Part shown: piece after piece, positions 1-63,892 of the stretch
How the letters are laid out: every line of letters starts with the position of its first letter
How positions within the stretch are numbered: position 1 is the first letter of the stretch
From: a virus
Lineage: Duplodnaviria; Caudoviricetes
Strand: one strand, 5' to 3'
DNA length: 63,892 nt
IMG/VR virus record: IMGVR_UViG_3300033433_000002
Span: 1-63,892 of that record
The notes under the pieces: model-generated
What the model was told of the DNA's origin: nothing
Database searches by the model: none
The model's input: the letters and a program-made list of their open reading frames with translations, nothing else
Made by a program: the position numbers and the translations under genes

Positions 1-127
1 TTAGAACCAGAAGGGTCATGGCCCAGGCAAGTTTCTGGATAGGCCCGAAAGCACTCTTAAATGATTCCTTGCTGAGAAGGAGAACAAAATAGCTTTCCTT
101 ATCTCTTTCCACCTTCTCTCTGAACTT
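1..127. repeat. Terminal direct repeat, copy 1 (assembly overlap of a circular genome)
   Basis: Bases 1-127 are identical to 63766-63892; 127 is a common assembler k-mer length. Confidence 0.97.
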
Positions 128-232
128 ATTAAACTCCTCCTTGAACTCCGACACTTTTTTATCAACCGAGCCGAGTTGTTCTTCGATATGAGCCATTTTA
201 ACTTCAAGTTCATGTATCTCAACAGGAGTCAT
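1..232 (-). CDS. 5' part of a 93-aa coiled-coil + C-terminal TM protein (holin/XhlA-like) spanning the circle junction
   Basis: ATG at 232 after GGAGGT; MTPVEIHELEVKMAHIEEQLG...LAWAMTLLVLSGVVAAGLSFILRKGG ends at TGA 63718-63716; not in the ORF track because it is split. Confidence 0.75.
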   Translation of the reverse strand, partial: MTPVEIHELEVKMAHIEEQLGSVDKKVSEFKEEFNKFREKVERDKESYFVLLLSKESFKSAFGPIQKLAWAMTLLVL

Positions 233-248
233 TCAGCGTACCTCCAGG

Positions 249-2015
249 TCAGAATGTGCCTCCACGAATGGTGACACCACTTTGCCTAACTCCAAGGGTC
301 AAGGTTGATTGAGCAGTTAAAGCATCGCTAATATTTCCCGCAGCATCCTTGCACCACGCATAACCTATCTTCAATCCATTGGTGGAAGCAAACGTAATGG
401 TTGATTGTGCCGAAGCTGCCCATCCCGATCCAGAACAGGTTCCCGAAGTAGGAGGTGTTGCAGAGGTATTCACACAATATCCCGTCACGCCCGTGGCATC
501 GGTGCAAGTGAAAGAGGATATAGTCACCGTTGCGGACAGCCCTGAATTGGTTGCAGGTAAAGTAAAAGCCGTAACTACTGGAGCAGTAACGTCCCCTTCA
601 ACGTCATATCCTGCCGTTCCTGCGGTAGAACTACAACTCCCTGTCAATCCGGTTAGTGGATGAGGGCAGGTATAAGCGGTATAAGTTGATCCATTCAACT
701 TCCCCTTCTTATTCACATCATCCCACCAATTTAGGCAGAAGGCTCCCCCATCTCCAACACAAGTATCATGGTTGATATAATCTCGCTTTGCCTGAAACAG
801 ATCATCACAACTGAAAGTTTCAGGAGCGCACACAGAAGCTTTACATGAATCCCAGCCAAAGGTCATATTAGCTGTTGCTCCACCACCCTGAATGTTATCC
901 CACTCAATCATAGGCCATTGAGTTATACCATTATCTCCTGTTGATCCTGGTTGTTGATAGCAACGGTATCCTGCATGATTCCCCGATCCTACGCATTGAT
1001 CTACTCCACCATCCCCTGCACATTGTCCTGTTGACCCACAAACAGGAGGGCTATTCACATCCGTAGCCGCACAAGCACGATAATACATAAGGTCATGCTT
1101 TGCCCCATAACTTGAATCTGCCCTGTTTCCCCAAATCAAGGCAGTTCCAGACCTTGCATGAAAAACAGGGTAATAACTTCCATTGGTAAAGTTGTTGCGA
1201 TAGACCTCCACGCTATGGGCAGCCGAGGATGAATCATATCCATGCCAACCAACTCCACTCCCCTTTACCTCATTATACCTGAATACCATTCTCACACCGG
1301 CCTTAGCGTCCATTACTCCATCGGCAAATCCTCCCTCTCCGTGATCGAAAGTGCAACCCTCAATATAAGTAGCATTAGCTGTTCCGAATTGAGGGTTTCC
1401 GTTCCAATAAGCATAACTCCCTTCTACATTCCCCCAAGGTGTTATATCCTGTCCTGTGCCTGTTGGATTATAAAAATAGCATCCGGTTACAACTCCTCCC
1501 CCCTGAGTGGCATCCCCGCCACTGCCAAAAATTACCGCCCTTCCTGTGGATTTACCAGACATATCAAAATAGATGTTTTTGATTATCTTTTTGAGAGACG
1601 TTCCCCTAATTGAGATTGTGGCTGTAACCCCTGTGGACATAATTAATCTCATATCCTTTATGGTCAGAGATATGGTCCCATCAGCCCTCACGTTGTTAAA
1701 CATGGCATCAGCCATTAAACCCGTAATCGCCGTATATGTTCCGCTTGGGCTCGTCCCCGTACCTCCTGTTCCTGCACCCTGAATAATAATGTCATGGGAG
1801 AAATTAGTTGAAGCCAATGCGGTAGTCCATGTTGATGTTCCTGCTGGAATCTGTACCGTTCCTCCTGCCGCAGCGTCAGCGGCGTTAATACAGGATTGGA
1901 CCTCTGCCACACTCACATCAACAGCCGTGTAGACAGTCCCGACTGGAACAGGACAAGCAGCCCATAGCATAGAAGGGATAAGTAAAAATATTAAAATTAT
2001 TATTTTATTGCACAT
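249..2015 (-). CDS. Signal-peptide-bearing, Cys-rich pectin-lyase-like beta-helix protein (tailspike/depolymerase-like)
   Basis: Likely start MCNKIIILIFLLIPSMLWA; VQIPAGT and IIIQGAG are typical beta-helix entry motifs; VFRYNEV and VEVYRNNF; many Cys. Confidence 0.6.
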   Translation of the reverse strand: MCNKIIILIFLLIPSMLWAACPVPVGTVYTAVDVSVAEVQSCINAADAAAGGTVQIPAGTSTWTTALASTNFSHDIIIQGAGTGGTGTSPSGTYTAITGLMADAMFNNVRADGTISLTIKDMRLIMSTGVTATISIRGTSLKKIIKNIYFDMSGKSTGRAVIFGSGGDATQGGGVVTGCYFYNPTGTGQDITPWGNVEGSYAYWNGNPQFGTANATYIEGCTFDHGEGGFADGVMDAKAGVRMVFRYNEVKGSGVGWHGYDSSSAAHSVEVYRNNFTNGSYYPVFHARSGTALIWGNRADSSYGAKHDLMYYRACAATDVNSPPVCGSTGQCAGDGGVDQCVGSGNHAGYRCYQQPGSTGDNGITQWPMIEWDNIQGGGATANMTFGWDSCKASVCAPETFSCDDLFQAKRDYINHDTCVGDGGAFCLNWWDDVNKKGKLNGSTYTAYTCPHPLTGLTGSCSSTAGTAGYDVEGDVTAPVVTAFTLPATNSGLSATVTISSFTCTDATGVTGYCVNTSATPPTSGTCSGSGWAASAQSTITFASTNGLKIGYAWCKDAAGNISDALTAQSTLTLGVRQSGVTIRGGTF

Positions 2016-2709
2016 AAGCCGCCACCGCCGGACAATTTGCCGAACCACCATCCCCTCCAAACGTCGAATATGATGCCGGAAAGTTAGCATAGACCGAGGT
2101 TCCCCTTGTAGGTTGTACTGGATCAACGATAAGATAATAGGTGTATAGATTATCACTTGGTATGTAAGCAATCATATAATCCCCAGAAGATACAACATAG
2201 GGAGTGCTAAGAGTACATTCTAACCATGTATTTGCAAGCCACGGACCTGCCGTACAAGATTCGCTTAATATTGCTCCGTTTAGTGCTTGAACATATAGGG
2301 CTAATTTCCCATAATAAGCCCCAGCCTCTCCAGATTTTATCCTAAATTTAGTAAGTGTCCCACCAACTGGGATATTAATGTTTGCTGAAAAAATAGTAGT
2401 AGTTCCAAATGCAAAGGTATAACCAGTCCACGTTGGTTCCACCGTTGGAGTAGCAGTACACGCATAGTACCAAGCGTTAGGACCACTAGCCGCCGCCACC
2501 CCTCCCCCCACCACGGTCAGATTCATGGTCTGTTGCATCTGAATAGGCTCATCTATTCCATTAGAGATACACCCCTGTTCACATTCAGGCCAGGAGGATT
2601 TGCCACAGTCGGTGTAGCCTGGGATGCAGAAGTCCTGGGCGAAGAGGAGAGAAACACAAATCATTAATCCAAGAATAAATAGTGCTATTCCTAAGATAAA
2701 AGTTTTCAT
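2005..2709 (-). CDS. Secreted protein, probable beta-sandwich (DUF4082-like C-terminus)
   Basis: Signal MKTFILGIALFILGLMICVSLLFA; Cys-rich N-terminus; GGTLTKFRIK..KLALY..WLECTLSTPYVV. Confidence 0.5.
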   Translation of the reverse strand: MKTFILGIALFILGLMICVSLLFAQDFCIPGYTDCGKSSWPECEQGCISNGIDEPIQMQQTMNLTVVGGGVAAASGPNAWYYACTATPTVEPTWTGYTFAFGTTTIFSANINIPVGGTLTKFRIKSGEAGAYYGKLALYVQALNGAILSESCTAGPWLANTWLECTLSTPYVVSSGDYMIAYIPSDNLYTYYLIVDPVQPTRGTSVYANFPASYSTFGGDGGSANCPAVAAYVQ

Positions 2710-3098
2710 GGTTTTATCAACCTCTTTCCATCGGTTTTGTAGCCCTTCTCCTTCAAGATCATTCCGAGAGGGATTAGAGTAGCTTCCGTCCGTTCCATCG
2801 TAGCAGCCTGATGAGCGTAATAATAAGCACTATTTAAATCTCCTATAGAGAAGTAGGCTATTCCTAAATGCTGGTAAGGGATGTAGTCTTTCCCACCTAT
2901 CTCGATAGATTTCAAATCCTCTACGATAGCTTCCTCAAATCTTTCTTCCATAATCAATTCATATCCAAGGTTCGTGTGAGGGCGTTCTTTGTTCGGAGAC
3001 TTTGAAACCGTATCTTTCAAGAGCGATACCCCAGAACCCCACACCCTATTTCTCTCATATGTTCCTATTCCAAAGGCTAGGATGATTAGAGCATACAT
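2706..3098 (-). CDS. Membrane-anchored TPR protein resembling the C-terminus of TMTC-like proteins
   Basis: One TM, then TYERNRVW..SLLKDTVSKSPNKERPHTNLG and TPR helices; start uncertain (3098-3164). Confidence 0.6.
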   Translation of the reverse strand: MYALIILAFGIGTYERNRVWGSGVSLLKDTVSKSPNKERPHTNLGYELIMEERFEEAIVEDLKSIEIGGKDYIPYQHLGIAYFSIGDLNSAYYYAHQAATMERTEATLIPLGMILKEKGYKTDGKRLIKP

Positions 3099-3105
3099 TA
3101 TAATA

Positions 3106-4773
3106 TCAGGGGACAGTAAACGTGCCATCTTTCCCATAGACCGTCCAGACATTGTTTTCACCACTTCCTACAACACAAACCCTTGCTCCCTTGGTTCCGT
3201 CTGAGGTAATCGTTCCTGCCGCACTTCCCTCGGTAGCCTTATCCCTAAAGTAGTCAGACCCTGCCGCTGCTAACTGGATGGTGTAGGTTCCCCTTGCAAT
3301 AGCACATAGACTTAAACCCGTAACCTTCGCAGGAAGGGTAAGAACTCCAAGCCGTATAATCTCAACGATTCCCCCTCTTGCAATCCTATCGCTCGTTCCA
3401 TCACAACTCACCCCAATCGTGCAAGTTCCGGTAGCAAGGGCAAGCACTTTTATCTTTGCACTTACACTTCCTGAAGTCACTAAATTTAGAGCCTGAGTGT
3501 CAACGTCCAATTCTGATATATCTATTGCCTTAACCCCATTTCTAAATAGTTTAAGGTTAGTCCCCTCTCCCGCCATACCATATGAGGATGGAGGGATTGT
3601 ATAGGTTGAGTTTGGTGTCATAGTTAAAGCCCTTTGCCCATCCACAGCCGTCGAGGTGTACCCACCTGCCGAAACTGTCCCTCCTATAGTCACATTTCCA
3701 CTAACATCTATTCTCATTCTTTCTTGGGTAACGTGTGAAGCATCTGCAACATTAAAGGCTAAGAATGAATTTGCACCCCCACTTCCAAAACCCGCACTAA
3801 TCCTTGCCATGCTTCCAAGAACGTATTTAAAATTGATTCCTAATATCGTCCCTGCCGCAGCACTCGTATCGGTTAGGGCAATCATATCTACATCAGATGT
3901 AAGAGCATTTCCGATGTCAAGATTAGCTGCGGGTGAAACATTCCAAATTCCCACATATCCCGTTGTTGGAGCAAGAGTTAAACGTGGAAGTAAAGGACTT
4001 CCAGTTCCAGCTATTGCGACCCCTAAAGATAACCTCCCCGCTGAGTTTTCAATGTAACTTTGCGCTCTGGCTGTATTTGTTAGAGTAGGAGTAGCTAATG
4101 TGCCTCCAAGGGTTCCGTCAAAAATTATATATTCTTTAAACACTCCCCCGGCACTTTTTATAACTGATAAATCCGTGTTTCCACCTCCAGCCGGTGTTCC
4201 CCCTCTGTAATAAAGTTGAGCGGTATCAGCAACCAAAGCCGGATCATTAAAAAAACCGCCACTTTTATAAACTCCTCCCAAAATTCCGCCCGTACTTTGT
4301 CTCCATAGTTGAGCATAAGTAGGAGCACTCGCAGGGTCTATACTTACGGAGAACTGGGAGTTTAATGCCGCCGGACTTCCTGCTATTCCAATATCAACCA
4401 ATCCCCCCGTGGCTACCCTCATTACATCTTTACCAGCTACATAGTCATAAATAGGTGCAAATTCTACCCCTCCAGTGTCCATTCCCGTTGTCCATAAAGG
4501 AGTTGCCCCATCATTCCAAACCAATCCCCAAGGTGATCCGGTCCCCCCTGTGCGTTTCATCGTAGTCCATGAACCGCTCATAATGGTCTGGAAATTCGTT
4601 GTGGTTACGGTTGCTCCTGCATTGAAGGTTAACGCCCCCGTGAACACCAAAGGATTCACCGTGACGGGGGAGGTAAAGGTGGAGGAGGAGGAGCCTGGAG
4701 GTGTGGGAGGGAAGGCGTAAGCAGTAGCCCCGATCAGAATAAACGCAATGATGAACGCAAGTAGTCTTTTCAT
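3106..4773 (-). CDS. Tail-fibre-like protein with N-terminal signal peptide
   Basis: MKRLLAFIIAFILIGATAYA; fibre repeats TTGYVGIWNVSPAANLDI and ERMRIDVSGNVTIG. Confidence 0.6.
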   Translation of the reverse strand: MKRLLAFIIAFILIGATAYAFPPTPPGSSSSTFTSPVTVNPLVFTGALTFNAGATVTTTNFQTIMSGSWTTMKRTGGTGSPWGLVWNDGATPLWTTGMDTGGVEFAPIYDYVAGKDVMRVATGGLVDIGIAGSPAALNSQFSVSIDPASAPTYAQLWRQSTGGILGGVYKSGGFFNDPALVADTAQLYYRGGTPAGGGNTDLSVIKSAGGVFKEYIIFDGTLGGTLATPTLTNTARAQSYIENSAGRLSLGVAIAGTGSPLLPRLTLAPTTGYVGIWNVSPAANLDIGNALTSDVDMIALTDTSAAAGTILGINFKYVLGSMARISAGFGSGGANSFLAFNVADASHVTQERMRIDVSGNVTIGGTVSAGGYTSTAVDGQRALTMTPNSTYTIPPSSYGMAGEGTNLKLFRNGVKAIDISELDVDTQALNLVTSGSVSAKIKVLALATGTCTIGVSCDGTSDRIARGGIVEIIRLGVLTLPAKVTGLSLCAIARGTYTIQLAAAGSDYFRDKATEGSAAGTITSDGTKGARVCVVGSGENNVWTVYGKDGTFTVP

Positions 4774-4782
4774 CTTCTCACC

Positions 4783-5289
4783 TCATTTAACGAATGTAAG
4801 TTCGACGGTTACGACGGCGCTATCCACACTGTTCCCGGTGATTGCCAAGGTCAATGGTCCTACGGTGGGTGAAAAGCCACCACTGGCAGGGAAGGCGAAG
4901 GTCTTCACCCCGACCGTGGTGCTGTTGCTGATTGCCGAGGCTCCCTTTGTTCCCATGAGATCGAACCCAGAAGCATCTTTAATGGTGTACGAACTTGAAT
5001 TTGTGATTTGTGTCGCACCGGAGAGCGTTTCGACGGAGTAAAGATACCATCCCCACAAGAGTTTCGATGCAGTAGCGGTCCCACTTATAACCGTCGAGGG
5101 GAATGTATGAGCTGACACATCAGCGGTGCAGGTGTAGGTCACAACATAGACCCCCGCATCCTTCTGCCCCGTGGAAAACGAAGTGTCATGGATAAAAGAT
5201 GGGCCTGACGCGGTACAGGTGCCCACGGCAAAGGCGTTTGAAGCAAGCGCCAACCAGAGAAGCATGAGAAGAAGAAGTAACCGTTTCAT
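4783..5289 (-). CDS. Signal-peptide-bearing beta-rich protein (putative virion appendage)
   Basis: MKRLLLLLMLLWLALASNAFA; GGAGG RBS; two Cys. Confidence 0.55.
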   Translation of the reverse strand: MKRLLLLLMLLWLALASNAFAVGTCTASGPSFIHDTSFSTGQKDAGVYVVTYTCTADVSAHTFPSTVISGTATASKLLWGWYLYSVETLSGATQITNSSSYTIKDASGFDLMGTKGASAISNSTTVGVKTFAFPASGGFSPTVGPLTLAITGNSVDSAVVTVELTFVK

Positions 5290-5311
5290 ATTAGCCTCCG
5301 TGAAAAGGATT

Positions 5312-8300
5312 TTATCTCAAACTGTTTTCCTTGTAGATTCTCCGTTGTTCGCTAAACGATTGATTTACTAGCGGTTTCGATTCTCTCAGGGTTTCCTTGT
5401 AAAACTTCGTCGCCTGATCCAATCGTTTCCGCTGGTCCTCATCGAGAGATTGTTTGAATTTGTGCTTGTCCTTCCCTGAAAGCCCCGAGAGGGGATCCAT
5501 TCTCTTTAGGGATTCTTTGATGTCGCTTTTCTTGCCTCCGAGAGAGATGTATTCCAGCATATACTTGTCGAGGGCTTCCCTGTCTTCGTATCGCAAAGAA
5601 AGTTTAATGTTATAGAGGGCGTTCGCTTTAGGGGTGAGCCAGAACCCTTCCGAGGCCTTACCCTGTTTCTCCAGCCATCTTCTCTTGTCCTCCATGACGT
5701 CAGAGTATGCGGCCTGTCCGGGGTCTACGGAATAGACCAGAAAGTTCTTCAGGCTTTCCTCGTATCCCCGGGATGGGAGGCCAGCGACGGCCGTGTACTC
5801 GTTTTCCAGTCCTAGACTCCTGGCCAGATACAACCCCGTATTTCTTATAGGCTGAGGCTTGAAGATGTCTGGGAAGAGTGACCGTCCCGTAATCAACTCG
5901 GCAGGGGTCTTAATAAATGGAGTGACTCCTTGAACTACGAGATTCACCGGAGACTTTACCATATTCTCGGAAATTTCTTTCAGGGTCATCTCTCCCTTGA
6001 AATATTTGTCAACGTACTTGGGTGCTTCTCCGAGTCCGAACCAATCCAGGAAGTCCCCGAGTGCGCCGATCCGATTAAAATAGATGATCTTTCCGTCTTT
6101 GTCTCTCCCTAGAATGATATGGGGTTGTGACTTCTGATCTTCCGAGAGTTCTTCTTCCTCGTCAGGGAATCGGGTATGGTTCCAGACCTGCAAGGCTGAC
6201 CAGAACGCCGTGGCCATGATCAAGAATTTGCCTACCCTGAAGGCCATGAATGGGGTTTTCGCTAGGGTCCCGAGTGCTGCCCTGCCAACCGTCTGAGAGA
6301 ATTGACCGTCACTCGCAGCGTTCTTGGCAAATTGCACATACCTTCTGAAGTTGACCTCTTTCCAAGACCAAAACGGAAACACATATTTTCTCAAGGCATT
6401 ACCCATCACGGAAACCCTGTCATACGCTCCCAGAAGATCATTAGAAAGCCAGTAAGCCCGGTCCCTGATGTCTGAGAGTCCCATGATTTCTTCAGGCTTT
6501 GAACCTCCGAAGTTCTTAGGTTTACCCTCAGGGTTCTTTTTCATCTGATCCAGGTAATTTAGATAGTTCGCATACCTGAGAAGGGCTTCCCGGGCATCTG
6601 TGGCTATTCGTGCCGTTTCCCAATACTTCTTCCATACTCCCTTGGGAATGTCTTTGACTCCCGGATGTTGGTCTCGGTAAAGACGCTCAAATACCCACAG
6701 GTCCTTCAATTCCCCCATTTCCTGAGCCTGAAGGTTCGCGCTGAATCCCCCCCGATCAAAGAACTGCTTCAACTCTCCGGTGATCTCTTTCTTACCAAAG
6801 AGGGTGGCACCTATCTCCCTAGTGGCCCTTGGAGCATCGGAAAATCCTCGAGGATTTCCAACAAAAGCGGCATCGGCGTCACCCGTCATGTTCCGGATGT
6901 TATATTTGAGCATCCTTCTCGGAGAGATAAGCTGCCAAACCTTCCAGCCTTTCAAGAGAGCTCGGTCTGCGTTTCCGATAACCGAATCAGACCTTCCCTT
7001 TGAAAGCTCATCCAGGGTGGCGATAATCTCATCTTTAAGAACAAACTGTTTCCTCTTCCCTCCCATAGTGAGGGCCCTTCGAATATCCTCCTTCGACACT
7101 CCGAGTTCTTCCAGGGCACCGGTATGGAGTTGTTCGGCCAGTTGAGCCGGGATGGAATCGGCCATGTAAAAGATATTTCCTTCTCTCGGCTGCCAGGTGT
7201 TATATCCCTCCGGGATTATGGTTTCCCATGTCTGGAAAGCATCGGCGGCCTTTAGTGCCTCTTCGATATATTTCTTCTTGCCAGAAATACCCTTAAATAT
7301 GAGTGCCGCGGCCTGCCCTTCTGGGGTCTCTGGGTAGTTCTTCAACAGCCAGGCAAGATAAGGAAGGGTTCCCTCGTGGCTTCCACCAGAAGCGATCGAG
7401 TCAATGACCTCTGACCATTTCTGAGAAGGGAGATCCGGGAGACTTCCATCCTCCGCAAACCTCTGGAGTTTCTTGAATCCCATGGCCTGCTTCAAGTTGA
7501 GGGTTCGCCTGTAAAGGGATTGGGCAAGGTCCTCGACGGTCATCTCCTTGCCTTCGGCGTTCTCCATCCCGGGGTGCCATGCTGCTTGTGCCATGGGACG
7601 GAAAACCATGTCCATGATAGCGGTGTTGTTCATTCCCTTCGCCCGGGCCTTCAGGTCGGACATGATGTTGTAATTCTCATCAACGTTCTTGATTGTCTTG
7701 GCAACCTGGATGTCGTAGAGCATTTGGGAAACGACTTCGTATTCCGGCTGAATGAAGTCCCGGTTGATGTCGAGTTCCGAGCCTGCCCTTTTCTTTAAGA
7801 ATCCCCTTCCAGTAGGGGTCTTTAGTTTCTTTCCGGTCCCGAACAGGCCCTTCAGGTTGACGTATTCAAGGATCTGATGTCTGAAGTAGTTTTCGTTTTT
7901 CAGCCTGTCATCCACATCAAACCCTATATCCTTCATGGTACCAGTGTATTCAGTCTTGATCGTGTCCCACATCTGCTTTCGTTTATCGAGGGCTGCCTTA
8001 ATCTCCGGTCTCTGATCGATCAAGGCATTGATCCGGTCCAGTTCTGGGCCAACAGTATCCTTTGTCAATCCCCAAGGCAGGTCATGGCCCTTCTCGACTT
8101 CCCTCGCGAGGTCATCTAGGATCACCTTTCTGGTAAATAGGTCGTAATTCTCACCCTTCAGCCCCGATAGGACTTTCGCCAGGGTCACAATGGCGTCATA
8201 GGAAGCAACCCCTTTTTGCTTGGCCAACTTATTCAGGTCGAATTGAAGTTGCGAAAACTCCTTGTTCCTCGGAAGGTTCTCGTACTGCCGCGTCATCTTG

Positions 8301-11300
8301 TGCCAGATGTCGGTAAAATACTCTCCAACCTGAGAAAGAATGGGTTCTCCCTTGGGTAGGGATTCCTGGTAGGACTTCTCGACGGCTGGATCTGCAAACT
8401 CGAATGCGGGGCGCTCTGGGGATGAGGGACGGCCAAAGACAACCCTGCCGGCTGATTTTTCCCCTGCCCTCGCCTTTCGAAGTGCTTCTAGGTCACTGTG
8501 GCCATGTGCGACAATATCCTCTGCAGACCTTTCTGGTGGGGTCGCCCTTATAATCGGGTTGTTATCAAGAAGTTTTCCTATGGCCTCAACCCCTTTTTCA
8601 GAGTTCGGAATAAAATACCTAGTTTCCCAATTAACCCTCTCCTGTTCCACCCCATAGGACTTGATAAGGGATGCTTCCCCGTAAGAAGGTCCCTTTATTT
8701 CAACCCGTTCCTCTCCCTGCACCTTTCTCCTTATGATCGTCCACCCATTCGCAAGTTGAACCGTATAGGAATGGTGAAAGACGTTATTTATGACTTCTTG
8801 CGGTGTCATCTTTACGGCTGTTGTTTCTGCTCCGAGCCTTTCCCTTACACTTGACACCAACGTTGGAGGGATGATCCTCCCGAGCATCCTCTCTCCTTTA
8901 TCGGTCTGTAACCTGACAACCCGGGCATGGCCCTCGGGAAGCCGGTTATAGATGGGAAGTAAGGCTCCAGTCACAAGGTATTGCCGGTCCTTTACCTCTT
9001 TTGGAGTGACTTCGTACTCCTTCTGCCAAAGATCCTTGGCTTGTGCCTTGGTCAGTTTGACATATTTCTCGGGGTCGTTTATGTCCTCCGATTCAAGGTT
9101 GTGGACCCCATAGTTCATTCCGGTTGCGGTATAAGCCGTGGTGACATCTCCGGTCCTGGCGTTCGTCTTTGATTTTGCCTCAGAGAGAGCCCACACCCTT
9201 CCGCTTTTTATGTTTTGAACATATCCACCCTTTGAGAATCTGTCTGACTTCTCCCACGGGATGATATGGGCGTCCCGGGTCAAGTCGAGTTCCACGAATT
9301 TTGTCTTGGCGCCGGTCCTCGGATCGGTATAGACTACCTGTTCGCTAATCTTCTCAATCTTGTTTGCCCTCACGGTTTCGAGGCCTGCGTCAAGGGTTCC
9401 ATTCTGAATCGCCTTGGCTATCTCTAGGTCTAACTTCTCGGAGAAGAGGTCAAATACCTTATCCTGCATATCAATCTTCATTGAGAGGATACGATTCAAG
9501 AACTGTGGAACTTCTGGAATGGCCGTTACGTTCAAATTCCCAGTCCGGTCATCAATCAGGTTTATCCCGAGCTGGTCCGAAAACTCTCTCAGCGTCATGT
9601 CTGGGACGTTCCCGCGCGAAACATCTTCAACGAGAGCATCCAAGGCGTCATTCGCATACTGGCTTTCAAGGTTGTCACGCTCAGAGAATAAACCCTGTCC
9701 TCCGGTCTGACGCTGACCTTTCGTTAAAGCCCCGAGTTGGTCGAGCCTTCTGGCGATCGACGAAATGAACCGCTTTTGTCCCTTCAGGTCCGTGGTCACA
9801 AGGAAATACTCGGGAGGTTGAGCCTGGTTTGTTCTATGAGTTCGGCCCAACCCTTGAACCGCCCTATCTGCCCTCCAGCCTGGTTGAACCAGGTAGTGCA
9901 TCCTCGGGCTCTGATTCTTCGCGGTAAGGTCGGCGTGGTAACTCCGTCCTGTCCCTCCTGCGTAGGTGAAGGCAAGGATTTGCTTCTTGTTATTCATAAA
10001 GGCATCGGCATCATTCATCGCCTTCGCCTTCGATCTCTTGTCTACTATCCGGTGGGTTCCTTTTTCGTCGGTGACTTCGATAACCCTTCGTGTCCTTCCG
10101 GAAACCTCAGCAACCTTGTCTACCCCGAAATGGTTGATGATCATATCCAGCGGATTGTCCGGGACCTTGATGCTTCCAAGCCTATCAAGAAGGGCATCAC
10201 GCATGGCTACGGCTTCAGCGTTTTGGACGGGATTACCATTCGAATCTACCGTAAGTTCAGATTTTATATTTCCATCTGCATCCATAACCTCATGGTATTC
10301 GTTCACTGGAAAACTGTGTTGTATAAACTGCATCAGTTGTTCCCGGGGGGTGAGATCAAGGTCTTCAAGGGTGTCTTCCTCTTCCATCTTGGAAAGCGCC
10401 CTGTTTGTCGCCGCTTCGTTCGTATTGACGAGCTGAAGAACAACGGAATTTCCCTTACCCAAATCTGTCTCAATATTCTTTACCACGGTAGGCATCTGCA
10501 TAGCCGTGATGATCTGGTTGAAGAACCTTTGATGATTTCCCCAAAAAGCTGACATGGCGGCTGATTTTGCCTGTCCATTAAGGGTTTGTGGTCTTCCCGT
10601 CTGTGGGTTTGGTGATGTAACCCCTGTTGCTTCGAGGGCTGCGTTAATGTTCTGGAGGACGATTTGCCATGCCCCTGCCAGCTCGTCGTAGACTTCCCGC
10701 TGCGCCGGGGTCAAGGTATGTTCCATCCGGGAGTATTTCACCCCATCATAGGAAAGCGACCGAGCCGTATATTTTCCCATGGCCTTCAGGTTGCTGGCCA
10801 CCATTTCGAGATTTGCCATGCCGCCGCCACTGATCTTATTGATAAAGTCGTTCACATCTGCGAAGGCTGCCCCCTGGCCCCACAATCCGAGGCGTCTCGC
10901 ATAAGCGAAGTTCATTACCTCTGTGGCTCCGGTTGCAGAGACATAGACTATCCTTGCGTTCGGGAGAGCGTTTTGAAGTGCTATCCCAGAGAGAGCTTTT
11001 GCTGAGGCCTTCTTCCTTCCCCTGGTTCCCTGCGTTTCGATGGCGTTACCCATATTGTGAGATTCATCGAAAGCGATAACTCCGTCGTAGTCCTTCCCAA
11101 ACCAGTCAATGAGCTGATTTAGGCGCGACACTTCAGGGGCAGCGGGTTGTCCTGGTTCCGTAACCTGTTTCTTTTTCCATCGAAGAAGGTCATATCCGAC
11201 AAAGGCAATTCCTTCTTTGTTCTTTACCTGAGATCCAGCCTTGATCTTCCCGAAGTCGAAAACGACATCTGGGTTAAATCCAGTCCCCTTGACATCCCTC

Positions 11301-14300
11301 TTGGCGTCCTCAATCAAAGGAGAGTTCTGGCTTAACCAGATCCCTTTCTTGCGTCCTTGTCTCCAGTTGTCAAAGAAGATCCCGGCAATCTCGCGGCCCT
11401 TGCCTACTCCGGTCCCGTCACCGATGAAATAGCCCTGTCTTACTGCCTTCGAGACCGAATCATCTGTGACGTTTCTTGCCTCTACCGGATTTCCTTCTTT
11501 GTCAAACCATTGTGTTCCGGGAAGAAATTCCGAATGGGCCTGCCCTGCATAAATGATCGATTCGAGTTGGACGTTACTGAGCTTTCCAGATTCAATGACG
11601 TTGGCGGGAAGGTTAGGACTATACTTTGCGTCAGGTGGATCGACACTCGACATGGCCGCGCTTTCAACGATCGGCCCGGGATGGGGTTTCGATCCCTTGA
11701 CTATGGCTTTTTTTGGCTTGTAGTTTTCGTAGAGAGAATCGGTAAGATCGGTAGGGTTCTCTTCTTCCTTGGTCTGTTCGAGGGTTACGGTAGACTTTTC
11801 ACGCTCGGATAATCCTTCAGGAGAAGGTTTAGTTTCGAGTCCAGGGCGTCCAGGAGTTCCCACGACAGGTCCTCCGGCTCCTTGAATCGGTTCGGGTTGT
11901 TCACTAGCGGGTACTGCTCCCCGTCCTCCGACGTTCTCAACCACCGGTACGCCTTTATTTGGTTCGCCCCGAGAAGTTCCTCCAGGTTGGCCCTTAACCG
12001 GCTGTCCCTTGCCCGGAGTTTCCCGCTGTCCAGGCCCCACAACATAAGTTGAAGGCAATACAGTTGGCTCGGGTCCGGAGGCACCTTCAACTCTTGCAGG
12101 AACTTTTTGCACTTCTTGTTCAGGTTGTCTTGGTTCGGCAGCGATTCGGGCATCTCTTACCTCCTGCAACAGAGGGATCGCGTCCTTAACGTCCTCGACG
12201 GTCCCGGTAACAGTTGGCTTCCCCGTGGGTGGGGTTTTATCGATAACCAAAATCCGATTATCGTAATTCGTTCCGTACTTGGCATATCCTTTGCCTCCTA
12301 CCACTATGTTAGCAGAAAGGTTGTATTTGTCAACAATATTCTTTAGCCAGTCGGTGACGGCCTTCGGATCGGCAAACCATCCCTTTCCGATCAAGGCCAC
12401 CATCCGGCCACCATCCTCTAATCTCTTGAAGGCCTGATCAAGATGAGTAACGACATTTGCGGACTTCCGCTGTCCCTGAATCCTTCCAGCCGTCGAAGAG
12501 AATGGGGGGTTCATCAAGACCACCGTTGGCTTGACATCTTTCGGGAGAATGTTGTTGATCTGCTCGGCGTTCTCGGTGAAGACCTGATCGAATCCCATCT
12601 GTTTAAGAAGGTCTGCGCGGCGCGGGGATAGTTCGTTTACGATGGTCTTGGCACCTGCGACCTTGGCGAATGAGGCAATTCCCCCAATCCCTGCGCTCGG
12701 TTCTAAAACGGTATCTTTCGGGGTGATGTTCCCGGTCCATGCCATTGTATAGGCCAGGTCTGGAGGGGTCGAAAACTGTTGAAATTCATCCATCTCAGGG
12801 GTACGGATACCGGACTGAGAGGGGATTTTCTCCATGATTTCTTGACGAATGGCGTCAATACTTAATCTTGCCTGTTGGGGAAGATCTACCGTAGGATCAA
12901 ACTGCTTCCCACGATCAACGATATACTGATTTATCCCCATCTCCATCGCGTCAAAGGCGTCTTTGGCATTGTATTTGCCTTCGCTGATGGTACCCCCGTA
13001 GGCTTCTGCAGCCTTTTGCATGAGTTCGGCCTTTTCGAAGGGTGTCCCTAAAGTAAGGCGGTCTTTGACCCAGGAGGCGACGGTAGAAGATGGGGTTTGT
13101 TTTATTTCTTCTGGAGGTGTGACCTTCTCCCAATCACTCTCCTTAAAGTGCATATTCCCGGTTTCATTCGTCTTGATCCATCGGCTTCCATCGGGATTTG
13201 TTCGGATATGCTGCACTCTTTGAGATTTACCAGAGGCAAACCCAATTCCACTATCCTTCTTTGGTTTAACGTAATCGCCTATTTCTAATCGCCCCGGTTT
13301 CTCCCCAACCAAGTGCCCCTCTTCCCCCTCGGGCTGCACAACGATACCTTGGCGGGTCGGGATGATTTTGGCCTTGTCGGGTTTCTTTGTTTCTCCAATA
13401 CCCTCTATGGTAGGTTGCCCCTCCTCCTCAGCCTTCTTCGCTGCTTCCATCAACGGAGATCCTTCAAGCGTAGGTTCGCCTTTAATGCCCTCTTTTGGCA
13501 TTTCAAGACCGACCTTCATGCCGGGGAGAAGTGTTTCACCTTTTTTTGTGGGGGACGGTGCTGGCTTTAATTCAGGAGTGGCTTCTGGTGCCGCGGCTTC
13601 TTCTCGTTCTTCGAGGTCAAACCATTCGTGGAGTTCCTCTTCTGCAAGGTCTTCAGGTGGAGCTTCATTCTTGTAAGCTGTCTCAGCCGATCCAACTTCT
13701 CTTTCAATGAGGTGTTCGGGGACGCCATCGGCTTCCAAGTCCTTTCTCAGATCCATTATCTCATTATCAATGGTGTCTGTCAATGAATTTATTGTGTCGC
13801 TCTGGAGAAAGTGGGGATCCTGCTCCATTTGGGCCTTGATATGGGCTTCTTCGGCCTTTCGGATAGCCTCATTGGTGATAGGTGCCCCTTTCTTTCCTCC
13901 AAAGATGGAGTCGGTGATCATCTGCGCCAGGTCGTCGGTTGTCGTACCTTTCGGGAGGTCCCCTTCGGCCTCTCCCATCTGAGCCAAAACGTCAAGGTAT
14001 TGACCGTCTTTTCGAACCAACCCGACCGGACCTTTCCCTCCAGCCCTGCCCCACGCCTCGATGTCGGCTGAGGGGTCGGTGGAATTTATACCGCCTTTTG
14101 ACTTGATCCAGGCGATTACGTTTAGCGGCTTTTCTAAGACCGGGGTTTCTTTTTGTCGCTTCGGTTTGGCAACCCCTGTTTGTCCCGGGAGATCGCTTCT
14201 GCTTGGCTGTATGCCTTTTGTAGATTCTCCGGATGGGATGTCCCGATCGTACCACTTTCCTTGTAACGGTTTACCAGTTCCTTTATGTTGTTCGACAGCA

Positions 14301-16384
14301 CCCTCTTCCCTCTTCCCGGTGTCAACGGCATTGGTGGCCTCCTTTTTAAAGTGCTTTTCAAAAAAGGTTTTCAAATCAGGATTAACCTTTTCGGGACTTG
14401 TCAAATAATCCCCGTAATCCATAGCAAGATGTTCCCTGATGAAGTTTATGTGCATATCATCAGGGGCCCTCATCAACTTTGAGTATTCTTCCAGGAGGGG
14501 ACTGTCTGAAAGTTTCTGAATATCCCCTAATTTATCTTCTATTTGAACGTGCCCAATTTCGTGATTTACTATCGCGGGATCTTTAGCGTCGGCCTCGCTC
14601 TCAAAGACGAGCCGTTTGTCCTTCCAGTCAACCTCTGCCTGCCATCCAGGGGTTTTCCTCCAATTCGGTTGAATAGCCGTCGTCCATCCTTCGGGGATAG
14701 ATAGTGGCTCTTTACCCTTCCCCTGCGCCTCCACCGGGGCTATTTCAGGCTTTTCTGGAGGGGTGGCTGTCTCACCCTTGGCCTCTACCTTTTGGGGGGC
14801 TTGTGGGGCTTCTGGAGGGACAAACATATCCCCGACCCGGGTGTACCCTTCTGGTAAACGATGTTTCAAACCCTGGTCATCAACAGCCCTTGCGTTAACG
14901 GCCTTGCCTTCCCTGAGTGCCCCCAACACTTCAACGTCGTTGGCGTTCCCGAGTCCTGCGGTCTTGTATTCATTAGGAGTCATCTCCCACGGTTCTTTTA
15001 CCCCACCACCCTGAACGGGTTGTAGAACCTCTTCGGGCGGGGCTTCGGGGGTTGGTAGGGCTTCGGGGGGGACTTCGGCTTTTGCTTCTTCAACGGGGGG
15101 CACCTTTGGCTTTGCGGCTTCAACCTTCTTCTCCTGCTCGGCAATCTTCTTGTCGATCTCGGTAGGTTCCGTCTTGACGGCCTTCTCCCTGATTGCCGCT
15201 TTCTCTTCAGGGGTGATCTCGGGGAGGGGTTCTTCCATACCCTTCAAGGTCCGGACGCCGGGGGTGGCTTGGGTAACTCCCTCGCCCTTTTCCCTCAGCC
15301 TGATCTCCTGTTCCTTCAGGGTCTTATTCAGCCTTGCCAGTTCCCCGGTCGTGTATCCAAGGTTCTTGATCTCGGCCTCGGTAAGAATCTGACCACTGAT
15401 TTCCATCTCCTTAATGAAGAGGTCGGCATCCTTCGGGGTGTAGGATTCGGCCGCGGTCGGGTATTTTGCCTTCAACTCCTCACTTCTGGCCTTAAAATCA
15501 TTCTTTACTGAGGCCCGTTGTGCCTGCGCCCTGGCCGAGAGTTCTTCGGCAGATTGAAGAACAAGGCCTCGCTCTTTATTGGTCAACCCCCTGAACCACT
15601 CCCCAACCTTCCCAAAGACACCCCTTCCGACTTCCCCAAAGAGGGCACCGTAGGCAATCAGTCCCGCCGCTTCCATGGCGGTATCCTGGTTGACTTCCTT
15701 TATCCCTGCCAACTGCTCGTAAAATGGGACTTGGGACTCACCGAATCGCTCAATAGCTGACTTCGGGTCTGCCCACAGGGAAGGTTCCCCGGTCTTTAAA
15801 ACCTCGCCCTTCTGCTTCAACTGTTCGCGTTTGGCAAGGGTTCTCTGGGCAAGTCCCATCTCGGGGCTGACGAATCCGCCGGGGGTGTAACCCTCCATTG
15901 TCTTGGCGGCTTTGGTCAGGGGTCCCTCGGGGACCTGTGGCGTCAATTCCCTGGTAGGTGAAGGCGCCACTCCTGCCGGTCCCCCCATCATGGCGGTAGG
16001 TCCGAGTTGAGATTCATCGAAGGCGGAAGGGGGTTCGGTGGGTGCCGGTGCCGGAGTCTGTGGCCCCGTCGCATACTCACCCTTGGAGAATCTCCCAAGG
16101 TTGAATTCTTCCCTGACCTGTTGCAAAACCTCGGCGTCTGGCATACCCTGTTTGATAAGTTCATCCATCCTGGCCGTGACTTCCGACTCCATCTCCTTGG
16201 GCATGGAAATATCGACGGTCCCAGGAGGCGCCGGAACCTCGGGCTTGACGGTCAGTTCGCGGGTGGGTTTATCCGGTTCGGCACCTTCTTCATACCACTT
16301 CCTCGGCTTTCCAAAGACAGCAGTTTTAGCCCTCTGGTAAAGGGAAGGTTTCTCTTCGGCGGTATTTTCGTCGTACCACGCCAT
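5312..16384 (-). CDS. 3690-aa DarB-like large polyvalent internal virion protein: HExxH domain, amino-methyltransferase, strawberry-notch SF2 helicase, helical C-terminus
   Basis: NHEIGH; LEPSAGIGG and MNPPF; GDGTGVGKGR, FDESH, YVSATGA, QGLGRTHRTNQ; follows the ejection genes. Confidence 0.85.
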   Translation of the reverse strand: MAWYDENTAEEKPSLYQRAKTAVFGKPRKWYEEGAEPDKPTRELTVKPEVPAPPGTVDISMPKEMESEVTARMDELIKQGMPDAEVLQQVREEFNLGRFSKGEYATGPQTPAPAPTEPPSAFDESQLGPTAMMGGPAGVAPSPTRELTPQVPEGPLTKAAKTMEGYTPGGFVSPEMGLAQRTLAKREQLKQKGEVLKTGEPSLWADPKSAIERFGESQVPFYEQLAGIKEVNQDTAMEAAGLIAYGALFGEVGRGVFGKVGEWFRGLTNKERGLVLQSAEELSARAQAQRASVKNDFKARSEELKAKYPTAAESYTPKDADLFIKEMEISGQILTEAEIKNLGYTTGELARLNKTLKEQEIRLREKGEGVTQATPGVRTLKGMEEPLPEITPEEKAAIREKAVKTEPTEIDKKIAEQEKKVEAAKPKVPPVEEAKAEVPPEALPTPEAPPEEVLQPVQGGGVKEPWEMTPNEYKTAGLGNANDVEVLGALREGKAVNARAVDDQGLKHRLPEGYTRVGDMFVPPEAPQAPQKVEAKGETATPPEKPEIAPVEAQGKGKEPLSIPEGWTTAIQPNWRKTPGWQAEVDWKDKRLVFESEADAKDPAIVNHEIGHVQIEDKLGDIQKLSDSPLLEEYSKLMRAPDDMHINFIREHLAMDYGDYLTSPEKVNPDLKTFFEKHFKKEATNAVDTGKREEGAVEQHKGTGKPLQGKWYDRDIPSGESTKGIQPSRSDLPGQTGVAKPKRQKETPVLEKPLNVIAWIKSKGGINSTDPSADIEAWGRAGGKGPVGLVRKDGQYLDVLAQMGEAEGDLPKGTTTDDLAQMITDSIFGGKKGAPITNEAIRKAEEAHIKAQMEQDPHFLQSDTINSLTDTIDNEIMDLRKDLEADGVPEHLIEREVGSAETAYKNEAPPEDLAEEELHEWFDLEEREEAAAPEATPELKPAPSPTKKGETLLPGMKVGLEMPKEGIKGEPTLEGSPLMEAAKKAEEEGQPTIEGIGETKKPDKAKIIPTRQGIVVQPEGEEGHLVGEKPGRLEIGDYVKPKKDSGIGFASGKSQRVQHIRTNPDGSRWIKTNETGNMHFKESDWEKVTPPEEIKQTPSSTVASWVKDRLTLGTPFEKAELMQKAAEAYGGTISEGKYNAKDAFDAMEMGINQYIVDRGKQFDPTVDLPQQARLSIDAIRQEIMEKIPSQSGIRTPEMDEFQQFSTPPDLAYTMAWTGNITPKDTVLEPSAGIGGIASFAKVAGAKTIVNELSPRRADLLKQMGFDQVFTENAEQINNILPKDVKPTVVLMNPPFSSTAGRIQGQRKSANVVTHLDQAFKRLEDGGRMVALIGKGWFADPKAVTDWLKNIVDKYNLSANIVVGGKGYAKYGTNYDNRILVIDKTPPTGKPTVTGTVEDVKDAIPLLQEVRDARIAAEPRQPEQEVQKVPARVEGASGPEPTVLPSTYVVGPGQRETPGKGQPVKGQPGGTSRGEPNKGVPVVENVGGRGAVPASEQPEPIQGAGGPVVGTPGRPGLETKPSPEGLSEREKSTVTLEQTKEEENPTDLTDSLYENYKPKKAIVKGSKPHPGPIVESAAMSSVDPPDAKYSPNLPANVIESGKLSNVQLESIIYAGQAHSEFLPGTQWFDKEGNPVEARNVTDDSVSKAVRQGYFIGDGTGVGKGREIAGIFFDNWRQGRKKGIWLSQNSPLIEDAKRDVKGTGFNPDVVFDFGKIKAGSQVKNKEGIAFVGYDLLRWKKKQVTEPGQPAAPEVSRLNQLIDWFGKDYDGVIAFDESHNMGNAIETQGTRGRKKASAKALSGIALQNALPNARIVYVSATGATEVMNFAYARRLGLWGQGAAFADVNDFINKISGGGMANLEMVASNLKAMGKYTARSLSYDGVKYSRMEHTLTPAQREVYDELAGAWQIVLQNINAALEATGVTSPNPQTGRPQTLNGQAKSAAMSAFWGNHQRFFNQIITAMQMPTVVKNIETDLGKGNSVVLQLVNTNEAATNRALSKMEEEDTLEDLDLTPREQLMQFIQHSFPVNEYHEVMDADGNIKSELTVDSNGNPVQNAEAVAMRDALLDRLGSIKVPDNPLDMIINHFGVDKVAEVSGRTRRVIEVTDEKGTHRIVDKRSKAKAMNDADAFMNNKKQILAFTYAGGTGRSYHADLTAKNQSPRMHYLVQPGWRADRAVQGLGRTHRTNQAQPPEYFLVTTDLKGQKRFISSIARRLDQLGALTKGQRQTGGQGLFSERDNLESQYANDALDALVEDVSRGNVPDMTLREFSDQLGINLIDDRTGNLNVTAIPEVPQFLNRILSMKIDMQDKVFDLFSEKLDLEIAKAIQNGTLDAGLETVRANKIEKISEQVVYTDPRTGAKTKFVELDLTRDAHIIPWEKSDRFSKGGYVQNIKSGRVWALSEAKSKTNARTGDVTTAYTATGMNYGVHNLESEDINDPEKYVKLTKAQAKDLWQKEYEVTPKEVKDRQYLVTGALLPIYNRLPEGHARVVRLQTDKGERMLGRIIPPTLVSSVRERLGAETTAVKMTPQEVINNVFHHSYTVQLANGWTIIRRKVQGEERVEIKGPSYGEASLIKSYGVEQERVNWETRYFIPNSEKGVEAIGKLLDNNPIIRATPPERSAEDIVAHGHSDLEALRKARAGEKSAGRVVFGRPSSPERPAFEFADPAVEKSYQESLPKGEPILSQVGEYFTDIWHKMTRQYENLPRNKEFSQLQFDLNKLAKQKGVASYDAIVTLAKVLSGLKGENYDLFTRKVILDDLAREVEKGHDLPWGLTKDTVGPELDRINALIDQRPEIKAALDKRKQMWDTIKTEYTGTMKDIGFDVDDRLKNENYFRHQILEYVNLKGLFGTGKKLKTPTGRGFLKKRAGSELDINRDFIQPEYEVVSQMLYDIQVAKTIKNVDENYNIMSDLKARAKGMNNTAIMDMVFRPMAQAAWHPGMENAEGKEMTVEDLAQSLYRRTLNLKQAMGFKKLQRFAEDGSLPDLPSQKWSEVIDSIASGGSHEGTLPYLAWLLKNYPETPEGQAAALIFKGISGKKKYIEEALKAADAFQTWETIIPEGYNTWQPREGNIFYMADSIPAQLAEQLHTGALEELGVSKEDIRRALTMGGKRKQFVLKDEIIATLDELSKGRSDSVIGNADRALLKGWKVWQLISPRRMLKYNIRNMTGDADAAFVGNPRGFSDAPRATREIGATLFGKKEITGELKQFFDRGGFSANLQAQEMGELKDLWVFERLYRDQHPGVKDIPKGVWKKYWETARIATDAREALLRYANYLNYLDQMKKNPEGKPKNFGGSKPEEIMGLSDIRDRAYWLSNDLLGAYDRVSVMGNALRKYVFPFWSWKEVNFRRYVQFAKNAASDGQFSQTVGRAALGTLAKTPFMAFRVGKFLIMATAFWSALQVWNHTRFPDEEEELSEDQKSQPHIILGRDKDGKIIYFNRIGALGDFLDWFGLGEAPKYVDKYFKGEMTLKEISENMVKSPVNLVVQGVTPFIKTPAELITGRSLFPDIFKPQPIRNTGLYLARSLGLENEYTAVAGLPSRGYEESLKNFLVYSVDPGQAAYSDVMEDKRRWLEKQGKASEGFWLTPKANALYNIKLSLRYEDREALDKYMLEYISLGGKKSDIKESLKRMDPLSGLSGKDKHKFKQSLDEDQRKRLDQATKFYKETLRESKPLVNQSFSEQRRIYKENSLR

Positions 16385-18393
16385 TACTTCGGCTCCGTTT
16401 CGGGGTCATATCCCTTGTCAATCGCCATCTGCTTGCGCTCGGCTGGAGTCTTGGCACTCTTCATGATTTCGTCAACCACCTTTTTGGTCATGGGCTTTAG
16501 GACTTTCTTCACACCAATATCCGCTTTGGCTTTTTGCCATGCCTGATTCGCGGTCAACTTCGGATCGGTCTGCATCAGTTCGTCGGCCCTGAAAGTTGCC
16601 TTCTGGTATTGGGCTGATCCCTCTTCGACGTCGGTATCATCTCCGGCTATAGCCCGAACCTCCTTGCTCTTGATTTCAAGATTATGGAGTTCGGATACAC
16701 TCAGTTCATGTCTGGCCTTTACAGGTTTACCGTTCTGCATGATCGGCGTAACTTTGTGGGTTCCTTTCTCGATAGCCACGATTGACCCATCTTCGAGGAT
16801 CTTCAACGTATCCGGGTCAGTTGCGGCTTTCCCTTTTACGGGTTTTCCTGTGGCATCCGTTACCGGGGTTGCCTTCCCATCCTTCACCACAATCAAATTA
16901 TTATCGGCATCTTCTTTGATCTGTCCCTTGTCTGCCGTTACCTTTGACTCGGTGGCCTTGTTGTGACGAATCGTTTCATCAAGAGTTCGCTTTTGATGTT
17001 CTGTCTCGCGTTCCTTATCTGCAATGATTGTCTTTGCAAGTTCTATCGTTTCTTTAGAACGAGCATCCGGCATCAACTTGGTAAACTCTGTAATGAACTG
17101 TCTCCTTTGCTCATCAACACCCTTTGAGGTATCAACCTTTGAAAAAGCCTGCGATACAGCCTCGTTCTCTCGCCTCACTCTTTTCCTCTCTTCAATCTTG
17201 TCCATCCAACTAAAGTCGCCCTTTTGAGTTGAGGCCTGTGCTCTCAGTTTAAGAAATCTCGTCGTCCAATCCTGGGTCGCCTGCACCTGGGCCTGAAGGA
17301 GAGGGATAGGCACTTTTACAATGTCCTCTGTGGGGTCAGGTCCATTCCCATGAGTCTTTGGAGCATCATATTTCGTTGAAGCTTGCCCCTTGGCTTCAAA
17401 CTGCTTCGCATAGTCGGCTTGTTCAAGATGAAGTTGCTCGGCGTAGGCGTCTGCATCTTCCCTTGAATCAAATATTCCAAGGTGTTTTCCAGTCTTCTTG
17501 TATTCCTCGACGGCTTCTTTGTTGGACAGGAGCTTTCCATCATCATTGATTGTGGGGATCAGAACGGTTCCCGAACCCTCATCTATAGAAATTGACCTCA
17601 CGGTACTGACCGATCCATCCCCATTCCGTCTTATTGGACGGGATGTAAGGTCAATGTTCCCGGTCTCCATCATTCCTTTTGCGTTTGGAGCAACAGTATA
17701 TTTAGGGGGACCCTCTGCATTCGGTTTGTAGACCTGCCCCTCCTTCACCGGAGTTTCAACGTCCATAATGAACGAAACCGTGGGGGGGTTCGTGGTCTTG
17801 TCGATCAAGGCCGCCTTGACTTCTTTGTTTACACCATCTTTTTCGACGGATAGGCCATGCCTATCCGTTCCTTTGTTGTAACCACCAACCCCATCCTTGT
17901 AGAGAAACTTGAAACTATCGAAGAAGGCCGGGTCCTGTTCTCGGGTTAGAGTGATCTTCTGTTGAGGAGAAACCAACACCTGTTGTAATATTGCGTCTCC
18001 ATGATCGAGAAATGTTTTCGTTGCGTCTGCCTGCTCGTCCAATTTATCAAGTTTGAAATGAGGAAGCGTAGAGGCCATGTCTATCCCGGCATTTATCTGG
18101 CTTTCAGAATATTTTGGCTTCTCTTTACCACTTTCACTGACAAAACCGGAGAGTGCTTCTGCTGCTCCAGGTTCGTCAAGCATCGAGGCCATTTTTGAGT
18201 TGGTTGCGTAAAGTTGTTTTCTGTTCTCTAGCTCCACCCTATTGCTTTCCATTCGCAAGTCGGATTCGGCCTTCTCTCTGTCCAGAAGTTCGCGCCTCAT
18301 CTTCAACTGTTCCCCGCGCTGGAACATTCCGGTTATGCTTTCAAAAGCGTTTATTCCGGACTCGACGGGATTACTTAAAACGCTACGTACCAT
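16384..18393 (-). CDS. Internal virion/DNA-ejection protein with an inserted globular module
   Basis: Charged helical protein before the giant gene; module GNIDLTSRP...STVRSIS...VLIPT...TGKHLGIF...YAEQLH. Confidence 0.6.
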   Translation of the reverse strand: MVRSVLSNPVESGINAFESITGMFQRGEQLKMRRELLDREKAESDLRMESNRVELENRKQLYATNSKMASMLDEPGAAEALSGFVSESGKEKPKYSESQINAGIDMASTLPHFKLDKLDEQADATKTFLDHGDAILQQVLVSPQQKITLTREQDPAFFDSFKFLYKDGVGGYNKGTDRHGLSVEKDGVNKEVKAALIDKTTNPPTVSFIMDVETPVKEGQVYKPNAEGPPKYTVAPNAKGMMETGNIDLTSRPIRRNGDGSVSTVRSISIDEGSGTVLIPTINDDGKLLSNKEAVEEYKKTGKHLGIFDSREDADAYAEQLHLEQADYAKQFEAKGQASTKYDAPKTHGNGPDPTEDIVKVPIPLLQAQVQATQDWTTRFLKLRAQASTQKGDFSWMDKIEERKRVRRENEAVSQAFSKVDTSKGVDEQRRQFITEFTKLMPDARSKETIELAKTIIADKERETEHQKRTLDETIRHNKATESKVTADKGQIKEDADNNLIVVKDGKATPVTDATGKPVKGKAATDPDTLKILEDGSIVAIEKGTHKVTPIMQNGKPVKARHELSVSELHNLEIKSKEVRAIAGDDTDVEEGSAQYQKATFRADELMQTDPKLTANQAWQKAKADIGVKKVLKPMTKKVVDEIMKSAKTPAERKQMAIDKGYDPETEPK

Positions 18394-18403
18394 AAGATCC
18401 CCC

Positions 18404-18435
18404 TTGACAAAACATAATTTTATTAGTAGTATAAT
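18404..18435 (+). promoter_or_regulatory. Sigma70-type promoter of the HNH gene, antisense to the late operon
   Basis: TTGACA 18404-09, 17 bp, TAGTAT (overlapping TATAAT 18430-35); AGGAGG before ATG 18455. Confidence 0.7.
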
Positions 18436-18454
18436 AAAAAAGGAGGTTTCTGGA

Positions 18455-19153
18455 ATGGGCTTTGCAAAGGCAAATCAAACCTCGTTTAAAAAAGGGAATT
18501 CTCCTTGGAATGAAGGGAAGGGAATAGACCCAAGAGTAAGATTTGAAAATAGCTTTGTACCCGATCCTACGTCTGGTTGCTGGTTTTGGATTAAAAGCAC
18601 AGACAAGGATGGATACGGACAATTTCACCCACACCAAAGAAAAAGAAAAATGGCCCATAGATATTCGTGGGAAATTTATAATGGTCCAATCCCTCATGGC
18701 CTTCAGGTGCTTCATAAATGTGACGTTTATAGCTGCGTAAACCCTTCCCATTTGTTTTTGGGGACGCAAAAAGAAAACTGTCAGGATTGCGTTAAAAAAA
18801 ATAGAAGTGCCAGAGGTGTTAGGAATGGAAGGACTAATTTTACGGAAGATCAAATTCGTGCCATAAGACAAGATACAAGATCGTGTATAGAGATTGGAGA
18901 AATGTTCTCTGTTTCCCCTGCTGTCATTAATGGTATTAAAAATCTTAGGAGTTGGAAACATATAAAATCTCCGACTTACAAAAATACACCAGGAAGGCAC
19001 TTACATCCAAAATTAAAGGAATCCGACATTATTCTCATTAGATCAGATAACCGCCCCCAAAGAATCATAGCGGAACAATATCATGTTGACCAAAGCTGTA
19101 TTTCTCTCATAAAACATGACAAAATATGGAAACATATTCCTATAACTCCTTAG
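18455..19153 (+). CDS. Free-standing HNH homing endonuclease
   Basis: GCWFW..GYG..AHRYSWEIYNGPIP..VLHKCD..CVNPSHLFLGT..EN; FKKGNSPWN; two C-terminal HTH-like repeats; AT-rich. Confidence 0.9.
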   Translation: MGFAKANQTSFKKGNSPWNEGKGIDPRVRFENSFVPDPTSGCWFWIKSTDKDGYGQFHPHQRKRKMAHRYSWEIYNGPIPHGLQVLHKCDVYSCVNPSHLFLGTQKENCQDCVKKNRSARGVRNGRTNFTEDQIRAIRQDTRSCIEIGEMFSVSPAVINGIKNLRSWKHIKSPTYKNTPGRHLHPKLKESDIILIRSDNRPQRIIAEQYHVDQSCISLIKHDKIWKHIPITP

Positions 19154-19653
19154 AATAATCTCGAAGCTAAAATTCCAATACCCGCACCAATGAGAGTTCC
19201 CACGATCGGAACTACTGAGCCCATCGCCGCGCCTGCGGCTGCACCTCCTGCCGCCGTTGCGGCACCTGCCGCCGTCCCTGCCGCCGTTCCGGTTGCCGCA
19301 CCCGCCGCGCCTGCGGCTGCTCCGGCACCTACCCCCGCTGCTGCCCCTCCTGCCGCGCCTGCCCCGGTTGCAATCCCAGAGATAGCGGCCTCTGTCCCTG
19401 CCGCACCTACGGCTAACCCCGTATCTGCGGCTATCGCTGGAACTGTAGACCCCGCCAATGCTCCGGCTCCCTTCGCTCCGGCTATGGCTCCAACTGCTCC
19501 CAACTGTCCGGCCATGGCATTCTGTTGTGCTGTTTTACCGGCCTTCAAACGCCTATTCTCGGCATCGAGTTCCGATTGAATTTGAGCACCGCGAACCATG
19601 CCACTCAGCGCCCTTCCCCTATATGCTGTCCCGGTCTGGATCAATCCAGGCAT
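19150..19653 (-). CDS. Ala/Gly-rich internal virion (pilot/ejection) protein
   Basis: Glycine-zipper end GSVVPIVGTLIGAGIG; position in the ejection module. Confidence 0.6.
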   Translation of the reverse strand: MPGLIQTGTAYRGRALSGMVRGAQIQSELDAENRRLKAGKTAQQNAMAGQLGAVGAIAGAKGAGALAGSTVPAIAADTGLAVGAAGTEAAISGIATGAGAAGGAAAGVGAGAAAGAAGAATGTAAGTAAGAATAAGGAAAGAAMGSVVPIVGTLIGAGIGILASRLF

Positions 19654-19665
19654 GATAAATACCCC

Positions 19666-20118
19666 CTAACTCATTTTCTGAATGTTTTGGTTGGGCATTC
19701 CACCATACATAATTGCCTCGTCCTGCTTCCGTACATTCCTTCTTTCCTGATTTTCTGCTCCAGACATCGCAAGGGCTTTACTAAGGTCCATTAATCTTCT
19801 TGAACCCTGTTCCTGATTCTGGGTTTGTTCTACCCCAAGGGCGCGGTTCGTTGTCTCCATCGCACCCTCCATGGCTCCGAAAGATCCGGTGGTTGCCCGA
19901 TCCGCTTCCTCGATCGCGTTAGGAAGAATATCCGGATTATTAAACGACAACTCTTTCATCTGCTGGAGTTCGATAGGCATGAACGTCTTTTGCCAATCCT
20001 CGAACTGACTGCGAAGGAGTTGCATGGCAATCCAGTCCGGCCTACCATGCGGATTCACCAGACCGAAAGGATTATTTTGATTCTGTGCCGACGGCCATTG
20101 CCAGTTATAGTCAACCAT
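19666..20118 (-). CDS. Putative internal virion protein
   Basis: Gln/Met-rich helical; translationally coupled to the upstream gene. Confidence 0.5.
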   Translation of the reverse strand: MVDYNWQWPSAQNQNNPFGLVNPHGRPDWIAMQLLRSQFEDWQKTFMPIELQQMKELSFNNPDILPNAIEEADRATTGSFGAMEGAMETTNRALGVEQTQNQEQGSRRLMDLSKALAMSGAENQERRNVRKQDEAIMYGGMPNQNIQKMS

Positions 20119-20684
20119 TATGCGCTCCCAAAAAGGTTCTTATCCCAATTAGCAGGATCTTTGAGTTGTCGGTATCCGAGGGCGGCCACGGTTCCAATAC
20201 CTGAGCCAATCGCATTCTCGGTACTTGCGTTCTCCACCTGTTTTGACTCTTCCTCTCCGATAGCCTCCCGAACAGATGAGGCCGCAAGGCTCTGAATTCC
20301 CTCCTGTGCCTCCCCCTCTTGTCCCCTTCCAATGTCAATAATTGCCTGTCGCTCCCCTAATGTCCTCCCCCTTGCCTTGCCCTCTCCCGCCACCTGAGCC
20401 TTTGTTTCTATTCCCGCGAGTTCATTTAATGCCCTGGCGTTCTGGGCTGGATTCACAGAGGCCTTTGTGGGATCAACATTCTTCATGACATCGGCGTTAA
20501 TCGCACCGGCCACCTGTTCTTTTTCCTGAGCCTCAGTCAACGGGTTGATAGTTTTCGAAATCCATTTGTCCATTAGGGGCTTATAATTGGTCTGGTAATA
20601 ATTCCAAAGTTTCGCATTGATAATATTTGAAGTCCCCTGAGCTGCCGTTTCATGCACTTTGGGAGCCTTACCGCCTGATCCCAT
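20118..20684 (-). CDS. Putative internal virion protein
   Basis: MGSGGKAPKV start typical of podovirus ejection proteins; follows a GNAT gene. Confidence 0.55.
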   Translation of the reverse strand: MGSGGKAPKVHETAAQGTSNIINAKLWNYYQTNYKPLMDKWISKTINPLTEAQEKEQVAGAINADVMKNVDPTKASVNPAQNARALNELAGIETKAQVAGEGKARGRTLGERQAIIDIGRGQEGEAQEGIQSLAASSVREAIGEEESKQVENASTENAIGSGIGTVAALGYRQLKDPANWDKNLFGSA

Positions 20685-21129
20685 GGTGATCCCCCTTCAT
20701 ATACCTGAATATCTTTTTATCCCCGTTCTGAGGAGCCTGTTTGAATCCCAATGTTTCAAACCACTTCCTTGGTTTTCCATTCCCGTAGGCTGATAGGGCC
20801 TCGATACAACCCCCATCCTTTATGATGGTGTCTGAAATCTCCCTGAGAAACTTCGTCATACCCACGGAGATCAACCCGAGCTTTCCTTCGGCATCGGCAA
20901 AGTAAACCCTCCACATTTTCGGACCCAACGGAGTCATGATAAGGACGGCGCAGGGTTCGCCATCATTCGAGCATAAACTTACCGCCCATGGTTTATGAAC
21001 CATGTTTACGAATCCCTCTCTCATTTCGTGAAACGAAAGGCCAAAGGCTTCAACGCTTTCCAGTGATATTGAGGAAAGGTTTTTAAAAACCTGATCGATC
21101 GATTCTTGCGTCAAGGGTCCTATTCTCAT
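20668..21129 (-). CDS. GNAT-fold acetyltransferase-like virion assembly protein (T7 gp13-like position)
   Basis: C-terminal N..RKWFETLGF motif; start MRIGPL. Confidence 0.6.
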   Translation of the reverse strand: MRIGPLTQESIDQVFKNLSSISLESVEAFGLSFHEMREGFVNMVHKPWAVSLCSNDGEPCAVLIMTPLGPKMWRVYFADAEGKLGLISVGMTKFLREISDTIIKDGGCIEALSAYGNGKPRKWFETLGFKQAPQNGDKKIFRYMKGDHHGIRR

Positions 21130-21725
21130 GCCATACACCAGAAAACCAGCATCGACATATCGGCTGCCGGTAGAATGTGAAGCAGCAACGGCTCCCCGTT
21201 CCAAACATAACCCTTCGGATACCTGCTGGAATATTGTGCATTTCCTCCCTCCATTGAAATTTCAGTTCCGGGAGTATATGAGGAATCCAAGAGATAAAGA
21301 TGCGGAGCACAGTCGGTCCCTTGCAGGATGTCACCTACACAGACGTAAGGCTTTGGACCTCCAAAGCTTGTGAACCCTACGGATACCGGATCGATATAGA
21401 AATCATATCCCTGTCCCCCTGTGGCTATAAATGCCGGTGTGACAATAGCACTTGCAGAAGGGTTATACCCAAAAAATGATGAAGTCCCAATTTGAGTGTT
21501 TAAGTCAATCCATCCGGCTGGGAGAGGTCCAGGAGGGGTCGGAGTGGGTGGAGGGATAGGCGGAAGTGGAGTGATAATGGTTGGAACTTTTGTTACTACA
21601 ACCTGTCCCTGTTCGGTATCCTTCCCCTTGTAATAACCACGAATACTATCCAAGGCCCTCTTCACATCATCCATGAAGGCTTTTTGATCGTGAGTTCTGA
21701 TCGAAGGGATAACGGGTGATTTCAA
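21126..21725 (-). CDS. Tail-associated protein; Pro-rich linker plus C-terminal domain paralogous to 60847-61359
   Basis: FFGYN, F.ATGG..Y.F.IDPVSVG and GGNA.Y shared with the 170-aa lysis-region protein. Confidence 0.55.
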   Translation of the reverse strand: MKSPVIPSIRTHDQKAFMDDVKRALDSIRGYYKGKDTEQGQVVVTKVPTIITPLPPIPPPTPTPPGPLPAGWIDLNTQIGTSSFFGYNPSASAIVTPAFIATGGQGYDFYIDPVSVGFTSFGGPKPYVCVGDILQGTDCAPHLYLLDSSYTPGTEISMEGGNAQYSSRYPKGYVWNGEPLLLHILPAADMSMLVFWCMA

Positions 21726-24052
21726 ATTGGAATCTCCTCTAATACTGAGGCCAATAGAATTGCGCTCACTTCTCCAGACGTTCTCCCATTCGAATACGGG
21801 TCAATATCTACCGTATCAACAAGCAACTTTGAAGGTAATCTTTGAGGTTTGTCAGAAATCACCTGAATTGTCATGGTAAGCGGTGCCTCGGGATAGATCA
21901 CATCAACATAGACTGGATACGCCGTCGCCAAAACCTTGATGCAACTAAAAGAGGTCTTTGCGAATTTAAACCTTTTCGTTTTATATTTGGCCGACTTGAA
22001 AACTGGTCCCTCATTCCAGCCAACGATCTGGTATGATGATGAAACCAAATTCAACCTGCCGTTTGCAGGATCATAATATCCAGAAGGGCAATATGTATTG
22101 AGGTTTATCAGGTCCTTTGTCTTTAGGTCGAATAGAAATCCCCCTCGTGCTCCAGATGATAGCTGGTAAAAAGAGACGTACTTTCCTTCCCAGTAATAAG
22201 CGTTTATCGAGGAAGGATTGTAGAGTGCCGCCCATTGTTCCTTTGTCATGAGATCCTTGGTAAGAACATCATCTATGCTCGGACCAATCGCCTTTAATCC
22301 TTCCGGGCAGGGATAGATCGTCGTACCATTCACACTCACGATCCCTCGCTTTGAGAGACAGGACATAGCGTCTCCGATCTTCTCCATAACCACGTTTGCA
22401 GGATCATTCCCAACGGCAAGGTAGGGTTGCCCCAGGGTGAGAGCAACAATCGTTGTTCCAAAACCTCCAATCCCTACAACGTCCGTATCGACGGCATACT
22501 GTTGGGTTACGGGCCATGCGTGAGGAAAGTTTGGGACGCTAAGACAGACCTGATTCCCGGAGAATCCTCCAATGATCCCTCCCGGGACTTCATTCAACCC
22601 ATGAAGTCCCGGGCCGACCGAACTATCCCCGACGGGAATCCCGTTGACATATCCTGGGGGTTGTGACCAATCCAAGCTTGGGCAGACCACTCCGAGATTG
22701 GAACTATAAATTGCATGGTCGTATGCAAAAGTAGTTCTTTGCATGGCCCCTTCTGCAAGTTCGAACTCCGTAACTAATTGAAACTGACTGGTTCCAGATG
22801 ATGTTTCATTCGACAGATAAACTCTCACATACTTTAGTTTATACTTTGGGTCCCAGTCTTGGTCACTCTTTGAATCTGTAAATGGATATTGTACTTCAAA
22901 GTGCAACACGTTCCCTTCGTAAAACGGAGATACTATCTGGCTCTGTCCTTCTCCGGGCACCCACGGAGGACCCTCTTGACCATACTCATTAACAAGCGTA
23001 TATGTGAATGCCTTCGTCTGGGCTAAGGTTAGGTCTGGGGTCGGAGGATTCCAAATGAGTTGAATCGCATTGATCTGAAGATGCTTATTCGAATAGGTAG
23101 GCGGAGTATCTTTGTCTGATGCAGTAACTAATATTCTAATGTATCTGTATCTGTGCGCTGAGGCTTCCCATGTCCATGTTTGACTTTCAAAGGTTCCTCC
23201 CCACGTCACTCCAGTTGCCGCAGATAGAATGACAGTCCTAGGATTACCACTCGAATCAGTTCCCGGAGGAAAGGTTGGATCATCAGAAGCTAAGACGGTA
23301 AATGCGGCAGGCCCACAATTTTGAGTTTGAGTATCATCGAACCACATCGTTAAAGCATTGGGAGAATAAAACGGAATGGTTATTCTGCTCCAAAAAGTCT
23401 CTAAATCGTATTGCCAGAATGCGTTATTTCCCCCAGACGGGTTTAGATCGTTAACTATTCCTGCCCTCTCAATGTTATACGCCTTGTCTGTCTGCCAAAA
23501 AATAGCTTTATCCGGAACATCCTGAACGCAATTTCCAGGAGAATGGCTTACAATGGGAGTCGTTGTCGTTGAATAAAAGTCTCCAGCGGCGGCCCGGTCT
23601 GGATAAACTACCAGATTTCCAGATCCCGTAGTAGCTGGGGGGAGGGCTACCGTCATAGGACTATTCGGAGCCGGAGGACACGGATAGTAGAACTCGCCCG
23701 GAAGCATCTTGATTCTACCGGGGGTTAGGCCAGTCGCCTTCAATAATCCGTTCTCTGTGTAATAAATCCTGTTGAATTGATCATTTGGAATAGGACTTTT
23801 TACGACATCGACATCGGTAAGCCAGGATAGAAAGTTTTGTGTCGGTGGGTTCTTAGGTTGATAGTAAATGAAGAGAGATTTTGTTCCGGCTGGAACGGTC
23901 GCACCGGAAATGATAAGGTCAGTAGAGAGAGGGGTGATACCTCCACGGTCCAGTCTCACATTCTCCGCAACCTGAGATTTGTTGGGAGTCAGGAGAACGG
24001 GGTCTAAGACTTTGGGGACCACGCCACCGAAAGCATCCACCTTTAAAAGCAT
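21722..24052 (-). CDS. Tail nozzle/stabilisation protein with an inserted discoidin-like domain
   Basis: F.G..P, YTYTLVN-like ..GQEGPP, SVPNFPHAWP, CLSKRGIV; insert AFTVLASDD...YRYIRILVT...LQINAIQL. Confidence 0.7.
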   Translation of the reverse strand: MLLKVDAFGGVVPKVLDPVLLTPNKSQVAENVRLDRGGITPLSTDLIISGATVPAGTKSLFIYYQPKNPPTQNFLSWLTDVDVVKSPIPNDQFNRIYYTENGLLKATGLTPGRIKMLPGEFYYPCPPAPNSPMTVALPPATTGSGNLVVYPDRAAAGDFYSTTTTPIVSHSPGNCVQDVPDKAIFWQTDKAYNIERAGIVNDLNPSGGNNAFWQYDLETFWSRITIPFYSPNALTMWFDDTQTQNCGPAAFTVLASDDPTFPPGTDSSGNPRTVILSAATGVTWGGTFESQTWTWEASAHRYRYIRILVTASDKDTPPTYSNKHLQINAIQLIWNPPTPDLTLAQTKAFTYTLVNEYGQEGPPWVPGEGQSQIVSPFYEGNVLHFEVQYPFTDSKSDQDWDPKYKLKYVRVYLSNETSSGTSQFQLVTEFELAEGAMQRTTFAYDHAIYSSNLGVVCPSLDWSQPPGYVNGIPVGDSSVGPGLHGLNEVPGGIIGGFSGNQVCLSVPNFPHAWPVTQQYAVDTDVVGIGGFGTTIVALTLGQPYLAVGNDPANVVMEKIGDAMSCLSKRGIVSVNGTTIYPCPEGLKAIGPSIDDVLTKDLMTKEQWAALYNPSSINAYYWEGKYVSFYQLSSGARGGFLFDLKTKDLINLNTYCPSGYYDPANGRLNLVSSSYQIVGWNEGPVFKSAKYKTKRFKFAKTSFSCIKVLATAYPVYVDVIYPEAPLTMTIQVISDKPQRLPSKLLVDTVDIDPYSNGRTSGEVSAILLASVLEEIPI

Positions 24053-24735
24053 TACGCTCCTTCTTTCTCAACCTTTTGTTCCTGTTCCGCCTTTATTCCT
24101 AACCCGGTCATAAATGCTTTATAGCAGGCGTCAGCCTTTGCCTGTGCATTTGGGATCGTCGTACTTTCCTTCAGACATCGATAAATTCCATACTCTACCA
24201 TCGCCGGCCAATAAGAATGATCCAGTGGGAAAATTCCCGTGTCTGCCGTCAAAAGTGCTGGAGTTGTTGAAACGATAACGTTCAACTTATCAACGGGTGG
24301 AACTGGCTGGGGAGGGAAAACGTAGAACACTTTTGGATTTCTCGGGTCGAGAATCACCTGTTGAACGTAATTATCCTTCCATTCCTGCGCCTGCCAGTTC
24401 GGAAGCAAGTTGTCAATCCGGTCTTGCATAACCGAGTCTACCGCCCCTCCCTGTGAGTTCGAGATCACTTCGATGAGTTGAAGGTCTCCAGCGGGAAGAG
24501 ACTGGGCCGACCCTCCAACAAGGGTGAGGGTTCTTGAAACTGGATTACAGGAAGGCTTCAGGTTAATCGCTTCCAGAAGTCCAAGGTTCAGATAAGGGAT
24601 GACAACGGAAGGAGGCCAGGTCTGCGCGACAAACGCAGGGTAGTCTGGAGATCCAGTCTGCACGTGGACAAAATCTTCAAGTTGCTGCCCTATGAGCATC
24701 AGGATATATTGAAGGTCATTCGCGGGAGGTGCCAT
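24052..24735 (-). CDS. Head-tail adaptor protein (DUF6682-like)
   Basis: W...YLN.G, L..G..QSLP, DPRNPKVFYVFPP, AMVEYGIYRC. Confidence 0.65.
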   Translation of the reverse strand: MAPPANDLQYILMLIGQQLEDFVHVQTGSPDYPAFVAQTWPPSVVIPYLNLGLLEAINLKPSCNPVSRTLTLVGGSAQSLPAGDLQLIEVISNSQGGAVDSVMQDRIDNLLPNWQAQEWKDNYVQQVILDPRNPKVFYVFPPQPVPPVDKLNVIVSTTPALLTADTGIFPLDHSYWPAMVEYGIYRCLKESTTIPNAQAKADACYKAFMTGLGIKAEQEQKVEKEGA

Positions 24736-24742
24736 TTATCCC

Positions 24743-25837
24743 TCACATATAATCGCTTCGCTTCATTCTTCTGTTCTCGGGTACAAGGTGCATCCTCGTA
24801 TTGATGATGGTCTCGAATTCCCTCATAAAGAACAGCATGAAGTCTTGATCGGCGTCCGGGATCGATACCCCCTTCTTGATAATCCTGACAATCCCCTCCC
24901 GGAATATTTCATCAAACATCCCATTCCAGGGGATGATGTCTTGGGGATTTGAAATCACAGGACCCTTAGACCAGTAATTACCCCTTACCACAAGGTCGGT
25001 TGTCGGCTTCGGCCTGAACGAGATTTCAAATCCAATGATCTTGTAACAAACAGGCCTCGCCTGTGGAGTCTCGCCCGCGTATTGATGGGTACTGTAATAA
25101 CTATGCCAGTCTTGCCAGTCCTGCCCGATATACTCTTCGGCATTGTCAAGATACATTGGAGTCAGGTAATTTCTAGGGGTGGAAGGGTTCTCGTCCCAAG
25201 GAACAGGAAGCAAAGTCACAGTCTGACCGATATAGATCGAGGGGTTTTCTTCAGTGATCTGTGTCGTTCCCGTGGCAACAAGGGGTTCCACCTGCAAGAC
25301 CTTGATCCCAAGGGAATAGACCAATGGACTTTTCAAGGATATGGCTATCGTGACCGGAGGAAGTGCGTCGGTCCCGGTCTGAACGATGACCCACTGAGGA
25401 GGCGCGGCAGGATAAAGGGCGGGTTGCCTGACAACGATCTCGTCCTTGATGACTACCTGAACTGCGTTCCCTGCGGCGGCGCCCGTATCGCTGAGACTCG
25501 TCACATTAACGGTCAAGGTTTTCTCGGTTGGATTATACGCCGTTATCGTCCCCGTCATGGTCCCTGTGTAGTTGAATTGGCCAACAACCTCTTCGGTCCT
25601 GGGCTTCTCCGCGAAGGCCAGGAAGTCGATCGGGAGTTTTCCCTTGAACCCATAGGCGGGAAGCAAGAGGGCAAGTTTGCCCATTACCGCAAGGTCTGAT
25701 TTTCTCCTGAGGAGGTTCTTTTGAAGCAGGGATACAATAGAGTTACAGGCCCCTTTAAGGGTAATTCCTATCTCATCTTCTGATTTCCCTACTCTCGGGA
25801 TGACATCAAACACGAGTTCTTTGAAGGTGTAGGCCAT
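24743..25837 (-). CDS. Adaptor-like structural protein with an inserted fibre-type beta domain
   Basis: Start MAYTFKEL (TAATG overlap); LPIDFL...RP.CY...FRPKP adaptor motifs flank the insert MTGTITAYN..TLTVNVTS. Confidence 0.5.
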   Translation of the reverse strand: MAYTFKELVFDVIPRVGKSEDEIGITLKGACNSIVSLLQKNLLRRKSDLAVMGKLALLLPAYGFKGKLPIDFLAFAEKPRTEEVVGQFNYTGTMTGTITAYNPTEKTLTVNVTSLSDTGAAAGNAVQVVIKDEIVVRQPALYPAAPPQWVIVQTGTDALPPVTIAISLKSPLVYSLGIKVLQVEPLVATGTTQITEENPSIYIGQTVTLLPVPWDENPSTPRNYLTPMYLDNAEEYIGQDWQDWHSYYSTHQYAGETPQARPVCYKIIGFEISFRPKPTTDLVVRGNYWSKGPVISNPQDIIPWNGMFDEIFREGIVRIIKKGVSIPDADQDFMLFFMREFETIINTRMHLVPENRRMKRSDYM

Positions 25838-26064
25838 TATTTTTTCTCTTCGGGCTTGGGTTGTTGTGCCTTCAACCACTCCTCCCGCTTCTGGATGAGT
25901 TCTTTAAGGTTGTTCTGGGCCAGTTGGGTTTGATAGGCGTTCTTCTCGATGATAAGTTGAAGAATATGAATATCCTTGTCGAAAGGTGTTTCTTTCTGGG
26001 CCTCCTGCGCTAGGACAGAGAGTACCAGAACCAGAATCAATCCTATCGTGATCAGTGTTCTCAT
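25837..26064 (-). CDS. Small secreted coiled-coil protein (fibre chaperone-like)
   Basis: MRTLITIGLILVLVLSVLA signal, then a heptad helix; coupled to the fibre gene. Confidence 0.5.
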   Translation of the reverse strand: MRTLITIGLILVLVLSVLAQEAQKETPFDKDIHILQLIIEKNAYQTQLAQNNLKELIQKREEWLKAQQPKPEEKK

Positions 26065-27926
26065 TACTTCGTTCCTCCTATGCCTACACAAGAGTATGAA
26101 AATCCCACAAACGTAGCATCGCAGGTTACGGTAAGGGCACTAGCGCTCCTGGCAGATAGATAGCACTTAGCCGAAGCTGATGGGGTAATATTACAAGCTG
26201 GAGTCAGATTATAAGCATTTGCAAACGTTAAGGTACAGGCCGTAGGACTACCACTTCCAAGAGTGACATATCCTGCCGTATCGGTGCTATACGTTGCTAC
26301 AGTAGGGGTCGTTCCACAAGTGGAGGCAGCCGGAGAAGATAGGGTTCCATTGGCAGTATCGGAAAGAAGATGACCTTTGTTTGTAATTGCATAAAGAGTA
26401 TAGCCAGCTAAACGCCAATCTGTGAGATATTGTTTCCCTGATCCCACGTTTGATTCATACCTACTTATAACGAAATCATAATTTGCCGTTGTTCCAGAGG
26501 AATGATCTACGGTAGTAGTAAAAATATTTCCGGTACAATATGCGGAGGTTGCTGTGCAACCAGTAGTAGTCGTGAATGTACCATTTCCCTTTGGTACTAT
26601 ACCTATGTCCGAGGATGCGTTAGATGTAGTAACTCCGATATACGGAGCCCAAGTATTATTTATCGTTAAATTAGCATCCCCCACACCTATGGCATTGGAT
26701 AACCAGATGTTCCCATTGGCATCTAAAAGAGAAGAAATCCTAGAAGAACCGGCCAACGCCAGGGCAGCCCCATTCACCCGATACGTCCCCGATATATTCA
26801 TGTCCCCGGTCACATCAAGGGCATACCCAGGAGAGGCATTCAGAATCCCCACCTTTCCGGTTCCCTTCGGCAAGAGTTCAAGGTTGATGTTGGAGTCAGA
26901 CCCCGCAGGACCTAAGACCAATAAGGCAGGGTTCCCGGCTGCCGCATTCGTTACCTGAAGGTAATCGACCGCCGAGGCCGTAGGGCTTGACTGAATCCAG
27001 ACATTTCCATTGACATCCTTGACTGAGGCTATGATGGGAGTCGTCAGGGTAGGTTGTGTCGCCTTGACTCCGTTCCCGGTCCCGGTAAAGGTGTCGCCGA
27101 GGTTTGCCAGGGCAAGTTGAGTTCCGTTGATCCGATAGACCTTACCGGAGGCAATATTGATGTCTCCCGAGGAGTCAATAAAGTACGATGGAGACATGGT
27201 TCCGAATCCAATATATCCCGTACTTCCCTTTGGCATAAAAGACATGGATATATTCGAATCGGTTCCTTGGGCGTAGAGTTCAAGGACCGGCGCAGCAGTA
27301 TTCGCGTTTACGATCCCAAAGTAATCTGTTGCGTTCGAAAGTCCACTTCCTACGATCCACGGCTTTGAAGCCGAGTCATAGATATACGTCATTATAGGGT
27401 TAGTAATCGTTTTGTTGGTAAGAGTCTCCGATCCTGCCAATGTCGATAGCGTTCCGGTGGTAGGCAAGGTAAGACCCGTTGAAGCCGTAATGGTCCAGGT
27501 TAACGGGAAACTTCCAGATATGGTTTGAATACTCGCTGCATTATTGACGGCTCCCGATCCTCCATAGGCAGGCCCAAGAACGTTTGATGTAAACTTAGAG
27601 ACCCCATCAAAAAGCTGTACCCCTGAGTCAGTCCATGCGATGATCCCCGTTCCGGATACCGTGACATCATACGTTCCATCGGCTGCATAGAATTGAATCC
27701 GCCCTGTCGCGTTCGATGTCAAAGGGTTTGCAAGAGGAGTGGTCCCTCCCGAATCCGAATAGATGGTAGAGAGGTTCGTGGTTCCGGCAGCATACACAGA
27801 CGCGGAGGCCCCCGCCACGATGTTCCCGTAGATGTCGGTAATGATCCGCTGGTAACGACCCAGGGCAAAGGCATCAGGGGCCATCATCAAAAATATTAAA
27901 ACAAGTGCCAACAGTACCCTTTTCAT
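26064..27926 (-). CDS. Tail fibre/spike: signal peptide, virion-attachment domain, three internal repeats
   Basis: GGAGGT RBS, MKRVLLALVLIFLMMAPDAFA; VYAAGTT...IYSD.GG...NP...G.IQFYAADGTYDV; three D.NG..W...PKG.G repeats. Confidence 0.7.
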   Translation of the reverse strand: MKRVLLALVLIFLMMAPDAFALGRYQRIITDIYGNIVAGASASVYAAGTTNLSTIYSDSGGTTPLANPLTSNATGRIQFYAADGTYDVTVSGTGIIAWTDSGVQLFDGVSKFTSNVLGPAYGGSGAVNNAASIQTISGSFPLTWTITASTGLTLPTTGTLSTLAGSETLTNKTITNPIMTYIYDSASKPWIVGSGLSNATDYFGIVNANTAAPVLELYAQGTDSNISMSFMPKGSTGYIGFGTMSPSYFIDSSGDINIASGKVYRINGTQLALANLGDTFTGTGNGVKATQPTLTTPIIASVKDVNGNVWIQSSPTASAVDYLQVTNAAAGNPALLVLGPAGSDSNINLELLPKGTGKVGILNASPGYALDVTGDMNISGTYRVNGAALALAGSSRISSLLDANGNIWLSNAIGVGDANLTINNTWAPYIGVTTSNASSDIGIVPKGNGTFTTTTGCTATSAYCTGNIFTTTVDHSSGTTANYDFVISRYESNVGSGKQYLTDWRLAGYTLYAITNKGHLLSDTANGTLSSPAASTCGTTPTVATYSTDTAGYVTLGSGSPTACTLTFANAYNLTPACNITPSASAKCYLSARSASALTVTCDATFVGFSYSCVGIGGTK

Positions 27927-27937
27927 GGGGACCTCCA

Positions 27938-28567
27938 TTAAATTTCCAGGTTCACCAAAGGGGCCTGGTCTTTTACCTTCGGCCTGCCTACCTTTGGTTT
28001 TTCCGCAAGTTTCGCTTGAAGTTCTGCAATCAATTTGCTTTGCTCCGCAATTACCGTGTCTTTGTCTTCGACTTCTTTTTCTTCGGATATATCGTTGGGA
28101 CCTTCGATGTCACCATCGGCAACCATCTCCTTCAACTTCATGTAGGCCTCGATCTCATGTTCCCATGGAACAAGGTTCGAGGTATCTTCAATGAAACCGT
28201 CGGTGTTTGAAGCGCAATAGGTCGCCGTGTCAGCCCGAGAATTTTTCAGGATATATCCCTTGTTCAGCCACTTCTCTATTGAGAGTCCAATAAAGAGTCC
28301 GGCCTTGCTCTTGAATCTCTCAATATCCAATTCTTTCTTTGTCACTTCCGGATCGTATTCCCTGAAATTGCTGTTTCTGACCTTCTCCCCCTTTTCATTT
28401 ACTCCAAGGAGAAAGTTGATATGCTCAGGGTTGGCAATCTCGCAGATCGAGGTAGTGGCTTCCCCCTTTCTGGCAAATGGGACCTGCATAAACTGGTAGG
28501 CATATTTATTGCCCTGCATCGGCACCGGGGTTACCCCCACTCTCTTCGTAAGGCATTCCAGTATCAT
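27938..28567 (-). CDS. Hypothetical protein in the head-tail module
   Basis: GGAGG RBS; 209-aa ORF in operon. Confidence 0.55.
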   Translation of the reverse strand: MILECLTKRVGVTPVPMQGNKYAYQFMQVPFARKGEATTSICEIANPEHINFLLGVNEKGEKVRNSNFREYDPEVTKKELDIERFKSKAGLFIGLSIEKWLNKGYILKNSRADTATYCASNTDGFIEDTSNLVPWEHEIEAYMKLKEMVADGDIEGPNDISEEKEVEDKDTVIAEQSKLIAELQAKLAEKPKVGRPKVKDQAPLVNLEI

Positions 28568-28658
28568 CGTTTTATCCTCCCTGTGAATTTATTCGAGGCT
28601 TGCCTCGTCACCCCGATTGCCCGGCCCCTGCAAGTCTTCCGCCAGGTCCCCGCCGAGT

Positions 28659-29243
28659 TTACGGCTGATCAATGAGGTATCCGATTGAGAATTTACAGGC
28701 AGCTATCCCGGTCGTGGGAGCCACCCCCAACTGCACACCGATAAGCCGATCAAACTTACTTGACCCGTAGGTAATCATCGGTGTAACGCTTGCCGAGACT
28801 CCCGCCCTTCCGCCTGCACTCGAACGACCGATAGTCGATGCAGAAATGGCAAGGAAACCAGTCGCAATGGCCGCACTGGTTGCTCCAAGCCCATCGGCTT
28901 CTGCGGGGAGTGCAGCACCCGAAGCAGAACCTACCTGCGCTGGTATTCCAGGGGTTCCGTTGTACATATCCCATCCGGGTGTAGCCGCAGCCGGTTCCGG
29001 TCGGTTGAGATACCAGTTCAGAAGTCCAACGTTCCAGGTAAGGGCAGTTCCCGTATCACCTGGCCCGACCTCAAGGAAGAGGTCGAGAAGTCGGTGATTT
29101 GCCGGGAGAATCCCAAGCACAAAGATGTTGGTTGTTGCGAGCGTGGCCGCAAGGGTTGCCACATAAGTCCGGTAGTCGAACCGGGCTCCTCCAATGGCCG
29201 CCTTTCCAGGGTTGATGTTGACATCACCGTATAAAACAGTCAT
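28659..29243 (-). CDS. Putative capsid decoration/cement protein
   Basis: Directly after the capsid gene; LGILPANHRLLD..D.G..L..NVG jelly-roll-like pattern. Confidence 0.55.
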   Translation of the reverse strand: MTVLYGDVNINPGKAAIGGARFDYRTYVATLAATLATTNIFVLGILPANHRLLDLFLEVGPGDTGTALTWNVGLLNWYLNRPEPAAATPGWDMYNGTPGIPAQVGSASGAALPAEADGLGATSAAIATGFLAISASTIGRSSAGGRAGVSASVTPMITYGSSKFDRLIGVQLGVAPTTGIAACKFSIGYLIDQP

Positions 29244-29273
29244 TTTCCATTACCTCCCTTCTGTTGAAATTGT

Positions 29274-30380
29274 TTACGGCTTGGCCGCCGCTGTATCAAT
29301 CGCCATCACTCCGAAGTCGTTGCCATTGAAGGTCGTTTTGCAGAACCCCCAAATGGTATGGGTCGAAATGGCGATACGGTTTCCGTGGTCCTTCTCTTCT
29401 TCATGCCATCCGAATCTCAGTTCGTTCCCGGGAGATCCGAAAGCGACGACTCCGGCCTGAACCCCAAGGAACAGGGCGCGGGTTGCTTCTATGGCACCGC
29501 TTCCGTAGTCCGTGAATTTGATGCAATCCGGGTGAGAATGGAGGACAACCCCATTCCACATACCGAGACCGCCTTTGAGGAAAAGGTTGTCTTTCCCTGA
29601 AGCCGTGGCGATGGCTCTCTGGATGTCTGCCCAATCCATTGAGGTTGTATTCCTACGAAGGCTGTACTTCTGGTAGGAATTCATGATCATCAAAAAGACG
29701 TTCTCTCCGTCAACATCTGCCGGTGTGATCTGAGGAACTTCCGAATAAACCGGCCCACCTCCACCCATCATTTCGGCGTAGGCTACCGCCTTGTCGATGG
29801 GAAGGGTTGACATGGTATCCGTCACCGTAACGGTGGCTTTCGAGGTCGCGGTCCCACCATAGACGATATGGTTGGTGTCCGGAGCGGTAAAGCTGTTGTT
29901 GGCGAATCCCGTATAGGTCGTCGGGAAAACAAACTCGTTGGTTCCCCGGGCTCCCGAGAGATACATGAACATGATCTGGTTGAAGACCCGAGCCCACCAA
30001 TCGACTTCCCTGGCCTTGGCAATCTTTCGGAGATCGTGGACGGTTCGCTTCCGGGTCATTCTTCCACCCGAATCTGCGGCGCCACGCATCTGATCGATGT
30101 AGATTGCGCTTGTGAAGAAACTTAACTGCTCCTCCTTGCCTTCGAGAGAAGAATCACCCTCGACGGGCTGCATGTTGAGCTGCATACTCAACTCAAATGT
30201 GATCTGTTCCCCCGCGTCTTTCTCCAGGTCCGTCAACTGCTGGATCGGTCTGGTCGCGGGTTCGCCTTTTCCCATCCATTTCCGAGTGAAGATTGCCTTA
30301 CGGCCCACATCGACCGCCAGTGTGCCCGAATAGCGCTTGACGGCCTTTTGGTCATTCAAACCTATGATGGTTTGCGCCAT
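29274..30380 (-). CDS. Major capsid protein, N4-gp56/DUF4043 family
   Basis: DLEKDAGEQITF, LEGKEE, IDQMR, MTRKRTVHDLR, G..GMWNGV, RALFLG.QA...AFG, DFGVMAIDTAA. Confidence 0.9.
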   Translation of the reverse strand: MAQTIIGLNDQKAVKRYSGTLAVDVGRKAIFTRKWMGKGEPATRPIQQLTDLEKDAGEQITFELSMQLNMQPVEGDSSLEGKEEQLSFFTSAIYIDQMRGAADSGGRMTRKRTVHDLRKIAKAREVDWWARVFNQIMFMYLSGARGTNEFVFPTTYTGFANNSFTAPDTNHIVYGGTATSKATVTVTDTMSTLPIDKAVAYAEMMGGGGPVYSEVPQITPADVDGENVFLMIMNSYQKYSLRRNTTSMDWADIQRAIATASGKDNLFLKGGLGMWNGVVLHSHPDCIKFTDYGSGAIEATRALFLGVQAGVVAFGSPGNELRFGWHEEEKDHGNRIAISTHTIWGFCKTTFNGNDFGVMAIDTAAAKP

Positions 30381-30440
30381 GATACTCCCTCCCTTTCTTA
30401 GATTTTTTGCCGTCGTTAGGCTGTTCGTGGCTATACATAT

Positions 30441-30686
30441 TTATCCTCTAAACCTGAGATCGTTTTTGTCGGTTTCTTCCGAGTCTGTTCCCTCCCTTCT
30501 CTCTGGAATAATCTGTTGCTGAAACACTTTTATCGGTATCGATTTGTCGGCCCGGATCTGGAAAAGCTGAAGGTTTCCCTTCTTCCATTCGAAACAAATT
30601 GAAATCTCCTTCTTGCAACCTTCCCTCATGGCCGATAAGTCAAATATCAATTCATCGGTCACATTCAAAAGCTTCGTGAGTGCCAT
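30441..30686 (-). CDS. CsrA-like small protein
   Basis: Aligns by eye to CsrA: L....V.DEL..., I.I....KKGN.....I.A.K.I.I; lies between scaffold and capsid. Confidence 0.45.
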   Translation of the reverse strand: MALTKLLNVTDELIFDLSAMREGCKKEISICFEWKKGNLQLFQIRADKSIPIKVFQQQIIPERREGTDSEETDKNDLRFRG

Positions 30687-30689
30687 GGT

Positions 30690-31718
30690 TCACCTTCCGG
30701 CCTCGTATGCCTCTTTCTGCGCGGGCGTCAACCTTTCGAGAGCTGATTCAAGGGCCTCTCCCCTCAACTTGTCCAGGGCAGCAAAGACACTCTCGGTCGT
30801 TTGCCGTTGAGCTTCCGGGACATCGGTGAGGGTCTTGTGGTCGGGAAGTTTCGCCGGGGGCTTCTCAACTATCTTCTTCTCCGGTTCTACCGCCGGTGCC
30901 TGAGCCTTCCCGAACTGCTTCTTCACCATACGGTCAGCTTCGACCAAAAGTTCCATGTGATCGTAATTGGAAGAGAGCTTCTTAATCGCGGCATTGAGAG
31001 CACCATAAAGAAGATCTGCCCCATCCCCGGTCAAATACTCCTTCCGGGCCTGAAAGAACCGCGCCTGTTCCTTCTCCCATGTGACGTTATCCCTGGTGGC
31101 TTCCCTCGTGGCATTTACTCTCAGGGTATGCTCCCCTATGAGTTCATCCCTTGCATCCTCGTATCCGGCCTGGTCAATGTCCCCGTCATTCAGTTTCTTT
31201 CGAAGTTCCTCAATCTTTGCCTGAACATCAGGTGGCCTCTTCATGCTGAGGGCGGGGAGTTCCGAGTCTGCAATAACAGGCCTGAAACGGAGAAGATCGG
31301 TGTCGGAGACGTTTTCACGTGAAACCTCTTCACCTTTCTTAGTTGCCGCTTCTGCAGCTACCTTGTCGGCTTCAATCTGTTCCGGTGTCTTGCCTGACGC
31401 CTTGGCTGCTTCTTCTTCGGCCTTCTTCTTCGCTGCTGCCTCTTCGTCAGATTTCTTTTTGACTTCGGCCTCTTCCGCCGCCTTCTTCTCGGTCTCCAAC
31501 TCTTCCGAGGTCTTGGTTTCCCCTGCCAACTCCTTCAACGCGGCCTCGTCAACCTTCTCTTCTTCCTCTTCCTCCCCGTCCTTCTCGGCCTTCTGGTTGG
31601 CAAGAACACCCTCTTTCTCGGCATCGGACAGGTCAACCCATTCGTCCTCGGTGAAACCCTCGGGCACCTTTTCTTTCTCTTCCTCTGGGAATTTCAGTTC
31701 TTCTTGTTCTCCTGCCAT
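30690..31718 (-). CDS. Capsid scaffolding protein
   Basis: Acidic helical protein; TL.DVP and LE.AL..LTP.Q...Y C-terminus; upstream of capsid. Confidence 0.75.
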   Translation of the reverse strand: MAGEQEELKFPEEEKEKVPEGFTEDEWVDLSDAEKEGVLANQKAEKDGEEEEEEKVDEAALKELAGETKTSEELETEKKAAEEAEVKKKSDEEAAAKKKAEEEAAKASGKTPEQIEADKVAAEAATKKGEEVSRENVSDTDLLRFRPVIADSELPALSMKRPPDVQAKIEELRKKLNDGDIDQAGYEDARDELIGEHTLRVNATREATRDNVTWEKEQARFFQARKEYLTGDGADLLYGALNAAIKKLSSNYDHMELLVEADRMVKKQFGKAQAPAVEPEKKIVEKPPAKLPDHKTLTDVPEAQRQTTESVFAALDKLRGEALESALERLTPAQKEAYEAGR

Positions 31719-31745
31719 GGTTCGTTCCTCCTTGGTTGGGGCAAC

Positions 31746-31787
31746 AAAAAAGGGGCAATCAGTGTGTCGGCACCGACATGCCCCTTT
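31746..31787 (-). terminator. Intrinsic terminator/attenuator before the scaffold gene
   Basis: AAAGGGGCA-TGTCGGTGCCGACA-CACTGAT-TGCCCCTTTTTT on the minus strand. Confidence 0.7.
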
Positions 31788-31847
31788 CTCGTTCTTGCGT
31801 CTCCGTCAGCCTGGCCGAGCCTCGGGAGAACCCCTATTTAATTTTCA

Positions 31848-32102
31848 TCACCCGATCGTGAAACTCTTGAACCCCCCGCCCCTGATCCCGATATAGAGGA
31901 ATCCGGAATAAAGGGCCATACTCAGAACGTCCCCGCCGACGTTCCCGAGAAGCGTCAACGTCTGGGCTGCCGTCCGGTACCGGTAGACGTTCCCCTTGTT
32001 TGTCCCGAGATACATGGTCCCAAGACCACTTTCGACCACATCAACCGTCGAAACGACCTCTTCCGTTAAATCTTTCAGTTTTACCTGAGTTCCTGCTGCC
32101 AT
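31848..32102 (-). CDS. Small beta-propeller-blade-like protein
   Basis: MYLGTNKGNVYRY and LYIGIRGG blade repeats. Confidence 0.5.
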   Translation of the reverse strand: MAAGTQVKLKDLTEEVVSTVDVVESGLGTMYLGTNKGNVYRYRTAAQTLTLLGNVGGDVLSMALYSGFLYIGIRGGGFKSFTIG

Positions 32103-32120
32103 TGTCCCAACCTCCCCTCT

Positions 32121-32708
32121 TTATATTTTGACGATGCGATGAGCGCAAAATCCTTCAGCAAAATGCCCGTTGCCGGGAATTAGGGACCCAAAGAATCGAT
32201 TTTGCGCTTCCATGATTTCCATAAACTTCGGGCGCCTTTCCATCTGTGACTTGAACACCGATACCAGCTTTTTCTTAGCTTCAATGTCAATAACTGCAAG
32301 ATAATTCGGATAGTAAGAATGAGAAGTAGTGCAAAGATACCGAAGAACTGTAATCTGAACATTTCGGGATACCGCATATCCCACCTTCGACGCAAAGTTG
32401 TGGTCCTGGTGATAATCGGATTCGAACGGAAAATAGAGGATGGTTGGTTTAATCGCATCCAACTGAAACACGATACTCTCAATCGACCATGGATGGTTGA
32501 AACAAATCAACACTGCGTTCCAAAGCAAACGACAAGACTCTCGCTGTTCTTCAAGCCTTATATTGGATGGGCCACTCAATTCTTCATTGGCTTTCATGAC
32601 AGCAATCGAGAGACTATCTTTTTCTTGAATATGTCTAATCAGAGTCCCCCCCATGGCTAATTCCACGTCGTCAAAATGGGCGCCTATTGCCAACACTCTT
32701 TCCATCAT
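32121..32708 (-). CDS. PIG-L/LmbE family de-N-acetylase
   Basis: VLAIGAHFDDVE..MGGT; R..E; D.HQDH; FKSQ; AEGF. Confidence 0.9.
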   Translation of the reverse strand: MMERVLAIGAHFDDVELAMGGTLIRHIQEKDSLSIAVMKANEELSGPSNIRLEEQRESCRLLWNAVLICFNHPWSIESIVFQLDAIKPTILYFPFESDYHQDHNFASKVGYAVSRNVQITVLRYLCTTSHSYYPNYLAVIDIEAKKKLVSVFKSQMERRPKFMEIMEAQNRFFGSLIPGNGHFAEGFCAHRIVKI

Positions 32709-33532
32709 GAATACGCCTCTTCCCAACTCCGGTATTCGCCCTCAATGGCTGTGAACTTGAACCGAATCCCGTTTCTTCTCAACTGGTTTTTCACTCTCTC
32801 GCTCTCTTCCGTAGCCGGTCCCTCGATGGTCCTACCCTTGATGTCGAAATAGGTATCCCCACAGATCACGACCTCGGATCTGTTTACTTCTTTTATAGAA
32901 ATCCCTTTTATCCCCAACCTCGCTACTGCATCGTGATCCTCGACGGGATAGGCGTTCTCTTTCAGGACCTTCACCGGTATCCCACCGGCCAAACAACCAG
33001 AGGGTAGGTTGCAGTTCACGAGTGACATGGCAGCGACGACCACGTTATCACCTATTTGAGTGCCAGGGTTCACCCACGCATGAGGCAACCAAACCCTGTG
33101 GCCTATCTTCACGCCTGCCCATTGGACCGGGAAGCCCTGATCACAAGGAAGATAGGCACCATGGGTAAAGATTCTGCTCCCCACTCCCACGCCTACCTCT
33201 TCCCCACATTCGACACCCCGGGCGATATTGACCTGAGAGAATTCCCCCATGTGAAACCAATCCCGGGCATTCAAGAAGGCTCCCTTGTCTTTGCACGATC
33301 CTCCACCTATCCGGGCATAATGATCAATGTATGATTCAGTTCCAAGCACCACCGAGTTCCCTTCCACCCTTGCCCCAGACCTTATGATGGTCCGATCCCC
33401 GATAAACCCTCCTACCACATCAAAAGTAACGCCCTTCTCTATCAAGACATGCCTTCCAAATCTACAACCAAGATATTGAAAGTCATTGTCGTTCTCGTTG
33501 ATCAGGGCATCGTGGTCGAAAAAAAGGCTCAT
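32705..33532 (-). CDS. Hexapeptide-repeat (LbH) acyltransferase
   Basis: IFTH, VKIGHRVW, VNPG..IGDNVVVAA.SLV..NLP...LAGG.P.KV. Confidence 0.9.
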   Translation of the reverse strand: MSLFFDHDALINENDNDFQYLGCRFGRHVLIEKGVTFDVVGGFIGDRTIIRSGARVEGNSVVLGTESYIDHYARIGGGSCKDKGAFLNARDWFHMGEFSQVNIARGVECGEEVGVGVGSRIFTHGAYLPCDQGFPVQWAGVKIGHRVWLPHAWVNPGTQIGDNVVVAAMSLVNCNLPSGCLAGGIPVKVLKENAYPVEDHDAVARLGIKGISIKEVNRSEVVICGDTYFDIKGRTIEGPATEESERVKNQLRRNGIRFKFTAIEGEYRSWEEAYS

Positions 33533-34050
33533 GGCATTATTCCTATGCCGGTAGTATGTTGCCAGTTTCTTCCTCTTAATATTGCATTTATTGTCACACG
33601 ACTAACTCCATACTTATCTGCAATCTTTTGTTGAGAAAGATTTTCTGAATTATAAAGATGAACTATTTCATCCACCTCATACCGTTTCAGGATTGACGTT
33701 GGGTTCATCTCTCCTTTTCGATCTCCGTTACGGCACCTCCCCTTGTTTACCATATCGGTATGGTTATCGGAATTTGTTCCCAAGAAAAGATGATCAGGTC
33801 TAACACATATTGGATTATCGCAACGGTGCAGAGCTTGAAGCCCCTCTGGAATAGGACCGTTATGGATTTCCCATGAAACTCGATGAGATAGAACGGCTTT
33901 CCCATTCATACTAATCTGGCCATAACCTCTATTGTTCAAACATCCCTTCCAATGCCAACAGTTTTCAGTCTTTTCTACTTTTTCCCAAAATCTTTCTTTT
34001 ATGGGTCTTCCAATGAATCTCCCATAATTATCCTTAGTGTGACTACTCAT
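33529..34050 (-). CDS. HNH homing endonuclease
   Basis: RFWEKV..CWHWKG..GYG..HRVSWEIHNGPIP..LHRCDNP.CV.PDHLFLGT..DN; C-terminal HTH. Confidence 0.9.
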   Translation of the reverse strand: MSSHTKDNYGRFIGRPIKERFWEKVEKTENCWHWKGCLNNRGYGQISMNGKAVLSHRVSWEIHNGPIPEGLQALHRCDNPICVRPDHLFLGTNSDNHTDMVNKGRCRNGDRKGEMNPTSILKRYEVDEIVHLYNSENLSQQKIADKYGVSRVTINAILRGRNWQHTTGIGIMP

Positions 34051-34988
34051 TAGACTCGCACCCCCTGACAACAATCTACTCTTGTACATGGAAATCCTAT
34101 TTCTTCAAAGCGACCTTCCTCTAACTTCTTAACAAGATCTTTTCTGCGATTAGATTTTGCAATTTCATACAATGAGTCTTCGTTAACATTTCCAATCACG
34201 AGTTCGTTTCCTACATCGAAACAGCACGCATAGGCATCACCTTCTGGATTGATGTAGGCGACATGCTTTACCCGTTCAAGATTAGGGCATCTAAAAGGTC
34301 CCGACCTCGGATACCCTGAATACCGCTCTGCCCAGAAGAGGACAGAATCGATCCCGACGGTATCAGATAAAGGATTGAGTATCGACTTCACCTTGAGCAA
34401 TGTTAGTTCCCTATCCTCTGGGTGAAGAGGTTCCTTAAACTTTGCTGGGGGCCTCACATACTCTTTCATCACGGCATTGTAATAGGTGGCCTGAGTGATG
34501 ATGTGACCAAGGAGCTTTATGGGAGACTTCATTGAATCCCGGATCTCGATAAACCTTTTGATGTTATTCTCCACCGTCTTCAAATCAAGCCCCTTAACGG
34601 CCTTATAAGACTCCGGAGTAACCCCATCGATATTGAAATGAATCGAACCGGTAAGATTCTCGGTGATGATAACGAGGGCAATTTTCTCGGTGATTAAAGA
34701 GAAATTCGAGAACAGTGTCACCTCTAATCCATGAGCCCGTACAGTTCTGAGAATATCCAGAATGTCAGGGTTCAAGAATGGCTCCCCATTCTCGGCGCAG
34801 GCAGCATGAACCACGGGATGTTGGGCTTTGAATTCTGGTTTGGTGACTTCTTCCATGATTCTCTCAACCAGGGAGACCGACATAAACCTTTTGTCTTTCT
34901 CGACGGTCACAAACGACCTCGGACAAAAGAGACATGATGCGTTACAAATGTTGCTCACTGCTAGATTCACTTCTCGTATCTCCATCAA
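34050..34988 (-). CDS. Radical SAM/SPASM-domain protein
   Basis: CNASCLFC, GEPFL, INPEGDAYACCFD..IGNV..SL.EI. Confidence 0.9.
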   Translation of the reverse strand: MMEIREVNLAVSNICNASCLFCPRSFVTVEKDKRFMSVSLVERIMEEVTKPEFKAQHPVVHAACAENGEPFLNPDILDILRTVRAHGLEVTLFSNFSLITEKIALVIITENLTGSIHFNIDGVTPESYKAVKGLDLKTVENNIKRFIEIRDSMKSPIKLLGHIITQATYYNAVMKEYVRPPAKFKEPLHPEDRELTLLKVKSILNPLSDTVGIDSVLFWAERYSGYPRSGPFRCPNLERVKHVAYINPEGDAYACCFDVGNELVIGNVNEDSLYEIAKSNRRKDLVKKLEEGRFEEIGFPCTRVDCCQGVRV

Positions 34989-35983
34989 CTTACTACCCGC
35001 GTTTTGGCATAAGCCAATTCTTCTTCGAATGTAAAAACTAGTCCCTTTTCCATCGTGAGTTTACGGACATCTTCAGGGACAGTTTCATTCCAGATCCGAT
35101 ATTCCCTTTTTAACCACCAAGGGACCTTCATAAACTCATTCTCGGTGATTCCATGCTTTACAAAGTTTTTCGAAACGGTTCCGGCCCAATGATGGTAAAA
35201 ATACGCCTCTGACTCTGAAGGTCCCACATAGGTATATCGGTGAGGCAATCCTACGGAATTCGCCTCTGCATCCTCAACCATGGCTCCTGGCAATCTAATA
35301 ACTTCCCATTGCATCTCTACCCTATTCGAAATCCAGTTCCCTGGCTCTGGGACCCAATGATCCCTCTCAAAAGGATAGACATTCCCAAACCCTCGACACT
35401 CCAAGAATGGCCCCCATTCTCCCATGGGTATCATTTTCCCAGCGGTGTCTTTATATTCAACGGCTAGATCGATCCGCCTTGACATATTCCTTCCGTAGCA
35501 AACCGCTAGGTCTTTATTCGAAAGACACTCGGCCTTGAGATTCTTTAGAATAGAGGTTCGGTAAAGGGCTCCGGCCGGACTGATGTAATGCCTCCAATCG
35601 TCTATCCCGATCGACCAATACCAACCAATGATCGCAACATAGGGGTCTTTCTCGAATGACAACATCCAATCGAACCAATGATCTCTCATCACCTGAACAT
35701 CACTTTCAAAGGCGATGAACCATGGAGTTTCGACAAGATCAATGGCCATATCTAGGGCGACCTGATGACCGGCAATGTTCGGATCCCGGGGTTCGATAAC
35801 TTTTACTCCTTCCCCGAGTCTCGTTTCGGTCAGAGCCTTTATGGAAGGATGACCCACGCTGTTGTTCACAACCAGAATATCGAAATCGGCCTCGTTCTTG
35901 TGAGTCTTCAGTGAAGCCACGCAAATCTGAATCCAACGCGGTGAAAACGCATGTGGGATCACAACCGTTCCAATTTTACCCAT
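34985..35983 (-). CDS. GT-A fold (GT2-like) glycosyltransferase
   Basis: VVIP..ILVVNN..H..ALD.A...TPW...ESD; YFYHHW. Confidence 0.75.
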   Translation of the reverse strand: MGKIGTVVIPHAFSPRWIQICVASLKTHKNEADFDILVVNNSVGHPSIKALTETRLGEGVKVIEPRDPNIAGHQVALDMAIDLVETPWFIAFESDVQVMRDHWFDWMLSFEKDPYVAIIGWYWSIGIDDWRHYISPAGALYRTSILKNLKAECLSNKDLAVCYGRNMSRRIDLAVEYKDTAGKMIPMGEWGPFLECRGFGNVYPFERDHWVPEPGNWISNRVEMQWEVIRLPGAMVEDAEANSVGLPHRYTYVGPSESEAYFYHHWAGTVSKNFVKHGITENEFMKVPWWLKREYRIWNETVPEDVRKLTMEKGLVFTFEEELAYAKTRVVS

Positions 35984-36968
35984 CAATCTCCTCGAATCTC
36001 TGAACGACCTTTCCTGTTCGTGTTTCCTGTTCAAGAATCTTCTGAGCCAAAGCGTTCCCTTCGGCCTGATATTTTAAAAACTCTACTCCAGTCTTAGGAA
36101 ACCATTCTCCATTCCAAGGGATCACGGCCCCCGCCGCCTTTGGGTCGGTAAGCTGAAACGGGGTCTTTATATTGTTCTTGTTGCTTACCTGCGCCAGCGC
36201 GGTAGCCGAAAACATATGCTTTGGAGATAAAGAAAACTTTCTTTGAATGATTGCCATGCTCAGACAATTCGGCTCTACAATCAAAGACCACTCGTCAGAC
36301 CGAGCGACCCAGTCCCTTACCGCAACACCAACCTCATATGTACAGGCGGTAAAGTCATGAAAGAAAGCGTATCCCCCGGGAGTTAGAAACGACAACAACT
36401 TTATGTCGTTTTCAATTCCTTTAACGGAATGATCCCCGTCAATGACAACAATATCAATCGGATCTTTCCACCGAGGAATGAAATCAAAACTTGATTCGTG
36501 ATGAACGGTGCAGATGTTTTCCATTCCCCATTTCTCGATCATCCGGGCGACCGCAGCATGGTTAGAATTGAGAACGTTACCGTTTCCATCTTCTTTTCCG
36601 TAGGGATCAAGACTGTCCGACAGAAACACATCACAGGTATGAAGATACCCTAATCCATTGTGCCTTAGTCCCCAAAGGAGACAAGCGGTCGATCCTCCGG
36701 CCCCGATCTCAACGATAACCTTTGGCCTCATGGCCCTGACAAATCCATAAAGAATCCATCCGATTCCAAGGGTCCGAGGGAGTGAATTAAAACCTGATCC
36801 CATTCTATACTCTTCTTTTCCTGGTACTCCGAACATGGCAGATGCTTCGTTTGCGACGATCTCTTCTTCAAGTTGATTGAATTCTTTGGGATGAATTATC
36901 TCGCTCCATACCCAAGGATCGCAATTTTTTATTAACTGTTCTTTTAATAACTCTTCTTCTGAACTCAT
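35976..36968 (-). CDS. Class I SAM methyltransferase (Methyltransf_24-like)
   Basis: RPKVIVEIG..G.ST, IDGDHS, L.PGG...FHD. Confidence 0.85.
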   Translation of the reverse strand: MSSEEELLKEQLIKNCDPWVWSEIIHPKEFNQLEEEIVANEASAMFGVPGKEEYRMGSGFNSLPRTLGIGWILYGFVRAMRPKVIVEIGAGGSTACLLWGLRHNGLGYLHTCDVFLSDSLDPYGKEDGNGNVLNSNHAAVARMIEKWGMENICTVHHESSFDFIPRWKDPIDIVVIDGDHSVKGIENDIKLLSFLTPGGYAFFHDFTACTYEVGVAVRDWVARSDEWSLIVEPNCLSMAIIQRKFSLSPKHMFSATALAQVSNKNNIKTPFQLTDPKAAGAVIPWNGEWFPKTGVEFLKYQAEGNALAQKILEQETRTGKVVQRFEEIDG

Positions 36969-37522
36969 TGAATCTTTCCTTCGATCAAGAAACAACCAGT
37001 CTGGATAAATGGACACAACCACATGGGGCTAAATTCCTTCTGGATCTCATCTCCAGTCCAGTCCCATAGGTGTTTATTCAACTCGTTTTCCTCATAATCC
37101 ACCGGGCCCTGAAGGTATCCCGTTGACCATGACCGACCCATCTTTACCGGCAGGGCTCCCCAAAGAAATCGACAATGTAACCTCAACCAACTCACAACCT
37201 CAATGGCGTCTTCTTTTGTCAAATGCTCCAGGATGTCGCCCGCGACAATCAGATCGTAGTCAGGCAGTTCCTTACAAAGTCCCTGGATCTCCCGGTTCCA
37301 TACCATGTCATACTTCTCGCAAAGGTTGTGCCGGAAAATGTATGTCTGAAATGGTTCGACGGCTTCGATGGTGACTTCCCTTCCAAAGACCTCCCGGATC
37401 AGGTCTCCGTAGAGACCGGCACCGCAACCCACATCCAGGAATCGATTGAACCCGAGAGGCTTGGCCATGTGAATGAGCCAATCTTTGAAAAGAAGTTTGC
37501 CTTCACTCGCGCTAAATGCCAT
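36965..37522 (-). CDS. Class I SAM methyltransferase
   Basis: LDVGCGAG.YG, AVE, YDLI..GDILEH. Confidence 0.85.
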   Translation of the reverse strand: MAFSASEGKLLFKDWLIHMAKPLGFNRFLDVGCGAGLYGDLIREVFGREVTIEAVEPFQTYIFRHNLCEKYDMVWNREIQGLCKELPDYDLIVAGDILEHLTKEDAIEVVSWLRLHCRFLWGALPVKMGRSWSTGYLQGPVDYEENELNKHLWDWTGDEIQKEFSPMWLCPFIQTGCFLIEGKIQ

Positions 37523-38343
37523 TACCAGATACCACCTTCCCAGGTGGCCCATTTGTCTAAGACATATTTGGGCCAGGAGAAATCAATCTTCTCTGACTTT
37601 CCCATGTTCACATCAGAATTGAACCAATGAGGACATGATGTTGGAGGATAGAGTGGTTTTGTTCTGTCTATTTCATCAATCCCTTCTGACCAAAAAGCAA
37701 AGGCCTTGGGGCCAAATAGTCGATGTAAATGCACGTTGTTAATTCCTTCCAACCAATAGACCGGCACCGGATCAGGAGTTAGAACAGGATGAAGGCACCC
37801 AGAAATAATAGGATTTGGCATATAAGAATATTTCCCGGCCCTCCAGACCTGCGTATGGGGATCGACAAACTTAATCCCATCCGGTGAAGTCTCTATCGAT
37901 GTTGGATGAACTGATCTGTGAGTCTTGGAGATAAAACGATCTCCGGCTACCCGGACACCGTTAAGGTCTGGATTCTCGGTTAGGATCTTTTCGAGTTGGG
38001 AAAAGAAGAACGGAGTATATATTTCGTCTGCGTCGAGTTTTAGAATCCAATCAGGCCTTCTAATCTCTTCGCATCTTTTCACGGCCATGGTCCTAAACTT
38101 TGGTTCGTCATAATCCTTTCCAAACCTATCACCAACCCACGTTTGGACCCTCTCGCAAAATATTTGACCCGGAAGAGAAATGGTTTCATCCCTCATTAAA
38201 CTTGCAATTTTCTCATACGTTCCATCATCTGACATCTGGTCCTGAACATAAACACCTTTCACGTGGGGAAGGACACTCTTGAGTGCCATGTCCACATAGT
38301 ATTCGTCATTCTTCACCACCATGAATGCCGCGATGTTTAACAC
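37522..38343 (-). CDS. GT2 family glycosyltransferase
   Basis: MVVKN.E, D..S.DGT, DWILKLDADE. Confidence 0.88.
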   Translation of the reverse strand: MLNIAAFMVVKNDEYYVDMALKSVLPHVKGVYVQDQMSDDGTYEKIASLMRDETISLPGQIFCERVQTWVGDRFGKDYDEPKFRTMAVKRCEEIRRPDWILKLDADEIYTPFFFSQLEKILTENPDLNGVRVAGDRFISKTHRSVHPTSIETSPDGIKFVDPHTQVWRAGKYSYMPNPIISGCLHPVLTPDPVPVYWLEGINNVHLHRLFGPKAFAFWSEGIDEIDRTKPLYPPTSCPHWFNSDVNMGKSEKIDFSWPKYVLDKWATWEGGIW

Positions 38344-39452
38344 ACCATCTCCTTAATCGGGACGTTCCTAACTCCCTTCATCTCCTGTTCTATGGCCACC
38401 ATGATCACATCTGGAGTAAATAACCTCATGCACTTTGACCCCTTCTCTGGACTACCCATACACTTGTGTAGGTCATGGCAAGGGATACAAGGCAAGACTC
38501 CCTGTGGATAAAGCGCCCTGACATTCGGATAATATGAAACCCTGGTCCTCGGCTGGATCGCTCCAAAGAGTCCTATCGTTCGTTTTCCGAGGGCACCGGC
38601 AATATGAAGCGTTCCGGTATCCGGGGTCACAACAAAATTGGCTAACGAACAAAGGGCTATCAACTCGGGGGGTGTTGTTTTGTCTATGAGGTTCACAACA
38701 CCGGTCTTGGAAATTTCTTTAAGAAAAGTATTCCATGGCTGAGAAGTTCCAGTAAGAACAACCGTTGCTCCCCATTTCAGGATCTTTAAGCAGAGAGGTT
38801 TGACATATTTTGGGATAATCGACCTGGCAGCGGAGACCATCGAACAGTTCAAAAGAATGAATGGGTATTTGACTGCCTCTTTCATGTTCTCTATTTCTTT
38901 TTTGACAGATGGCAATTCAAACCTCTTCGGTGCCGGGTAAACTCCCACCAATTCATCAAACACGTCCGATCGATCCTTCAGGATGTAATCTTCCCATTTC
39001 CCGCGGCAGATCGAACCCATCTGTGGGGGCTCGGTGGCAAATCTCAAATCAATCACATTGTCGAACCGATACCGGTCAACGTCCTCGATTGAAATGACAC
39101 GATTCAGGAATCCAAAACTCTCCATGAATGAAACGTTACTTTTTAGGGTAGCAAGGATGACGGGCTTATCGGATCTTCGTTTCAACTCTCTCAGACTGGA
39201 TGAAAGAATGATGAGGTCTCCAATCCCTCCCATCCTTATCACGCAGGTCCCACCTACCTTCTTCTTTTGGTAAAACTTCGTTTCTTCGACCCGGACCACA
39301 GGAACGTTCAGACTGCTTTCAACTTTCGAATCAACGGATACCGGCATACACATGAACTTCTTAACCCCACCAGATACCGCAAAGACTTCCCGGGCCTTCC
39401 GTCGAGGGATCTCAAACTGCTTTCCGGTGATCGGATTTTCGAGAATGAACAT
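38337..39452 (-). CDS. GT9 family (heptosyltransferase-like) glycosyltransferase
   Basis: RMGGIGD, NLIDKT, DTG.LHIAGALG..TI.LFG, C.PC...C..CM. Confidence 0.9.
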   Translation of the reverse strand: MFILENPITGKQFEIPRRKAREVFAVSGGVKKFMCMPVSVDSKVESSLNVPVVRVEETKFYQKKKVGGTCVIRMGGIGDLIILSSSLRELKRRSDKPVILATLKSNVSFMESFGFLNRVISIEDVDRYRFDNVIDLRFATEPPQMGSICRGKWEDYILKDRSDVFDELVGVYPAPKRFELPSVKKEIENMKEAVKYPFILLNCSMVSAARSIIPKYVKPLCLKILKWGATVVLTGTSQPWNTFLKEISKTGVVNLIDKTTPPELIALCSLANFVVTPDTGTLHIAGALGKRTIGLFGAIQPRTRVSYYPNVRALYPQGVLPCIPCHDLHKCMGSPEKGSKCMRLFTPDVIMVAIEQEMKGVRNVPIKEMVC

Positions 39453-39460
39453 TATGCGTC

Positions 39461-41719
39461 CTATTGAATCGGTGGTTGACCACCCTGATCCGTTAACTGC
39501 CTTTGTGCCGGTCCATTCCCTCCAGCCCCCGGAGAAGATTCGGCCTCCATGATCAAGGCATCGGCAGCCTTAGCAAGCTGTGGACTCTGACTCAACATCC
39601 CTGCCGCCTGCATCGCCTTCAGATAACCTTCGAGCTTGGCCATCTTCGATTCCACATCCGTCTTGATTGCTTCAGCGCCCCTCTTCTGAACGTCGGCCTG
39701 AGCCAGGGCTAGTTGAGCCTTAACCATCAACATCTGTACCTGCTTCATGGCTTCCTGCTCGGTGGTCATGGCCTTTCGGGTCTGCTCTATCTCTGCCCGT
39801 TGCTCCTCGGTCATGTCCTCATCGGCGGCATGTTGGCCATTGAGTTTCCTGATTCTCTCGACCATTTCCTCCCGGTTCGGTAGGACATCCATGTTGTCGA
39901 TAACCAGGTCGAGAAGATTGAAGGCTACCTTGGCCATGTCTGGGCCAGCCTTGGCAAGGTTCATCATGAGTTCGGTCAACATCTCCTGGGCGCCGAGTCT
40001 AATAGACTCTCGATAGTCCTGCTTCCCGACAACGAAACGGGACTTCTCCCGGGCGATCGCATTGTCAATTCCTTGCGGGGTCCTCTTGTTGATCGTTACA
40101 AACTCATCCTTCTGGGTGTCTCCGGTGATCAGGACTTCCTTTTCCTCGTCGTAAAACTGTTCAATCAGACTTGCTACGACCTCTCCAACGGCCTGAAAAG
40201 CGTAGTAGTAGTTGTCGAACAAAGGTCCCTGTGCCACGGTTCCCTGAGCCTGAAGGGACTGAATAGCCTTACCTGAGAGGTTCCGGTCGGTCTGCCCAAG
40301 GTTCTGAGAAGTCACGCCAGCCGCGATGTTTTGAATGAATTCAGAATCCTCCCTTGCCAGCAAGAGTTGGGCCTGAGCCAGATCGTTGTGCTTGATGATG
40401 TCAATGGCCTTGGAACCCTGAAGGGCACCTTTAGCCACAACGATTTGACCGTCAGGCCTGTTCAACTCTTCCCGGAGCTTGATTGGGTCATTAATTGCGC
40501 CTTCCTCGTAAATGATCTGTTGGGCAGAAAGAAGGAAAAGACCTCGAGAACGACGACGGTTGTAGTCACTCTGGGGATCACGGAGGTCCCTAACTACCCC
40601 ATAAGGCATGTTGTCTCGCTTCCGGCGGTAGCAAAACATCGGAATCAAAGGAAAACGGTTGTGATTGTAAGGGGTCAGGATGTCTTGAAGGTAATGAGGT
40701 CCGGCCCAAATCGCCTGTCTTACGACAAGCATCACGGTATCAAAAGCCGAGAAATAGCCACCTTTCACCAAATAGTCATGGTCCTCGTGCCCTTCCCGGT
40801 AAATAGTCCCATCGAGAGCGCCATAGGGCGTGTCGTGGTCCACCATCCTCATGATCTTGACCTGTTGCGGCATCCTGTACCACATCTCCGACATCTTCAT
40901 GCGTTCCCTAGATCCAGAATATGGCCCTCCAAAAAGAGCATCCATCTCGGATTCCATGTCGAACTGAGAGGCGTCGTCGCTGATCACAATGTCATCTGGC
41001 ATGTAGGGGTAAAGGGAGTTAACTGATTCGCTGAGAGCTCTCAGGTCGTTCTCGCGCCCCGGGAACATGGCTATCCCAATATCTGAGTCGATCCATTTGT
41101 CTCTTACCAGAAAACGCCAGTCCCGGCAATCGAGGGATTTTCCAAGGTGATCAAACCAGACGTTACGCCAGTCCTCCTGGGTCCAATAGATCGGTTCTTC
41201 GCCAAGCGTGACATTCCTAACCCCAATATCGAGCCAACCCACCCCGGCCTTGATGCAATCCTGGAAGGCCTTGGAACGCAGGAATTCCCCGTTGTTCATA
41301 TCCTGAATGTATTTGTGGAGTTTGGTCTTGGTCTTGGCTTCCTGGGCGCCCTGCTTGGTTCGGGGAAGAATCCGGTAATCAATGCGGGCTTTAAGTTCGG
41401 TTCCAAGTATCCAGTTACAGACGTTTTTGATGATGTTAAAGACTTCGGGGGCTTGGTTGCGGTTCTTGAGGGTTTCTATTTCATCGGCATCAAACTGAAT
41501 GGAGTCAAAGTAATCTTCATCAGTTGCCATCTCCAAACGGTTGTCAGCCTGCGCTATCCGGGCCTGCCTTCTAAATCCGATCAACTTCTTTAGGCGATCC
41601 TGCCACTCTGGGCTTTCGAGAATGACTTTATCCCTTTCGGGATCGGCACGAGTGCGGGCTATTTCATTGGGAGACCTCCTTTCATCTGTCTGGGTGTCAC
41701 CAAAGATACGGTCAGGCAT
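39461..41719 (-). CDS. Portal protein (P22-like)
   Basis: D.DY....Q, N.I......G, G.GW, PY....FP..P, YG.VR...DPQ...N.R.S, SGKAI...Q.QG, FDN. Confidence 0.9.
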   Translation of the reverse strand: MPDRIFGDTQTDERRSPNEIARTRADPERDKVILESPEWQDRLKKLIGFRRQARIAQADNRLEMATDEDYFDSIQFDADEIETLKNRNQAPEVFNIIKNVCNWILGTELKARIDYRILPRTKQGAQEAKTKTKLHKYIQDMNNGEFLRSKAFQDCIKAGVGWLDIGVRNVTLGEEPIYWTQEDWRNVWFDHLGKSLDCRDWRFLVRDKWIDSDIGIAMFPGRENDLRALSESVNSLYPYMPDDIVISDDASQFDMESEMDALFGGPYSGSRERMKMSEMWYRMPQQVKIMRMVDHDTPYGALDGTIYREGHEDHDYLVKGGYFSAFDTVMLVVRQAIWAGPHYLQDILTPYNHNRFPLIPMFCYRRKRDNMPYGVVRDLRDPQSDYNRRRSRGLFLLSAQQIIYEEGAINDPIKLREELNRPDGQIVVAKGALQGSKAIDIIKHNDLAQAQLLLAREDSEFIQNIAAGVTSQNLGQTDRNLSGKAIQSLQAQGTVAQGPLFDNYYYAFQAVGEVVASLIEQFYDEEKEVLITGDTQKDEFVTINKRTPQGIDNAIAREKSRFVVGKQDYRESIRLGAQEMLTELMMNLAKAGPDMAKVAFNLLDLVIDNMDVLPNREEMVERIRKLNGQHAADEDMTEEQRAEIEQTRKAMTTEQEAMKQVQMLMVKAQLALAQADVQKRGAEAIKTDVESKMAKLEGYLKAMQAAGMLSQSPQLAKAADALIMEAESSPGAGGNGPAQRQLTDQGGQPPIQ

Positions 41720-41728
41720 TATGATTTA

Positions 41729-41757
41729 GGAATATCAGAAAGAAAAAGGCTGGTCAA
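41729..41757 (-). promoter_or_regulatory. Putative promoter directly before the portal gene
   Basis: TTGACC-17-TATTCC with TG extension; shares TTGAC.AGCCTTTTTC with the promoter at 48765; no SD before the portal ATG. Confidence 0.45.
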
Positions 41758-41796
41758 ATGACAGTAATTAACCATTGTGGACAATCGGACAGAAAA

Positions 41797-41997
41797 TTAC
41801 TGGTTGGAGAGGGAAATCTTAGACTTTTGAAGAAATTCTATCAAAATAGACTTTGAAATACGGATTTGTTTCCTTATTTTAATGGCCTCTATTACCTCGC
41901 TTTGACACCACAGATACACCGTACTCCTGGAAACTCCAAGGATAGTGGCAACCTCATCCGGACGAAAGAACAATTTATCAGGTAAGACTATTTGCAT
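41797..41997 (-). CDS. Excisionase-type (HTH_17/MerR-like) DNA-binding protein
   Basis: FRPDEVATILGVSRSTVY.W....I.AIK....RI. Confidence 0.85.
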   Translation of the reverse strand: MQIVLPDKLFFRPDEVATILGVSRSTVYLWCQSEVIEAIKIRKQIRISKSILIEFLQKSKISLSNQ

Positions 41998-42022
41998 CGC
42001 GGTGAGTCTCCTGAGATGGCGC

Positions 42023-42061
42023 TACATTTGGCGTGGCAAAACGTTACATTTGCCGTGGCAA
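42023..42061. repeat. Tandem 17-bp repeat with a 22-bp period (probable binding sites)
   Basis: TACATTTGGCGTGGCAA / TACATTTGCCGTGGCAA upstream of the HTH gene. Confidence 0.7.
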
Positions 42062-42126
42062 GCGGAAGGAGGGGCAGCCCCGAGCGCTTTCGGTTACTGG
42101 TTCATCCTCCCGCTCTGGTCAATGTC

Positions 42127-42456
42127 TTATGGCTGTGGTACATTCACCGTGTTCGCTACCACCGCATCGGCCACGGCCTTCTTGTTGGCCTCGATTCCTG
42201 CGAAGATTGCGTCAACCTTCGCCTGCTGGTCAGGGGTCAGTCCCCCGGCCAGAATCTTGTCAAGCTGGTCTTTGATGCTTGACGTCAAAGCGATAAGGCT
42301 GTCATCAACCGTCTTTTCTGCCTGCACATCTGCCAATACTTCATCAAGGGTCGCCATAATTCGTTTCACCTCCTTTCTGTGGAAATCATCAAGTCTACGA
42401 ATGATGAAATCCAGTTTTTTATCAATACGGTCCATCCAGGTCCATGGCCAGATCAC
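42127..42456 (-). CDS. Hypothetical helical protein
   Basis: Ala/Asp-rich helices; internal GGAGG suggests an alternative start at MATLDEV. Confidence 0.6.
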   Translation of the reverse strand: MIWPWTWMDRIDKKLDFIIRRLDDFHRKEVKRIMATLDEVLADVQAEKTVDDSLIALTSSIKDQLDKILAGGLTPDQQAKVDAIFAGIEANKKAVADAVVANTVNVPQP

Positions 42457-43043
42457 GCCTCTCCCCCCTCAATCACCAGATCACTCTCCTTCACGGTCAA
42501 TTCTTGGGTGCCTACCTTCTTCCCTCCAGCGAACAGCGTCACATCCCCGGCGTTCAACTCCTTCTCGGGCGGTAGCTCCGGCATATTCTTTAACTCCTCA
42601 ATTCCATCTTGGATCCAAAGGTGGAGTTGGATCGCTGCTTCCGGCCTCACCTCGATGTCGAACATCCGGAGGCACTTGGAAAGGTTGAAGCAGACGCAGG
42701 GCAGTATACTTGTGGCCTCGTGGAGCGCTATGGCTAGGGTCAAATCAACCATATCGTCCTTGGCCTGTTCCCGGGCTGGGCTTCCTACAAGGCAGAATTT
42801 AAGGGCAGCCTGCGTCTTTCTGACCTTATCCTCGAAGTCCATGGTATCGGCCTTGAGCGCGACAAAATTATCTTCAGGAGAAATATATTTCCAGAACGCC
42901 GACAGGGTGATCATGAACGACCGCCCGAGTTTGTTGTCATGTCGAATGACCATCGTGGGTTCGTAGGTTTCGGACTCGTCGGCATTGGTCATAATGTGAT
43001 CGTATGACCGCTTCAGGCCTCCAAGATAATTAATTCTTGGCAT
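42453..43043 (-). CDS. Hypothetical protein
   Basis: Coupled ORF within the operon. Confidence 0.6.
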   Translation of the reverse strand: MPRINYLGGLKRSYDHIMTNADESETYEPTMVIRHDNKLGRSFMITLSAFWKYISPEDNFVALKADTMDFEDKVRKTQAALKFCLVGSPAREQAKDDMVDLTLAIALHEATSILPCVCFNLSKCLRMFDIEVRPEAAIQLHLWIQDGIEELKNMPELPPEKELNAGDVTLFAGGKKVGTQELTVKESDLVIEGGEA

Positions 43044-43230
43044 CTTTAACCCCCTCCTTCCACTCTCCGCACCAGTTCTCTGGCTTATTAGGTGGATATT
43101 CTGACATGGCCATCATCTGAACCTTGTTGCCTACCGTCAGCCTTCCAGGGACGAGAAACATGGTCGGCGGGTGAGCTCGGCAATGCGTTTTGTTGAAGAA
43201 TCGGCAGTTACCGCAGCACTCTTTGTCCAT
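43030..43230 (-). CDS. Small Cys-rich protein
   Basis: GGAGG RBS; C.NCRFF...CRAHPP...P....WCGEW. Confidence 0.65.
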   Translation of the reverse strand: MDKECCGNCRFFNKTHCRAHPPTMFLVPGRLTVGNKVQMMAMSEYPPNKPENWCGEWKEGVKDAKN

Positions 43231-43240
43231 CTCTTCCTCC

Positions 43241-44803
43241 TTAACCCGTCCGCCAAGAAGTTCGCGGAGCCCTCTCGCGCCAGTTGTCATACTTAGGGTG
43301 TCTCTTCGGCGTTGAGACCAGACAATAAACCACGGCCTCACCCTTGTCCGGAGACCTCCCAAGCCTTCGTTTCAACCCCGCCACCTTCACCCCGTCGCTC
43401 CCGATCGTGTCCTCTTTGGGTTCGATTACTATTCCCTGGGTTGTCAAGGACCACATAGGAGCACAGAGATCCCCGCGGAGTTCCTTATCGTCCGGCAAGG
43501 CCACGTTCTCACCGAACTGGGGATCTAGGGCCTCTCGCATCCTCCACCAAAGCTCTGCCCTCTTGTTCTTAAACTTCAGCCGGCCCGTTGCTCGGTCCAC
43601 GGCACCAGGAGGAGACGCCTCCGCGCTGTTGATGTCCACCACTTGGACGTTGTTTTGCCGGAGATGATCGACCACCGATCCCCCAACCCCAATGACATCG
43701 ACATGGACCGGAGCCCCATCTTTTATCGCAGATACCACTATCCCGGCTGCCGTTGGACCGTCAGGTGTCTCTGTCCCCGGAAATGTCTTGAGCGTGTCAA
43801 ACCAATTCGCATAACGTGTCGAGATAACGGTCTTATCTTTCCCACCCCGGGCGACATCCACTCCAGCAGAATCCATTCCTCCCCTCTTCCCCCCTGCCGT
43901 CCACCTGGCCATGGCCGCGTCAACCCAGGCCGTGGGAATAACCTGCCATTGGCTATCCTCCATTCCAGCCTTGAAGTCACCTTTGAGCATTTGTGACCGG
44001 AGAGGTTCAGGAAGTGCCTGAAGGACTGACATATATGGCGTGACGGATAAGAAAGGGTTGTCAGTGACCCTTGAGGGGATGAACGTTCGAGATAGGGGCT
44101 TAATCAACTCTCCTTTATGCTCAATGGGGGTCCCGTCAGCAACCTCAATATCCTCTCCGTCAATCGTTGTGAACCACCGGAGTTCCCCGGAAAGTGCCGG
44201 CTTCGGGTGCTTATCGTCGAGCCAGGGTGCCCAATAATCTATTACCCATCTTCCATCTTGCGTTGTCGGTGGGTTTCCGGTACAGACAATTCTACATCGT
44301 TGACCAGATATTGTACTCCGAAGCCATGTCTGAAGGAACCTAAATTGAGAAAGCAGGAATAGAGGAATTTCATCAAAGGCAAGAAGGTCATGGGGTCTGC
44401 CCTGCCATTTTAATTCATCACCCGGATTTGGACAGGATCCAAACTCAACCTGCCTCCCCGTCAATCTCCAAATGAGATGCTGAGAATTATACCCGTCCCT
44501 ACTCCCAAGTATCTCCGTCATACGATCAATCAAGGCTTGGGTCTGGGTGGCTTCTCGCCTTAGAATTAGGGATTGCCTATGCTGAGTGAGGGAGAGCCCA
44601 AGAAGAAGATCGCTTTTGCTTCCCCCTGCTGCTCCTCCAAAATAAAGAATATCTGCCTCTGATTCAAAGGCTTCAAGTTGGGGACCAGGTATTGGAGTCC
44701 ATACCGGCAGCACTTTCAGTTCTTCTTCTATCTGCCGGGCTATCAAAGGGGACCCTTCCAACAACTTGCCCAACCTGACAATCATCTCAGCGTAAGACGA
44801 CAT
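43241..44803 (-). CDS. terL: Terminase large subunit
   Basis: PGPQ, GGAAGGSKS, FDE, TGNP, DNPFL, GVDVARGG.D, N.RAE.WW.MRE, RSPD. Confidence 0.93.
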   Translation of the reverse strand: MSSYAEMIVRLGKLLEGSPLIARQIEEELKVLPVWTPIPGPQLEAFESEADILYFGGAAGGSKSDLLLGLSLTQHRQSLILRREATQTQALIDRMTEILGSRDGYNSQHLIWRLTGRQVEFGSCPNPGDELKWQGRPHDLLAFDEIPLFLLSQFRFLQTWLRSTISGQRCRIVCTGNPPTTQDGRWVIDYWAPWLDDKHPKPALSGELRWFTTIDGEDIEVADGTPIEHKGELIKPLSRTFIPSRVTDNPFLSVTPYMSVLQALPEPLRSQMLKGDFKAGMEDSQWQVIPTAWVDAAMARWTAGGKRGGMDSAGVDVARGGKDKTVISTRYANWFDTLKTFPGTETPDGPTAAGIVVSAIKDGAPVHVDVIGVGGSVVDHLRQNNVQVVDINSAEASPPGAVDRATGRLKFKNKRAELWWRMREALDPQFGENVALPDDKELRGDLCAPMWSLTTQGIVIEPKEDTIGSDGVKVAGLKRRLGRSPDKGEAVVYCLVSTPKRHPKYDNWRERAPRTSWRTG

Positions 44804-45150
44804 TATTCCCCTTGCTTGTCTTCGAGTGCTGCTTGTTCCTTCTTCGCCTGTTCAACGAGAAACACGATCCTTGCCGCCAACAAAAGAGGTTGAAGCGGCT
44901 TATCTCCCCCAAGATCTAACGACCCCTCGATCTCGGTTTTCTTTGGCATAAGGCCCGGGAGTGTGTCTAACAAGAACCTCTCCTTGGCTCTTTTTGAAGT
45001 GGCAAGAAGGTCCTCCACCAACTTCTTTCCCCCAAGTTTGAAGAATACCTTGAAATAATCATCCTTGGCCTTCACGCACTTATTCTTTGAGCCTTTTGCT
45101 CGGCCCTTATGATACGTTAAATTCTCAGGAACCCCACCTTTTCTTGGCAT
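44803..45150 (-). CDS. Probable terminase small subunit
   Basis: GRAKGSKNK motif; coupled upstream of terL. Confidence 0.7.
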   Translation of the reverse strand: MPRKGGVPENLTYHKGRAKGSKNKCVKAKDDYFKVFFKLGGKKLVEDLLATSKRAKERFLLDTLPGLMPKKTEIEGSLDLGGDKPLQPLLLAARIVFLVEQAKKEQAALEDKQGE

Positions 45151-45187
45151 ATAATTTCTATTTCTTTCTATTCCCCAATAGAAACGC

Positions 45188-45364
45188 TTACTTCAAGTTT
45201 CTTTCAATATGCACACTCACCGTCTCATTTGCTGGCCATGCGCCGATCCCAAGCGCGTTAACGTCCTCAGTTTCGATCACAACACGATAACTTTTGTCAA
45301 GTGATACCAGAGACTTGGCTTTAACCTCCTTGACCACTCCTACGAACTGCGCAACGTTTTCCAT
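45188..45364 (-). CDS. Hypothetical protein
   Basis: AAGGAG RBS; beta-rich 58 aa. Confidence 0.55.
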   Translation of the reverse strand: MENVAQFVGVVKEVKAKSLVSLDKSYRVVIETEDVNALGIGAWPANETVSVHIERNLK

Positions 45365-45375
45365 GGCTTCTCCTT

Positions 45376-45750
45376 TCAAACCTCTTTTATCCTGATCTTA
45401 TGAACCCAGAGCATCAGTTTTCTTTTAATCTTGTAATCCGACAACCGCATCCCCTTCGCGTCGATCACCACAACCTCACCGTCATTGTGGGTCACAACGA
45501 AGTCGGCCTTGTAGGTGCAAGCTCTCTCGATGCACTTTCCGTCTTCGCGCTGTGCCGGGATGAGTTCGTATGAAACCTGCCGTTCGAAACCAAGGATTCC
45601 CCCGCTTCCCTTTAGCAGTTTGAGGTCCTCGTAAATCCCTGCCTCCTTCTTCGAGTCGAATATTATCCCGTCAACTTCGATCTTCTTGTTTCGGTATTTA
45701 TTCCGAGAAGCCATCAGGTTAGAAAAAGCCAAATGGTTTGGATTGCTCAT
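45376..45750 (-). CDS. DUF1064 family PD-(D/E)XK endonuclease
   Basis: NKY.NKK..VDGI.FDSKKEA, YKADF, DAKG, YKIK.KL. Confidence 0.9.
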   Translation of the reverse strand: MSNPNHLAFSNLMASRNKYRNKKIEVDGIIFDSKKEAGIYEDLKLLKGSGGILGFERQVSYELIPAQREDGKCIERACTYKADFVVTHNDGEVVVIDAKGMRLSDYKIKRKLMLWVHKIRIKEV

Positions 45751-45947
45751 GGCCTCCTCATCATGGAAAGAGCGCGGGTGAGAGACATAGATTGCCTCTT
45801 TAATGCCGCTCCCTCCGGCGACCTCCTCACGCTCTCCGGGTGCTTCTTCTGGTTTTTAAGGGGTCCTGTCTTCCAAAAGTCGCTTGCTTTATTTAGAAAC
45901 ATCTTTGCCTCATACTCTGCCAGCCGGATCGCGGCGCGTTTCATCAT
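45747..45947 (-). CDS. Hypothetical protein
   Basis: ATGA-coupled on both sides. Confidence 0.55.
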   Translation of the reverse strand: MMKRAAIRLAEYEAKMFLNKASDFWKTGPLKNQKKHPESVRRSPEGAALKRQSMSLTRALSMMRRP

Positions 45948-46453
45948 GTCACCCCCTTTGTTTTTGATACTTCCTTTATTGTCTCTACCACCGATTCAGG
46001 GCACGATGCCAACACCCAAACAGGAACACGAATAACTTTGTACCCCATCTTTTTCATATAAAAATCTCTAATATCGTCACGCTTTTTTGAATGTTGTGGC
46101 CCGTCTAATTCTATTACCAAAAACCCATTAACAAGATAATCTGCCGTATAAGGCCCGATTTTATATTGAAAACTGAACTTAATTTTTGACTCGCTCAACA
46201 TCCTGTAAAGAATCAACTCTATCTTACTATCAGCTTTTCTCCTTTCCTCATCTAAAACACCTACCAGTATTTGAGATACAGACTTTGGCTTATTCCTTTC
46301 GTCCTCGTAAAGTCTTTTTGTTTTACATTGCACCTGTGCATGAAGTATTGAAGCTATCTGATCGCTATCCATTCCCTCTTTTGCCAAACTTACGGCAAGA
46401 GGAGTAAGCTCATCGAGTGCATCAGCTTGAAGTTTTCCCGTAATCTCTTTCAT
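45944..46453 (-). CDS. DUF559/Vsr-like endonuclease
   Basis: Q..IGPY.AD, LVIELDG.QH, RD..RD......GY.VIR. Confidence 0.88.
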   Translation of the reverse strand: MKEITGKLQADALDELTPLAVSLAKEGMDSDQIASILHAQVQCKTKRLYEDERNKPKSVSQILVGVLDEERRKADSKIELILYRMLSESKIKFSFQYKIGPYTADYLVNGFLVIELDGPQHSKKRDDIRDFYMKKMGYKVIRVPVWVLASCPESVVETIKEVSKTKGVT

Positions 46454-47159
46454 TGTAGTTCGATCCCTCTACCCTTATAATTTTTAGACAATATGCCCAA
46501 GGTCCATCTTCAAATTCTTTTTTTAAAGCTGCCCTGCAAAGAGTGTGAAGGATTGCTCTGGGATTCCTTTTCTCTTTTAGCATCTTATTCTTAAAAGCGA
46601 ACACCTCTGGAAAGATTTTATCTTCATAGAGCTTACCGCAGGTCTCCTCTAATTTTTCTAAAATCATGGGGTCTGATCCTTGCTCTATTTCTTCTTTTTC
46701 GGGTAGATTAAAAAGCGCGTCAGCATGCTCTTTTATATTTATCTTTGCAGTAGAAGAAGAAGATGAAGAAGAAGAAGGGACCGTTATATTATCGTTACTG
46801 GTGGCGTTACTATCTTTATTACTCCTAAACCGTTGAACCCTTAACCTTGTGTTATCTCTTTCTTTTTGCTCTCTAAACATCCTTCTGTTTATTATTGTTA
46901 CTTCTCCGTTACGATTTGTTACATCTGCAAATTTTAGCCTTTCAGCATCATTTATAAATACCTCGAACTCCCCGTTGCTTGCCCTCAAAAGTCGGGACAG
47001 TTCTTCGGCAGTACCGGAGATTTTCCCCCGGTCCCTTCCCTCCCACATATAGCATAGGGCATTTATCCAAATTCCCCTGGTAGAAGATGATGCGCTTTGT
47101 AATTCTGGATCGCTCAACCAATCCCTAACATAGAATTGAAAAGCTGGAGCCTTACCCGT
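46422..47159 (-). CDS. Replication initiator (YdaU/DUF1376-like), apparently starting at ACG
   Basis: (ACG)GKAPAFQFYVRDWLSD...RG.WI..LC.MW, N.RM..E, RVQRFR, poly-Ser linker. Confidence 0.75.
   Translation of the reverse strand, partial: TGKAPAFQFYVRDWLSDPELQSASSSTRGIWINALCYMWEGRDRGKISGTAEELSRLLRASNGEFEVFINDAERLKFADVTNRNGEVTIINRRMFREQKERDNTRLRVQRFRSNKDSNATSNDNITVPSSSSSSSSTAKINIKEHADALFNLPEKEEIEQGSDPMILEKLEETCGKLYEDKIFPEVFAFKNKMLKEKRNPRAILHTLCRAALKKEFEDGPWAYCLKIIRVEGSNYNERDYGKTSS
46782..46922. promoter_or_regulatory. Putative replication-origin iterons inside the initiator gene
   Basis: Two clusters of three GTTA(C/T) units at 10-12 bp spacing (46783/94/806 and 46897/908/918). Confidence 0.45.
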
Positions 47160-47162
47160 AAA

Positions 47163-47459
47163 TCACCCCCATGGCATCGATAGCTGCCTATGTTCCCGTT
47201 CCTTCCGGGTCGTAGTCCTCCACTGGATCGCGTTTCTACCGGTGATCCGGCATGGGCGCCTGCCGCACTCCCTCACCATGTCTTTCTCCCGGAGCTCGAA
47301 CACCCGGGGCGTCACTCGGTTGATCGACCAGCCAAGCCTTTGGGCAATCTCTGTATTCGTCAGGGGCGGGGCGTTCTCGAGGACCGACAATACCGCGATC
47401 TGTCTGGGCCCCAACGTTGGCTTAACCTCTTCGTAGGCCTCAAGTGAGGTTTCCTGCAT
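47163..47459 (-). CDS. Winged-helix DNA-binding protein
   Basis: TS.EAY, RQ..VL, TN.EIA..LG..IN.VTPR..EL. Confidence 0.8.
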   Translation of the reverse strand: MQETSLEAYEEVKPTLGPRQIAVLSVLENAPPLTNTEIAQRLGWSINRVTPRVFELREKDMVRECGRRPCRITGRNAIQWRTTTRKEREHRQLSMPWG

Positions 47460-47727
47460 GGCGCTTTCTCCTGAACAGCCAAATTTCATCTTGGGACCGC
47501 TTTAGGCTGTATCGTTTCCAGTCCCCCGCGTAGGCGTGGAGGTTCCCATGATGCCTCTTTTGTTGCTTCCTGACGTACTCGTTCCGGGTAAGTGTAGGAT
47601 CAGGCGAGGGTGAGTCATCGGGCCACCAACCGCATAGAAAACACCGCGTCTCTCCGTATTCGTCGGTAAACCAGAAATGGCGGCAAGGAATATCTGACAT
47701 CTCTTCTCCCCTCTCAACGTAAGTCAA
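47440..47727 (-). CDS. Small Zn-finger-like hypothetical protein
   Basis: C.H.W......CFLCG. Confidence 0.5.
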   Translation of the reverse strand: MTYVERGEEMSDIPCRHFWFTDEYGETRCFLCGWWPDDSPSPDPTLTRNEYVRKQQKRHHGNLHAYAGDWKRYSLKRSQDEIWLFRRKRHAGNLT

Positions 47728-47921
47728 CCCTTATTACCTTCTCCCCATGTTTCTTCCGTGATAAAATGGCCCAGGTGATACTTTTTTACGTAAACTGCGA
47801 AGTCCAGAAGGAGAGTCATCATGTCACATTTTGAACGGGCTTCCTTGACGGCCAGCCTTTCGATGTCGGCTTCCAGGGAGATGGGCAATCTGAGGTAGTA
47901 TGCGGGGCCTTTTTTATCCAT
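47724..47921 (-). CDS. Arc-like ribbon-helix-helix regulator
   Basis: YYLRLP..L...I..LA..E.RS...M...LL. Confidence 0.7.
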   Translation of the reverse strand: MDKKGPAYYLRLPISLEADIERLAVKEARSKCDMMTLLLDFAVYVKKYHLGHFITEETWGEGNKG

Positions 47922-47949
47922 TGACTCCCATTTTTGAGGATGGTATCAT
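47921..47949 (+). promoter_or_regulatory. Sigma70 promoter antisense to the leftward early operon
   Basis: TTGACT-17-TATCAT with TG extension. Confidence 0.7.
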
Positions 47950-47955
47950 TTCAAA

Positions 47956-48035
47956 CAAAAGTGCCCCGCCGGTCCTCAGTCTTGGGAGGGAGAGGGACCA
48001 ACGGGGCAGCAGACCAGCCGAGGCCGGTCTTTTTT
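47956..48035 (+). ncRNA. Putative ~80-nt sRNA or attenuated leader
   Basis: Hairpin TGCCCCG..GGTCC/GGACC..CGGGGCA, then terminator AGACC.GCC-GA-GGC.GGTCT-TTTTT. Confidence 0.5.
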
Positions 48036-48052
48036 CTGAGAAAGGAGAATTT

Positions 48053-48235
48053 ATGAAGGTTGCCATTTTTATAGCCACCGTGATCTTCGGCCTACTCTTC
48101 TTTTGGACCGCTCGGTACGAAATCTTTCCGACCCACGAAAAAGAACATTCCAGAGCATACCGGTTGGATAAGTGGACCGGAGAAGTGACCTATTTCTCGG
48201 GACAGATGGAACGAGATACAAGGAAAGTAGATTGA
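48053..48235 (+). CDS. Small single-TM membrane protein (moron)
   Basis: AAGGAG RBS; TM, then RY...YRLDKWTGE. Confidence 0.7.
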   Translation: MKVAIFIATVIFGLLFFWTARYEIFPTHEKEHSRAYRLDKWTGEVTYFSGQMERDTRKVD

Positions 48236-48237
48236 GT

Positions 48238-48453
48238 TCATGCGGCCTTTTTTTTGCCGTTTTTGGGGTATAGTAAATCGATAACCCCGACCTTTCCCCT
48301 GGTGGCCCTGGAGATCTTTAGAGCCATCGCCGGAGATGGGTTGTACGATTTACACATCATTTGCCTAAATGTTCGGTAATTAAATCCGTTCTTTAAGCAA
48401 AAATGCTTGATCGTCATTTTTTTTATTATGAGAAACTCACGCAAAGCATCCAT
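48238..48453 (-). CDS. Cro-like HTH regulator
   Basis: L.EFL, PS..MALKI..AT.GKV...DL; first gene from the leftward promoter. Confidence 0.8.
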   Translation of the reverse strand: MDALREFLIIKKMTIKHFCLKNGFNYRTFRQMMCKSYNPSPAMALKISRATRGKVGVIDLLYPKNGKKKAA

Positions 48454-48454
48454 C

Positions 48455-48493
48455 GTTAGGATCAACCTAACACAAGACCAAATTCAATGTCAA
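48455..48493 (-). promoter_or_regulatory. Leftward early promoter with operator
   Basis: TTGACA-18-TAGGTT with TG extension; palindrome GTTAGG-ATCAA-CCTAAC at 48455-71 covers the -10. Confidence 0.8.
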
Positions 48494-48745
48494 TAAAAAT
48501 CTCACCTTGGCCCCGTAATCCTTTATTTTCTAAAGAAAAACAACATTAAACCATCACAACTTGCCAGAGAATTGGGCGTCGAGAGAGCAACCGTGACGGG
48601 ATGGACAAAGGGAAAGCATGGCTTTACCATAGGCCATCTTGAACAAATGCTGAAACTCTTCAAAATCAATTTCCTAGAATTTGCCATCGTAGCCAACGAA
48701 AAGACCTCATGGGGAAAACACAACCCCGCCTCCAAGCCTGAATAA
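48487..48745 (+). pseudogene. XRE-family repressor-like ORF with no in-frame canonical start before the HTH
   Basis: Frame 48497-48745 gives ..LKKNNIKPSQLARELGVERATVTGWTKGK..; the ATG at 48487 is one base out of frame across an A5 run. Confidence 0.65.
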
Positions 48746-48764
48746 ACATTTCTAAAGAAAAAGC

Positions 48765-48802
48765 TTGACAAGCCTTTTTCATTATGTTAGGTTGATCCTA
48801 AC
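48765..48802 (+). promoter_or_regulatory. Rightward early promoter with operator
   Basis: TTGACA-17-TAGGTT; operator 48786-802 is the exact inverted copy of 48455-71. Confidence 0.82.
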
Positions 48803-48844
48803 ACTTTATGAAAGGGCAAAATGACCACCGCTACTAACCTTCCC

Positions 48845-48995
48845 AGCCGCCTGCCAATGGACACGATAGACAAACGGAGCCCGAGGCGAAATCCGGTCCA
48901 CTGGTGCGGGGTCTTTCCTTTGGAGAGCCCTTTGTGGCTAAAGGATACGGTGAACCGGCCCACGGTCCCGGAGTGGCGACACGACGGCAGCGCCC
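48845..48995 (+). ncRNA. Structured GC-rich 5' leader
   Basis: Nested stems CTGCC/GGCAG, TGGAC/GTCCA, CGGA/TCCG, CTTTCC/GGAGAG, CCTTT/AAAGG. Confidence 0.4.
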
Positions 48996-49033
48996 GGAGT
49001 AGCAACATCTTTCAATGAGAAAGGAGAATCACA

Positions 49034-49201
49034 ATGGATTGGAAAAAGAAACTGACCAAAAAGGAAATGAAGCACGTTAAGGAAACAACGAACCGACCTA
49101 CCCTTGAATCTATTCAGCGCAATCTTGAAGGACAAAAGAAACATGGAACCAAGTGTTGGGAATGTCGATCCATCGGTCGGAAGCTCGGGCTGGAGGTTTG
49201 A
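49034..49201 (+). CDS. 55-aa basic protein with CxxC
   Basis: AAGGAG RBS; MDWKKKLTKKEMKH...CWECRSIGRKLGLEV; below the ORF-track cutoff. Confidence 0.7.
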   Translation: MDWKKKLTKKEMKHVKETTNRPTLESIQRNLEGQKKHGTKCWECRSIGRKLGLEV

Positions 49202-49247
49202 TCTTAGGATTTCAAACAAATCTTTTAACCGAAAGGAGGTGATTCAC

Positions 49248-49475
49248 TTGGACTACCTTGTGACAGTGACGATCCAGGACAAGCCCGGAGTACCGCCGGA
49301 CGGACAGAAGCTTTACGAGCAGAGGATGGGCAGCAAGGAATTTAACCTTAAAGGACTAATCCTGGCCCTGAACACGCAGCGAAGGAAGAGGGTAAGGAAG
49401 GAGGAGGGGAAGAAGGCAGTTTTGCCACAAGCGCAAAGGAAGCCCTCAACTCTCAATCTCGGTCTGCATCTTTAA
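49248..49475 (+). CDS. Hypothetical protein
   Basis: AGGAGGT RBS before a TTG start. Confidence 0.6.
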   Translation: MDYLVTVTIQDKPGVPPDGQKLYEQRMGSKEFNLKGLILALNTQRRKRVRKEEGKKAVLPQAQRKPSTLNLGLHL

Positions 49476-49574
49476 TAAGGGCGCCGGGAAGCCCTGTCTT
49501 CATTTACGCGAGAAAGACGGGGCCTTCCGCTGCAACTTTACCAGCGCGGCACAGAAGAGGGCGAGGAAGAGGGT

Positions 49575-49763
49575 ATGAATATTCCAATCGACAAACTTTA
49601 CTTCTTCTGCCCTCAAAGGCGCGACTATAGGACCGTAAGCGTCTGCATCTTCAAGGAATGCCATAAACTCATCAAGTCCCCAGAGGGATACTCCTGCAAT
49701 CGACCTGACGGAGTGGTAGCGGCGAAGGGAAAAGCATATCATCCATGGAGGGCGATGCCATGA
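49575..49763 (+). CDS. Small Cys-rich protein
   Basis: FFCP...C...C...C; coupled to the next gene. Confidence 0.55.
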   Translation: MNIPIDKLYFFCPQRRDYRTVSVCIFKECHKLIKSPEGYSCNRPDGVVAAKGKAYHPWRAMP

Positions 49764-49861
49764 ACTGGATCTTCTTTGGAATTGGCGTGTTCGTTGGCAG
49801 CTTTATCACCTTAATTGTAGTGGCAATCATAATTGACGGAAAAGAGAGGAGGTTCACATGA
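49760..49861 (+). CDS. 33-aa membrane peptide
   Basis: [25 protein letters not shown]; ATGA overlaps at both ends. Confidence 0.6.
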
Positions 49862-50904
49862 TAAGAGTTTTTCTAATCGCAATGGTGTTTTTGGCTATGG
49901 TGAATCCGGGTTTTGCTCAGTTTGATATTGCAGGAACTATTGCTAGACCAGATCAAGTCGCTCAGTTATCCATATTGACCCCAACTTGTGCTTGCTACTC
50001 AAACGGAGACTGCGGCACAGGTAATTGCTGCTACAATGCCGGGACAAGCTCGGCTTACTGTGCTCCATGTGGGTGCATTACTTGCCCTCCTGGGCCTCCA
50101 GGTCCACAGGGACCAGCCGGACCAGTGGGGCCTCCAGGCTTGACCGGCCCACAGGGACCAAAAGGCGATCCGTCAACCGTTCCTGGTCCACAAGGCCCTC
50201 CTGGTTTAACCGGCCCACAGGGAGCTACAGGCCCCGTAGGACCACAAGGACCAAAAGGGGATAAGGGAGATACGGGAGCACCCGGGCAAGGCTACCAAGG
50301 GCCACAGGGACCCCAAGGACCACAAGGATTGAAGGGAGACAAGGGTGATACGGGGTCAAAAGGGGATAAAGGGGATACCGGACCGGCCGGACCTGGAGGA
50401 GGAGGCCCGAACCGCTGTGTGGTTGATAAGTTTTATGGCTACCAACCACAGACAGACGATTGCCGACTAATTTTTGTCACCACAGAAGTCTTTACCGGAA
50501 ACCTCGGAGGATCCGATCAGGCCGATAAGATTTGCCAAGGGATCGCGGAGGTAGTGAACCTCTGGAACCCTACCGCATACAGAGCCTTCATTTCAGACAT
50601 ATCTCGAATCACTCATTCATCTGTTCCATACTTTAACCTCAAGGCCGCTATGGTCGCGGAGAACTGGAACGCCCTCATTTCACAACCATTAAATAGGGCA
50701 ATTCGCTTTGATCAGTTTCAGCACATCGTCTCCGCACCGTTTCAGGTCTGGACCGGGTTCGTTGAGGATTGCAAAGGGTGGACCTCCTCATCCTCGTCCG
50801 CAAGGGGAACCCACGGCCTAAGCAATACCATTGACGTTTGGGAAGACAACGGGGAGTTGTCCTGCTCAAAGAAGGCCCATTTGTACTGCATCGAAGAAGA
50901 CTGA
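49858..50904 (+). CDS. Secreted collagen-like protein with C-terminal endostatin-like (DUF1554-like) domain
   Basis: Signal peptide; Cys-rich knot; ~32 Gly-X-Y triplets; IFVT...GNLGG...AD..C...YRAFIS...VWTG..C.GWTS...C.....LYCIE. Confidence 0.82.
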
Positions 50905-50919
50905 AAGGAGGTTCGTGTA

Positions 50920-51129
50920 ATGGACAACCACCTACTTCTTTTAAACGGAAATCCGAAATGCACCTTGATAGAAAGTTTCGACGGGAAAGCCATTGTCCTG
51001 GCCGACGGGAAGCGGCTCGAATTTAACTCATTAAAAGAAGCTCGGTCTTTTGTCGAAATCTCCGACCTGGAGATAAACTGTGCTTTTCTGCACGGGTCGA
51101 GCATTAAGAGGGCGGGAGGTTTCCAATGA
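50920..51129 (+). CDS. Hypothetical protein
   Basis: AGGAGG RBS. Confidence 0.55.
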   Translation: MDNHLLLLNGNPKCTLIESFDGKAIVLADGKRLEFNSLKEARSFVEISDLEINCAFLHGSSIKRAGGFQ

Positions 51130-51215
51130 TCGATCGCGCAAGTATCCTACTGTTTGGATTTACTTTAATGCTCATGGGCATAGTCGTGGGCGCACAAATT
51201 ATACTGCTGAGATAG
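51126..51215 (+). CDS. 29-aa membrane peptide
   Basis: MIDRASILLFGFTLMLMGIVVGAQIILLR; GGAGG RBS. Confidence 0.5.
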   Translation: MIDRASILLFGFTLMLMGIVVGAQIILLR

Positions 51216-51226
51216 GAGGAAGGAAG

Positions 51227-52129
51227 ATGAGCGAGAATGAAGAACGAGAAAACCTACCGGCAATAGCAGATGATTTTTTGATTCAGGTGGCGGATCAGGC
51301 CGAGCGCAGGGTTGACGCGGTAATGAAGATCAAACGTGTATCCCTGAAGGTTACGAACGCGAGGGATTGGACCGACCAGAATGGCAACCCCTATTTACAG
51401 GTCAGCGGGTCCGAGAAGATTGCCAACCTCTTCAACATCTCATGGAGGATTGACGAACCTCTCTATAACGAAGAACCGGACGGCCATTTCACATGGACCT
51501 ACAAAGGATATTTCACTCTTGGAGGCCGGTCGATAGAGGCAATAGGAACGAGATCAAGCAAAGATGCCTTTTTCAACAAATACTCTTATGGGGATGCAGA
51601 TGAGGAAGGAAAGAAGAAAAAGACTCTTCTGCCTCCATCTGCTATCGACAAAGGAGACGTTAAGAAAGCCGCCATGACAAACCTCTTCGGGAACGGTATC
51701 ACCCGCATCCTTGGAATCCGAAACCTCACATGGGACGACCTGAAAGAATTCGCCGGGATCACTAAAGATCAGGTATCGGCCATCCAGTACCGTAAGGGTG
51801 GAGAAAAGCCTTCAATACAAGAGCCTCAGAAGAAGAACGGGGATACCAAGACCGACAACCTCACGGCCTCCATTACCATCAAATCAGTTGAGATTCAGAC
51901 CAAAGACAAGTCCGGTAAAGACCTGAAAAGCCATCGGTATCACATTCTCAGCGACGAGGGTAAACGATACGTCACCTTCGACAAGAAGTTTTATGACTTG
52001 TCCTTGCCATTAGCAAAGACGACCCAAATTCTGAAGGTCGAATACAAAGAAACCCAATTCGGGAATGACATTGTAAACCTTTCGATAGTTGAGCCAGAAG
52101 AACCGCCGGAGCCGGGGAGCGAGGGGTAG
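51227..52129 (+). CDS. Probable single-strand annealing/recombination protein
   Basis: PYL..SG.EKI..LF, G.RSS, V.K.A.....GI..ILG; OB-like C-terminus; upstream of an exonuclease. Confidence 0.55.
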   Translation: MSENEERENLPAIADDFLIQVADQAERRVDAVMKIKRVSLKVTNARDWTDQNGNPYLQVSGSEKIANLFNISWRIDEPLYNEEPDGHFTWTYKGYFTLGGRSIEAIGTRSSKDAFFNKYSYGDADEEGKKKKTLLPPSAIDKGDVKKAAMTNLFGNGITRILGIRNLTWDDLKEFAGITKDQVSAIQYRKGGEKPSIQEPQKKNGDTKTDNLTASITIKSVEIQTKDKSGKDLKSHRYHILSDEGKRYVTFDKKFYDLSLPLAKTTQILKVEYKETQFGNDIVNLSIVEPEEPPEPGSEG

Positions 52130-52132
52130 GAA

Positions 52133-52288
52133 ATGGAATTGTGTTCTGCTTGCGAAGAAGGTAGACATTGGGATTGTAATTTGGCTACTTGGTGAATGTG
52201 CGATTGCGATGGTGAGGCGGTCGGGCCTTACTCGGAACCTTACGATGAATTGCAACAAGATAGATTCGAGGAATATGAAGATGGCTGA
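52133..52288 (+). CDS. 51-codon Cys/His-rich protein with in-frame TGA (candidate selenoprotein)
   Basis: MELCSACEEGRHWDCNLATW*MCDCDGEAVG...EDG; fills the gap between neighbours; TGA 52193-95 sits in a (*)xCxC motif. Confidence 0.55.
52207..52234 (+). promoter_or_regulatory. SECIS-like hairpin
   Basis: GTGAGGC-GGTCGG-GCCTTAC; loop begins at the 24th base after the TGA. Confidence 0.4.
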
Positions 52289-52847
52289 TCTCGAATTCAT
52301 CGAAGAGGGCCACGTTTACAAAATAGGGGACCGTCGCCTTATAAGCGTGACCCAGGCCCTAAAGGTCGTGGATGATCGATACAAAGTTGACCCCTGGTAC
52401 TTTGAAAGAGGCCGGATCATACATCTCTGCACAGAATACGAGGACCGGGACGAACTCGACCTGGATACCGTAGATACACAGGTTGCCGGATATGTCCAGG
52501 CCTACGTCACCTTCAAGAAAGATACCGGATTTAAGCCCACGATTATCGAGAAGCCAATGGTTCATCCGAAGCTGTGGTATGCTGGCAAGCCGGACAAAAT
52601 AGGCCCCTTAAACGGCATCCTGGCGTTGATCGACCTAAAAAGTGGCGCTCCGGCCAAGGTTGACCCGCTTCAGGGTGCCGCTTACTGGGAACTGGCCATC
52701 GTTAACGGTATTCCGGTCAAGAAGGCATTCGATCTCTACCTAAAGGACGACGGGACCTACAAGCTGGAGCCGATACAGAACCCGAAATCACTTTTGCCGG
52801 TGTTCCTGGCCGCGCTCCGCATAACCCAATGGAAAGAAAAGTTATGA
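52281..52847 (+). CDS. PD-(D/E)XK exonuclease (Cas4/RecB-like)
   Basis: F.EE.H.Y, SVTQ, RG..IH, E......YAG..D, ID.KS, Q..AY. Confidence 0.85.
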   Translation: MADLEFIEEGHVYKIGDRRLISVTQALKVVDDRYKVDPWYFERGRIIHLCTEYEDRDELDLDTVDTQVAGYVQAYVTFKKDTGFKPTIIEKPMVHPKLWYAGKPDKIGPLNGILALIDLKSGAPAKVDPLQGAAYWELAIVNGIPVKKAFDLYLKDDGTYKLEPIQNPKSLLPVFLAALRITQWKEKL

Positions 52848-53014
52848 TTGCTTCTCGCCTAAAATGGATCATTACAGGTTTAGATTGGGAACGCTTAACT
52901 CCGTGGGAAGAGAAGTTCGTCGAGGATATGGAAAATTACTTTAATCGAAAGGGTGATCTCACCGACAAACAGGAAGAAATCTTAGAACGAATTTACAAGG
53001 AGAAATCAAGATGA
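52844..53014 (+). CDS. 56-aa protein, paralog 1
   Basis: LTPWEEKF..D......L.DKQ...LERIY. Confidence 0.75.
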   Translation: MIASRLKWIITGLDWERLTPWEEKFVEDMENYFNRKGDLTDKQEEILERIYKEKSR

Positions 53015-53649
53015 ATGACATCGAAGCCGTAAAAGCAGAAACGCTACCCATCCCACTTTCAAGGGCAGAAATATGCAGAAGATCGAGAGCCCGAAAGCGT
53101 GGAGAAGTTGTCGAACCAAGACAATACCCTACCGGAATAAATAACCATGCGTGGAGGGGTGGTTACCATTCGGCACGTTGCGACTTTTGCGGAGATATTT
53201 TCTTTGGCCCTAAACATGAATTGAAGCATAGAAAGTATTGCTCAAAATCATGTTATTGGAAAGATAAATTAAAACCAGACCGAAGGAGAATAAGAGTCCA
53301 CGACAAAATAGCAGAAAAAGCATTAGGGAAGATACTCCCTTTGCAAGCTGTAGTTCATCACGTAAACAGGAACAGGAAAGATAGGACTCATTCAAACCTT
53401 GTTATTTGTCAAGATCAAGCCTATCATCTTTTGCTTCATGCTCGAAAACGGATATATGACGCTGGTGGAAATCCAAATATAGATAAGGTTTGCGCCAAGT
53501 GCGGTCAAGTAAAACCCAAAAAGGACTTTCATATCTCGCAGAGAGGTGATGGTCGAAGATGTTATTGTAAACTGTGTCAGGCCCAATACCATCAAGAAAG
53601 GAGATCACATGGAATCCTTAACCAATCTTCCAGAAGTGCAGGAAATTGA
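53011..53649 (+). CDS. HNH endonuclease with Zn-finger motifs
   Basis: WRGG, C..CG, YCS..C, H..IAE..LG..L....VHH.N....D....NL.IC..H...H, CAKC, CKLC. Confidence 0.85.
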   Translation: MNDIEAVKAETLPIPLSRAEICRRSRARKRGEVVEPRQYPTGINNHAWRGGYHSARCDFCGDIFFGPKHELKHRKYCSKSCYWKDKLKPDRRRIRVHDKIAEKALGKILPLQAVVHHVNRNRKDRTHSNLVICQDQAYHLLLHARKRIYDAGGNPNIDKVCAKCGQVKPKKDFHISQRGDGRRCYCKLCQAQYHQERRSHGILNQSSRSAGN

Positions 53650-54349
53650 ACAGGCAAAGTCAAAGTTTTTAACCGTTGCTCTCTCAACTAAAGTAATAGA
53701 TCATGCTTCCCTTGAATTGGGGAATCAACTTTTCCTTCAAGCCGATTCTGCTTTAAAGGCCATTGATGACAAACTTGACCCAAAGCGAGAACTGGCCTAC
53801 CGCGCCTATCAGGAATGGCTGAAACTCATCAAGGAACTGAAAGACCCTTATCTGAAGGCAAAGGCTTATCTCAATGGTCAGATTGTGGATTATAAACGGG
53901 AACAGGATAGGAAGAGGGATGAGGAACAGGAAAGGCTCCGACAAGAAGCCTTGAAAGCGGAAGCGGCTCGGCGCAAGGAGGAAGAGGATCGAAAGACTCA
54001 GGAAGCAGCAGACTTAGAAGCCGCAGGTCTACAGGAAGAAGCCCAAGCCCTCGTCGATGAGGTCATCGAGGACATCGGGAAGCCGGTCGAGGTCTATGTC
54101 CCTCCACCGGAAACGGCAAAGGTGAAGCTGGACGGGGCGAGCATACGAGAGACCTGGAGCGCCCAAGTAACAGATCTCCGGGCCCTGTGCCGCGCCGTGG
54201 CCGATGGTAAGGCACCCCTAGCCTACATAGAAGCCAATATGACGGCTCTCAATGCTCAGGCCCGGTCTCTTAAAAAGGAGCTAAACATCCCTGGAGTCAA
54301 GTCCGTGTCGAGCCAGTCCATGTCAGCCACCGGCAGAAGGGCAGCATGA
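53609..54349 (+). CDS. Coiled-coil early protein
   Basis: AAGGAG RBS; long charged helix; W...V.D...L and IPGV C-terminus. Confidence 0.65.
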   Translation: MESLTNLPEVQEIEQAKSKFLTVALSTKVIDHASLELGNQLFLQADSALKAIDDKLDPKRELAYRAYQEWLKLIKELKDPYLKAKAYLNGQIVDYKREQDRKRDEEQERLRQEALKAEAARRKEEEDRKTQEAADLEAAGLQEEAQALVDEVIEDIGKPVEVYVPPPETAKVKLDGASIRETWSAQVTDLRALCRAVADGKAPLAYIEANMTALNAQARSLKKELNIPGVKSVSSQSMSATGRRAA

Positions 54350-54653
54350 TGTATTTCCTCCCTGGTCAAAGGAAACAATGGGAGATAGATAAGTCTATTT
54401 CTTGGTGGCGCGGCGCCGCGGCGGGTGTCGTTGCCATTACGGTCTTATTCCTGGCCCTGGCCGGATACCTCTTTTTTTTTGTGTCCCTGCTTATGACAGT
54501 TCGATTAAAAAGCCTCTGGAGGCGGAGTTGGAGAAGGAAAGGGAAGCTCACGGGAAGGCAAGGGATGAGGCGGGGCTGATGCAGGGCGTGATTGTCGGAA
54601 CGTACGGGCGCGATGCAAAGACGGTGATTGAAGGATATAGGAGGAAGAGATGA
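54346..54653 (+). CDS. Membrane-anchored coiled-coil protein split by a -1 shift at a T9 run
   Basis: TM in the 54346 frame; the 54402-54653 frame continues after T9 (54472-80) and couples by ATGA to the next gene. Confidence 0.55.
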
Positions 54654-54895
54654 GCAATGGACGGCACATAAATTGGGAACTAAATAAAGATGCTTCAGGG
54701 AATTTTTTGACATCCACCGCAACTCTTGGAGTTCTCATGGACATAAGGGATGAGTTGGAAAAACTCAATCGGGTCTTTAAGTGTAGCAATTTCATTTCCA
54801 TTCCAAGGGTCTTGAAGTGTAGCAATTTCATTTCCATTCCAAGGGTCTTGAGAATATCTGCAAACACGGCCAAGCCGAGGAAAAAGAAGAGATGA
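54650..54895 (+). CDS. Hypothetical protein with an internal 12-aa duplication
   Basis: VLMDIRDEL..LN..C.NF..IP..L; ATGA-coupled. Confidence 0.7.
   Translation: MSNGRHINWELNKDASGNFLTSTATLGVLMDIRDELEKLNRVFKCSNFISIPRVLKCSNFISIPRVLRISANTAKPRKKKR
54779..54850. repeat. Perfect 2 x 36-bp tandem duplication
   Basis: AAGTGTAGCAATTTCATTTCCATTCCAAGGGTCTTG twice, in frame. Confidence 0.95.
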
Positions 54896-55062
54896 TAGAA
54901 TCCCGCCTGAAATGGATAATTTGCGGGATAGAATGGTCGTTGCTAACTCCTTGGGAAGAGAAATTCATAGAGGATGTCGAGGCCTACTTTAAAAGAAAAG
55001 GTGACCTCACCGACAAGCAGGAAGAGATTTTAGAGAGGATCTACAAGGAAAAATCAAGATGA
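54892..55062 (+). CDS. 56-aa protein, paralog 2
   Basis: MIESRLKWIICGIEWSLLTPWEEKFIEDVEAYFKRKGDLTDKQEEILERIYKEKSR; below the ORF-track cutoff. Confidence 0.75.
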   Translation: MIESRLKWIICGIEWSLLTPWEEKFIEDVEAYFKRKGDLTDKQEEILERIYKEKSR

Positions 55063-55850
55063 ATCGAACAAAGATAGAATATCTTGATTACACGTACAAT
55101 CCTATAGCCATGCGCTGCGCTCCTGTCTCTGTGGGGTGTGCTCATTGTTGGCATCTCTCTATGGCCAAGAGGCTGGCAAATAATCCCACGATTGACGATG
55201 ACCGGCGACACGCTTATACGGGAGGAACCCCGCTCCTTATTGATGAAGAACTTCAATCCCCTATCCATCTCAAAGGGCCTGCCAGAATTGGTTGTCAACT
55301 AATGGGAGATCTTTTCCATAAGGACGTGCCCGAAGAATGGCGAGGGAAGATCCTGACGCTTGCCAGAGCCTTACCACAACATAAATTCTTCTTTCTTACC
55401 AAAAGACCAAAGGAAATGCAGATCACCCTATGGGCTTGGGATATGAAAGGGGATACCAGTGGGTTAAATTGTGATCATCTATGGTTTGGGGTAAGCATCG
55501 AGGACCAGAAAACCGCCGACGAGAGGATACCGATTCTCCTTCAGACCCCCTCGGCCCACAGGTGGGTGAGTATTGAGCCGATGTTGGGGCCGGTAGATCT
55601 TCGTCAAGTTAGGTATATGCATGGTAATTCTCTTTTTGTTGGAGATGAGGGAGGATACGAGTACACCGGATCTAAAAGAAGTATGATTGATTGGGTCGTT
55701 CTTGGCGGCCTCTCCCTTCCCGGCGGCAAGGTCCAGGCTCCCAAGAAGGAATGGGTTTACTCCATCGTCGAACAGTGTGATGAGGCGGGAGTACCCTGCT
55801 TCATTAAGCCGAACGCTCAGTATCCAATCGAGAGAAAGGATTTGCCGTAA
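55059..55850 (+). CDS. DUF5131 (phage Gp37/Gp68) family protein
   Basis: TKIE..D.T.NP...C..VS.GCAHC, MGDLFH, LTKRP, GVSIEDQ..ADERIP.L, S.EP.LG, IDWV..GG. Confidence 0.92.
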   Translation: MNRTKIEYLDYTYNPIAMRCAPVSVGCAHCWHLSMAKRLANNPTIDDDRRHAYTGGTPLLIDEELQSPIHLKGPARIGCQLMGDLFHKDVPEEWRGKILTLARALPQHKFFFLTKRPKEMQITLWAWDMKGDTSGLNCDHLWFGVSIEDQKTADERIPILLQTPSAHRWVSIEPMLGPVDLRQVRYMHGNSLFVGDEGGYEYTGSKRSMIDWVVLGGLSLPGGKVQAPKKEWVYSIVEQCDEAGVPCFIKPNAQYPIERKDLP

Positions 55851-55860
55851 GCAGATGAAT

Positions 55861-55914
55861 TTGACTTCCCCCACGACCAGGAGTATAATCCCACCCAAAT
55901 CCTTGGGAGGGTGG
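55861..55914 (+). promoter_or_regulatory. Integrase promoter with an RBS-occluding hairpin
   Basis: TTGACT-17-TATAAT; CCACCC/GGGTGG stem encloses GGAGG. Confidence 0.75.
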
Positions 55915-55917
55915 ACC

Positions 55918-56976
55918 ATGGCCGGCAGCTTGAAGGAATACCGCCCCGGACAGTGGCGGATTAGAATGTCGTGGAAAGGGAAACGAATTGAAATCTACAC
56001 GATCGAGATCCGGGGAGTTTGGCACAAGCTGAGCGGAAACACTGGCCGCTATCTCCTGGATCACCTGTCTAAAGTCTACGATGACCCCGGTTTTGACCTT
56101 AACGACTACCTCCAGAAGAAAGATCACCCTTTCCAGTTTAAGGAGGCCTGCGACCTCTGGATCGACAATTCAAATTGCTCCCAGGAATGGTTGGAGGCCA
56201 GGGAAAAGATTGCCGAGAAGTACCTGAAGCCTTATTTCATCGACTTTGACATCCGAGACATCAAGAAGATTCACCTGGAGGGGTTTGTAAAATACCTCCG
56301 GGGCCATGACCTGAAAGACAAGACGATCCACAACTACCTCGGAGAGGTCAAGGCCATGCTCAACTTTCATGCCGAATCTCTCCCCCGGATCCCCGTCTTT
56401 CCAAAAGTCCCCTACCAGGAGCCCACCATCCGGTGGATGACCGCCGAGCAGCAGGATCACGTCTTTGAGTTCATCCCGGGGAGAGATTTGCCTATTTTCA
56501 CCTTCCTGCGCTACACAGGTTGCCGTCCAAACGAGGCCGGGGGATTACTGAGGGAGAATGTGTACCGGGATAAGGGGATCGTGGTTCTGGAGACGGTTTT
56601 AGGGGGTATGGGCCAGTTGAAACCCAATACTAAGACCAGAAAGAGCAAGCCGCTGCCTATCATCCCGGAGATTGAGTGGGCCCTGACTCCCAAGAGACTT
56701 GGGAAATATGTCTTTCAGACGGTCACCGGCCGGCCATACCGAAAGCGGCGACTGGAGGACATTTGGGATGAAGCCTGCAAGAGAGCCCTGGATACTTACA
56801 ATGTGCCGAGGGTCCCACTCTACCAAGGCCTGAAACACTCCTTCGGTTGCCAGCGCCTTGCCTCCGGGTTTACGCTCGATCAGATCGCCGCGGTCATGGG
56901 CCACACCGATACCAGGACAACAAAGAAATACGCCAAGTTTGAGGTAGCAAATTTAGCAAAGGTGATGAAGGGATGA
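55918..56976 (+). CDS. int: Tyrosine integrase
   Basis: TGCRPNEA, TKT, LKHSF, MGH.D..TT.KYA; attP immediately downstream. Confidence 0.92.
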   Translation: MAGSLKEYRPGQWRIRMSWKGKRIEIYTIEIRGVWHKLSGNTGRYLLDHLSKVYDDPGFDLNDYLQKKDHPFQFKEACDLWIDNSNCSQEWLEAREKIAEKYLKPYFIDFDIRDIKKIHLEGFVKYLRGHDLKDKTIHNYLGEVKAMLNFHAESLPRIPVFPKVPYQEPTIRWMTAEQQDHVFEFIPGRDLPIFTFLRYTGCRPNEAGGLLRENVYRDKGIVVLETVLGGMGQLKPNTKTRKSKPLPIIPEIEWALTPKRLGKYVFQTVTGRPYRKRRLEDIWDEACKRALDTYNVPRVPLYQGLKHSFGCQRLASGFTLDQIAAVMGHTDTRTTKKYAKFEVANLAKVMKG

Positions 56977-56977
56977 T

Positions 56978-57126
56978 GGGTGTAAACTGGGTGCAGAGGG
57001 TGAAAGCCAAAAAAAAGAGTAGTAAAATCAAATATCTGTTAACTGGGGGACGAGGATTCGAACCTCGTGTTTTACAGTAAAATCATTACACAATATTGAA
57101 CTTGCTAGGGGTGTATTATGGGTGTA
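56978..57126. other. attP: core matching a tRNA-Gln 3' end, flanked by arm-type sites
   Basis: Minus strand 57067-57043 CGAGGTTCGAATCCTCGTCCCCCAG; GGGTG(T/C)A pairs 11 bp apart at 56978/56989 and 57109/57120; AGTAAAATCA on both sides. Confidence 0.82.
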
Positions 57127-57132
57127 ACTAAC

Positions 57133-57232
57133 CAATCCCCCGTTGTCCTGTTTGTTAGCTCAACGGTAGAGCACCGGGCTTGCCGGAGGATATGGGTTCA
57201 AATCCCATGCAGCAGGATGACGGGGAAGATTG
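57133..57232 (+). ncRNA. tRNA-like RNA 1 (short anticodon arm, long acceptor-side stem)
   Basis: TAGCTC-AACGGTA-GAGC D-arm; CCGG-GCTTG-CCGG; ATGGG-TTCAAAT-CCCAT T-arm; bulged closing stem of ~20 bp. Confidence 0.7.
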
Positions 57233-57233
57233 A

Positions 57234-57302
57234 GGGGCTGTGCGGCGTGGTGGGAACACGCTCGCTGCGCGCAGAGTCGGTTCAAATCCGGCCACAGCCC
57301 CA
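57234..57302 (+). ncRNA. tRNA-like RNA 2 (9-bp acceptor stem, vestigial anticodon arm)
   Basis: GGGGCTGTG/CACAGCCCC; GCGTG-GTGGGAA-CACGC; CTG-CGCG-CAG; GTCGG-TTCAAAT-CCGGC. Confidence 0.72.
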
Positions 57303-57321
57303 ATAAATAAGGGAGGGAGAT

Positions 57322-57573
57322 ATGAAAGATATTATTAAATCGTTCAATACTATCCCATCGCTGTCCGTTGACGAAATGGGAACAAAATGGACATTTGGGA
57401 AAGGAGGACATGGATTTACAGATAGTACATGGTCGATCTCTGTATTTGTTGGAGAAGGGATTGATGTTGATATTTACCCTTTTCCTCCAGAATTATGCAA
57501 GATTATTGATTTCGTTTATGAGTCAGGACGTGAAGACAAGTTGAGGGAAATCAAGAACGTATTAGATATATAA
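57322..57573 (+). CDS. Hypothetical protein
   Basis: GGGAGG RBS. Confidence 0.65.
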   Translation: MKDIIKSFNTIPSLSVDEMGTKWTFGKGGHGFTDSTWSISVFVGEGIDVDIYPFPPELCKIIDFVYESGREDKLREIKNVLDI

Positions 57574-57596
57574 ATCATTCCGAAAGGGAGGGAAAA

Positions 57597-57863
57597 ATGC
57601 TTTGCAATACCTGTAAGGAGTGGGGAGAAAAAACGACGCTATTGGTTAATATCCAAAATGATCCTGCCCGTCACTGTCATGGCCACGACAAACCACCTGC
57701 TGAGAGTAAGGAGAAGTGTTGGTGTGAATACACGCCGGAAGAAAGAGGGGTTCAGTTTTCGTATCCTCCAAGGGTTAATCTAAATAACGATGGGTATTCG
57801 TTCAAGACTTGGGCCTGGAGGTATTGCCCAGTTTGCGGAAGGAAGATGAGGGATTGCCAATGA
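57597..57863 (+). CDS. Zn-ribbon hypothetical protein
   Basis: CNTC, CWC, YCPVCGRK. Confidence 0.7.
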   Translation: MLCNTCKEWGEKTTLLVNIQNDPARHCHGHDKPPAESKEKCWCEYTPEERGVQFSYPPRVNLNNDGYSFKTWAWRYCPVCGRKMRDCQ

Positions 57864-58045
57864 AATTGGAAGAGGTTGAGAAACGATGGCCGCCTAATGT
57901 GTTTTATCCTCCGCGGATAGATGAGTATGACGTAGAGGATATAAGAAAAGCCAGCAATGACATTCAATGGCTCATCAATCGCGTGAAGGAACTAGAAGCC
58001 GATCTCTCCCGCTGCCGAGAGATGTATAGGAGGGATTGCGGATGA
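57860..58045 (+). CDS. Ead/Ea22-like small protein, paralog A
   Basis: LEEVEKRW...A..DI.WLI.RVKELE...CREMYRRDC. Confidence 0.65.
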   Translation: MKLEEVEKRWPPNVFYPPRIDEYDVEDIRKASNDIQWLINRVKELEADLSRCREMYRRDCG

Positions 58046-58269
58046 CACTGGAAGAGATTGAGGAACGATGGAGTTATGGAACTGGAGTTGAGTTAGATTG
58101 GGATATAGCCAAAGAGGACGTTGACTGGCTCATCTCCAAGGTCAAGGAGTTAGAACGTCAGGTAAAGTTCCTGGAGGTTCGGAATAAGGACTTGACGGAT
58201 GACCTTAAAAAAGAGAGGGCTATGTTAGACCATTGCAGGGAGATGTATAGGAGGGATTGTGACAAATAG
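58042..58269 (+). CDS. Ead/Ea22-like small protein, paralog B
   Basis: LEEIEERW...A..DV.WLI.KVKELE...CREMYRRDC. Confidence 0.65.
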   Translation: MTLEEIEERWSYGTGVELDWDIAKEDVDWLISKVKELERQVKFLEVRNKDLTDDLKKERAMLDHCREMYRRDCDK

Positions 58270-58281
58270 GAGGAGCAAAAT

Positions 58282-58530
58282 ATGAAACACAGACAGAATG
58301 ATTATTTATATTATGAGCCACCAAGGGTTTATTCTGAAGAAGAAATAAAACAAATGGAGGCACAAATTGAAGCAATGACTCAATACGATATGTGTCTCCG
58401 ATGGAGATTTGCTAAATCAGGAGATCCGTTTTTTAGGCGTGATCTTCCATTATTTGAAAAATTCAATAAACGATTCAAAGAACTTGGAGGATTCACGCCT
58501 GAAATATCAAAGGATATTGGATGGGAATAG
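58282..58530 (+). CDS. Hypothetical protein
   Basis: AGGAGG RBS; WRFAKSGDPFF and GGFTPEISKDIGW. Confidence 0.7.
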   Translation: MKHRQNDYLYYEPPRVYSEEEIKQMEAQIEAMTQYDMCLRWRFAKSGDPFFRRDLPLFEKFNKRFKELGGFTPEISKDIGWE

Positions 58531-58546
58531 TAGGGACCGCCACATA

Positions 58547-58777
58547 ATGGGAAAAAACCTAACCGATGCGATAAAAGCCAATGTACTTATCGAGAAATTG
58601 AAGGGTGCAATTCTCGGCAATATCGTTGTTACGATAAGAGACTCTAAAACCCATGAAGTTATATGGTGTTGTAAAAATGGAGAATTTTACGGGTCATTCA
58701 GGAATGTCAAATGGGAAGTAGATCAGGATATTGAATTAACGGCTGTATTGGAAGCGCTAAGAGAAGTATTAAAATAG
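58547..58777 (+). CDS. Hypothetical protein bounded by an 18-bp direct repeat
   Basis: Start MGKNLTD; AT-rich. Confidence 0.55.
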   Translation: MGKNLTDAIKANVLIEKLKGAILGNIVVTIRDSKTHEVIWCCKNGEFYGSFRNVKWEVDQDIELTAVLEALREVLK

Positions 58778-58833
58778 CAGGGACCGCCACTTGACGGCCC
58801 CTGAGTTCCCTCCGTTGGTGGATGAGGCTATAA

Positions 58834-59025
58834 ATGGGTTTTATAGGAAAAGCAAGAGGACACGTTGAAGAACAGAAATTGTCATGGGACAAAATAAGAG
58901 AAATAAAATCACCCATCCCTATACAAATAGAATGGGTGATTGAAGAAGATGGCTTTTCGCGCCCACATTTTACATTAGATGGAAAAACCTATGGCCTGGT
59001 TGCCCGATCCCCTCGTGGTGGATGA
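58834..59025 (+). CDS. Hypothetical protein bounded by a 15-bp direct repeat
   Basis: GAGG RBS lies within the repeat. Confidence 0.55.
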   Translation: MGFIGKARGHVEEQKLSWDKIREIKSPIPIQIEWVIEEDGFSRPHFTLDGKTYGLVARSPRGG

Positions 59026-59120
59026 GGCTACCTACTTGCCACCAGTAATGCATAGCTTTTATACTTGATATGGTAAGTTGTGGCTAATATAAGACACCCC
59101 CTTTGTTAAAGGTGAACTAT

Positions 59121-59552
59121 TTAAAACTTCAAAAGCGCTGGAATATATTTCGTCACGTTAGGTGCATACTGATTGATTACTGATGAGACAATAGGCAAAA
59201 TTAACTGCCCTACCTCACCCACCGTCTGACCGACATCCGCATCCGTAATGGCTGAGACATCATAACTCGGAAGTCCCCCGGGTGTAGGATTCGGAGTCAT
59301 CTTTATCTTAGCGGCTATCGTATTCAAGGCTTCCATAGCATCAATGGCTGTCTTGGGAAGCGTCAGGTAATTTGTTCCCAACCCGTACTTGATAGCATTA
59401 AAATTCATAGGCCATGTGCTTAGGAAGTCACAAGCCCATGTTCGGGTGTTCTGGGCATTGGTCTGGTTATACTGAATTACCTGAGTGTTGATCCCCCCGC
59501 ACCCTATCAATCCGAGTGCCACGATAAAAACGATTGCCAGTTTCAGTTTCAT
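59121..59552 (-). CDS. Lipoprotein (last gene of the lysis cassette)
   Basis: MKLKLAIVFIVALGLIG-C lipobox. Confidence 0.7.
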   Translation of the reverse strand: MKLKLAIVFIVALGLIGCGGINTQVIQYNQTNAQNTRTWACDFLSTWPMNFNAIKYGLGTNYLTLPKTAIDAMEALNTIAAKIKMTPNPTPGGLPSYDVSAITDADVGQTVGEVGQLILPIVSSVINQYAPNVTKYIPALLKF

Positions 59553-60322
59553 ACATCCCCCTTTCCTTGGATCTCTCCTTCGATGATCTCAAAATAGGTG
59601 AGTTTCCCGGTTATCGGGCTTCCACTGTTGTAGTATCCTCTTTCCTCGTAAAAGTGAGTATGTCCCGTAAATATCTCCCAATCTGTATTATTGTAGGCAA
59701 GGTCAAGCATTAACGACCTGACCGTTGCGTGTCGATCAATAGAACTAGCATGAGGGGAGGAGTGAGGGTCTATCCCCAACTCATCGGCCATCCTGACCAT
59801 TGCCCTGCCAATCTTCCAACCCTCATCATTGGGCCAATCTCCAATGTGACCGTGGTAGAAGAAGAACTTTTTGTTGAAGCCCTCGAAGATAGCGGCAGGT
59901 AAAAGGAATGAAAGTTCATCCATAACGTGATTGCTGATCAGTTCATAGCACATTGGGACTGCTCTGTGTATTCTTTGCCTTTGTTTCTCAATCCTGCCAC
60001 ATAATTTTTGATGTGCATTTTCACAAGCCTTCAAAAAATAGGATCTCCACACATCCCAAACCTCATCTAATACCCATGTGTAATCCTGATGGGAGTCAAG
60101 GAGATCAAGAATGGCTGACTCCATCCCGCTACACTTCAGAGGGTCAATGTGCTTCCCTATCCCGCCATCTCCTGCATGAAGGTCTGTAAGCCTCAACACC
60201 TTGTTGGGCATCGGAAGATGGGGCAAGGTTGCTATCTGATGATCAAACCATTCTTGCAGGTTTGCTTTCTCCATAAGGCGTAGTCTTTCCCCAAGGTCGG
60301 TCTCGGTAGTGGTTTCTGTCAT
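59549..60322 (-). CDS. Calcineurin-like metallophosphoesterase
   Basis: TDLH, D..D.W, SNH, HGH, GHTH, Y.NSGS. Confidence 0.8.
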   Translation of the reverse strand: MTETTTETDLGERLRLMEKANLQEWFDHQIATLPHLPMPNKVLRLTDLHAGDGGIGKHIDPLKCSGMESAILDLLDSHQDYTWVLDEVWDVWRSYFLKACENAHQKLCGRIEKQRQRIHRAVPMCYELISNHVMDELSFLLPAAIFEGFNKKFFFYHGHIGDWPNDEGWKIGRAMVRMADELGIDPHSSPHASSIDRHATVRSLMLDLAYNNTDWEIFTGHTHFYEERGYYNSGSPITGKLTYFEIIEGEIQGKGDV

Positions 60323-60588
60323 GGCTTTGGTGGTTCCGGAGGTTTCTCCTCCAACTTCTTTTCAATGGTGTCTGACTTAGCAGCCGAGCCGCTTGACGAC
60401 CCCCAGTAATAAGACAGAAGTGCACCAAGGCCAGTCCCAAGCAAGAAGCCTGTCACCGTGTCGGAGTGTTTGATACCCGTTTCTGGTATTGGGATAAATG
60501 TTACCAGAAAGACATAGCCGAACGAGATAGCCAGTATCCCACAGGCCATCCAAAGAACAATCCTCTCTTTAAACTGTTTCTCATCCAT
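60319..60588 (-). CDS. Holin-like 2-TM protein
   Basis: Two TMs, then YYWGSSSGS..K. Confidence 0.7.
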   Translation of the reverse strand: MDEKQFKERIVLWMACGILAISFGYVFLVTFIPIPETGIKHSDTVTGFLLGTGLGALLSYYWGSSSGSAAKSDTIEKKLEEKPPEPPKP

Positions 60589-60596
60589 AACTCACC

Positions 60597-60794
60597 TCAT
60601 TTTCCGACCCTGATGTTACCGATCCCTCCCAAGTTTGCCCCTAGAAGAACGGTAAGTAGCCAGACGACTACGGCAATGATGACCACGATGTTTAGAATCT
60701 GTTTGATCTTCGGGTCCATTGGTATGTACGTGTTTACGAGCCAAAGCAATACCCCAATGACGATTAAAACAAGAACTAATGTGACTAACGGCAT
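60597..60794 (-). CDS. Thivi_2564-like small membrane protein
   Basis: LIVIGVLLWLVNTYIPMD.KIK.ILN.VV.IAVV.WLL. Confidence 0.8.
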   Translation of the reverse strand: MPLVTLVLVLIVIGVLLWLVNTYIPMDPKIKQILNIVVIIAVVVWLLTVLLGANLGGIGNIRVGK

Positions 60795-60846
60795 CTTTTA
60801 TCACCTCCTTCAAATAGATTGGTTCAATGTGAAATCGAATAATCAT

Positions 60847-61359
60847 CTAACTCCAGTAAATCAACATCTGCATTGTGGAAGAAGGGGTCACTTCCAACAA
60901 CAACCGCTTTCCGATCATATTTATCCCCTTAAACCGTGCCGTGTAAGAAGCATTCCCCCCATCCCAAGGAATCGGAGATCCCACCTTATTGTTATTGTCG
61001 TCAAGAACGGATAGAACCAAGGTGCTTGGATACCTCTGTCCGCGGTCGGCTACCCCAACAAAGGACACCTTTGCCTTCCCAACGGATACTGGGTCAATAA
61101 GGAAGGTGTAGGTTTTCCCTCCTGTTGCCTGGAAATCAGGGACGGAAGAAGGGGTCGTGGCAGCGTAGTTATAGCCGAAAAACCCGCCGTTAGGTTGGTT
61201 CAAGGGAAGCCATGTGGTTGGAGGGATAATGACATCAGGGACACAAACCCCATTCTCAAGGTGCTGGCCGACCGGACAGGTGATAACAGGCACGCCTCCT
61301 TCATCCCTTTGGTTTGCCATAATCCAAGCCTGTAAATCCGAAACTGGAACTACCTTCAT
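60847..61359 (-). CDS. Protein sharing its C-terminal domain with tail gene 21126-21725
   Basis: CPVGQHLENGVCVPD motif, then FFGYN..ATGG..IDPVSVG..GGNA. Confidence 0.6.
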   Translation of the reverse strand: MKVVPVSDLQAWIMANQRDEGGVPVITCPVGQHLENGVCVPDVIIPPTTWLPLNQPNGGFFGYNYAATTPSSVPDFQATGGKTYTFLIDPVSVGKAKVSFVGVADRGQRYPSTLVLSVLDDNNNKVGSPIPWDGGNASYTARFKGINMIGKRLLLEVTPSSTMQMLIYWS

Positions 61360-62354
61360 AAACTTCCTCCTTTCATTTTAAGAAGCATTTGTGCCACTTC
61401 ATTGTGAAACGGATACCAAGCCATTTGGTATTCCCTCAACGAAATACCTTCTGCCGAGCAACAGGGGCCCAGACCTAACCCCTTACTCACATACTCAGGC
61501 TTATTCTCTGCCTCAATCTGTGTCTTGATCCTGTCAGTCGTTGCAGGATAAGCAACTCCTCCTGGGGTCTGTGGGTAGGTATCGAAGAGTTCGACGTTTA
61601 TTGTGGCCTTTCCCCCATGTGATTCTACCACCTCCTTGTGAATCTTTGCCTTGTTTAACCAGTCCTGATGAACTGGTCCACCTATCACCCTTCGGGGAAG
61701 ATTGCCGTCGCATCCTACGCCATCCTGGAGGGCCGAGATTATGTTAGCCTGCCCTATAGTGGAGCAAAAGCTCTCCAAAACGTCCCTAACGTCACTGTCC
61801 GAAGGAACTGGAGGTCCGGCCCCATAAAAAGGGCTCAGGTATATGGGGACATCCCTTAATCCTCTGAGAATTGGTATCACCTTCTGGTAGGCTGTTCCAT
61901 AGCCTTTCCATCCAATGCTAAACTCCATACACCCATACCAGCCATCTGGTTTATACTTTAAGAGGGTTTGGGCCATAACTTGAGTATCGGCAACCCACTT
62001 ATCCTCATCCCATCCTGTATACCAAGCTCCTGCCGTTGGAAGGATTATCTTGAATCCCACCTCTCTGGCAATCCCTATGAAGATTGATAAATCCCCACTG
62101 TCCTGAGTAAATGATAGGGAAAGTGATCTTACCCCAATCGCCCACCATAAGAGAAGATCGGAGAGGATGGTGTCACGGTTGGTTAGAACAGGGCAAAACA
62201 GAGATTCTATCCCAATCTTCTTCTCCTCCACCGGAATAGGTTCAGGAGTCGGGCAAGGCGGAGGAACAGGGCAAGGTGGCGGCTTAGGACACACCTGATC
62301 CAGATAAGGTTGAATAGCTTTCTTGAGCCAAGGTGGTACGGGTTTAGGTGGCAT
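61356..62354 (-). CDS. Glycoside-hydrolase-like TIM barrel (DUF4434-like) with a Pro/Cys-rich N-terminus
   Basis: GWY...E, LSPF, ALQDGVG, NVELF, PA...RI..QI. Confidence 0.65.
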   Translation of the reverse strand: MPPKPVPPWLKKAIQPYLDQVCPKPPPCPVPPPCPTPEPIPVEEKKIGIESLFCPVLTNRDTILSDLLLWWAIGVRSLSLSFTQDSGDLSIFIGIAREVGFKIILPTAGAWYTGWDEDKWVADTQVMAQTLLKYKPDGWYGCMEFSIGWKGYGTAYQKVIPILRGLRDVPIYLSPFYGAGPPVPSDSDVRDVLESFCSTIGQANIISALQDGVGCDGNLPRRVIGGPVHQDWLNKAKIHKEVVESHGGKATINVELFDTYPQTPGGVAYPATTDRIKTQIEAENKPEYVSKGLGLGPCCSAEGISLREYQMAWYPFHNEVAQMLLKMKGGSL

Positions 62355-62360
62355 TTAAAG

Positions 62361-62528
62361 TTATCTTCCTTCCCAATGTAATGAAAATACTGTTTTACAA
62401 TACTTACATTTCCACTCAATAGGACAAGAAACAGGGCCAGGGTAGCCCTTCGGATAACGAAATCCTCTCGCAAGCATACCTTTCTTCCCACATTTAGGGC
62501 AATACATATTTACAGGTTTAGTTGTCAT
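62361..62528 (-). CDS. 55-aa Zn-ribbon protein
   Basis: MTTKPVNMYCPKCG...WKCKYCKTVF; ATGA overlap with the endolysin. Confidence 0.65.
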   Translation of the reverse strand: MTTKPVNMYCPKCGKKGMLARGFRYPKGYPGPVSCPIEWKCKYCKTVFSLHWEGR

Positions 62529-62842
62529 CCTTCAAAGTGTCCTAAGTCCCAATCAATTCTTTTATGCCCACCTACCTTATCCCATTCATCGTGCCAATGA
62601 TTCCAACCCATGATAGGATCAGTGAGCATCCCTGCCCGCTGAAAATAAATATCAACTGCTCTTCCGAATTGGTGATAGCTGATGATTGCCTTACCATCGC
62701 ATTTACTCTTTCCTGCTTTGAAAAGCCTCTCTTGTTCCTCATCAGAGCGTTTGCAATAGTCAAGAAGCCAATGCTCTCCTGCGTTGCTCATCTCTACTAA
62801 GAGAATAAGAAGTTTCTCGTTAAACTCAAGACGTGAGTTCAT
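62525..62842 (-). CDS. Endolysin, M15 family peptidase
   Basis: RS.EEQ..L...G.S, S.HQ.G.AVD, WD.GHFE. Confidence 0.88.
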   Translation of the reverse strand: MNSRLEFNEKLLILLVEMSNAGEHWLLDYCKRSDEEQERLFKAGKSKCDGKAIISYHQFGRAVDIYFQRAGMLTDPIMGWNHWHDEWDKVGGHKRIDWDLGHFEG

Positions 62843-63141
62843 TTCTTCCCCTTCCCCAACTCCTCAATCTCCTTATTAAGTTGCTTCTTCTTAACTTCTA
62901 AATTTCTCAATTCTTCGATGATGGTCTCATCATTGGGTTTAACTTTCATCCTATCCTGTAACTGCCAAACCCTCTCATTAATTTTCTGGACTTGGTTATT
63001 TTTAAGTTCATTCTGAACTACTCTCTCAAACTCTTCAAACTTCCAGGAGAGAAGGTAGCGATTCTCTAAAAAGAAGAACAAAGCAAAGGCTATGCTAATA
63101 ACCGCAGCTAGTGATTTGATGTTATCGCTTAGGTCTTTCAT
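62839..63141 (-). CDS. TM-anchored coiled-coil protein (lysis-associated)
   Basis: N-terminal TM plus heptads. Confidence 0.55.
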   Translation of the reverse strand: MKDLSDNIKSLAAVISIAFALFFFLENRYLLSWKFEEFERVVQNELKNNQVQKINERVWQLQDRMKVKPNDETIIEELRNLEVKKKQLNKEIEELGKGKK

Positions 63142-63719
63142 TTTCCCACCTTCATCTTTATATCCTGTTCCTTATCGGGATGTTTAGGCGCATTTACCCT
63201 GAATGATTCACTTCTCTTTTTTATTGTGACCTTCCTCAAAACGTTTATATCGTAAACATACTGCATCTCGAAGAAGTAGGTTCCGCTCGGGACTTCATTG
63301 GGGATGACATAGCCAAAACTCACAAAGTCAAACTTACCAACATCCTTTGGATTAATGGAGTCTGGAAGGGTACGAACAATATCATTTACGATGCGCCGAT
63401 AAATTGTTGGAGTATCATCAGTGAACTTCTCACCCCTGAACCTTAATGGAACAACATCCCCAGACTCAAAGGTGTAGGTAGTATTACAGTGAGCATATTC
63501 CCAAGCGATGGGGATTTTATCATCATTGAATCTTATTACAGTCCATGGGCAATAAGCATCATAGATAAGATAGGCGACTATAAATACACTGGATAAAACG
63601 AGGAGCAAAGAACCTACGTTTGCCATCCTCTGTAATTGACTTGGATATAATTCAGCCTCTAATCCGTGGTGATCGCTTATCCTGGAATGGAACCATTTTT
63701 TTATAGTAAACACTCTCAT
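63138..63719 (-). CDS. Single-TM protein with an Ig-like periplasmic domain (lysis-associated)
   Basis: TM, then beta-rich IP..VPSGTY...Y..N.LR......SESF.V. Confidence 0.55.
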   Translation of the reverse strand: MRVFTIKKWFHSRISDHHGLEAELYPSQLQRMANVGSLLLVLSSVFIVAYLIYDAYCPWTVIRFNDDKIPIAWEYAHCNTTYTFESGDVVPLRFRGEKFTDDTPTIYRRIVNDIVRTLPDSINPKDVGKFDFVSFGYVIPNEVPSGTYFFEMQYVYDINVLRKVTIKKRSESFRVNAPKHPDKEQDIKMKVGK

Positions 63720-63892
63720 CCTCCCTTCCTAAGAATGAACGATAATCCAGCTGCCACCACTCCACTTAGAACCAGAAGGGTCATGGCCCAGGCAAGTTTC
63801 TGGATAGGCCCGAAAGCACTCTTAAATGATTCCTTGCTGAGAAGGAGAACAAAATAGCTTTCCTTATCTCTTTCCACCTTCTCTCTGAACTT
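63716..63892 (-). CDS. 3' part of the 93-aa junction-spanning gene
   Basis: Continues in frame from 232; stop overlaps the next ATG (ATGA). Confidence 0.75.
   Translation of the reverse strand, partial: KFREKVERDKESYFVLLLSKESFKSAFGPIQKLAWAMTLLVLSGVVAAGLSFILRKGG
63766..63892. repeat. Terminal direct repeat, copy 2
   Basis: Identical to 1-127. Confidence 0.97.

Follow-up and report, generated by a model that had tools for sequence, protein, structure and literature searches.

Sec-type leaders on fibre-slot proteins of an uncultured short-tailed phage suggest a possible two-compartment route to the virion

Why would genes that occupy the fibre position of a tailed phage encode proteins that begin with bacterial secretion signals? 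In the textbook account, tailed-phage assembly is wholly cytoplasmic, and no tailed phage is known to us to take up components from the periplasm; a literature search covering titles and the openings of abstracts returned no description of Sec leaders on phage fibre-module proteins. The window, that is, the whole stretch of DNA analyzed here (63,892 nt; IMG/VR record IMGVR_UViG_3300033433_000002), is the complete 63.9-kb genome of an uncultured, temperate, short-tailed phage from peat, with a 127-nt terminal repeat and a phage-encoded integrase. The lineage combines a GP4-like tail (nozzle and adaptor match PDB 8jov with E values of 1e-32 and 4e-13, respectively), a giant Sbno-type protein, and an origin in peat, and its relatives have been binned with Desulfobacterota. 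An archaeal host, an idea that came from the label of the related phage MetMV (MK170447), was considered and dropped: the window contains an M15-type peptidase-like gene, a lipobox protein, and a GT9-like gene, and the host of MetMV is itself an in silico prediction.

Five tightly spaced minus-strand late genes, g1 to g5 (Table 1), lie between the gene for the 3690-aa giant protein and the next gene (start at 232), ahead of the lysis genes. The distances from the giant gene through g1–g5 to the next gene are 22, 9, -23 to -59, -4, -11, and 16 nt (negative values denote overlaps), and the lysis cassette that follows g5, and that the module adjoins, is reached across the circular junction. The same slot holds leaderless fibre-like genes in L008/G004, L023, and MetMV. 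Judged by gene order, the position of g1–g5 is the fibre slot of the lineage, as a sequence-only reading of the locus had proposed from its placement after the giant protein and before lysis.

Table 1. Coordinates of the module genes and of other features in the window; export and functions are predicted
Feature	Position	Strand	Remarks
Giant virion/ejection-type protein, 3690 aa	5312–16384	-	Sbno-like helicase domains; 0 Cys; C-terminal ~650 aa mark the lineage
g1, 168 aa, exported Ig-like sandwich protein	4783–5289	-	leader aa 1–21; phage-specific family with and without leader
g2, 555 aa, exported fibre-type protein	3106–4773	-	leader, shaft module, gp9/gp10-like sandwich domain
g3, about 140–152 aa, membrane-anchored, weak TPR match	2706–3164	-	start uncertain (3128–3164)
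g4, 234 aa, exported, Cys-rich linker and lectin/CBM-like jelly-roll (aa ~75–234)	2005–2709	-	8 Cys
g5, 588 aa, exported right-handed beta-helix, polysaccharide-enzyme-like, with C-terminal Ig-like domain	249–2015	-	20 Cys
p624, 620 aa, exported fibre-like protein	26064–27926	-	insertion relative to G001
p84, 75 aa, leader-bearing partner of p624 in the insertion	25837–26064	-	leader and Shine-Dalgarno site
M15-type peptidase-like endolysin candidate, lysis cassette	62525–62842	-	Peptidase_M15_4 E 3.5e-3, below cut-off

As judged from their translations, g1, g2, g4, and g5 bear textbook Sec/SPase I-type leaders, and g3 has one transmembrane helix, in agreement with the sequence-only reading, which had assigned signal peptides to four of the five genes and a membrane anchor to the fifth. 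The additional secreted pair that it had noted at 26–28 kb also stood, corresponding to p624 and p84, both with leaders. The leaders, with predicted cleavage sites marked by a slash, are MKRLLLLLMLLWLALASNAFA/VG in g1, MKRLLAFIIAFILIGATAYA/FP in g2, MKTFILGIALFILGLMICVSLLFA/QD in g4, MCNKIIILIFLLIPSMLWA/AC in g5, and MRTLITIGLILVLVLSVLA/QE in p84; each of these, like that of p624, has a K/R n-region followed by a hydrophobic core free of charges and by small residues at -3/-1. The start of g5 was corrected to the leader start at 2015, the listed 640-aa ORF beginning too early. Leaders were classed by a hydrophobic-leader heuristic combined with inspection, by which L048, the downstream gene of L045, L069, and the downstream gene of L071 were reclassified by eye; of 79 ORFs called greedily, 12 were picked out by the crude heuristic, with g4, which shares sequence with the over-long reading of g5, being absent from that call set. 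There is no lipobox in g1–g5, and the Cys of g5 stands at +2 after an AXA-type site. A lipobox was found only in a separate 143-aa protein (59121–59552).

The mature forms of g1, g2, g4, g5, and p624 contain 2, 4, 8, 20, and 8 Cys, respectively, for a total of 42 in 2060 residues (2.0%), compared with 29 in 8111 residues (0.36%) for eleven leaderless structural proteins, with none in the giant protein, p669, and the scaffold. The beta-helix protein g5 is indeed very Cys-rich, as had been claimed. Cys usage of the leader-bearing proteins fits extracytoplasmic folding, and on these features, export of the module proteins looks real. No phage-encoded Dsb, signal peptidase, or oligosaccharyltransferase was detected among the ORFs scanned, and N-glycosylation sequons (NxS/T or D/ExNxS/T) are not enriched in the module, p624 being mildly high (15 vs about 10 expected).

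The leader is best followed in the g1 family. The nearest Atlas clusters of g1 are 88–100% Uroviricota, it shares 36% identity with the protein that MetMV encodes, without a leader, in this slot, and both g1 and the slot are conserved in G005 and MetMV. A g1 profile retrieved nothing below E 0.35 among PDB sequences, and g1, g2, g4, and g5 had no matches in Pfam and PHROGs. Within the family, alignment places the start of the leaderless proteins at the residue that directly follows the cleavage site of the others, and among 29 IMG/VR loci, classed by eye, 10 have the leader, 18 are without it, and one is unreadable; leaderless members sit between capsid and adaptor/nozzle genes in prophage-like contigs. 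In a tree of 30 rows built with the leader columns left out, the label changes at least five times, at least four of these on well-supported branches (shuffled mean, 10.1). On this reconstruction, the leader has been gained or lost at least four to five times. Of 19 scorable loci, 17 show agreement in leader status between the g1-like gene and the next large gene (both have a leader in 7 and both lack one in 10; the other 2 are mixed), with a raw Fisher p of 7e-4, but these loci represent only two to three independent pairs (sign test p >= 0.5); the association is phylogenetically non-independent, and co-evolution of leaders on adjoining genes is not established. The Cys-pair argument for g1 is weak because two leaderless groups (L051/52 and L062–65) have the second Cys too.

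The domains that make up g2 and p624 are of the kinds found in virion fibres and spikes. In the predicted model of g2, in which pLDDT is at least 70 in only 201 of 555 residues, aa 439–553 form a gp9/gp10-like domain that superimposes on CBA120 TSP4 (79–184), the Pa223 capsid spike, and T4 gp9 with Z scores of 9.3–11.1 and rmsd of 2.2–2.7 over 85–96 residues, and the shaft (aa ~286–369) resembles the shafts of Bdellovibrio MAT and T5 pb1 with Z scores of 6.2–7.2, a range where a common arrangement is possible. Mature g2 starts with FPPTPP. Homologues of g2 were recovered only by exhaustive search, the word-indexed protein search having returned its own record alone; leaders are present in 10 of the 11 tip-domain homologues that begin with Met, and the gp9/gp10-like domain has an invariant Cys pair, both partners of which are replaced together in L025. 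An IMG/VR scan with a narrower alignment of the tip domain, the first alignment being too diverse, gave 18 pattern matches, none of them confirmed. In p624, aa 35–87 match aa 14–68 of PDB 9vyg, annotated as 'Tail spike protein' (E 6e-4), and the N-domain is 35% identical to the N-terminus (aa 1–63) of a leaderless fibre encoded at 1351–2562 of L004. There was no match to p624 in five related records, nor to g5, g2, or p624 among GenBank phages. The transmembrane helix of g3 is followed by a TPR_1 match (E 1.1e-3) below the Pfam cut-off, and the Shine-Dalgarno sites at all three candidate starts are weak.

Of the remaining two proteins, g4 has Atlas neighbors that resemble DUF4082, lectins, and CBMs, which is no more than a lead, and it was found in 0 of 401 Desulfobacterota genomes. 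For g5, a search yielded 26 hits, with leaders in 25 of 25 homologues and co-varying Cys pairs in the family; its profile matches AlgE4 (PDB 2pyg) with an E value of 1.6e-5, and the model is confident over aa 20–310, with almost all listed Foldseek hits being beta-helices, although the best E value is only 1.6e-3. Cellular relatives of g5 occur in Wzx/Wzy polysaccharide loci, beside Wzy_C, GT2, flippase, and deacetylase genes, in both loci inspected. By profile and predicted model, g5 is a right-handed beta-helix, probably a captured secreted polysaccharide enzyme of host type. Its leader, mature N-terminus, and N-terminal cap equal those of the cellular secreted relatives, so that g5 may simply be a free enzyme; it has no particle-docking N-domain, and no match to a particle-anchoring N-domain was obtained for g2, g4, or g5. 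The likeness to the AlgE4 A-module and to the uncharacterized Desulfobacterota Wzx/Wzy-cluster relatives lies at the fold and profile level (g5-like fold, leader, N-terminal cap), whereas g5 differs in being phage-encoded and in having an extra C-terminal Ig-like domain and more Cys.

A survey of related phages for co-conserved signal peptides found that the closest relatives keep them: in G001, all six genes that separate the giant gene from the endolysin have leaders, one of them with Mtd_N (Pfam E 1e-13) directly after the leader, and in G005, both slot genes have them. A general lack of signal peptides in homologues, which would have counted against the sequence-only reading, turned out to be true in part, in that leaderless homologues occur, but they do so within the same families, alongside leader-bearing ones. 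The p624/p84 pair is absent from G001 between conserved neighbors and looks like an insertion relative to that genome. Leaderless receptor-binding candidates remain in the window, namely, p199 (21126–21725), whose N-terminus is also present in G001 and whose variable C-domain has a duplicate in p170, and an insertion of ~230 aa in the nozzle that is absent from G001. Taken from sequence comparison, the module is mixed: g1, g2, and p624 are phage-type, with relatives that are also leaderless, in the same slot of MetMV or in head-tail gene blocks, and g5 is host-type.

The reading that we favor, to which we assign a probability of about 0.45, is that g1–g5 are a late outer-appendage module rerouted via host Sec, whose exported parts would attach to the particle after holin action. 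Outer parts in the fibre slot carry bacterial secretion signals and so probably fold outside the cytoplasm, where the rest of the particle is built. Late in infection, the module proteins would be exported unfolded; in the periplasm, they would fold, form disulfides, and oligomerize, possibly with the help of the membrane-anchored TPR protein g3; opening of the inner membrane by the holin would merge cytoplasm and periplasm, and the finished fibres, the Ig-like protein, and the glycan-binding and glycan-cutting proteins would dock onto completed particles. Assembly would tentatively be split between two compartments, the cytoplasm yielding head, tail, and ejection proteins and the periplasm being where fibres, lectins, and decoration-type proteins fold with their disulfide bonds, the two sets being joined after holin action. 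Only components added last, from outside, would be movable to the other compartment, which would explain why leaders are found on fibres, lectins, and decoration-like proteins and never on portal, capsid, nozzle, or ejection proteins. With the same reserve, the Sec leader may be pictured as a switchable add-on, repeatedly gained and lost on the last-added, outward-facing parts. The sequence-only reading had proposed an extracytoplasmic, disulfide-dependent appendage pathway for the whole set; its exported-type proteins and fitting Cys use held, and its uniformity did not, given that g5 is apparently a captured host-type secreted enzyme.

The exported proteins might also never be attached, acting instead as a late 'inside-out' toolkit on the envelope and surface polysaccharide of the dying cell. 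Here, the Wzx/Wzy polymer would be the substrate that g5 cuts or modifies, and the lectin-like g4 would bind this polymer or mask the receptor, as would g1, g2, and p624, all of them derived from fibres, so that progeny, much as with a receptor-destroying enzyme, would escape the slime layer and avoid rebinding to debris. The polysaccharide-locus setting of the cellular g5 relatives, the exported-type sequences of all 25 g5 homologues, the missing docking domain, the adjoining lysis cassette, and the leaderless candidates for the true receptor binder all suit this possibility, which moreover does not require a new assembly route. We nevertheless find it less likely than attachment: it does not account for the alternation between leader and leaderless forms, with the mature end kept, in g1, a phage-specific family of the structural block, and in classic fibre shafts, nor for the leader on the Mtd_N-type receptor-binding protein of G001, in whose structural block no other fibre gene was seen. 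Exported phage late proteins as such are familiar (signal-peptide and SAR endolysins, spanin lipoproteins, and exclusion lipoproteins, such as T5 Llp); like the module proteins, they are phage-encoded, Sec-routed, and act in the envelope, but they are lysis or exclusion factors rather than fibre-type or receptor-binding-type proteins, and g1–g5 are without a lipobox.

Display on the lysogen surface, as adhesins or lysogenic-conversion proteins that alter host adhesion, aggregation, or phage susceptibility during prophage residence, is improbable for the module as a whole. The integrase would permit it, and a model exists in the mosaic adhesive trimer (MAT) fibres of Bdellovibrio bacteriovorus, which have signal peptides, are surface displayed, and conserve a beta-rich domain of ~130 aa directly after the signal peptide (PMC10769870). 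MATs share with the module phage-fibre-like modularity, a signal peptide, variable C-terminal modules, manufacture (for the module, predicted) outside the cytoplasm, and the shaft similarity of g2, but they are chromosomal predator genes shown on the cell surface, whereas g1–g5 form part of the late operon of a phage and occupy its fibre slot. In consensus scans, promoter-like sites in g1–g5 number 11, with 9.4 expected, and the single terminator-like site found lies on the plus strand, none being on the minus strand; the g1 slot is kept in sister phages; and the tip family of g2 and the g1 family occur in only 1 and 2, respectively, of 401 cellular genomes of the candidate host phylum, on phage-like contigs. 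Lysogenic conversion, which the sequence-only reading had offered as its alternative, fits g1–g5 poorly, then, and fits p624/p84 better because the pair is an insertion. A further exported, collagen-like protein is encoded in the early region, which also accords with surface display. It is less probable still that the hydrophobic N-termini are mis-called starts, cytoplasmic-face tethers, or docking helices and that assembly follows the usual cytoplasmic course. The source gene call for g2 does start at residue 98 (P0027, 458 aa), but that internal start has only a weak Shine-Dalgarno site, whereas such sites precede the leader-bearing starts of g1 (GGAGG), g2 (GAGGTGA), p624 (GGAGG), and p84 (AGGAGG); the g2 leader and the next ~35 residues recur in L002, L027, and P0031, the positive n-regions predict an N-in/C-out topology, Cys parity and density fit export, and the leader is kept throughout the g5 relatives.

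Set against its sister short-tailed phages with leaderless outer-appendage genes (MetMV, L004, L008, the Desulfarculaceae-binned contig L023, and the GP4-type tail of PDB 8JOV), the phage shares the order of giant protein, small g1-family protein, fibre, and lysis genes; in the sisters, the appendage proteins start directly with the mature sequence, whereas here they have a 19- to 24-residue Sec leader and more paired Cys. The g1 family, with sister proteins with and without leader, provides a concrete test system. Should many uncultured phages mature their receptor-binding and decoration proteins in the periplasm, host-range proteins could bear disulfides and other modifications made on the envelope side, such proteins would escape tools for host prediction and receptor-binding-protein annotation that filter out sequences with leaders, cytoplasmic expression of such fibres for phage engineering would fail, and lysis timing would become part of the assembly pathway. 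Even if the more ordinary reading holds, fibre-derived and glycan-active proteins exported as a late set would represent a little-described way for a phage to handle the surface polysaccharide of its host.

The 63,892-base stretch is a whole IMG/VR virus record whose 127-nt terminal repeat indicates a circular assembly, and the integrase marks the phage as temperate. Family scans placed nearly everything on the minus strand, with the giant protein gene followed by the five-gene module, g1 to g5, and then by the lysis cassette. The nozzle-like protein and the adaptor both matched PDB 8jov (E 1e-32 and 4e-13, respectively). The giant protein contains Strawberry-notch-type helicase domains (AAA_34, E 1.6e-110; Helicase_C_4, E 2.6e-86), and what it has in common with related-phage proteins of 1133 to 4156 aa is limited to the C-terminal ~650 aa; this part retrieved seven related IMG/VR loci as well as three contigs, one each from the bins of a Syntrophales, a Desulfarculaceae and a Hadarchaeota MAG. 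Because of the relatives' bins and the peat source (DNA of this genome is present in peat metagenomes), the host is probably a diderm bacterium and possibly a member of the Desulfobacterota, the binning of phage contigs being weak evidence.

Features of the phage genome, with strand where reported
Feature	Position	Strand	Basis or remark
Large terminase	43244-44803	-	family scan
Portal, P22-type	39464-41719	-	family scan
Sugar-modification gene cluster	32121-39452	-	family scan; between portal and scaffold genes
Scaffold-like protein			family scan; among structural genes
Major capsid, Phage_capsid_3	29277-30380		family scan
p624	26064-27926		leader-bearing
p84	25837-26064		leader-bearing
Adaptor, SU10-type	24055-24735		family scan
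Nozzle-like protein	21725-24052	-	family scan
p199	21126-21725	-	after nozzle gene
Giant protein, 3690 aa	5312-16384	-	helicase domains
g1, 168 aa	4783-5289	-	Ig-like
g2, 555 aa	3106-4773	-	fibre-type
g3	2706-3164	-	membrane-anchored
g4, 234 aa	2005-2709	-	lectin-like
g5, 588 aa	249-2015	-	beta-helix
Lysis cassette	across circular junction		membrane proteins, M15-type peptidase-like gene, lipobox protein
p170	60847-61359	-	within lysis cassette
Integrase	~55.9-57.0 kb
HNH_3 endonuclease genes (three)	18242-19153; 33529-34089; 53011-53649	+; -; +	one opposite-strand within structural operon
Collagen-repeat gene	49858-50904	+	early region
121-nt direct repeat	52896-53016; 54944-55064		82% identical; upstream of two early genes

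The sugar-modification run encodes a GT9 heptosyltransferase-like protein, two GT2-like proteins, two methyltransferases, a radical SAM/SPASM protein, a hexapeptide transferase, a PIG-L deacetylase and an HNH endonuclease, whose targets could be particle proteins or host glycans; sequons are not enriched in the exported proteins. The early-region collagen-repeat gene encodes a leader-bearing protein with 15 Cys in which collagen triple-helix repeats (Pfam E 3e-12) are combined with a C-terminal DUF1554 domain. This predicted exported protein, encoded away from the late operon, is moron-like.

The five genes and their N-termini were recovered as described in the sequence-only reading, except that g5 begins, with its leader, at 2015 and not at the initial TTG of its ORF (leader here denotes a Sec/signal peptidase I signal peptide, called by heuristic and inspection). 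Each of the leader-bearing starts of g1, g2, p624 and p84 has a ribosome-binding site upstream, and the internal g2 start chosen by the source gene caller (P0027, 458 aa) has a weak site only. The genes are separated by gaps of 22, 9 and 16 nt and otherwise overlap by 4 to 59 nt, promoter-like sites within the module are not in excess (11 vs 9.4 expected) and no terminator-like site was found on its strand; thus, the module reads as the end of a late operon. The proposed richness of the exported proteins in cysteine was likewise borne out, with even numbers in mature g1 (2), g2 (4), g4 (8), g5 (20) and p624 (8), that is, 42 Cys in 2060 residues, compared to 29 in 8111 residues of 11 leaderless structural proteins and none in the 3690 residues of the giant protein. 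Across g5 and 19 aligned homologues, cysteines are gained and lost pairwise: C332 and C352 each occur in 15 of the 20 rows, and these are the same rows, and C419/C427 and C450/C461 mostly co-occur.

The closest Atlas clusters of g1 are 88 to 100% viral, and an Ig-like sandwich can be offered as a lead to its fold. Among 10 database homologues, 8 carry a leader and 2 do not, and the leaderless N-termini, after Met, align exactly on the predicted cleavage point of the leader-bearing forms. An IMG/VR scan yielded 29 loci, classed by eye as 10 with a leader, 18 leaderless and 1 without an ORF, the heuristic being overruled for L048 (over-long ORF start) and L069 (hydrophobic strand, a false positive). 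A tree was built from 30 non-redundant rows (17 leader-bearing and 13 leaderless) with the leader columns left out; it omits duplicates (L052, L056, L057, L060, L061, L063-65 and L073), L066 (no ORF), the near-copies P0066 and P0073, truncated L028, G035 (a near-copy of the G074 prophage-like contig), and L002 and L027 (contigs already present as L050 and L047). The tree comes from a quick search and has several long branches; on it, the leader label changes at least 5 times, and at least 4 of these changes fall on well-supported branches. Shuffled labels gave a mean of 10.1 changes, with 1 of 500 shuffles as low as observed. The family was found in 2 of 401 Desulfobacterota genomes, in leaderless form and on prophage-like contigs, where it is flanked by capsid and adaptor/nozzle genes. 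The mixture of forms, the aligned mature ends, the label changes and the structural-block positions together indicate that g1 is a predicted phage structural-block protein whose leader is an add-on, gained or lost repeatedly. In the alignment, 8 of the 11 leader forms and none of the 3 leaderless ones have a Cys pair, an argument weakened by the second Cys also occurring in two leaderless IMG/VR groups.

When GenBank phages were searched with g1, the sole match was the metagenome-assembled 'Methanosarcina virus MetMV' (MK170447, 2879-13962), in which a leaderless 141-aa homologue (36% identity) directly follows a 3002-aa giant protein and directly precedes a leaderless 522-aa fibre-like protein, so that both phages have a giant protein, a g1-family protein and a fibre in this order. 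MetMV carries an archaeal host label. In the phage studied here, a peptidoglycan-peptidase-like gene occurs along with a gene for a lipobox protein. The MetMV host is described as predicted in silico only (PMC7164591), and its assignment may be questionable, because a syntrophic bacterium living alongside methanogens would yield the same abundance correlation.

Leaders are shared by G001 (62 kb), the closest complete relative, which is laid out in the same way: its giant gene and its M15-type endolysin enclose six genes, all with leaders (311, 134, 421, 285, 569 and 98 aa). Immediately after its leader, the first of these has an Mtd_N domain (Pfam E 1e-13), known as the N-terminal domain of a classic receptor-binding protein, and no other fibre gene was seen in the structural block of G001. 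Another relative, G005, encodes a leader-bearing g1 homologue (34% identity) and a 655-aa leader protein that has only its first ~55 residues in common with g2. More distant relatives with the giant-protein C-domain in common (L008/G004 and L023) have leaderless fibre-like genes in this slot. The p624/p84 pair lies between two genes that adjoin each other in G001 and thus represents an insertion. Residues 35-87 of p624, just past the leader, match N-terminal residues 14-68 of the PDB 9vyg chains named 'Tail spike protein' (E 6e-4) and, at 35% identity, the first 63 residues of a leaderless fibre of 403 aa whose gene is located after an adaptor-like gene (L004). Runs of three successive leader-bearing proteins beginning at a g1-family gene occur in other IMG/VR phages, namely, in L049 (3128-5934), shortly before a lysozyme-like gene, in L054 (3875-7143), and in L027 (6001-8974), between terminase-like and portal-like genes.

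An exhaustive search with g2 gave 37 matches, all partial. Its C-terminal ~130 residues recur C-terminally in 14 aligned proteins of 140 to 553 aa; 10 of the 11 that start with Met have a leader or lipobox, and the other three start with Val and may be truncated. Two Cys are invariant in this alignment, and both are jointly replaced in an 877-aa leader-bearing fibre, whose gene adjoins the portal and capsid genes of a phage-like contig; this contig is the sole match of this tip in the 401 Desulfobacterota genomes. The middle part of g2 is common to ordinary leaderless tail fibres (P0041, P0050, P0059 and others). In the AlphaFold model, confident at aa ~300-365 and 445-555 only, the C-terminal domain resembles five virion proteins, namely, CBA120 TSP4 (aa 79-184), the Pa223 capsid spike, a Klebsiella phage baseplate chain, an Acinetobacter tailspike and T4 gp9 (Z 9.3-11.1; rmsd 2.2-2.7 Å over 85-96 residues), and the middle part resembles the fibre shafts of T5, Mu and Bdellovibrio MAT fibres (Z 5.0-7.2). 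MAT fibres are described as having signal peptides and being surface displayed (PMC10769870), so fibres of this type can be produced by an export route.

The g5-family profile matches the beta-helix of AlgE4 mannuronan epimerase (E 1.6e-5), and nearly all of the Foldseek matches listed for its structure model (confident at aa 20-310) are right-handed beta-helix enzymes or tailspikes, although weak (best E 1.6e-3). Hydrophobic leaders are present in all 25 g5 homologues (20 by heuristic and 5 by eye), one of which was named MYXO-CTERM by its source. The family occurs in 20 of the 401 Desulfobacterota genomes (E <= 1e-5), and the two best cellular copies lie within Wzx/Wzy-type polysaccharide loci, next to GT1, GT2, asparagine synthase, Wzy_C, GNAT, deacetylase and Polysacc_synt_3 flippase genes. 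The mature N-terminus is the same in g5 and its cellular relatives, which argues that g5 has no particle-docking domain; judged from sequence, it resembles an enzyme acquired from the host and directed at the host's own surface polymer. For g4, Atlas neighbours provide a lead to a lectin/CBM-like jelly-roll, and no homologue was found in the 401 genomes; the TPR match of g3, a small membrane protein, is below threshold.

Export and extracytoplasmic folding of the module are well-supported predictions. The cysteine counts fit export, and that the leaders do not function is hardly credible. Attachment to the particle is disfavored by the resemblance of g5 to a free enzyme and by the remaining leaderless receptor-binding candidates. 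These are p199, whose C-terminal domain is shared with p170 (40% identity over ~127 aa; p170 lies beside a DUF4434-like 332-aa protein) and whose N-terminus is, by eye, conserved with a 134-aa G001 protein, and a ~230-aa insertion in the nozzle-like protein (aa ~108-340), which, judged from alignment segments, is missing from the G001 orthologue and by eye resembles a galactose-binding-like domain. That the exported proteins instead act as envelope- or slime-directed helpers is possible but less likely than attachment, and a function in surface display or conversion is unlikely. Our search of literature listings returned no published precedent for attachment of exported parts to a particle.

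Attachment is favored by the slot that the genes occupy, their placement in a late operon, the descent of g1, g2 and p624 from phage-particle proteins, the mature N-terminus kept across leader switches, the G001 gene content and the confinement of leaders to parts normally added last and from outside. In 17 of the 19 loci that could be scored, the g1-like gene and the next large gene agree in leader status (both have a leader in 7 and both lack one in 10, with 2 loci mixed and none mixed in the opposite sense; raw Fisher p 7e-4; 7/2/1/9 if the L071 neighbor is scored as leader-bearing instead of as a membrane protein), a coupling that is suggestive, not established, because it comprises just 2 to 3 phylogenetically independent contrasts. 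In a particle map of phage A1002, fibre II gp41 is reported to lack its first ~30 residues, for which the authors suggest proteolysis (PMC13730344); this may be relevant to the export question. As for the fate of the module proteins after export, we infer, with a probability of roughly 45%, that they would join the particle once the holin merges the compartments.

What the first reader, a model, noticed from the sequence alone, without database searches (positions are those of the whole stretch)
52133..52288. Candidate phage-encoded selenoprotein
Seen: an uncalled 51-codon frame fills the gap between the annealing-protein stop (52129) and the exonuclease start, which it overlaps. It reads CSAC..G.H..C....W-[TGA]-M-C-D-C, so TGA sits where the first Cys of a CxCxC would be. 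A 7-bp hairpin with loop GGTCGG follows, the loop starting 24 nt after the TGA. Known: bacterial SECIS elements lie just 3' of the UGA with G/GU in the apical loop (E. coli fdhF type). Inference: a Sec-containing metal finger, possibly tying exonuclease translation to host Sec supply.
Basis: partly seen in the sequence, partly recalled or inferred. Interest (0 to 1): 0.8.

Follow-up and report, generated by a model that had tools for sequence, protein, structure and literature searches.

The report
Candidate selenoprotein gene in a phage
A tiny cysteine-rich phage gene carries a TGA stop codon exactly where its relatives have an almost invariant cysteine, as does one unrelated phage, which is the usual signature of a selenocysteine codon and would be an unusual thing for a phage to encode.

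Summary
Frame 52133-52288 (+) has ATG, 19 codons, TGA (52193-52195), 30 codons, then a TGA overlapping the exonuclease start.

- **Family:** read through, it belongs to an unannotated family of small phage proteins (CxxCx4HxxCx5CxCxC plus an acidic tail). Cys sits at the TGA column in 139 of 140 relatives.
- **Recurrence:** a pattern scan of IMG/VR found a second member with TGA at the same codon, in an unrelated complete phage (G001/L028), against 14 all-Cys members. No TGA was found at the other five Cys codons.
- **Independence:** each TGA form is closer to Cys forms (78-83% core identity) than to the other TGA form (52%).
- **Not an artefact:** TGA is the commonest ordinary stop in both phages. 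The window's TGA also stands in a contig from a second sample.
- **Hairpins:** both TGA forms have a hairpin fitting the published bacterial SECIS model. The window's (8 bp, loop GGUCGG, spacing 23) resembles a control formate-dehydrogenase SECIS. This support is only moderate, because 2 of 15 Cys forms also pass.
- **Host:** the host and its Sec machinery are unknown.

Best reading: a phage-encoded selenoprotein (about 0.6). Rivals are recurrent nonsense mutation and opal suppression or leaky readthrough. Coupling to the exonuclease is untested.

The parts
52133..52288 (+). Small Cys-rich gene read through its internal TGA (51 codons plus stop); a member of an unannotated family of small phage proteins
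   Evidence: Translation. phmmer of the read-through product found 39 hits at E<=1e-3, of which 36 are small proteins spanning the TGA column. A profile search found 164 hits.
52121..52126 (+). Shine-Dalgarno-like GAGGGG, 6 nt before ATG 52133
   Evidence: Read from the sequence.
52193..52195 (+). In-frame TGA, codon 21; candidate selenocysteine codon at the column of a nearly invariant Cys
   Evidence: Cys in 139 of 140 homologues, Arg in 1. L028 has TGA at the same column. An identical TGA stands in a contig of a second sample.
52211..52232 (+). Candidate bacterial SECIS hairpin: arms 52211-52218 and 52225-52232 (8 bp, 2 of them G-U), loop 52219-52224 GGTCGG, with 23 nt between TGA and loop
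   Evidence: -12.4 kcal/mol alone and -13.9 extended. It meets all four constraints of the model quoted in PMC13188914. Only 1.1% of TGA trinucleotides in the window do as well. A control FDH SECIS scores -12.5 with loop GGUCU.
52196..52198 (+). ATG directly after the TGA; a possible reinitiation start for a 30-aa acidic peptide if termination occurs
   Evidence: It is not conserved: L028 has no in-frame ATG, GTG or TTG after its TGA.
52281..52847 (+). PD-(D/E)XK-type exonuclease gene whose start is overlapped by the end of the small gene (ATGGCTGA); its own GAGGAA lies at 52268-52273
   Evidence: phrog_298 at E 5e-19. 87 homologues, some carrying PF12705, begin at this Met.
51224..52129 (+). 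In relatives its stop abuts the exonuclease start, so the small gene is an insert here.
   Evidence: No family or PDB match. Synteny in L001, L004, L006, L008, L010-L012, L014, L015, L017 and L018.

Best explanation
The frame 52133-52288 is one gene for a 51-residue Cys-rich protein in which UGA codon 21 is decoded as selenocysteine by the host's SelA/SelB/SelC/SelD system.

Inferred mechanism:
1. The ribosome starts at AUG 52133.
2. The hairpin at 52211-52232 (loop GGUCGG, 23 nt past the UGA) recruits SelB-GTP-Sec-tRNA(Sec).
3. Sec is inserted where relatives have the first Cys of a CxCxC triad.
4. Translation runs on to the UGA at 52286-52288, which overlaps the exonuclease start.
5. Without selenium or SelB, the ribosome would stop after 20 residues.

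Shown: the TGA-for-Cys replacement, the conserved frame beyond it, its independent recurrence in a second phage, and model-compatible hairpins.

Inferred: Sec insertion itself, a metal-binding or redox role for the residue, and any effect on the exonuclease.
For: 1. Homologues span the TGA. Of 39 phmmer hits at E<=1e-3, I set aside 3 long repetitive proteins. The other 36 are small proteins aligned across codon 21, and 35 of the 36 have Cys there. With the profile hits added, 139 of 140 have Cys and 1 has Arg.

2. The frame after the TGA keeps the family motif (xCDCDG plus an acidic tail).

3. Recurrence. The scan of IMG/VR for the motif with TGA at codon 21 gave 5 loci. Four are off-frame chance hits. 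One is a true member, L028, with TGA at the same codon and no in-frame start after it. The scan allowing TGA at any of the six Cys codons gave 52 loci. Among them were 10 clear all-Cys members, 3 looser ones, and no family-like frame with TGA at another Cys codon or a stop elsewhere in the 22-codon core. That makes 2 TGA forms among 16 clear members in IMG/VR.

4. Independence. G001 (L028's phage) shares only 3 weak protein matches with the window. Each TGA form has 78-83% core identity to Cys forms but 52% to the other TGA form, ranking 96th and 125th of 131.

5. Random nonsense is unlikely to hit this codon. It offers 1 of 33 (window) and 1 of 29 (L028) single-base routes to a stop. The neighbouring Trp codon, where a transition would give TGA, is untouched.

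6. TGA is a normal stop. It ends 23 of 47 and 25 of 56 long ORFs.

7. It is not an assembly slip. A 554-nt contig from another sample and study covers 51989-52542 with 0 differences.

8. Hairpins. Both TGA forms meet the bSECIS model of PMC13188914. They score -13.9 and -11.2, matched by 1.1% and 5.1% of TGA trinucleotides in their own genomes. Of 15 clear Cys forms, 2 reach -7.5 and 1 reaches -11. A control Sec site in an Fdh-alpha gene of a SelB-positive genome gives a 7-bp hairpin, loop GGUCU, -12.5.
Against: - The host is unknown, so presence of selA/B/C/D could not be tested.
- Neither phage carries a tRNA-Sec. The window has no tRNA at all. G001 has only tRNA-Thr, plus a sub-threshold RF01852 hit on that tRNA.
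- Relatives of the window's capsid protein occur in 10 of 401 genomes of one order (the order of G407, a Silvimonas MAG). Only 110 of 401 genomes there have SelB, and only 3 of the 10 carriers do.
- The hairpin evidence is moderate. Unconstrained folding of the window region is not better than shuffles (z -1.28), and L028's is worse than shuffles (z +0.66).
- By plain MFE of a 44-nt segment, L028 ranks only about 7th of 20.
- Cys form L124 has a stronger model-compatible hairpin than either TGA form.
- 9-14% of random TGAs pass the model's -7.5 threshold.
- The scorer is my own implementation, not bSECISearch, and has one positive control.
- There are only two TGA forms, each seen as a single sequence. 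No covariation or dN/dS test is possible.
- L028's TGA was not checked in reads.
- No family, fold or function is known for the protein.
Confidence: 0.6

Rival explanations
1. Both TGA forms are ordinary nonsense mutants of a dispensable accessory gene. The ribosome stops after about 20 residues and the rest of the frame has simply not yet decayed.
For: Cys codons are one base from TGA. TGA is an efficient, common stop in both phages. Each TGA form is known from one sequence lineage only, with no close relatives found. Hairpins of this kind also occur behind Cys codons in L124 and L036. The host Sec trait is unproven.
Against: Two unrelated complete phage genomes hit the same codon, which is 1 of 33 and 1 of 29 single-base routes to a stop. 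None of the 14 other IMG/VR members has any stop in the 22-codon core or TGA at the five other Cys codons. Both TGA forms have model-compatible hairpins at 1% and 5% of background. The window's TGA persists unchanged in a second sample.
Confidence: 0.2
2. The UGA is read through on purpose but not as Sec. One route is Cys insertion by a host opal-suppressing tRNA, such as the SelB-dependent selC* tRNA-Cys(UCA) or the allo-tRNAs described from soil and peat bacteria. The other is a low level of near-cognate readthrough that keeps the full-length protein scarce.
For: PMC5389517 (passages read) reports selC* tRNA-Cys with a UCA anticodon in delta-proteobacteria that translated an opal codon in an E. 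coli test. It also reports possible suppressor allo-tRNAs in Acidobacteria and in forest/peat metatranscriptomes. The runs holding the window are labelled peat metagenome. Recurrence at a Cys codon and a hairpin would fit SelB-dependent Cys insertion equally well.
Against: No such tRNA lies in either phage. Plain near-cognate readthrough in bacteria is, from my recall, mostly by tRNA-Trp, which would favour a TGA at the adjacent conserved Trp codon and not at Cys. A general opal suppressor would clash with TGA being the main stop of both phages.
Confidence: 0.15
3. Two separate micro-genes: a 20-residue CCHC peptide (52133-52195) and a 30-residue acidic peptide restarted at the ATG that touches the stop (TGAATG, 52196-52288).
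For: ATG follows the TGA directly in the window. C4, C7, H12 and C15 could on their own make a four-ligand site.
Against: 139 of 140 relatives are single proteins across this point. L028 has no in-frame start codon after its TGA.
Confidence: 0.03
4. Sequencing or assembly error, or a phage that reads TGA as sense throughout (code 4 or 25).
For: The record is a metagenome assembly.
Against: Contigs from two runs of different samples and studies are identical, at depths 11.6 and 3.8. TGA ends 23 of 47 long ORFs.
Confidence: 0.02

Closest known systems
Bacterial selenoprotein genes with Cys-containing homologues and an in-ORF SECIS (fdhF / formate dehydrogenase type)
   Same: An in-frame UGA sits at a conserved Cys column, with coding conservation beyond it. 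A hairpin follows 16-37 nt downstream with G and then G/U at the start of a small loop (model from PMC13188914). The window's loop GGUCGG and 8-bp stem match the control FDH site I scored (loop GGUCU, 7 bp, -12.5). From recall, they also match the GGUC loop of E. coli fdhF.
   Different: The gene is encoded by a phage and not by a cell. The protein is a 51-residue Cys/His cluster of unknown function, not an oxidoreductase. The Sec machinery would have to be borrowed from an unidentified host.
Small Cys-motif and metal-binding bacterial selenoproteins listed in the 2026 review (for example the dual CXXC motif small protein OS_HP3, the CYCXC family protein and the metal-binding double selenoprotein MbdU)
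   Same: These are short proteins in which Sec replaces Cys within clustered Cys motifs and may act as a metal ligand (passages of PMC13188914).
   Different: There is no sequence relationship. NCBIfam, which holds those models, gives no hit for the window protein, for L028's, or for three Cys forms.
Poxvirus selenoproteins (molluscum contagiosum and fowlpox glutathione peroxidases)
   Same: A virus encodes a selenoprotein and depends on host Sec machinery. In fowlpox the SECIS lies in the coding region (passages of PMC8310308).
   Different: Those are eukaryotic viruses with captured cellular GPx genes and eukaryotic SECIS elements. Here it is a bacterial virus with a bacterial-type hairpin next to the UGA and a phage-specific family. 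Sec appears to have arisen twice from Cys.
selC* tRNA-Cys(UCA) / SelB* opal recoding to Cys
   Same: UGA at Sec/Cys positions is decoded with a Cys-type residue through a SelB-like route (PMC5389517).
   Different: It inserts Cys and not Sec, and is known from a few anaerobic lineages. Nothing here tells the two apart.

Membership tests
Bacterial-type selenoprotein gene (Sec-UGA with bSECIS) | In-frame UGA aligned with Cys in homologues (Sec/Cys pair) | tested here: met
   Cys in 35 of 36 and in 139 of 140 homologues at the TGA column.
Bacterial-type selenoprotein gene (Sec-UGA with bSECIS) | Protein-level conservation continues in frame downstream of the UGA | tested here: met
   MCDCDG plus an acidic tail aligns with the family's xCxCDG tail. 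The same holds in L028.
Bacterial-type selenoprotein gene (Sec-UGA with bSECIS) | Hairpin meeting the bSECIS model: loop 3-9 nt, upper stem 4-16 bp, G in the first two loop positions, 16-37 nt from the UGA, MFE <= -7.5 | tested here: met
   Window: loop of 6 nt (GGUCGG), 8 bp, spacing 23, -12.4/-13.9. L028: loop GUA, 5 bp, spacing 20, -7.4 alone and -11.2 extended. Caveat: this is my own scorer. 9-14% of random TGAs and 2 of 15 Cys forms also pass.
Bacterial-type selenoprotein gene (Sec-UGA with bSECIS) | The organism that translates it has selA, selB, selC and selD | tested here: inconclusive
   The host is unknown. No tRNA-Sec in the window or in G001. Capsid relatives occur in 10 of 401 genomes of one order, where SelB is present in 110 of 401 and in 3 of the 10 carriers.
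Bacterial-type selenoprotein gene (Sec-UGA with bSECIS) | Selenium is actually incorporated (75Se labelling or mass spectrometry) | not testable with these tools
   No proteomic or labelling data are available, and no RNA run was listed.
Unnamed small phage protein family CxxCx4HxxCx5CxCxC with an acidic tail | Fixed-spacing motif C4, C7, H12, C15, W20, C21, C23, C25 near the N-terminus of a 44-106 aa protein | tested here: met
   Best small-protein hits have E 1e-7 to 1e-3 against 1.84 billion representatives. All motif positions are present except codon 21, which is TGA.
Phage with TGA reassigned to sense (code 4 or 25) | TGA is not used as a terminator, and genes are open only when TGA is read as sense | tested here: not met
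   23 of 47 long ORFs in the window and 25 of 56 in G001 end in TGA under table 11.
E. coli fdhF-type minimal SECIS | Bulged U in the upper stem and a fixed 11-nt distance from the UGA to the minimal hairpin (both recalled, not from a call) | not tested
   Only the GGUC start of the loop is shared. The stem here starts 15 nt after the UGA and has no bulge.

The most novel reading that the evidence does not exclude
Phages encode bacterial-type selenoproteins. In a phage-specific family of Cys-cluster mini-proteins, one ligand Cys has been converted to selenocysteine at least twice independently, in unrelated phages, each time with a SECIS-like hairpin built into the coding sequence. Production of the protein then depends on the host's SelB system and on selenium supply.
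Probability: 0.55. Interest if true: 0.85.

Novelty: new variant of a known kind. Interest (0 to 1): 0.72.

Why it matters
Selenocysteine recoding is well studied in cells and in two poxviruses. I found no report of a phage-encoded selenoprotein gene.

- The 2026 review of prokaryotic selenoproteomes has 0 occurrences of 'phage', 'virus' or 'viral'.
- The 2021 review of viral recoding names only the two poxviruses in the passages I read.
- One 2023 paper only speculates, from tRNA-Sec calls in huge phages.
- Five library searches gave nothing closer (one search likewise).

If true, this would show three things. Phages can use the host's most specialised decoding system. Gene callers systematically miss such genes: this one is uncalled, and the neighbouring exonuclease call was stretched into it. 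The Sec trait could also serve as a host-range marker. The case is directly testable, because the insert is about 160 nt and the hairpin resembles enterobacterial and FDH-type SECIS elements.

Tried and rejected
- **General TGA reassignment:** rejected.
- **Assembly error:** rejected for the window.
- **No RNA holder listed**, so nothing can be said on expression.
- **Rfam** on 51500-53000 at E<=10 gave 4 irrelevant weak matches.
- **Phage-borne tRNA-Sec:** none.
- **Family and fold libraries for the small protein:** Pfam, PHROGs, NCBIfam, PDB sequence profile and Foldseek-PDB all gave no match. The AlphaFold2 model has mean pLDDT 71 and only one short helix, so it could not assign ligand sets.
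- **ESM Atlas:** The natural homologue P0098 gave only unnamed clusters at 0.84-0.85, which are leads only.
- **Other protein and locus searches:** tblastn of the read-through protein against GenBank phages gave 4 records, all at E>=3. The word-index protein search found nothing. Close-relative locus searches with the exonuclease, the window protein and L028's protein found no near relatives.
- **Relatives of the exonuclease:** I checked 9 IMG/VR and 16 metagenome loci. None has the small gene. The 82%-identical relative P0003 was not retrieved.
- **Relic hypothesis:** I considered that ORF1 (MEL...EEG) is a relic duplicate of the exonuclease N-terminus. I dropped this once the family was found.
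- **Genome collection scan:** the scan of genome contigs gave 35 loci. Only L096 (a Binataceae MAG, Cys form, SelB not found) and a doubtful L110 look like family, and there is no TGA form.
- **Host search with the capsid protein:** 0 of 401 genomes in the phylum of G003, 10 of 401 in the order of G407, and 1 of 29 in the family of G570. Cluster look-up of 10 exonuclease homologues gave no names.
- **Neighbours of family members in other phages** are heterogeneous (sliding clamp, RusA-like, transposase, unknowns), so there is no functional lead.

Full report
**What is there**

The window is a complete viral record of 63,892 bp with a 127-bp terminal repeat. Its portal protein is 35-39% identical to those of roughly 60-kb Burkholderia and Ralstonia podophages. 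It also encodes a 3,690-aa protein.

A 151-nt spacer lies between the TAG of a conserved gene (51224-52129) and the start of a PD-(D/E)XK exonuclease (phrog_298, E 5e-19). The + frame from ATG 52133 reads MELCSACEEGRHWDCNLATW, then TGA (52193-52195), then MCDCDGEAVGPYSEPYDELQQDRFEEYEDG, then TGA (52286-52288). GAGGGG precedes the ATG by 6 nt. The final TGA overlaps the exonuclease ATG at 52281, which has its own GAGGAA at 52268-52273.

The stored gene call for the exonuclease (P0002, 200 aa) starts 12 codons too early, inside this frame. The small frame itself is uncalled.

**The frame is a gene, and the TGA sits on a conserved Cys**

I read the frame through, with the tool storing C for U (P0001), and scored it against 1.84 billion representative proteins. 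This gave 39 hits at E<=1e-3. Three are long repetitive Cys-rich proteins, which I set aside. The other 36 are proteins of 44-106 aa that align across the TGA position.

- They share C4-x2-C7-x4-H12-x2-C15-x4-W20-C21-x-C23-x-C25, followed by an acidic, aromatic-studded tail.
- A profile search of 5.8 billion proteins gave 164 hits, of which 120 were listed.
- In the 140 distinct family proteins I held, the TGA column is Cys in 139 and Arg in 1.
- No Pfam, PHROG, NCBIfam, PDB-sequence or Foldseek match exists for the family. Its function is unknown.
- Its neighbours in other phages are heterogeneous.

In relatives of the exonuclease, the upstream gene abuts the exonuclease directly, so the small gene is an insert particular to this phage.

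**It recurs**

I scanned IMG/VR for the fixed-spacing motif with TGA at codon 21 and got 5 loci. Four are off-frame chance matches in Ala/Cys-codon-rich genes. One is genuine. It is L028, in a complete 61,194-bp phage (G001), and reads MLCEACKQDKHFLCGMQTW-TGA-ECDCDGQYGLYDAEPREDSSWIDIDDPDECAEV. It has a good SD and no in-frame ATG, GTG or TTG after the TGA.

- A scan allowing TGA or Cys at all six Cys codons returned 52 loci. Among them were 10 clear all-Cys members, 3 looser ones, L028, and otherwise off-frame noise. No family-like frame has TGA at another Cys codon or any stop in the 22-codon core.
- Four further Cys forms came from a profile-guided scan.
- IMG/VR therefore holds 2 TGA forms among 16 clear members, both at codon 21.
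- The collection of one genome per species holds one clear Cys form, in a Binataceae MAG with no SelB over cut-off, and no TGA form.
- G001 and the window share only three weak protein matches.
- Each TGA form is 78-83% identical in the core to Cys forms but 52% to the other TGA form. These are therefore two separate Cys/TGA switches.
- Codon 21 offers 1 of 33 and 1 of 29 single-base routes to a stop in the two genes.

**Not an artefact, not a reassigned code**

TGA is the commonest terminator of long ORFs in both phages, ending 23 of 47 and 25 of 56. The window stretch is held without any difference by Logan contigs of run X1, which may be the source. A 554-nt contig of run X2, from another sample and study, covers the TGA.

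**Hairpins**

The bacterial SECIS model quoted in PMC13188914 (figure legend read) asks for four things:
- a 3-9 nt apical loop on a 4-16 bp stem;
- G in the first two loop positions;
- 16-37 nt between the UGA and the loop;
- MFE <= -7.5.

My script implementing this gave the following.

| Site | Stem | Loop | Spacing | Energy (kcal/mol) | Background TGAs doing as well |
|---|---|---|---|---|---|
| Window | 8 bp | GGUCGG | 23 | -12.4 alone, -13.9 extended | 1.1% of 2,324 |
| L028 | 5 bp | GUA | 20 | -7.4 alone, -11.2 extended | 5.1% of 2,201 in G001 |
| Control: Fdh-alpha Sec site (...CSRS-TGA-HAPTV...) in a SelB-positive genome | 7 bp | GGUCU | 18 | -12.5 | not scored |

Both phage stems begin 15 nt after the TGA.

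At the same place in 15 clear Cys forms, 2 reach -7.5 (L036 at -7.7 and L124 at -25.3) and 1 reaches -11. The chance that both TGA forms fall among the passers is 6/136 and 3/136 respectively.

Against this:
- Unconstrained folding is not better than shuffles (z -1.28 and +0.66).
- L028 is unremarkable by plain MFE.
- 9-14% of random TGAs pass the model threshold.

The hairpins support the reading but do not settle it.

**Host**

Neither phage has a tRNA-Sec.

- The window's capsid protein finds relatives in 10 of 401 genomes of the order that contains G407 (a Silvimonas MAG). The six best of the 13 matches listed are 46-56% identical.
- It finds none in 401 genomes of the phylum of G003.
- SelB over cut-off is present in 110 of 401 genomes of the G407 order. 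That tally includes the unpublished genomes G790, G437 and G616.
- Three of the ten carriers have SelB. One of the five best carriers also has SelA.

A Sec-competent host is therefore plausible but not shown.

**Reading**

Four signatures are normally used to call bacterial selenoprotein genes: a Sec/Cys pair, downstream conservation, a model-compatible hairpin and independent recurrence. All four are present.

Recurrence at a Cys codon, and not at the adjacent conserved Trp codon, argues for a Cys analogue over plain readthrough. I put Sec insertion at about 0.6.

The main rivals are:
- two coincident nonsense mutations (0.2);
- UGA suppression or SelB-dependent Cys insertion, as described for selC* tRNA-Cys and allo-tRNAs (PMC5389517, passages read) (0.15).

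A split-gene reading and an error are each unlikely. That the residue binds a metal is inferred only from the ligand pattern. That exonuclease translation depends on Sec supply is untested.

**Literature**

Supplements were not opened.

- The 2026 selenoproteome review has 0 occurrences of 'phage', 'virus' or 'viral'.
- The 2021 recoding review names only the molluscum contagiosum and fowlpox selenoproteins in the passages I read.
- A 2023 paper speculates from tRNA-Sec calls in huge phages.
- Searches found no described phage selenoprotein gene.

Noticed in passing
window 52829-53014 and 54892-55062 (+): Two paralogous small ORFs whose last 22 residues are identical. They bracket an HNH endonuclease gene (53011-53649) and a phrog_10477/RecE-like gene (53546-54349). 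This looks like a duplication around an inserted block.
   Followed up: no
window 52245-52847 (+): The stored gene call for the exonuclease (P0002, 200 aa) begins 12 codons upstream of the start shared by 87 homologues, inside the uncalled small frame. This is an annotation side-effect of the in-frame TGA.
   Followed up: partly
It is nevertheless a conserved upstream partner of this exonuclease in most related loci.
   Followed up: partly
window 5312-16384 (-), 55687-56976 (+), 49858-50904 (+): A 3,690-aa ORF; an integrase-like gene (phrog_1) in a genome with 127-bp terminal repeats; and a collagen-repeat plus DUF1554 protein.
   Followed up: no
protein P0094 (metagenome): The only one of 140 family proteins without Cys at column 21 has Arg there. 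Arg codons CGA and AGA are one step from TGA.
   Followed up: no
L124:3001-3200: A Cys-form family member with a very stable hairpin that fits the bSECIS model (spacing 36, loop GAGG, -25.3 extended). It shows such hairpins can arise behind a Cys codon.
   Followed up: partly
L135 (G005:C37:100994-105997): Fdh-alpha gene of a Verrucomicrobiia MAG with one in-frame TGA in ...CSRS-TGA-HAPTV..., followed by a 7-bp hairpin with loop GGUCU. I used it as a positive control.
   Followed up: yes
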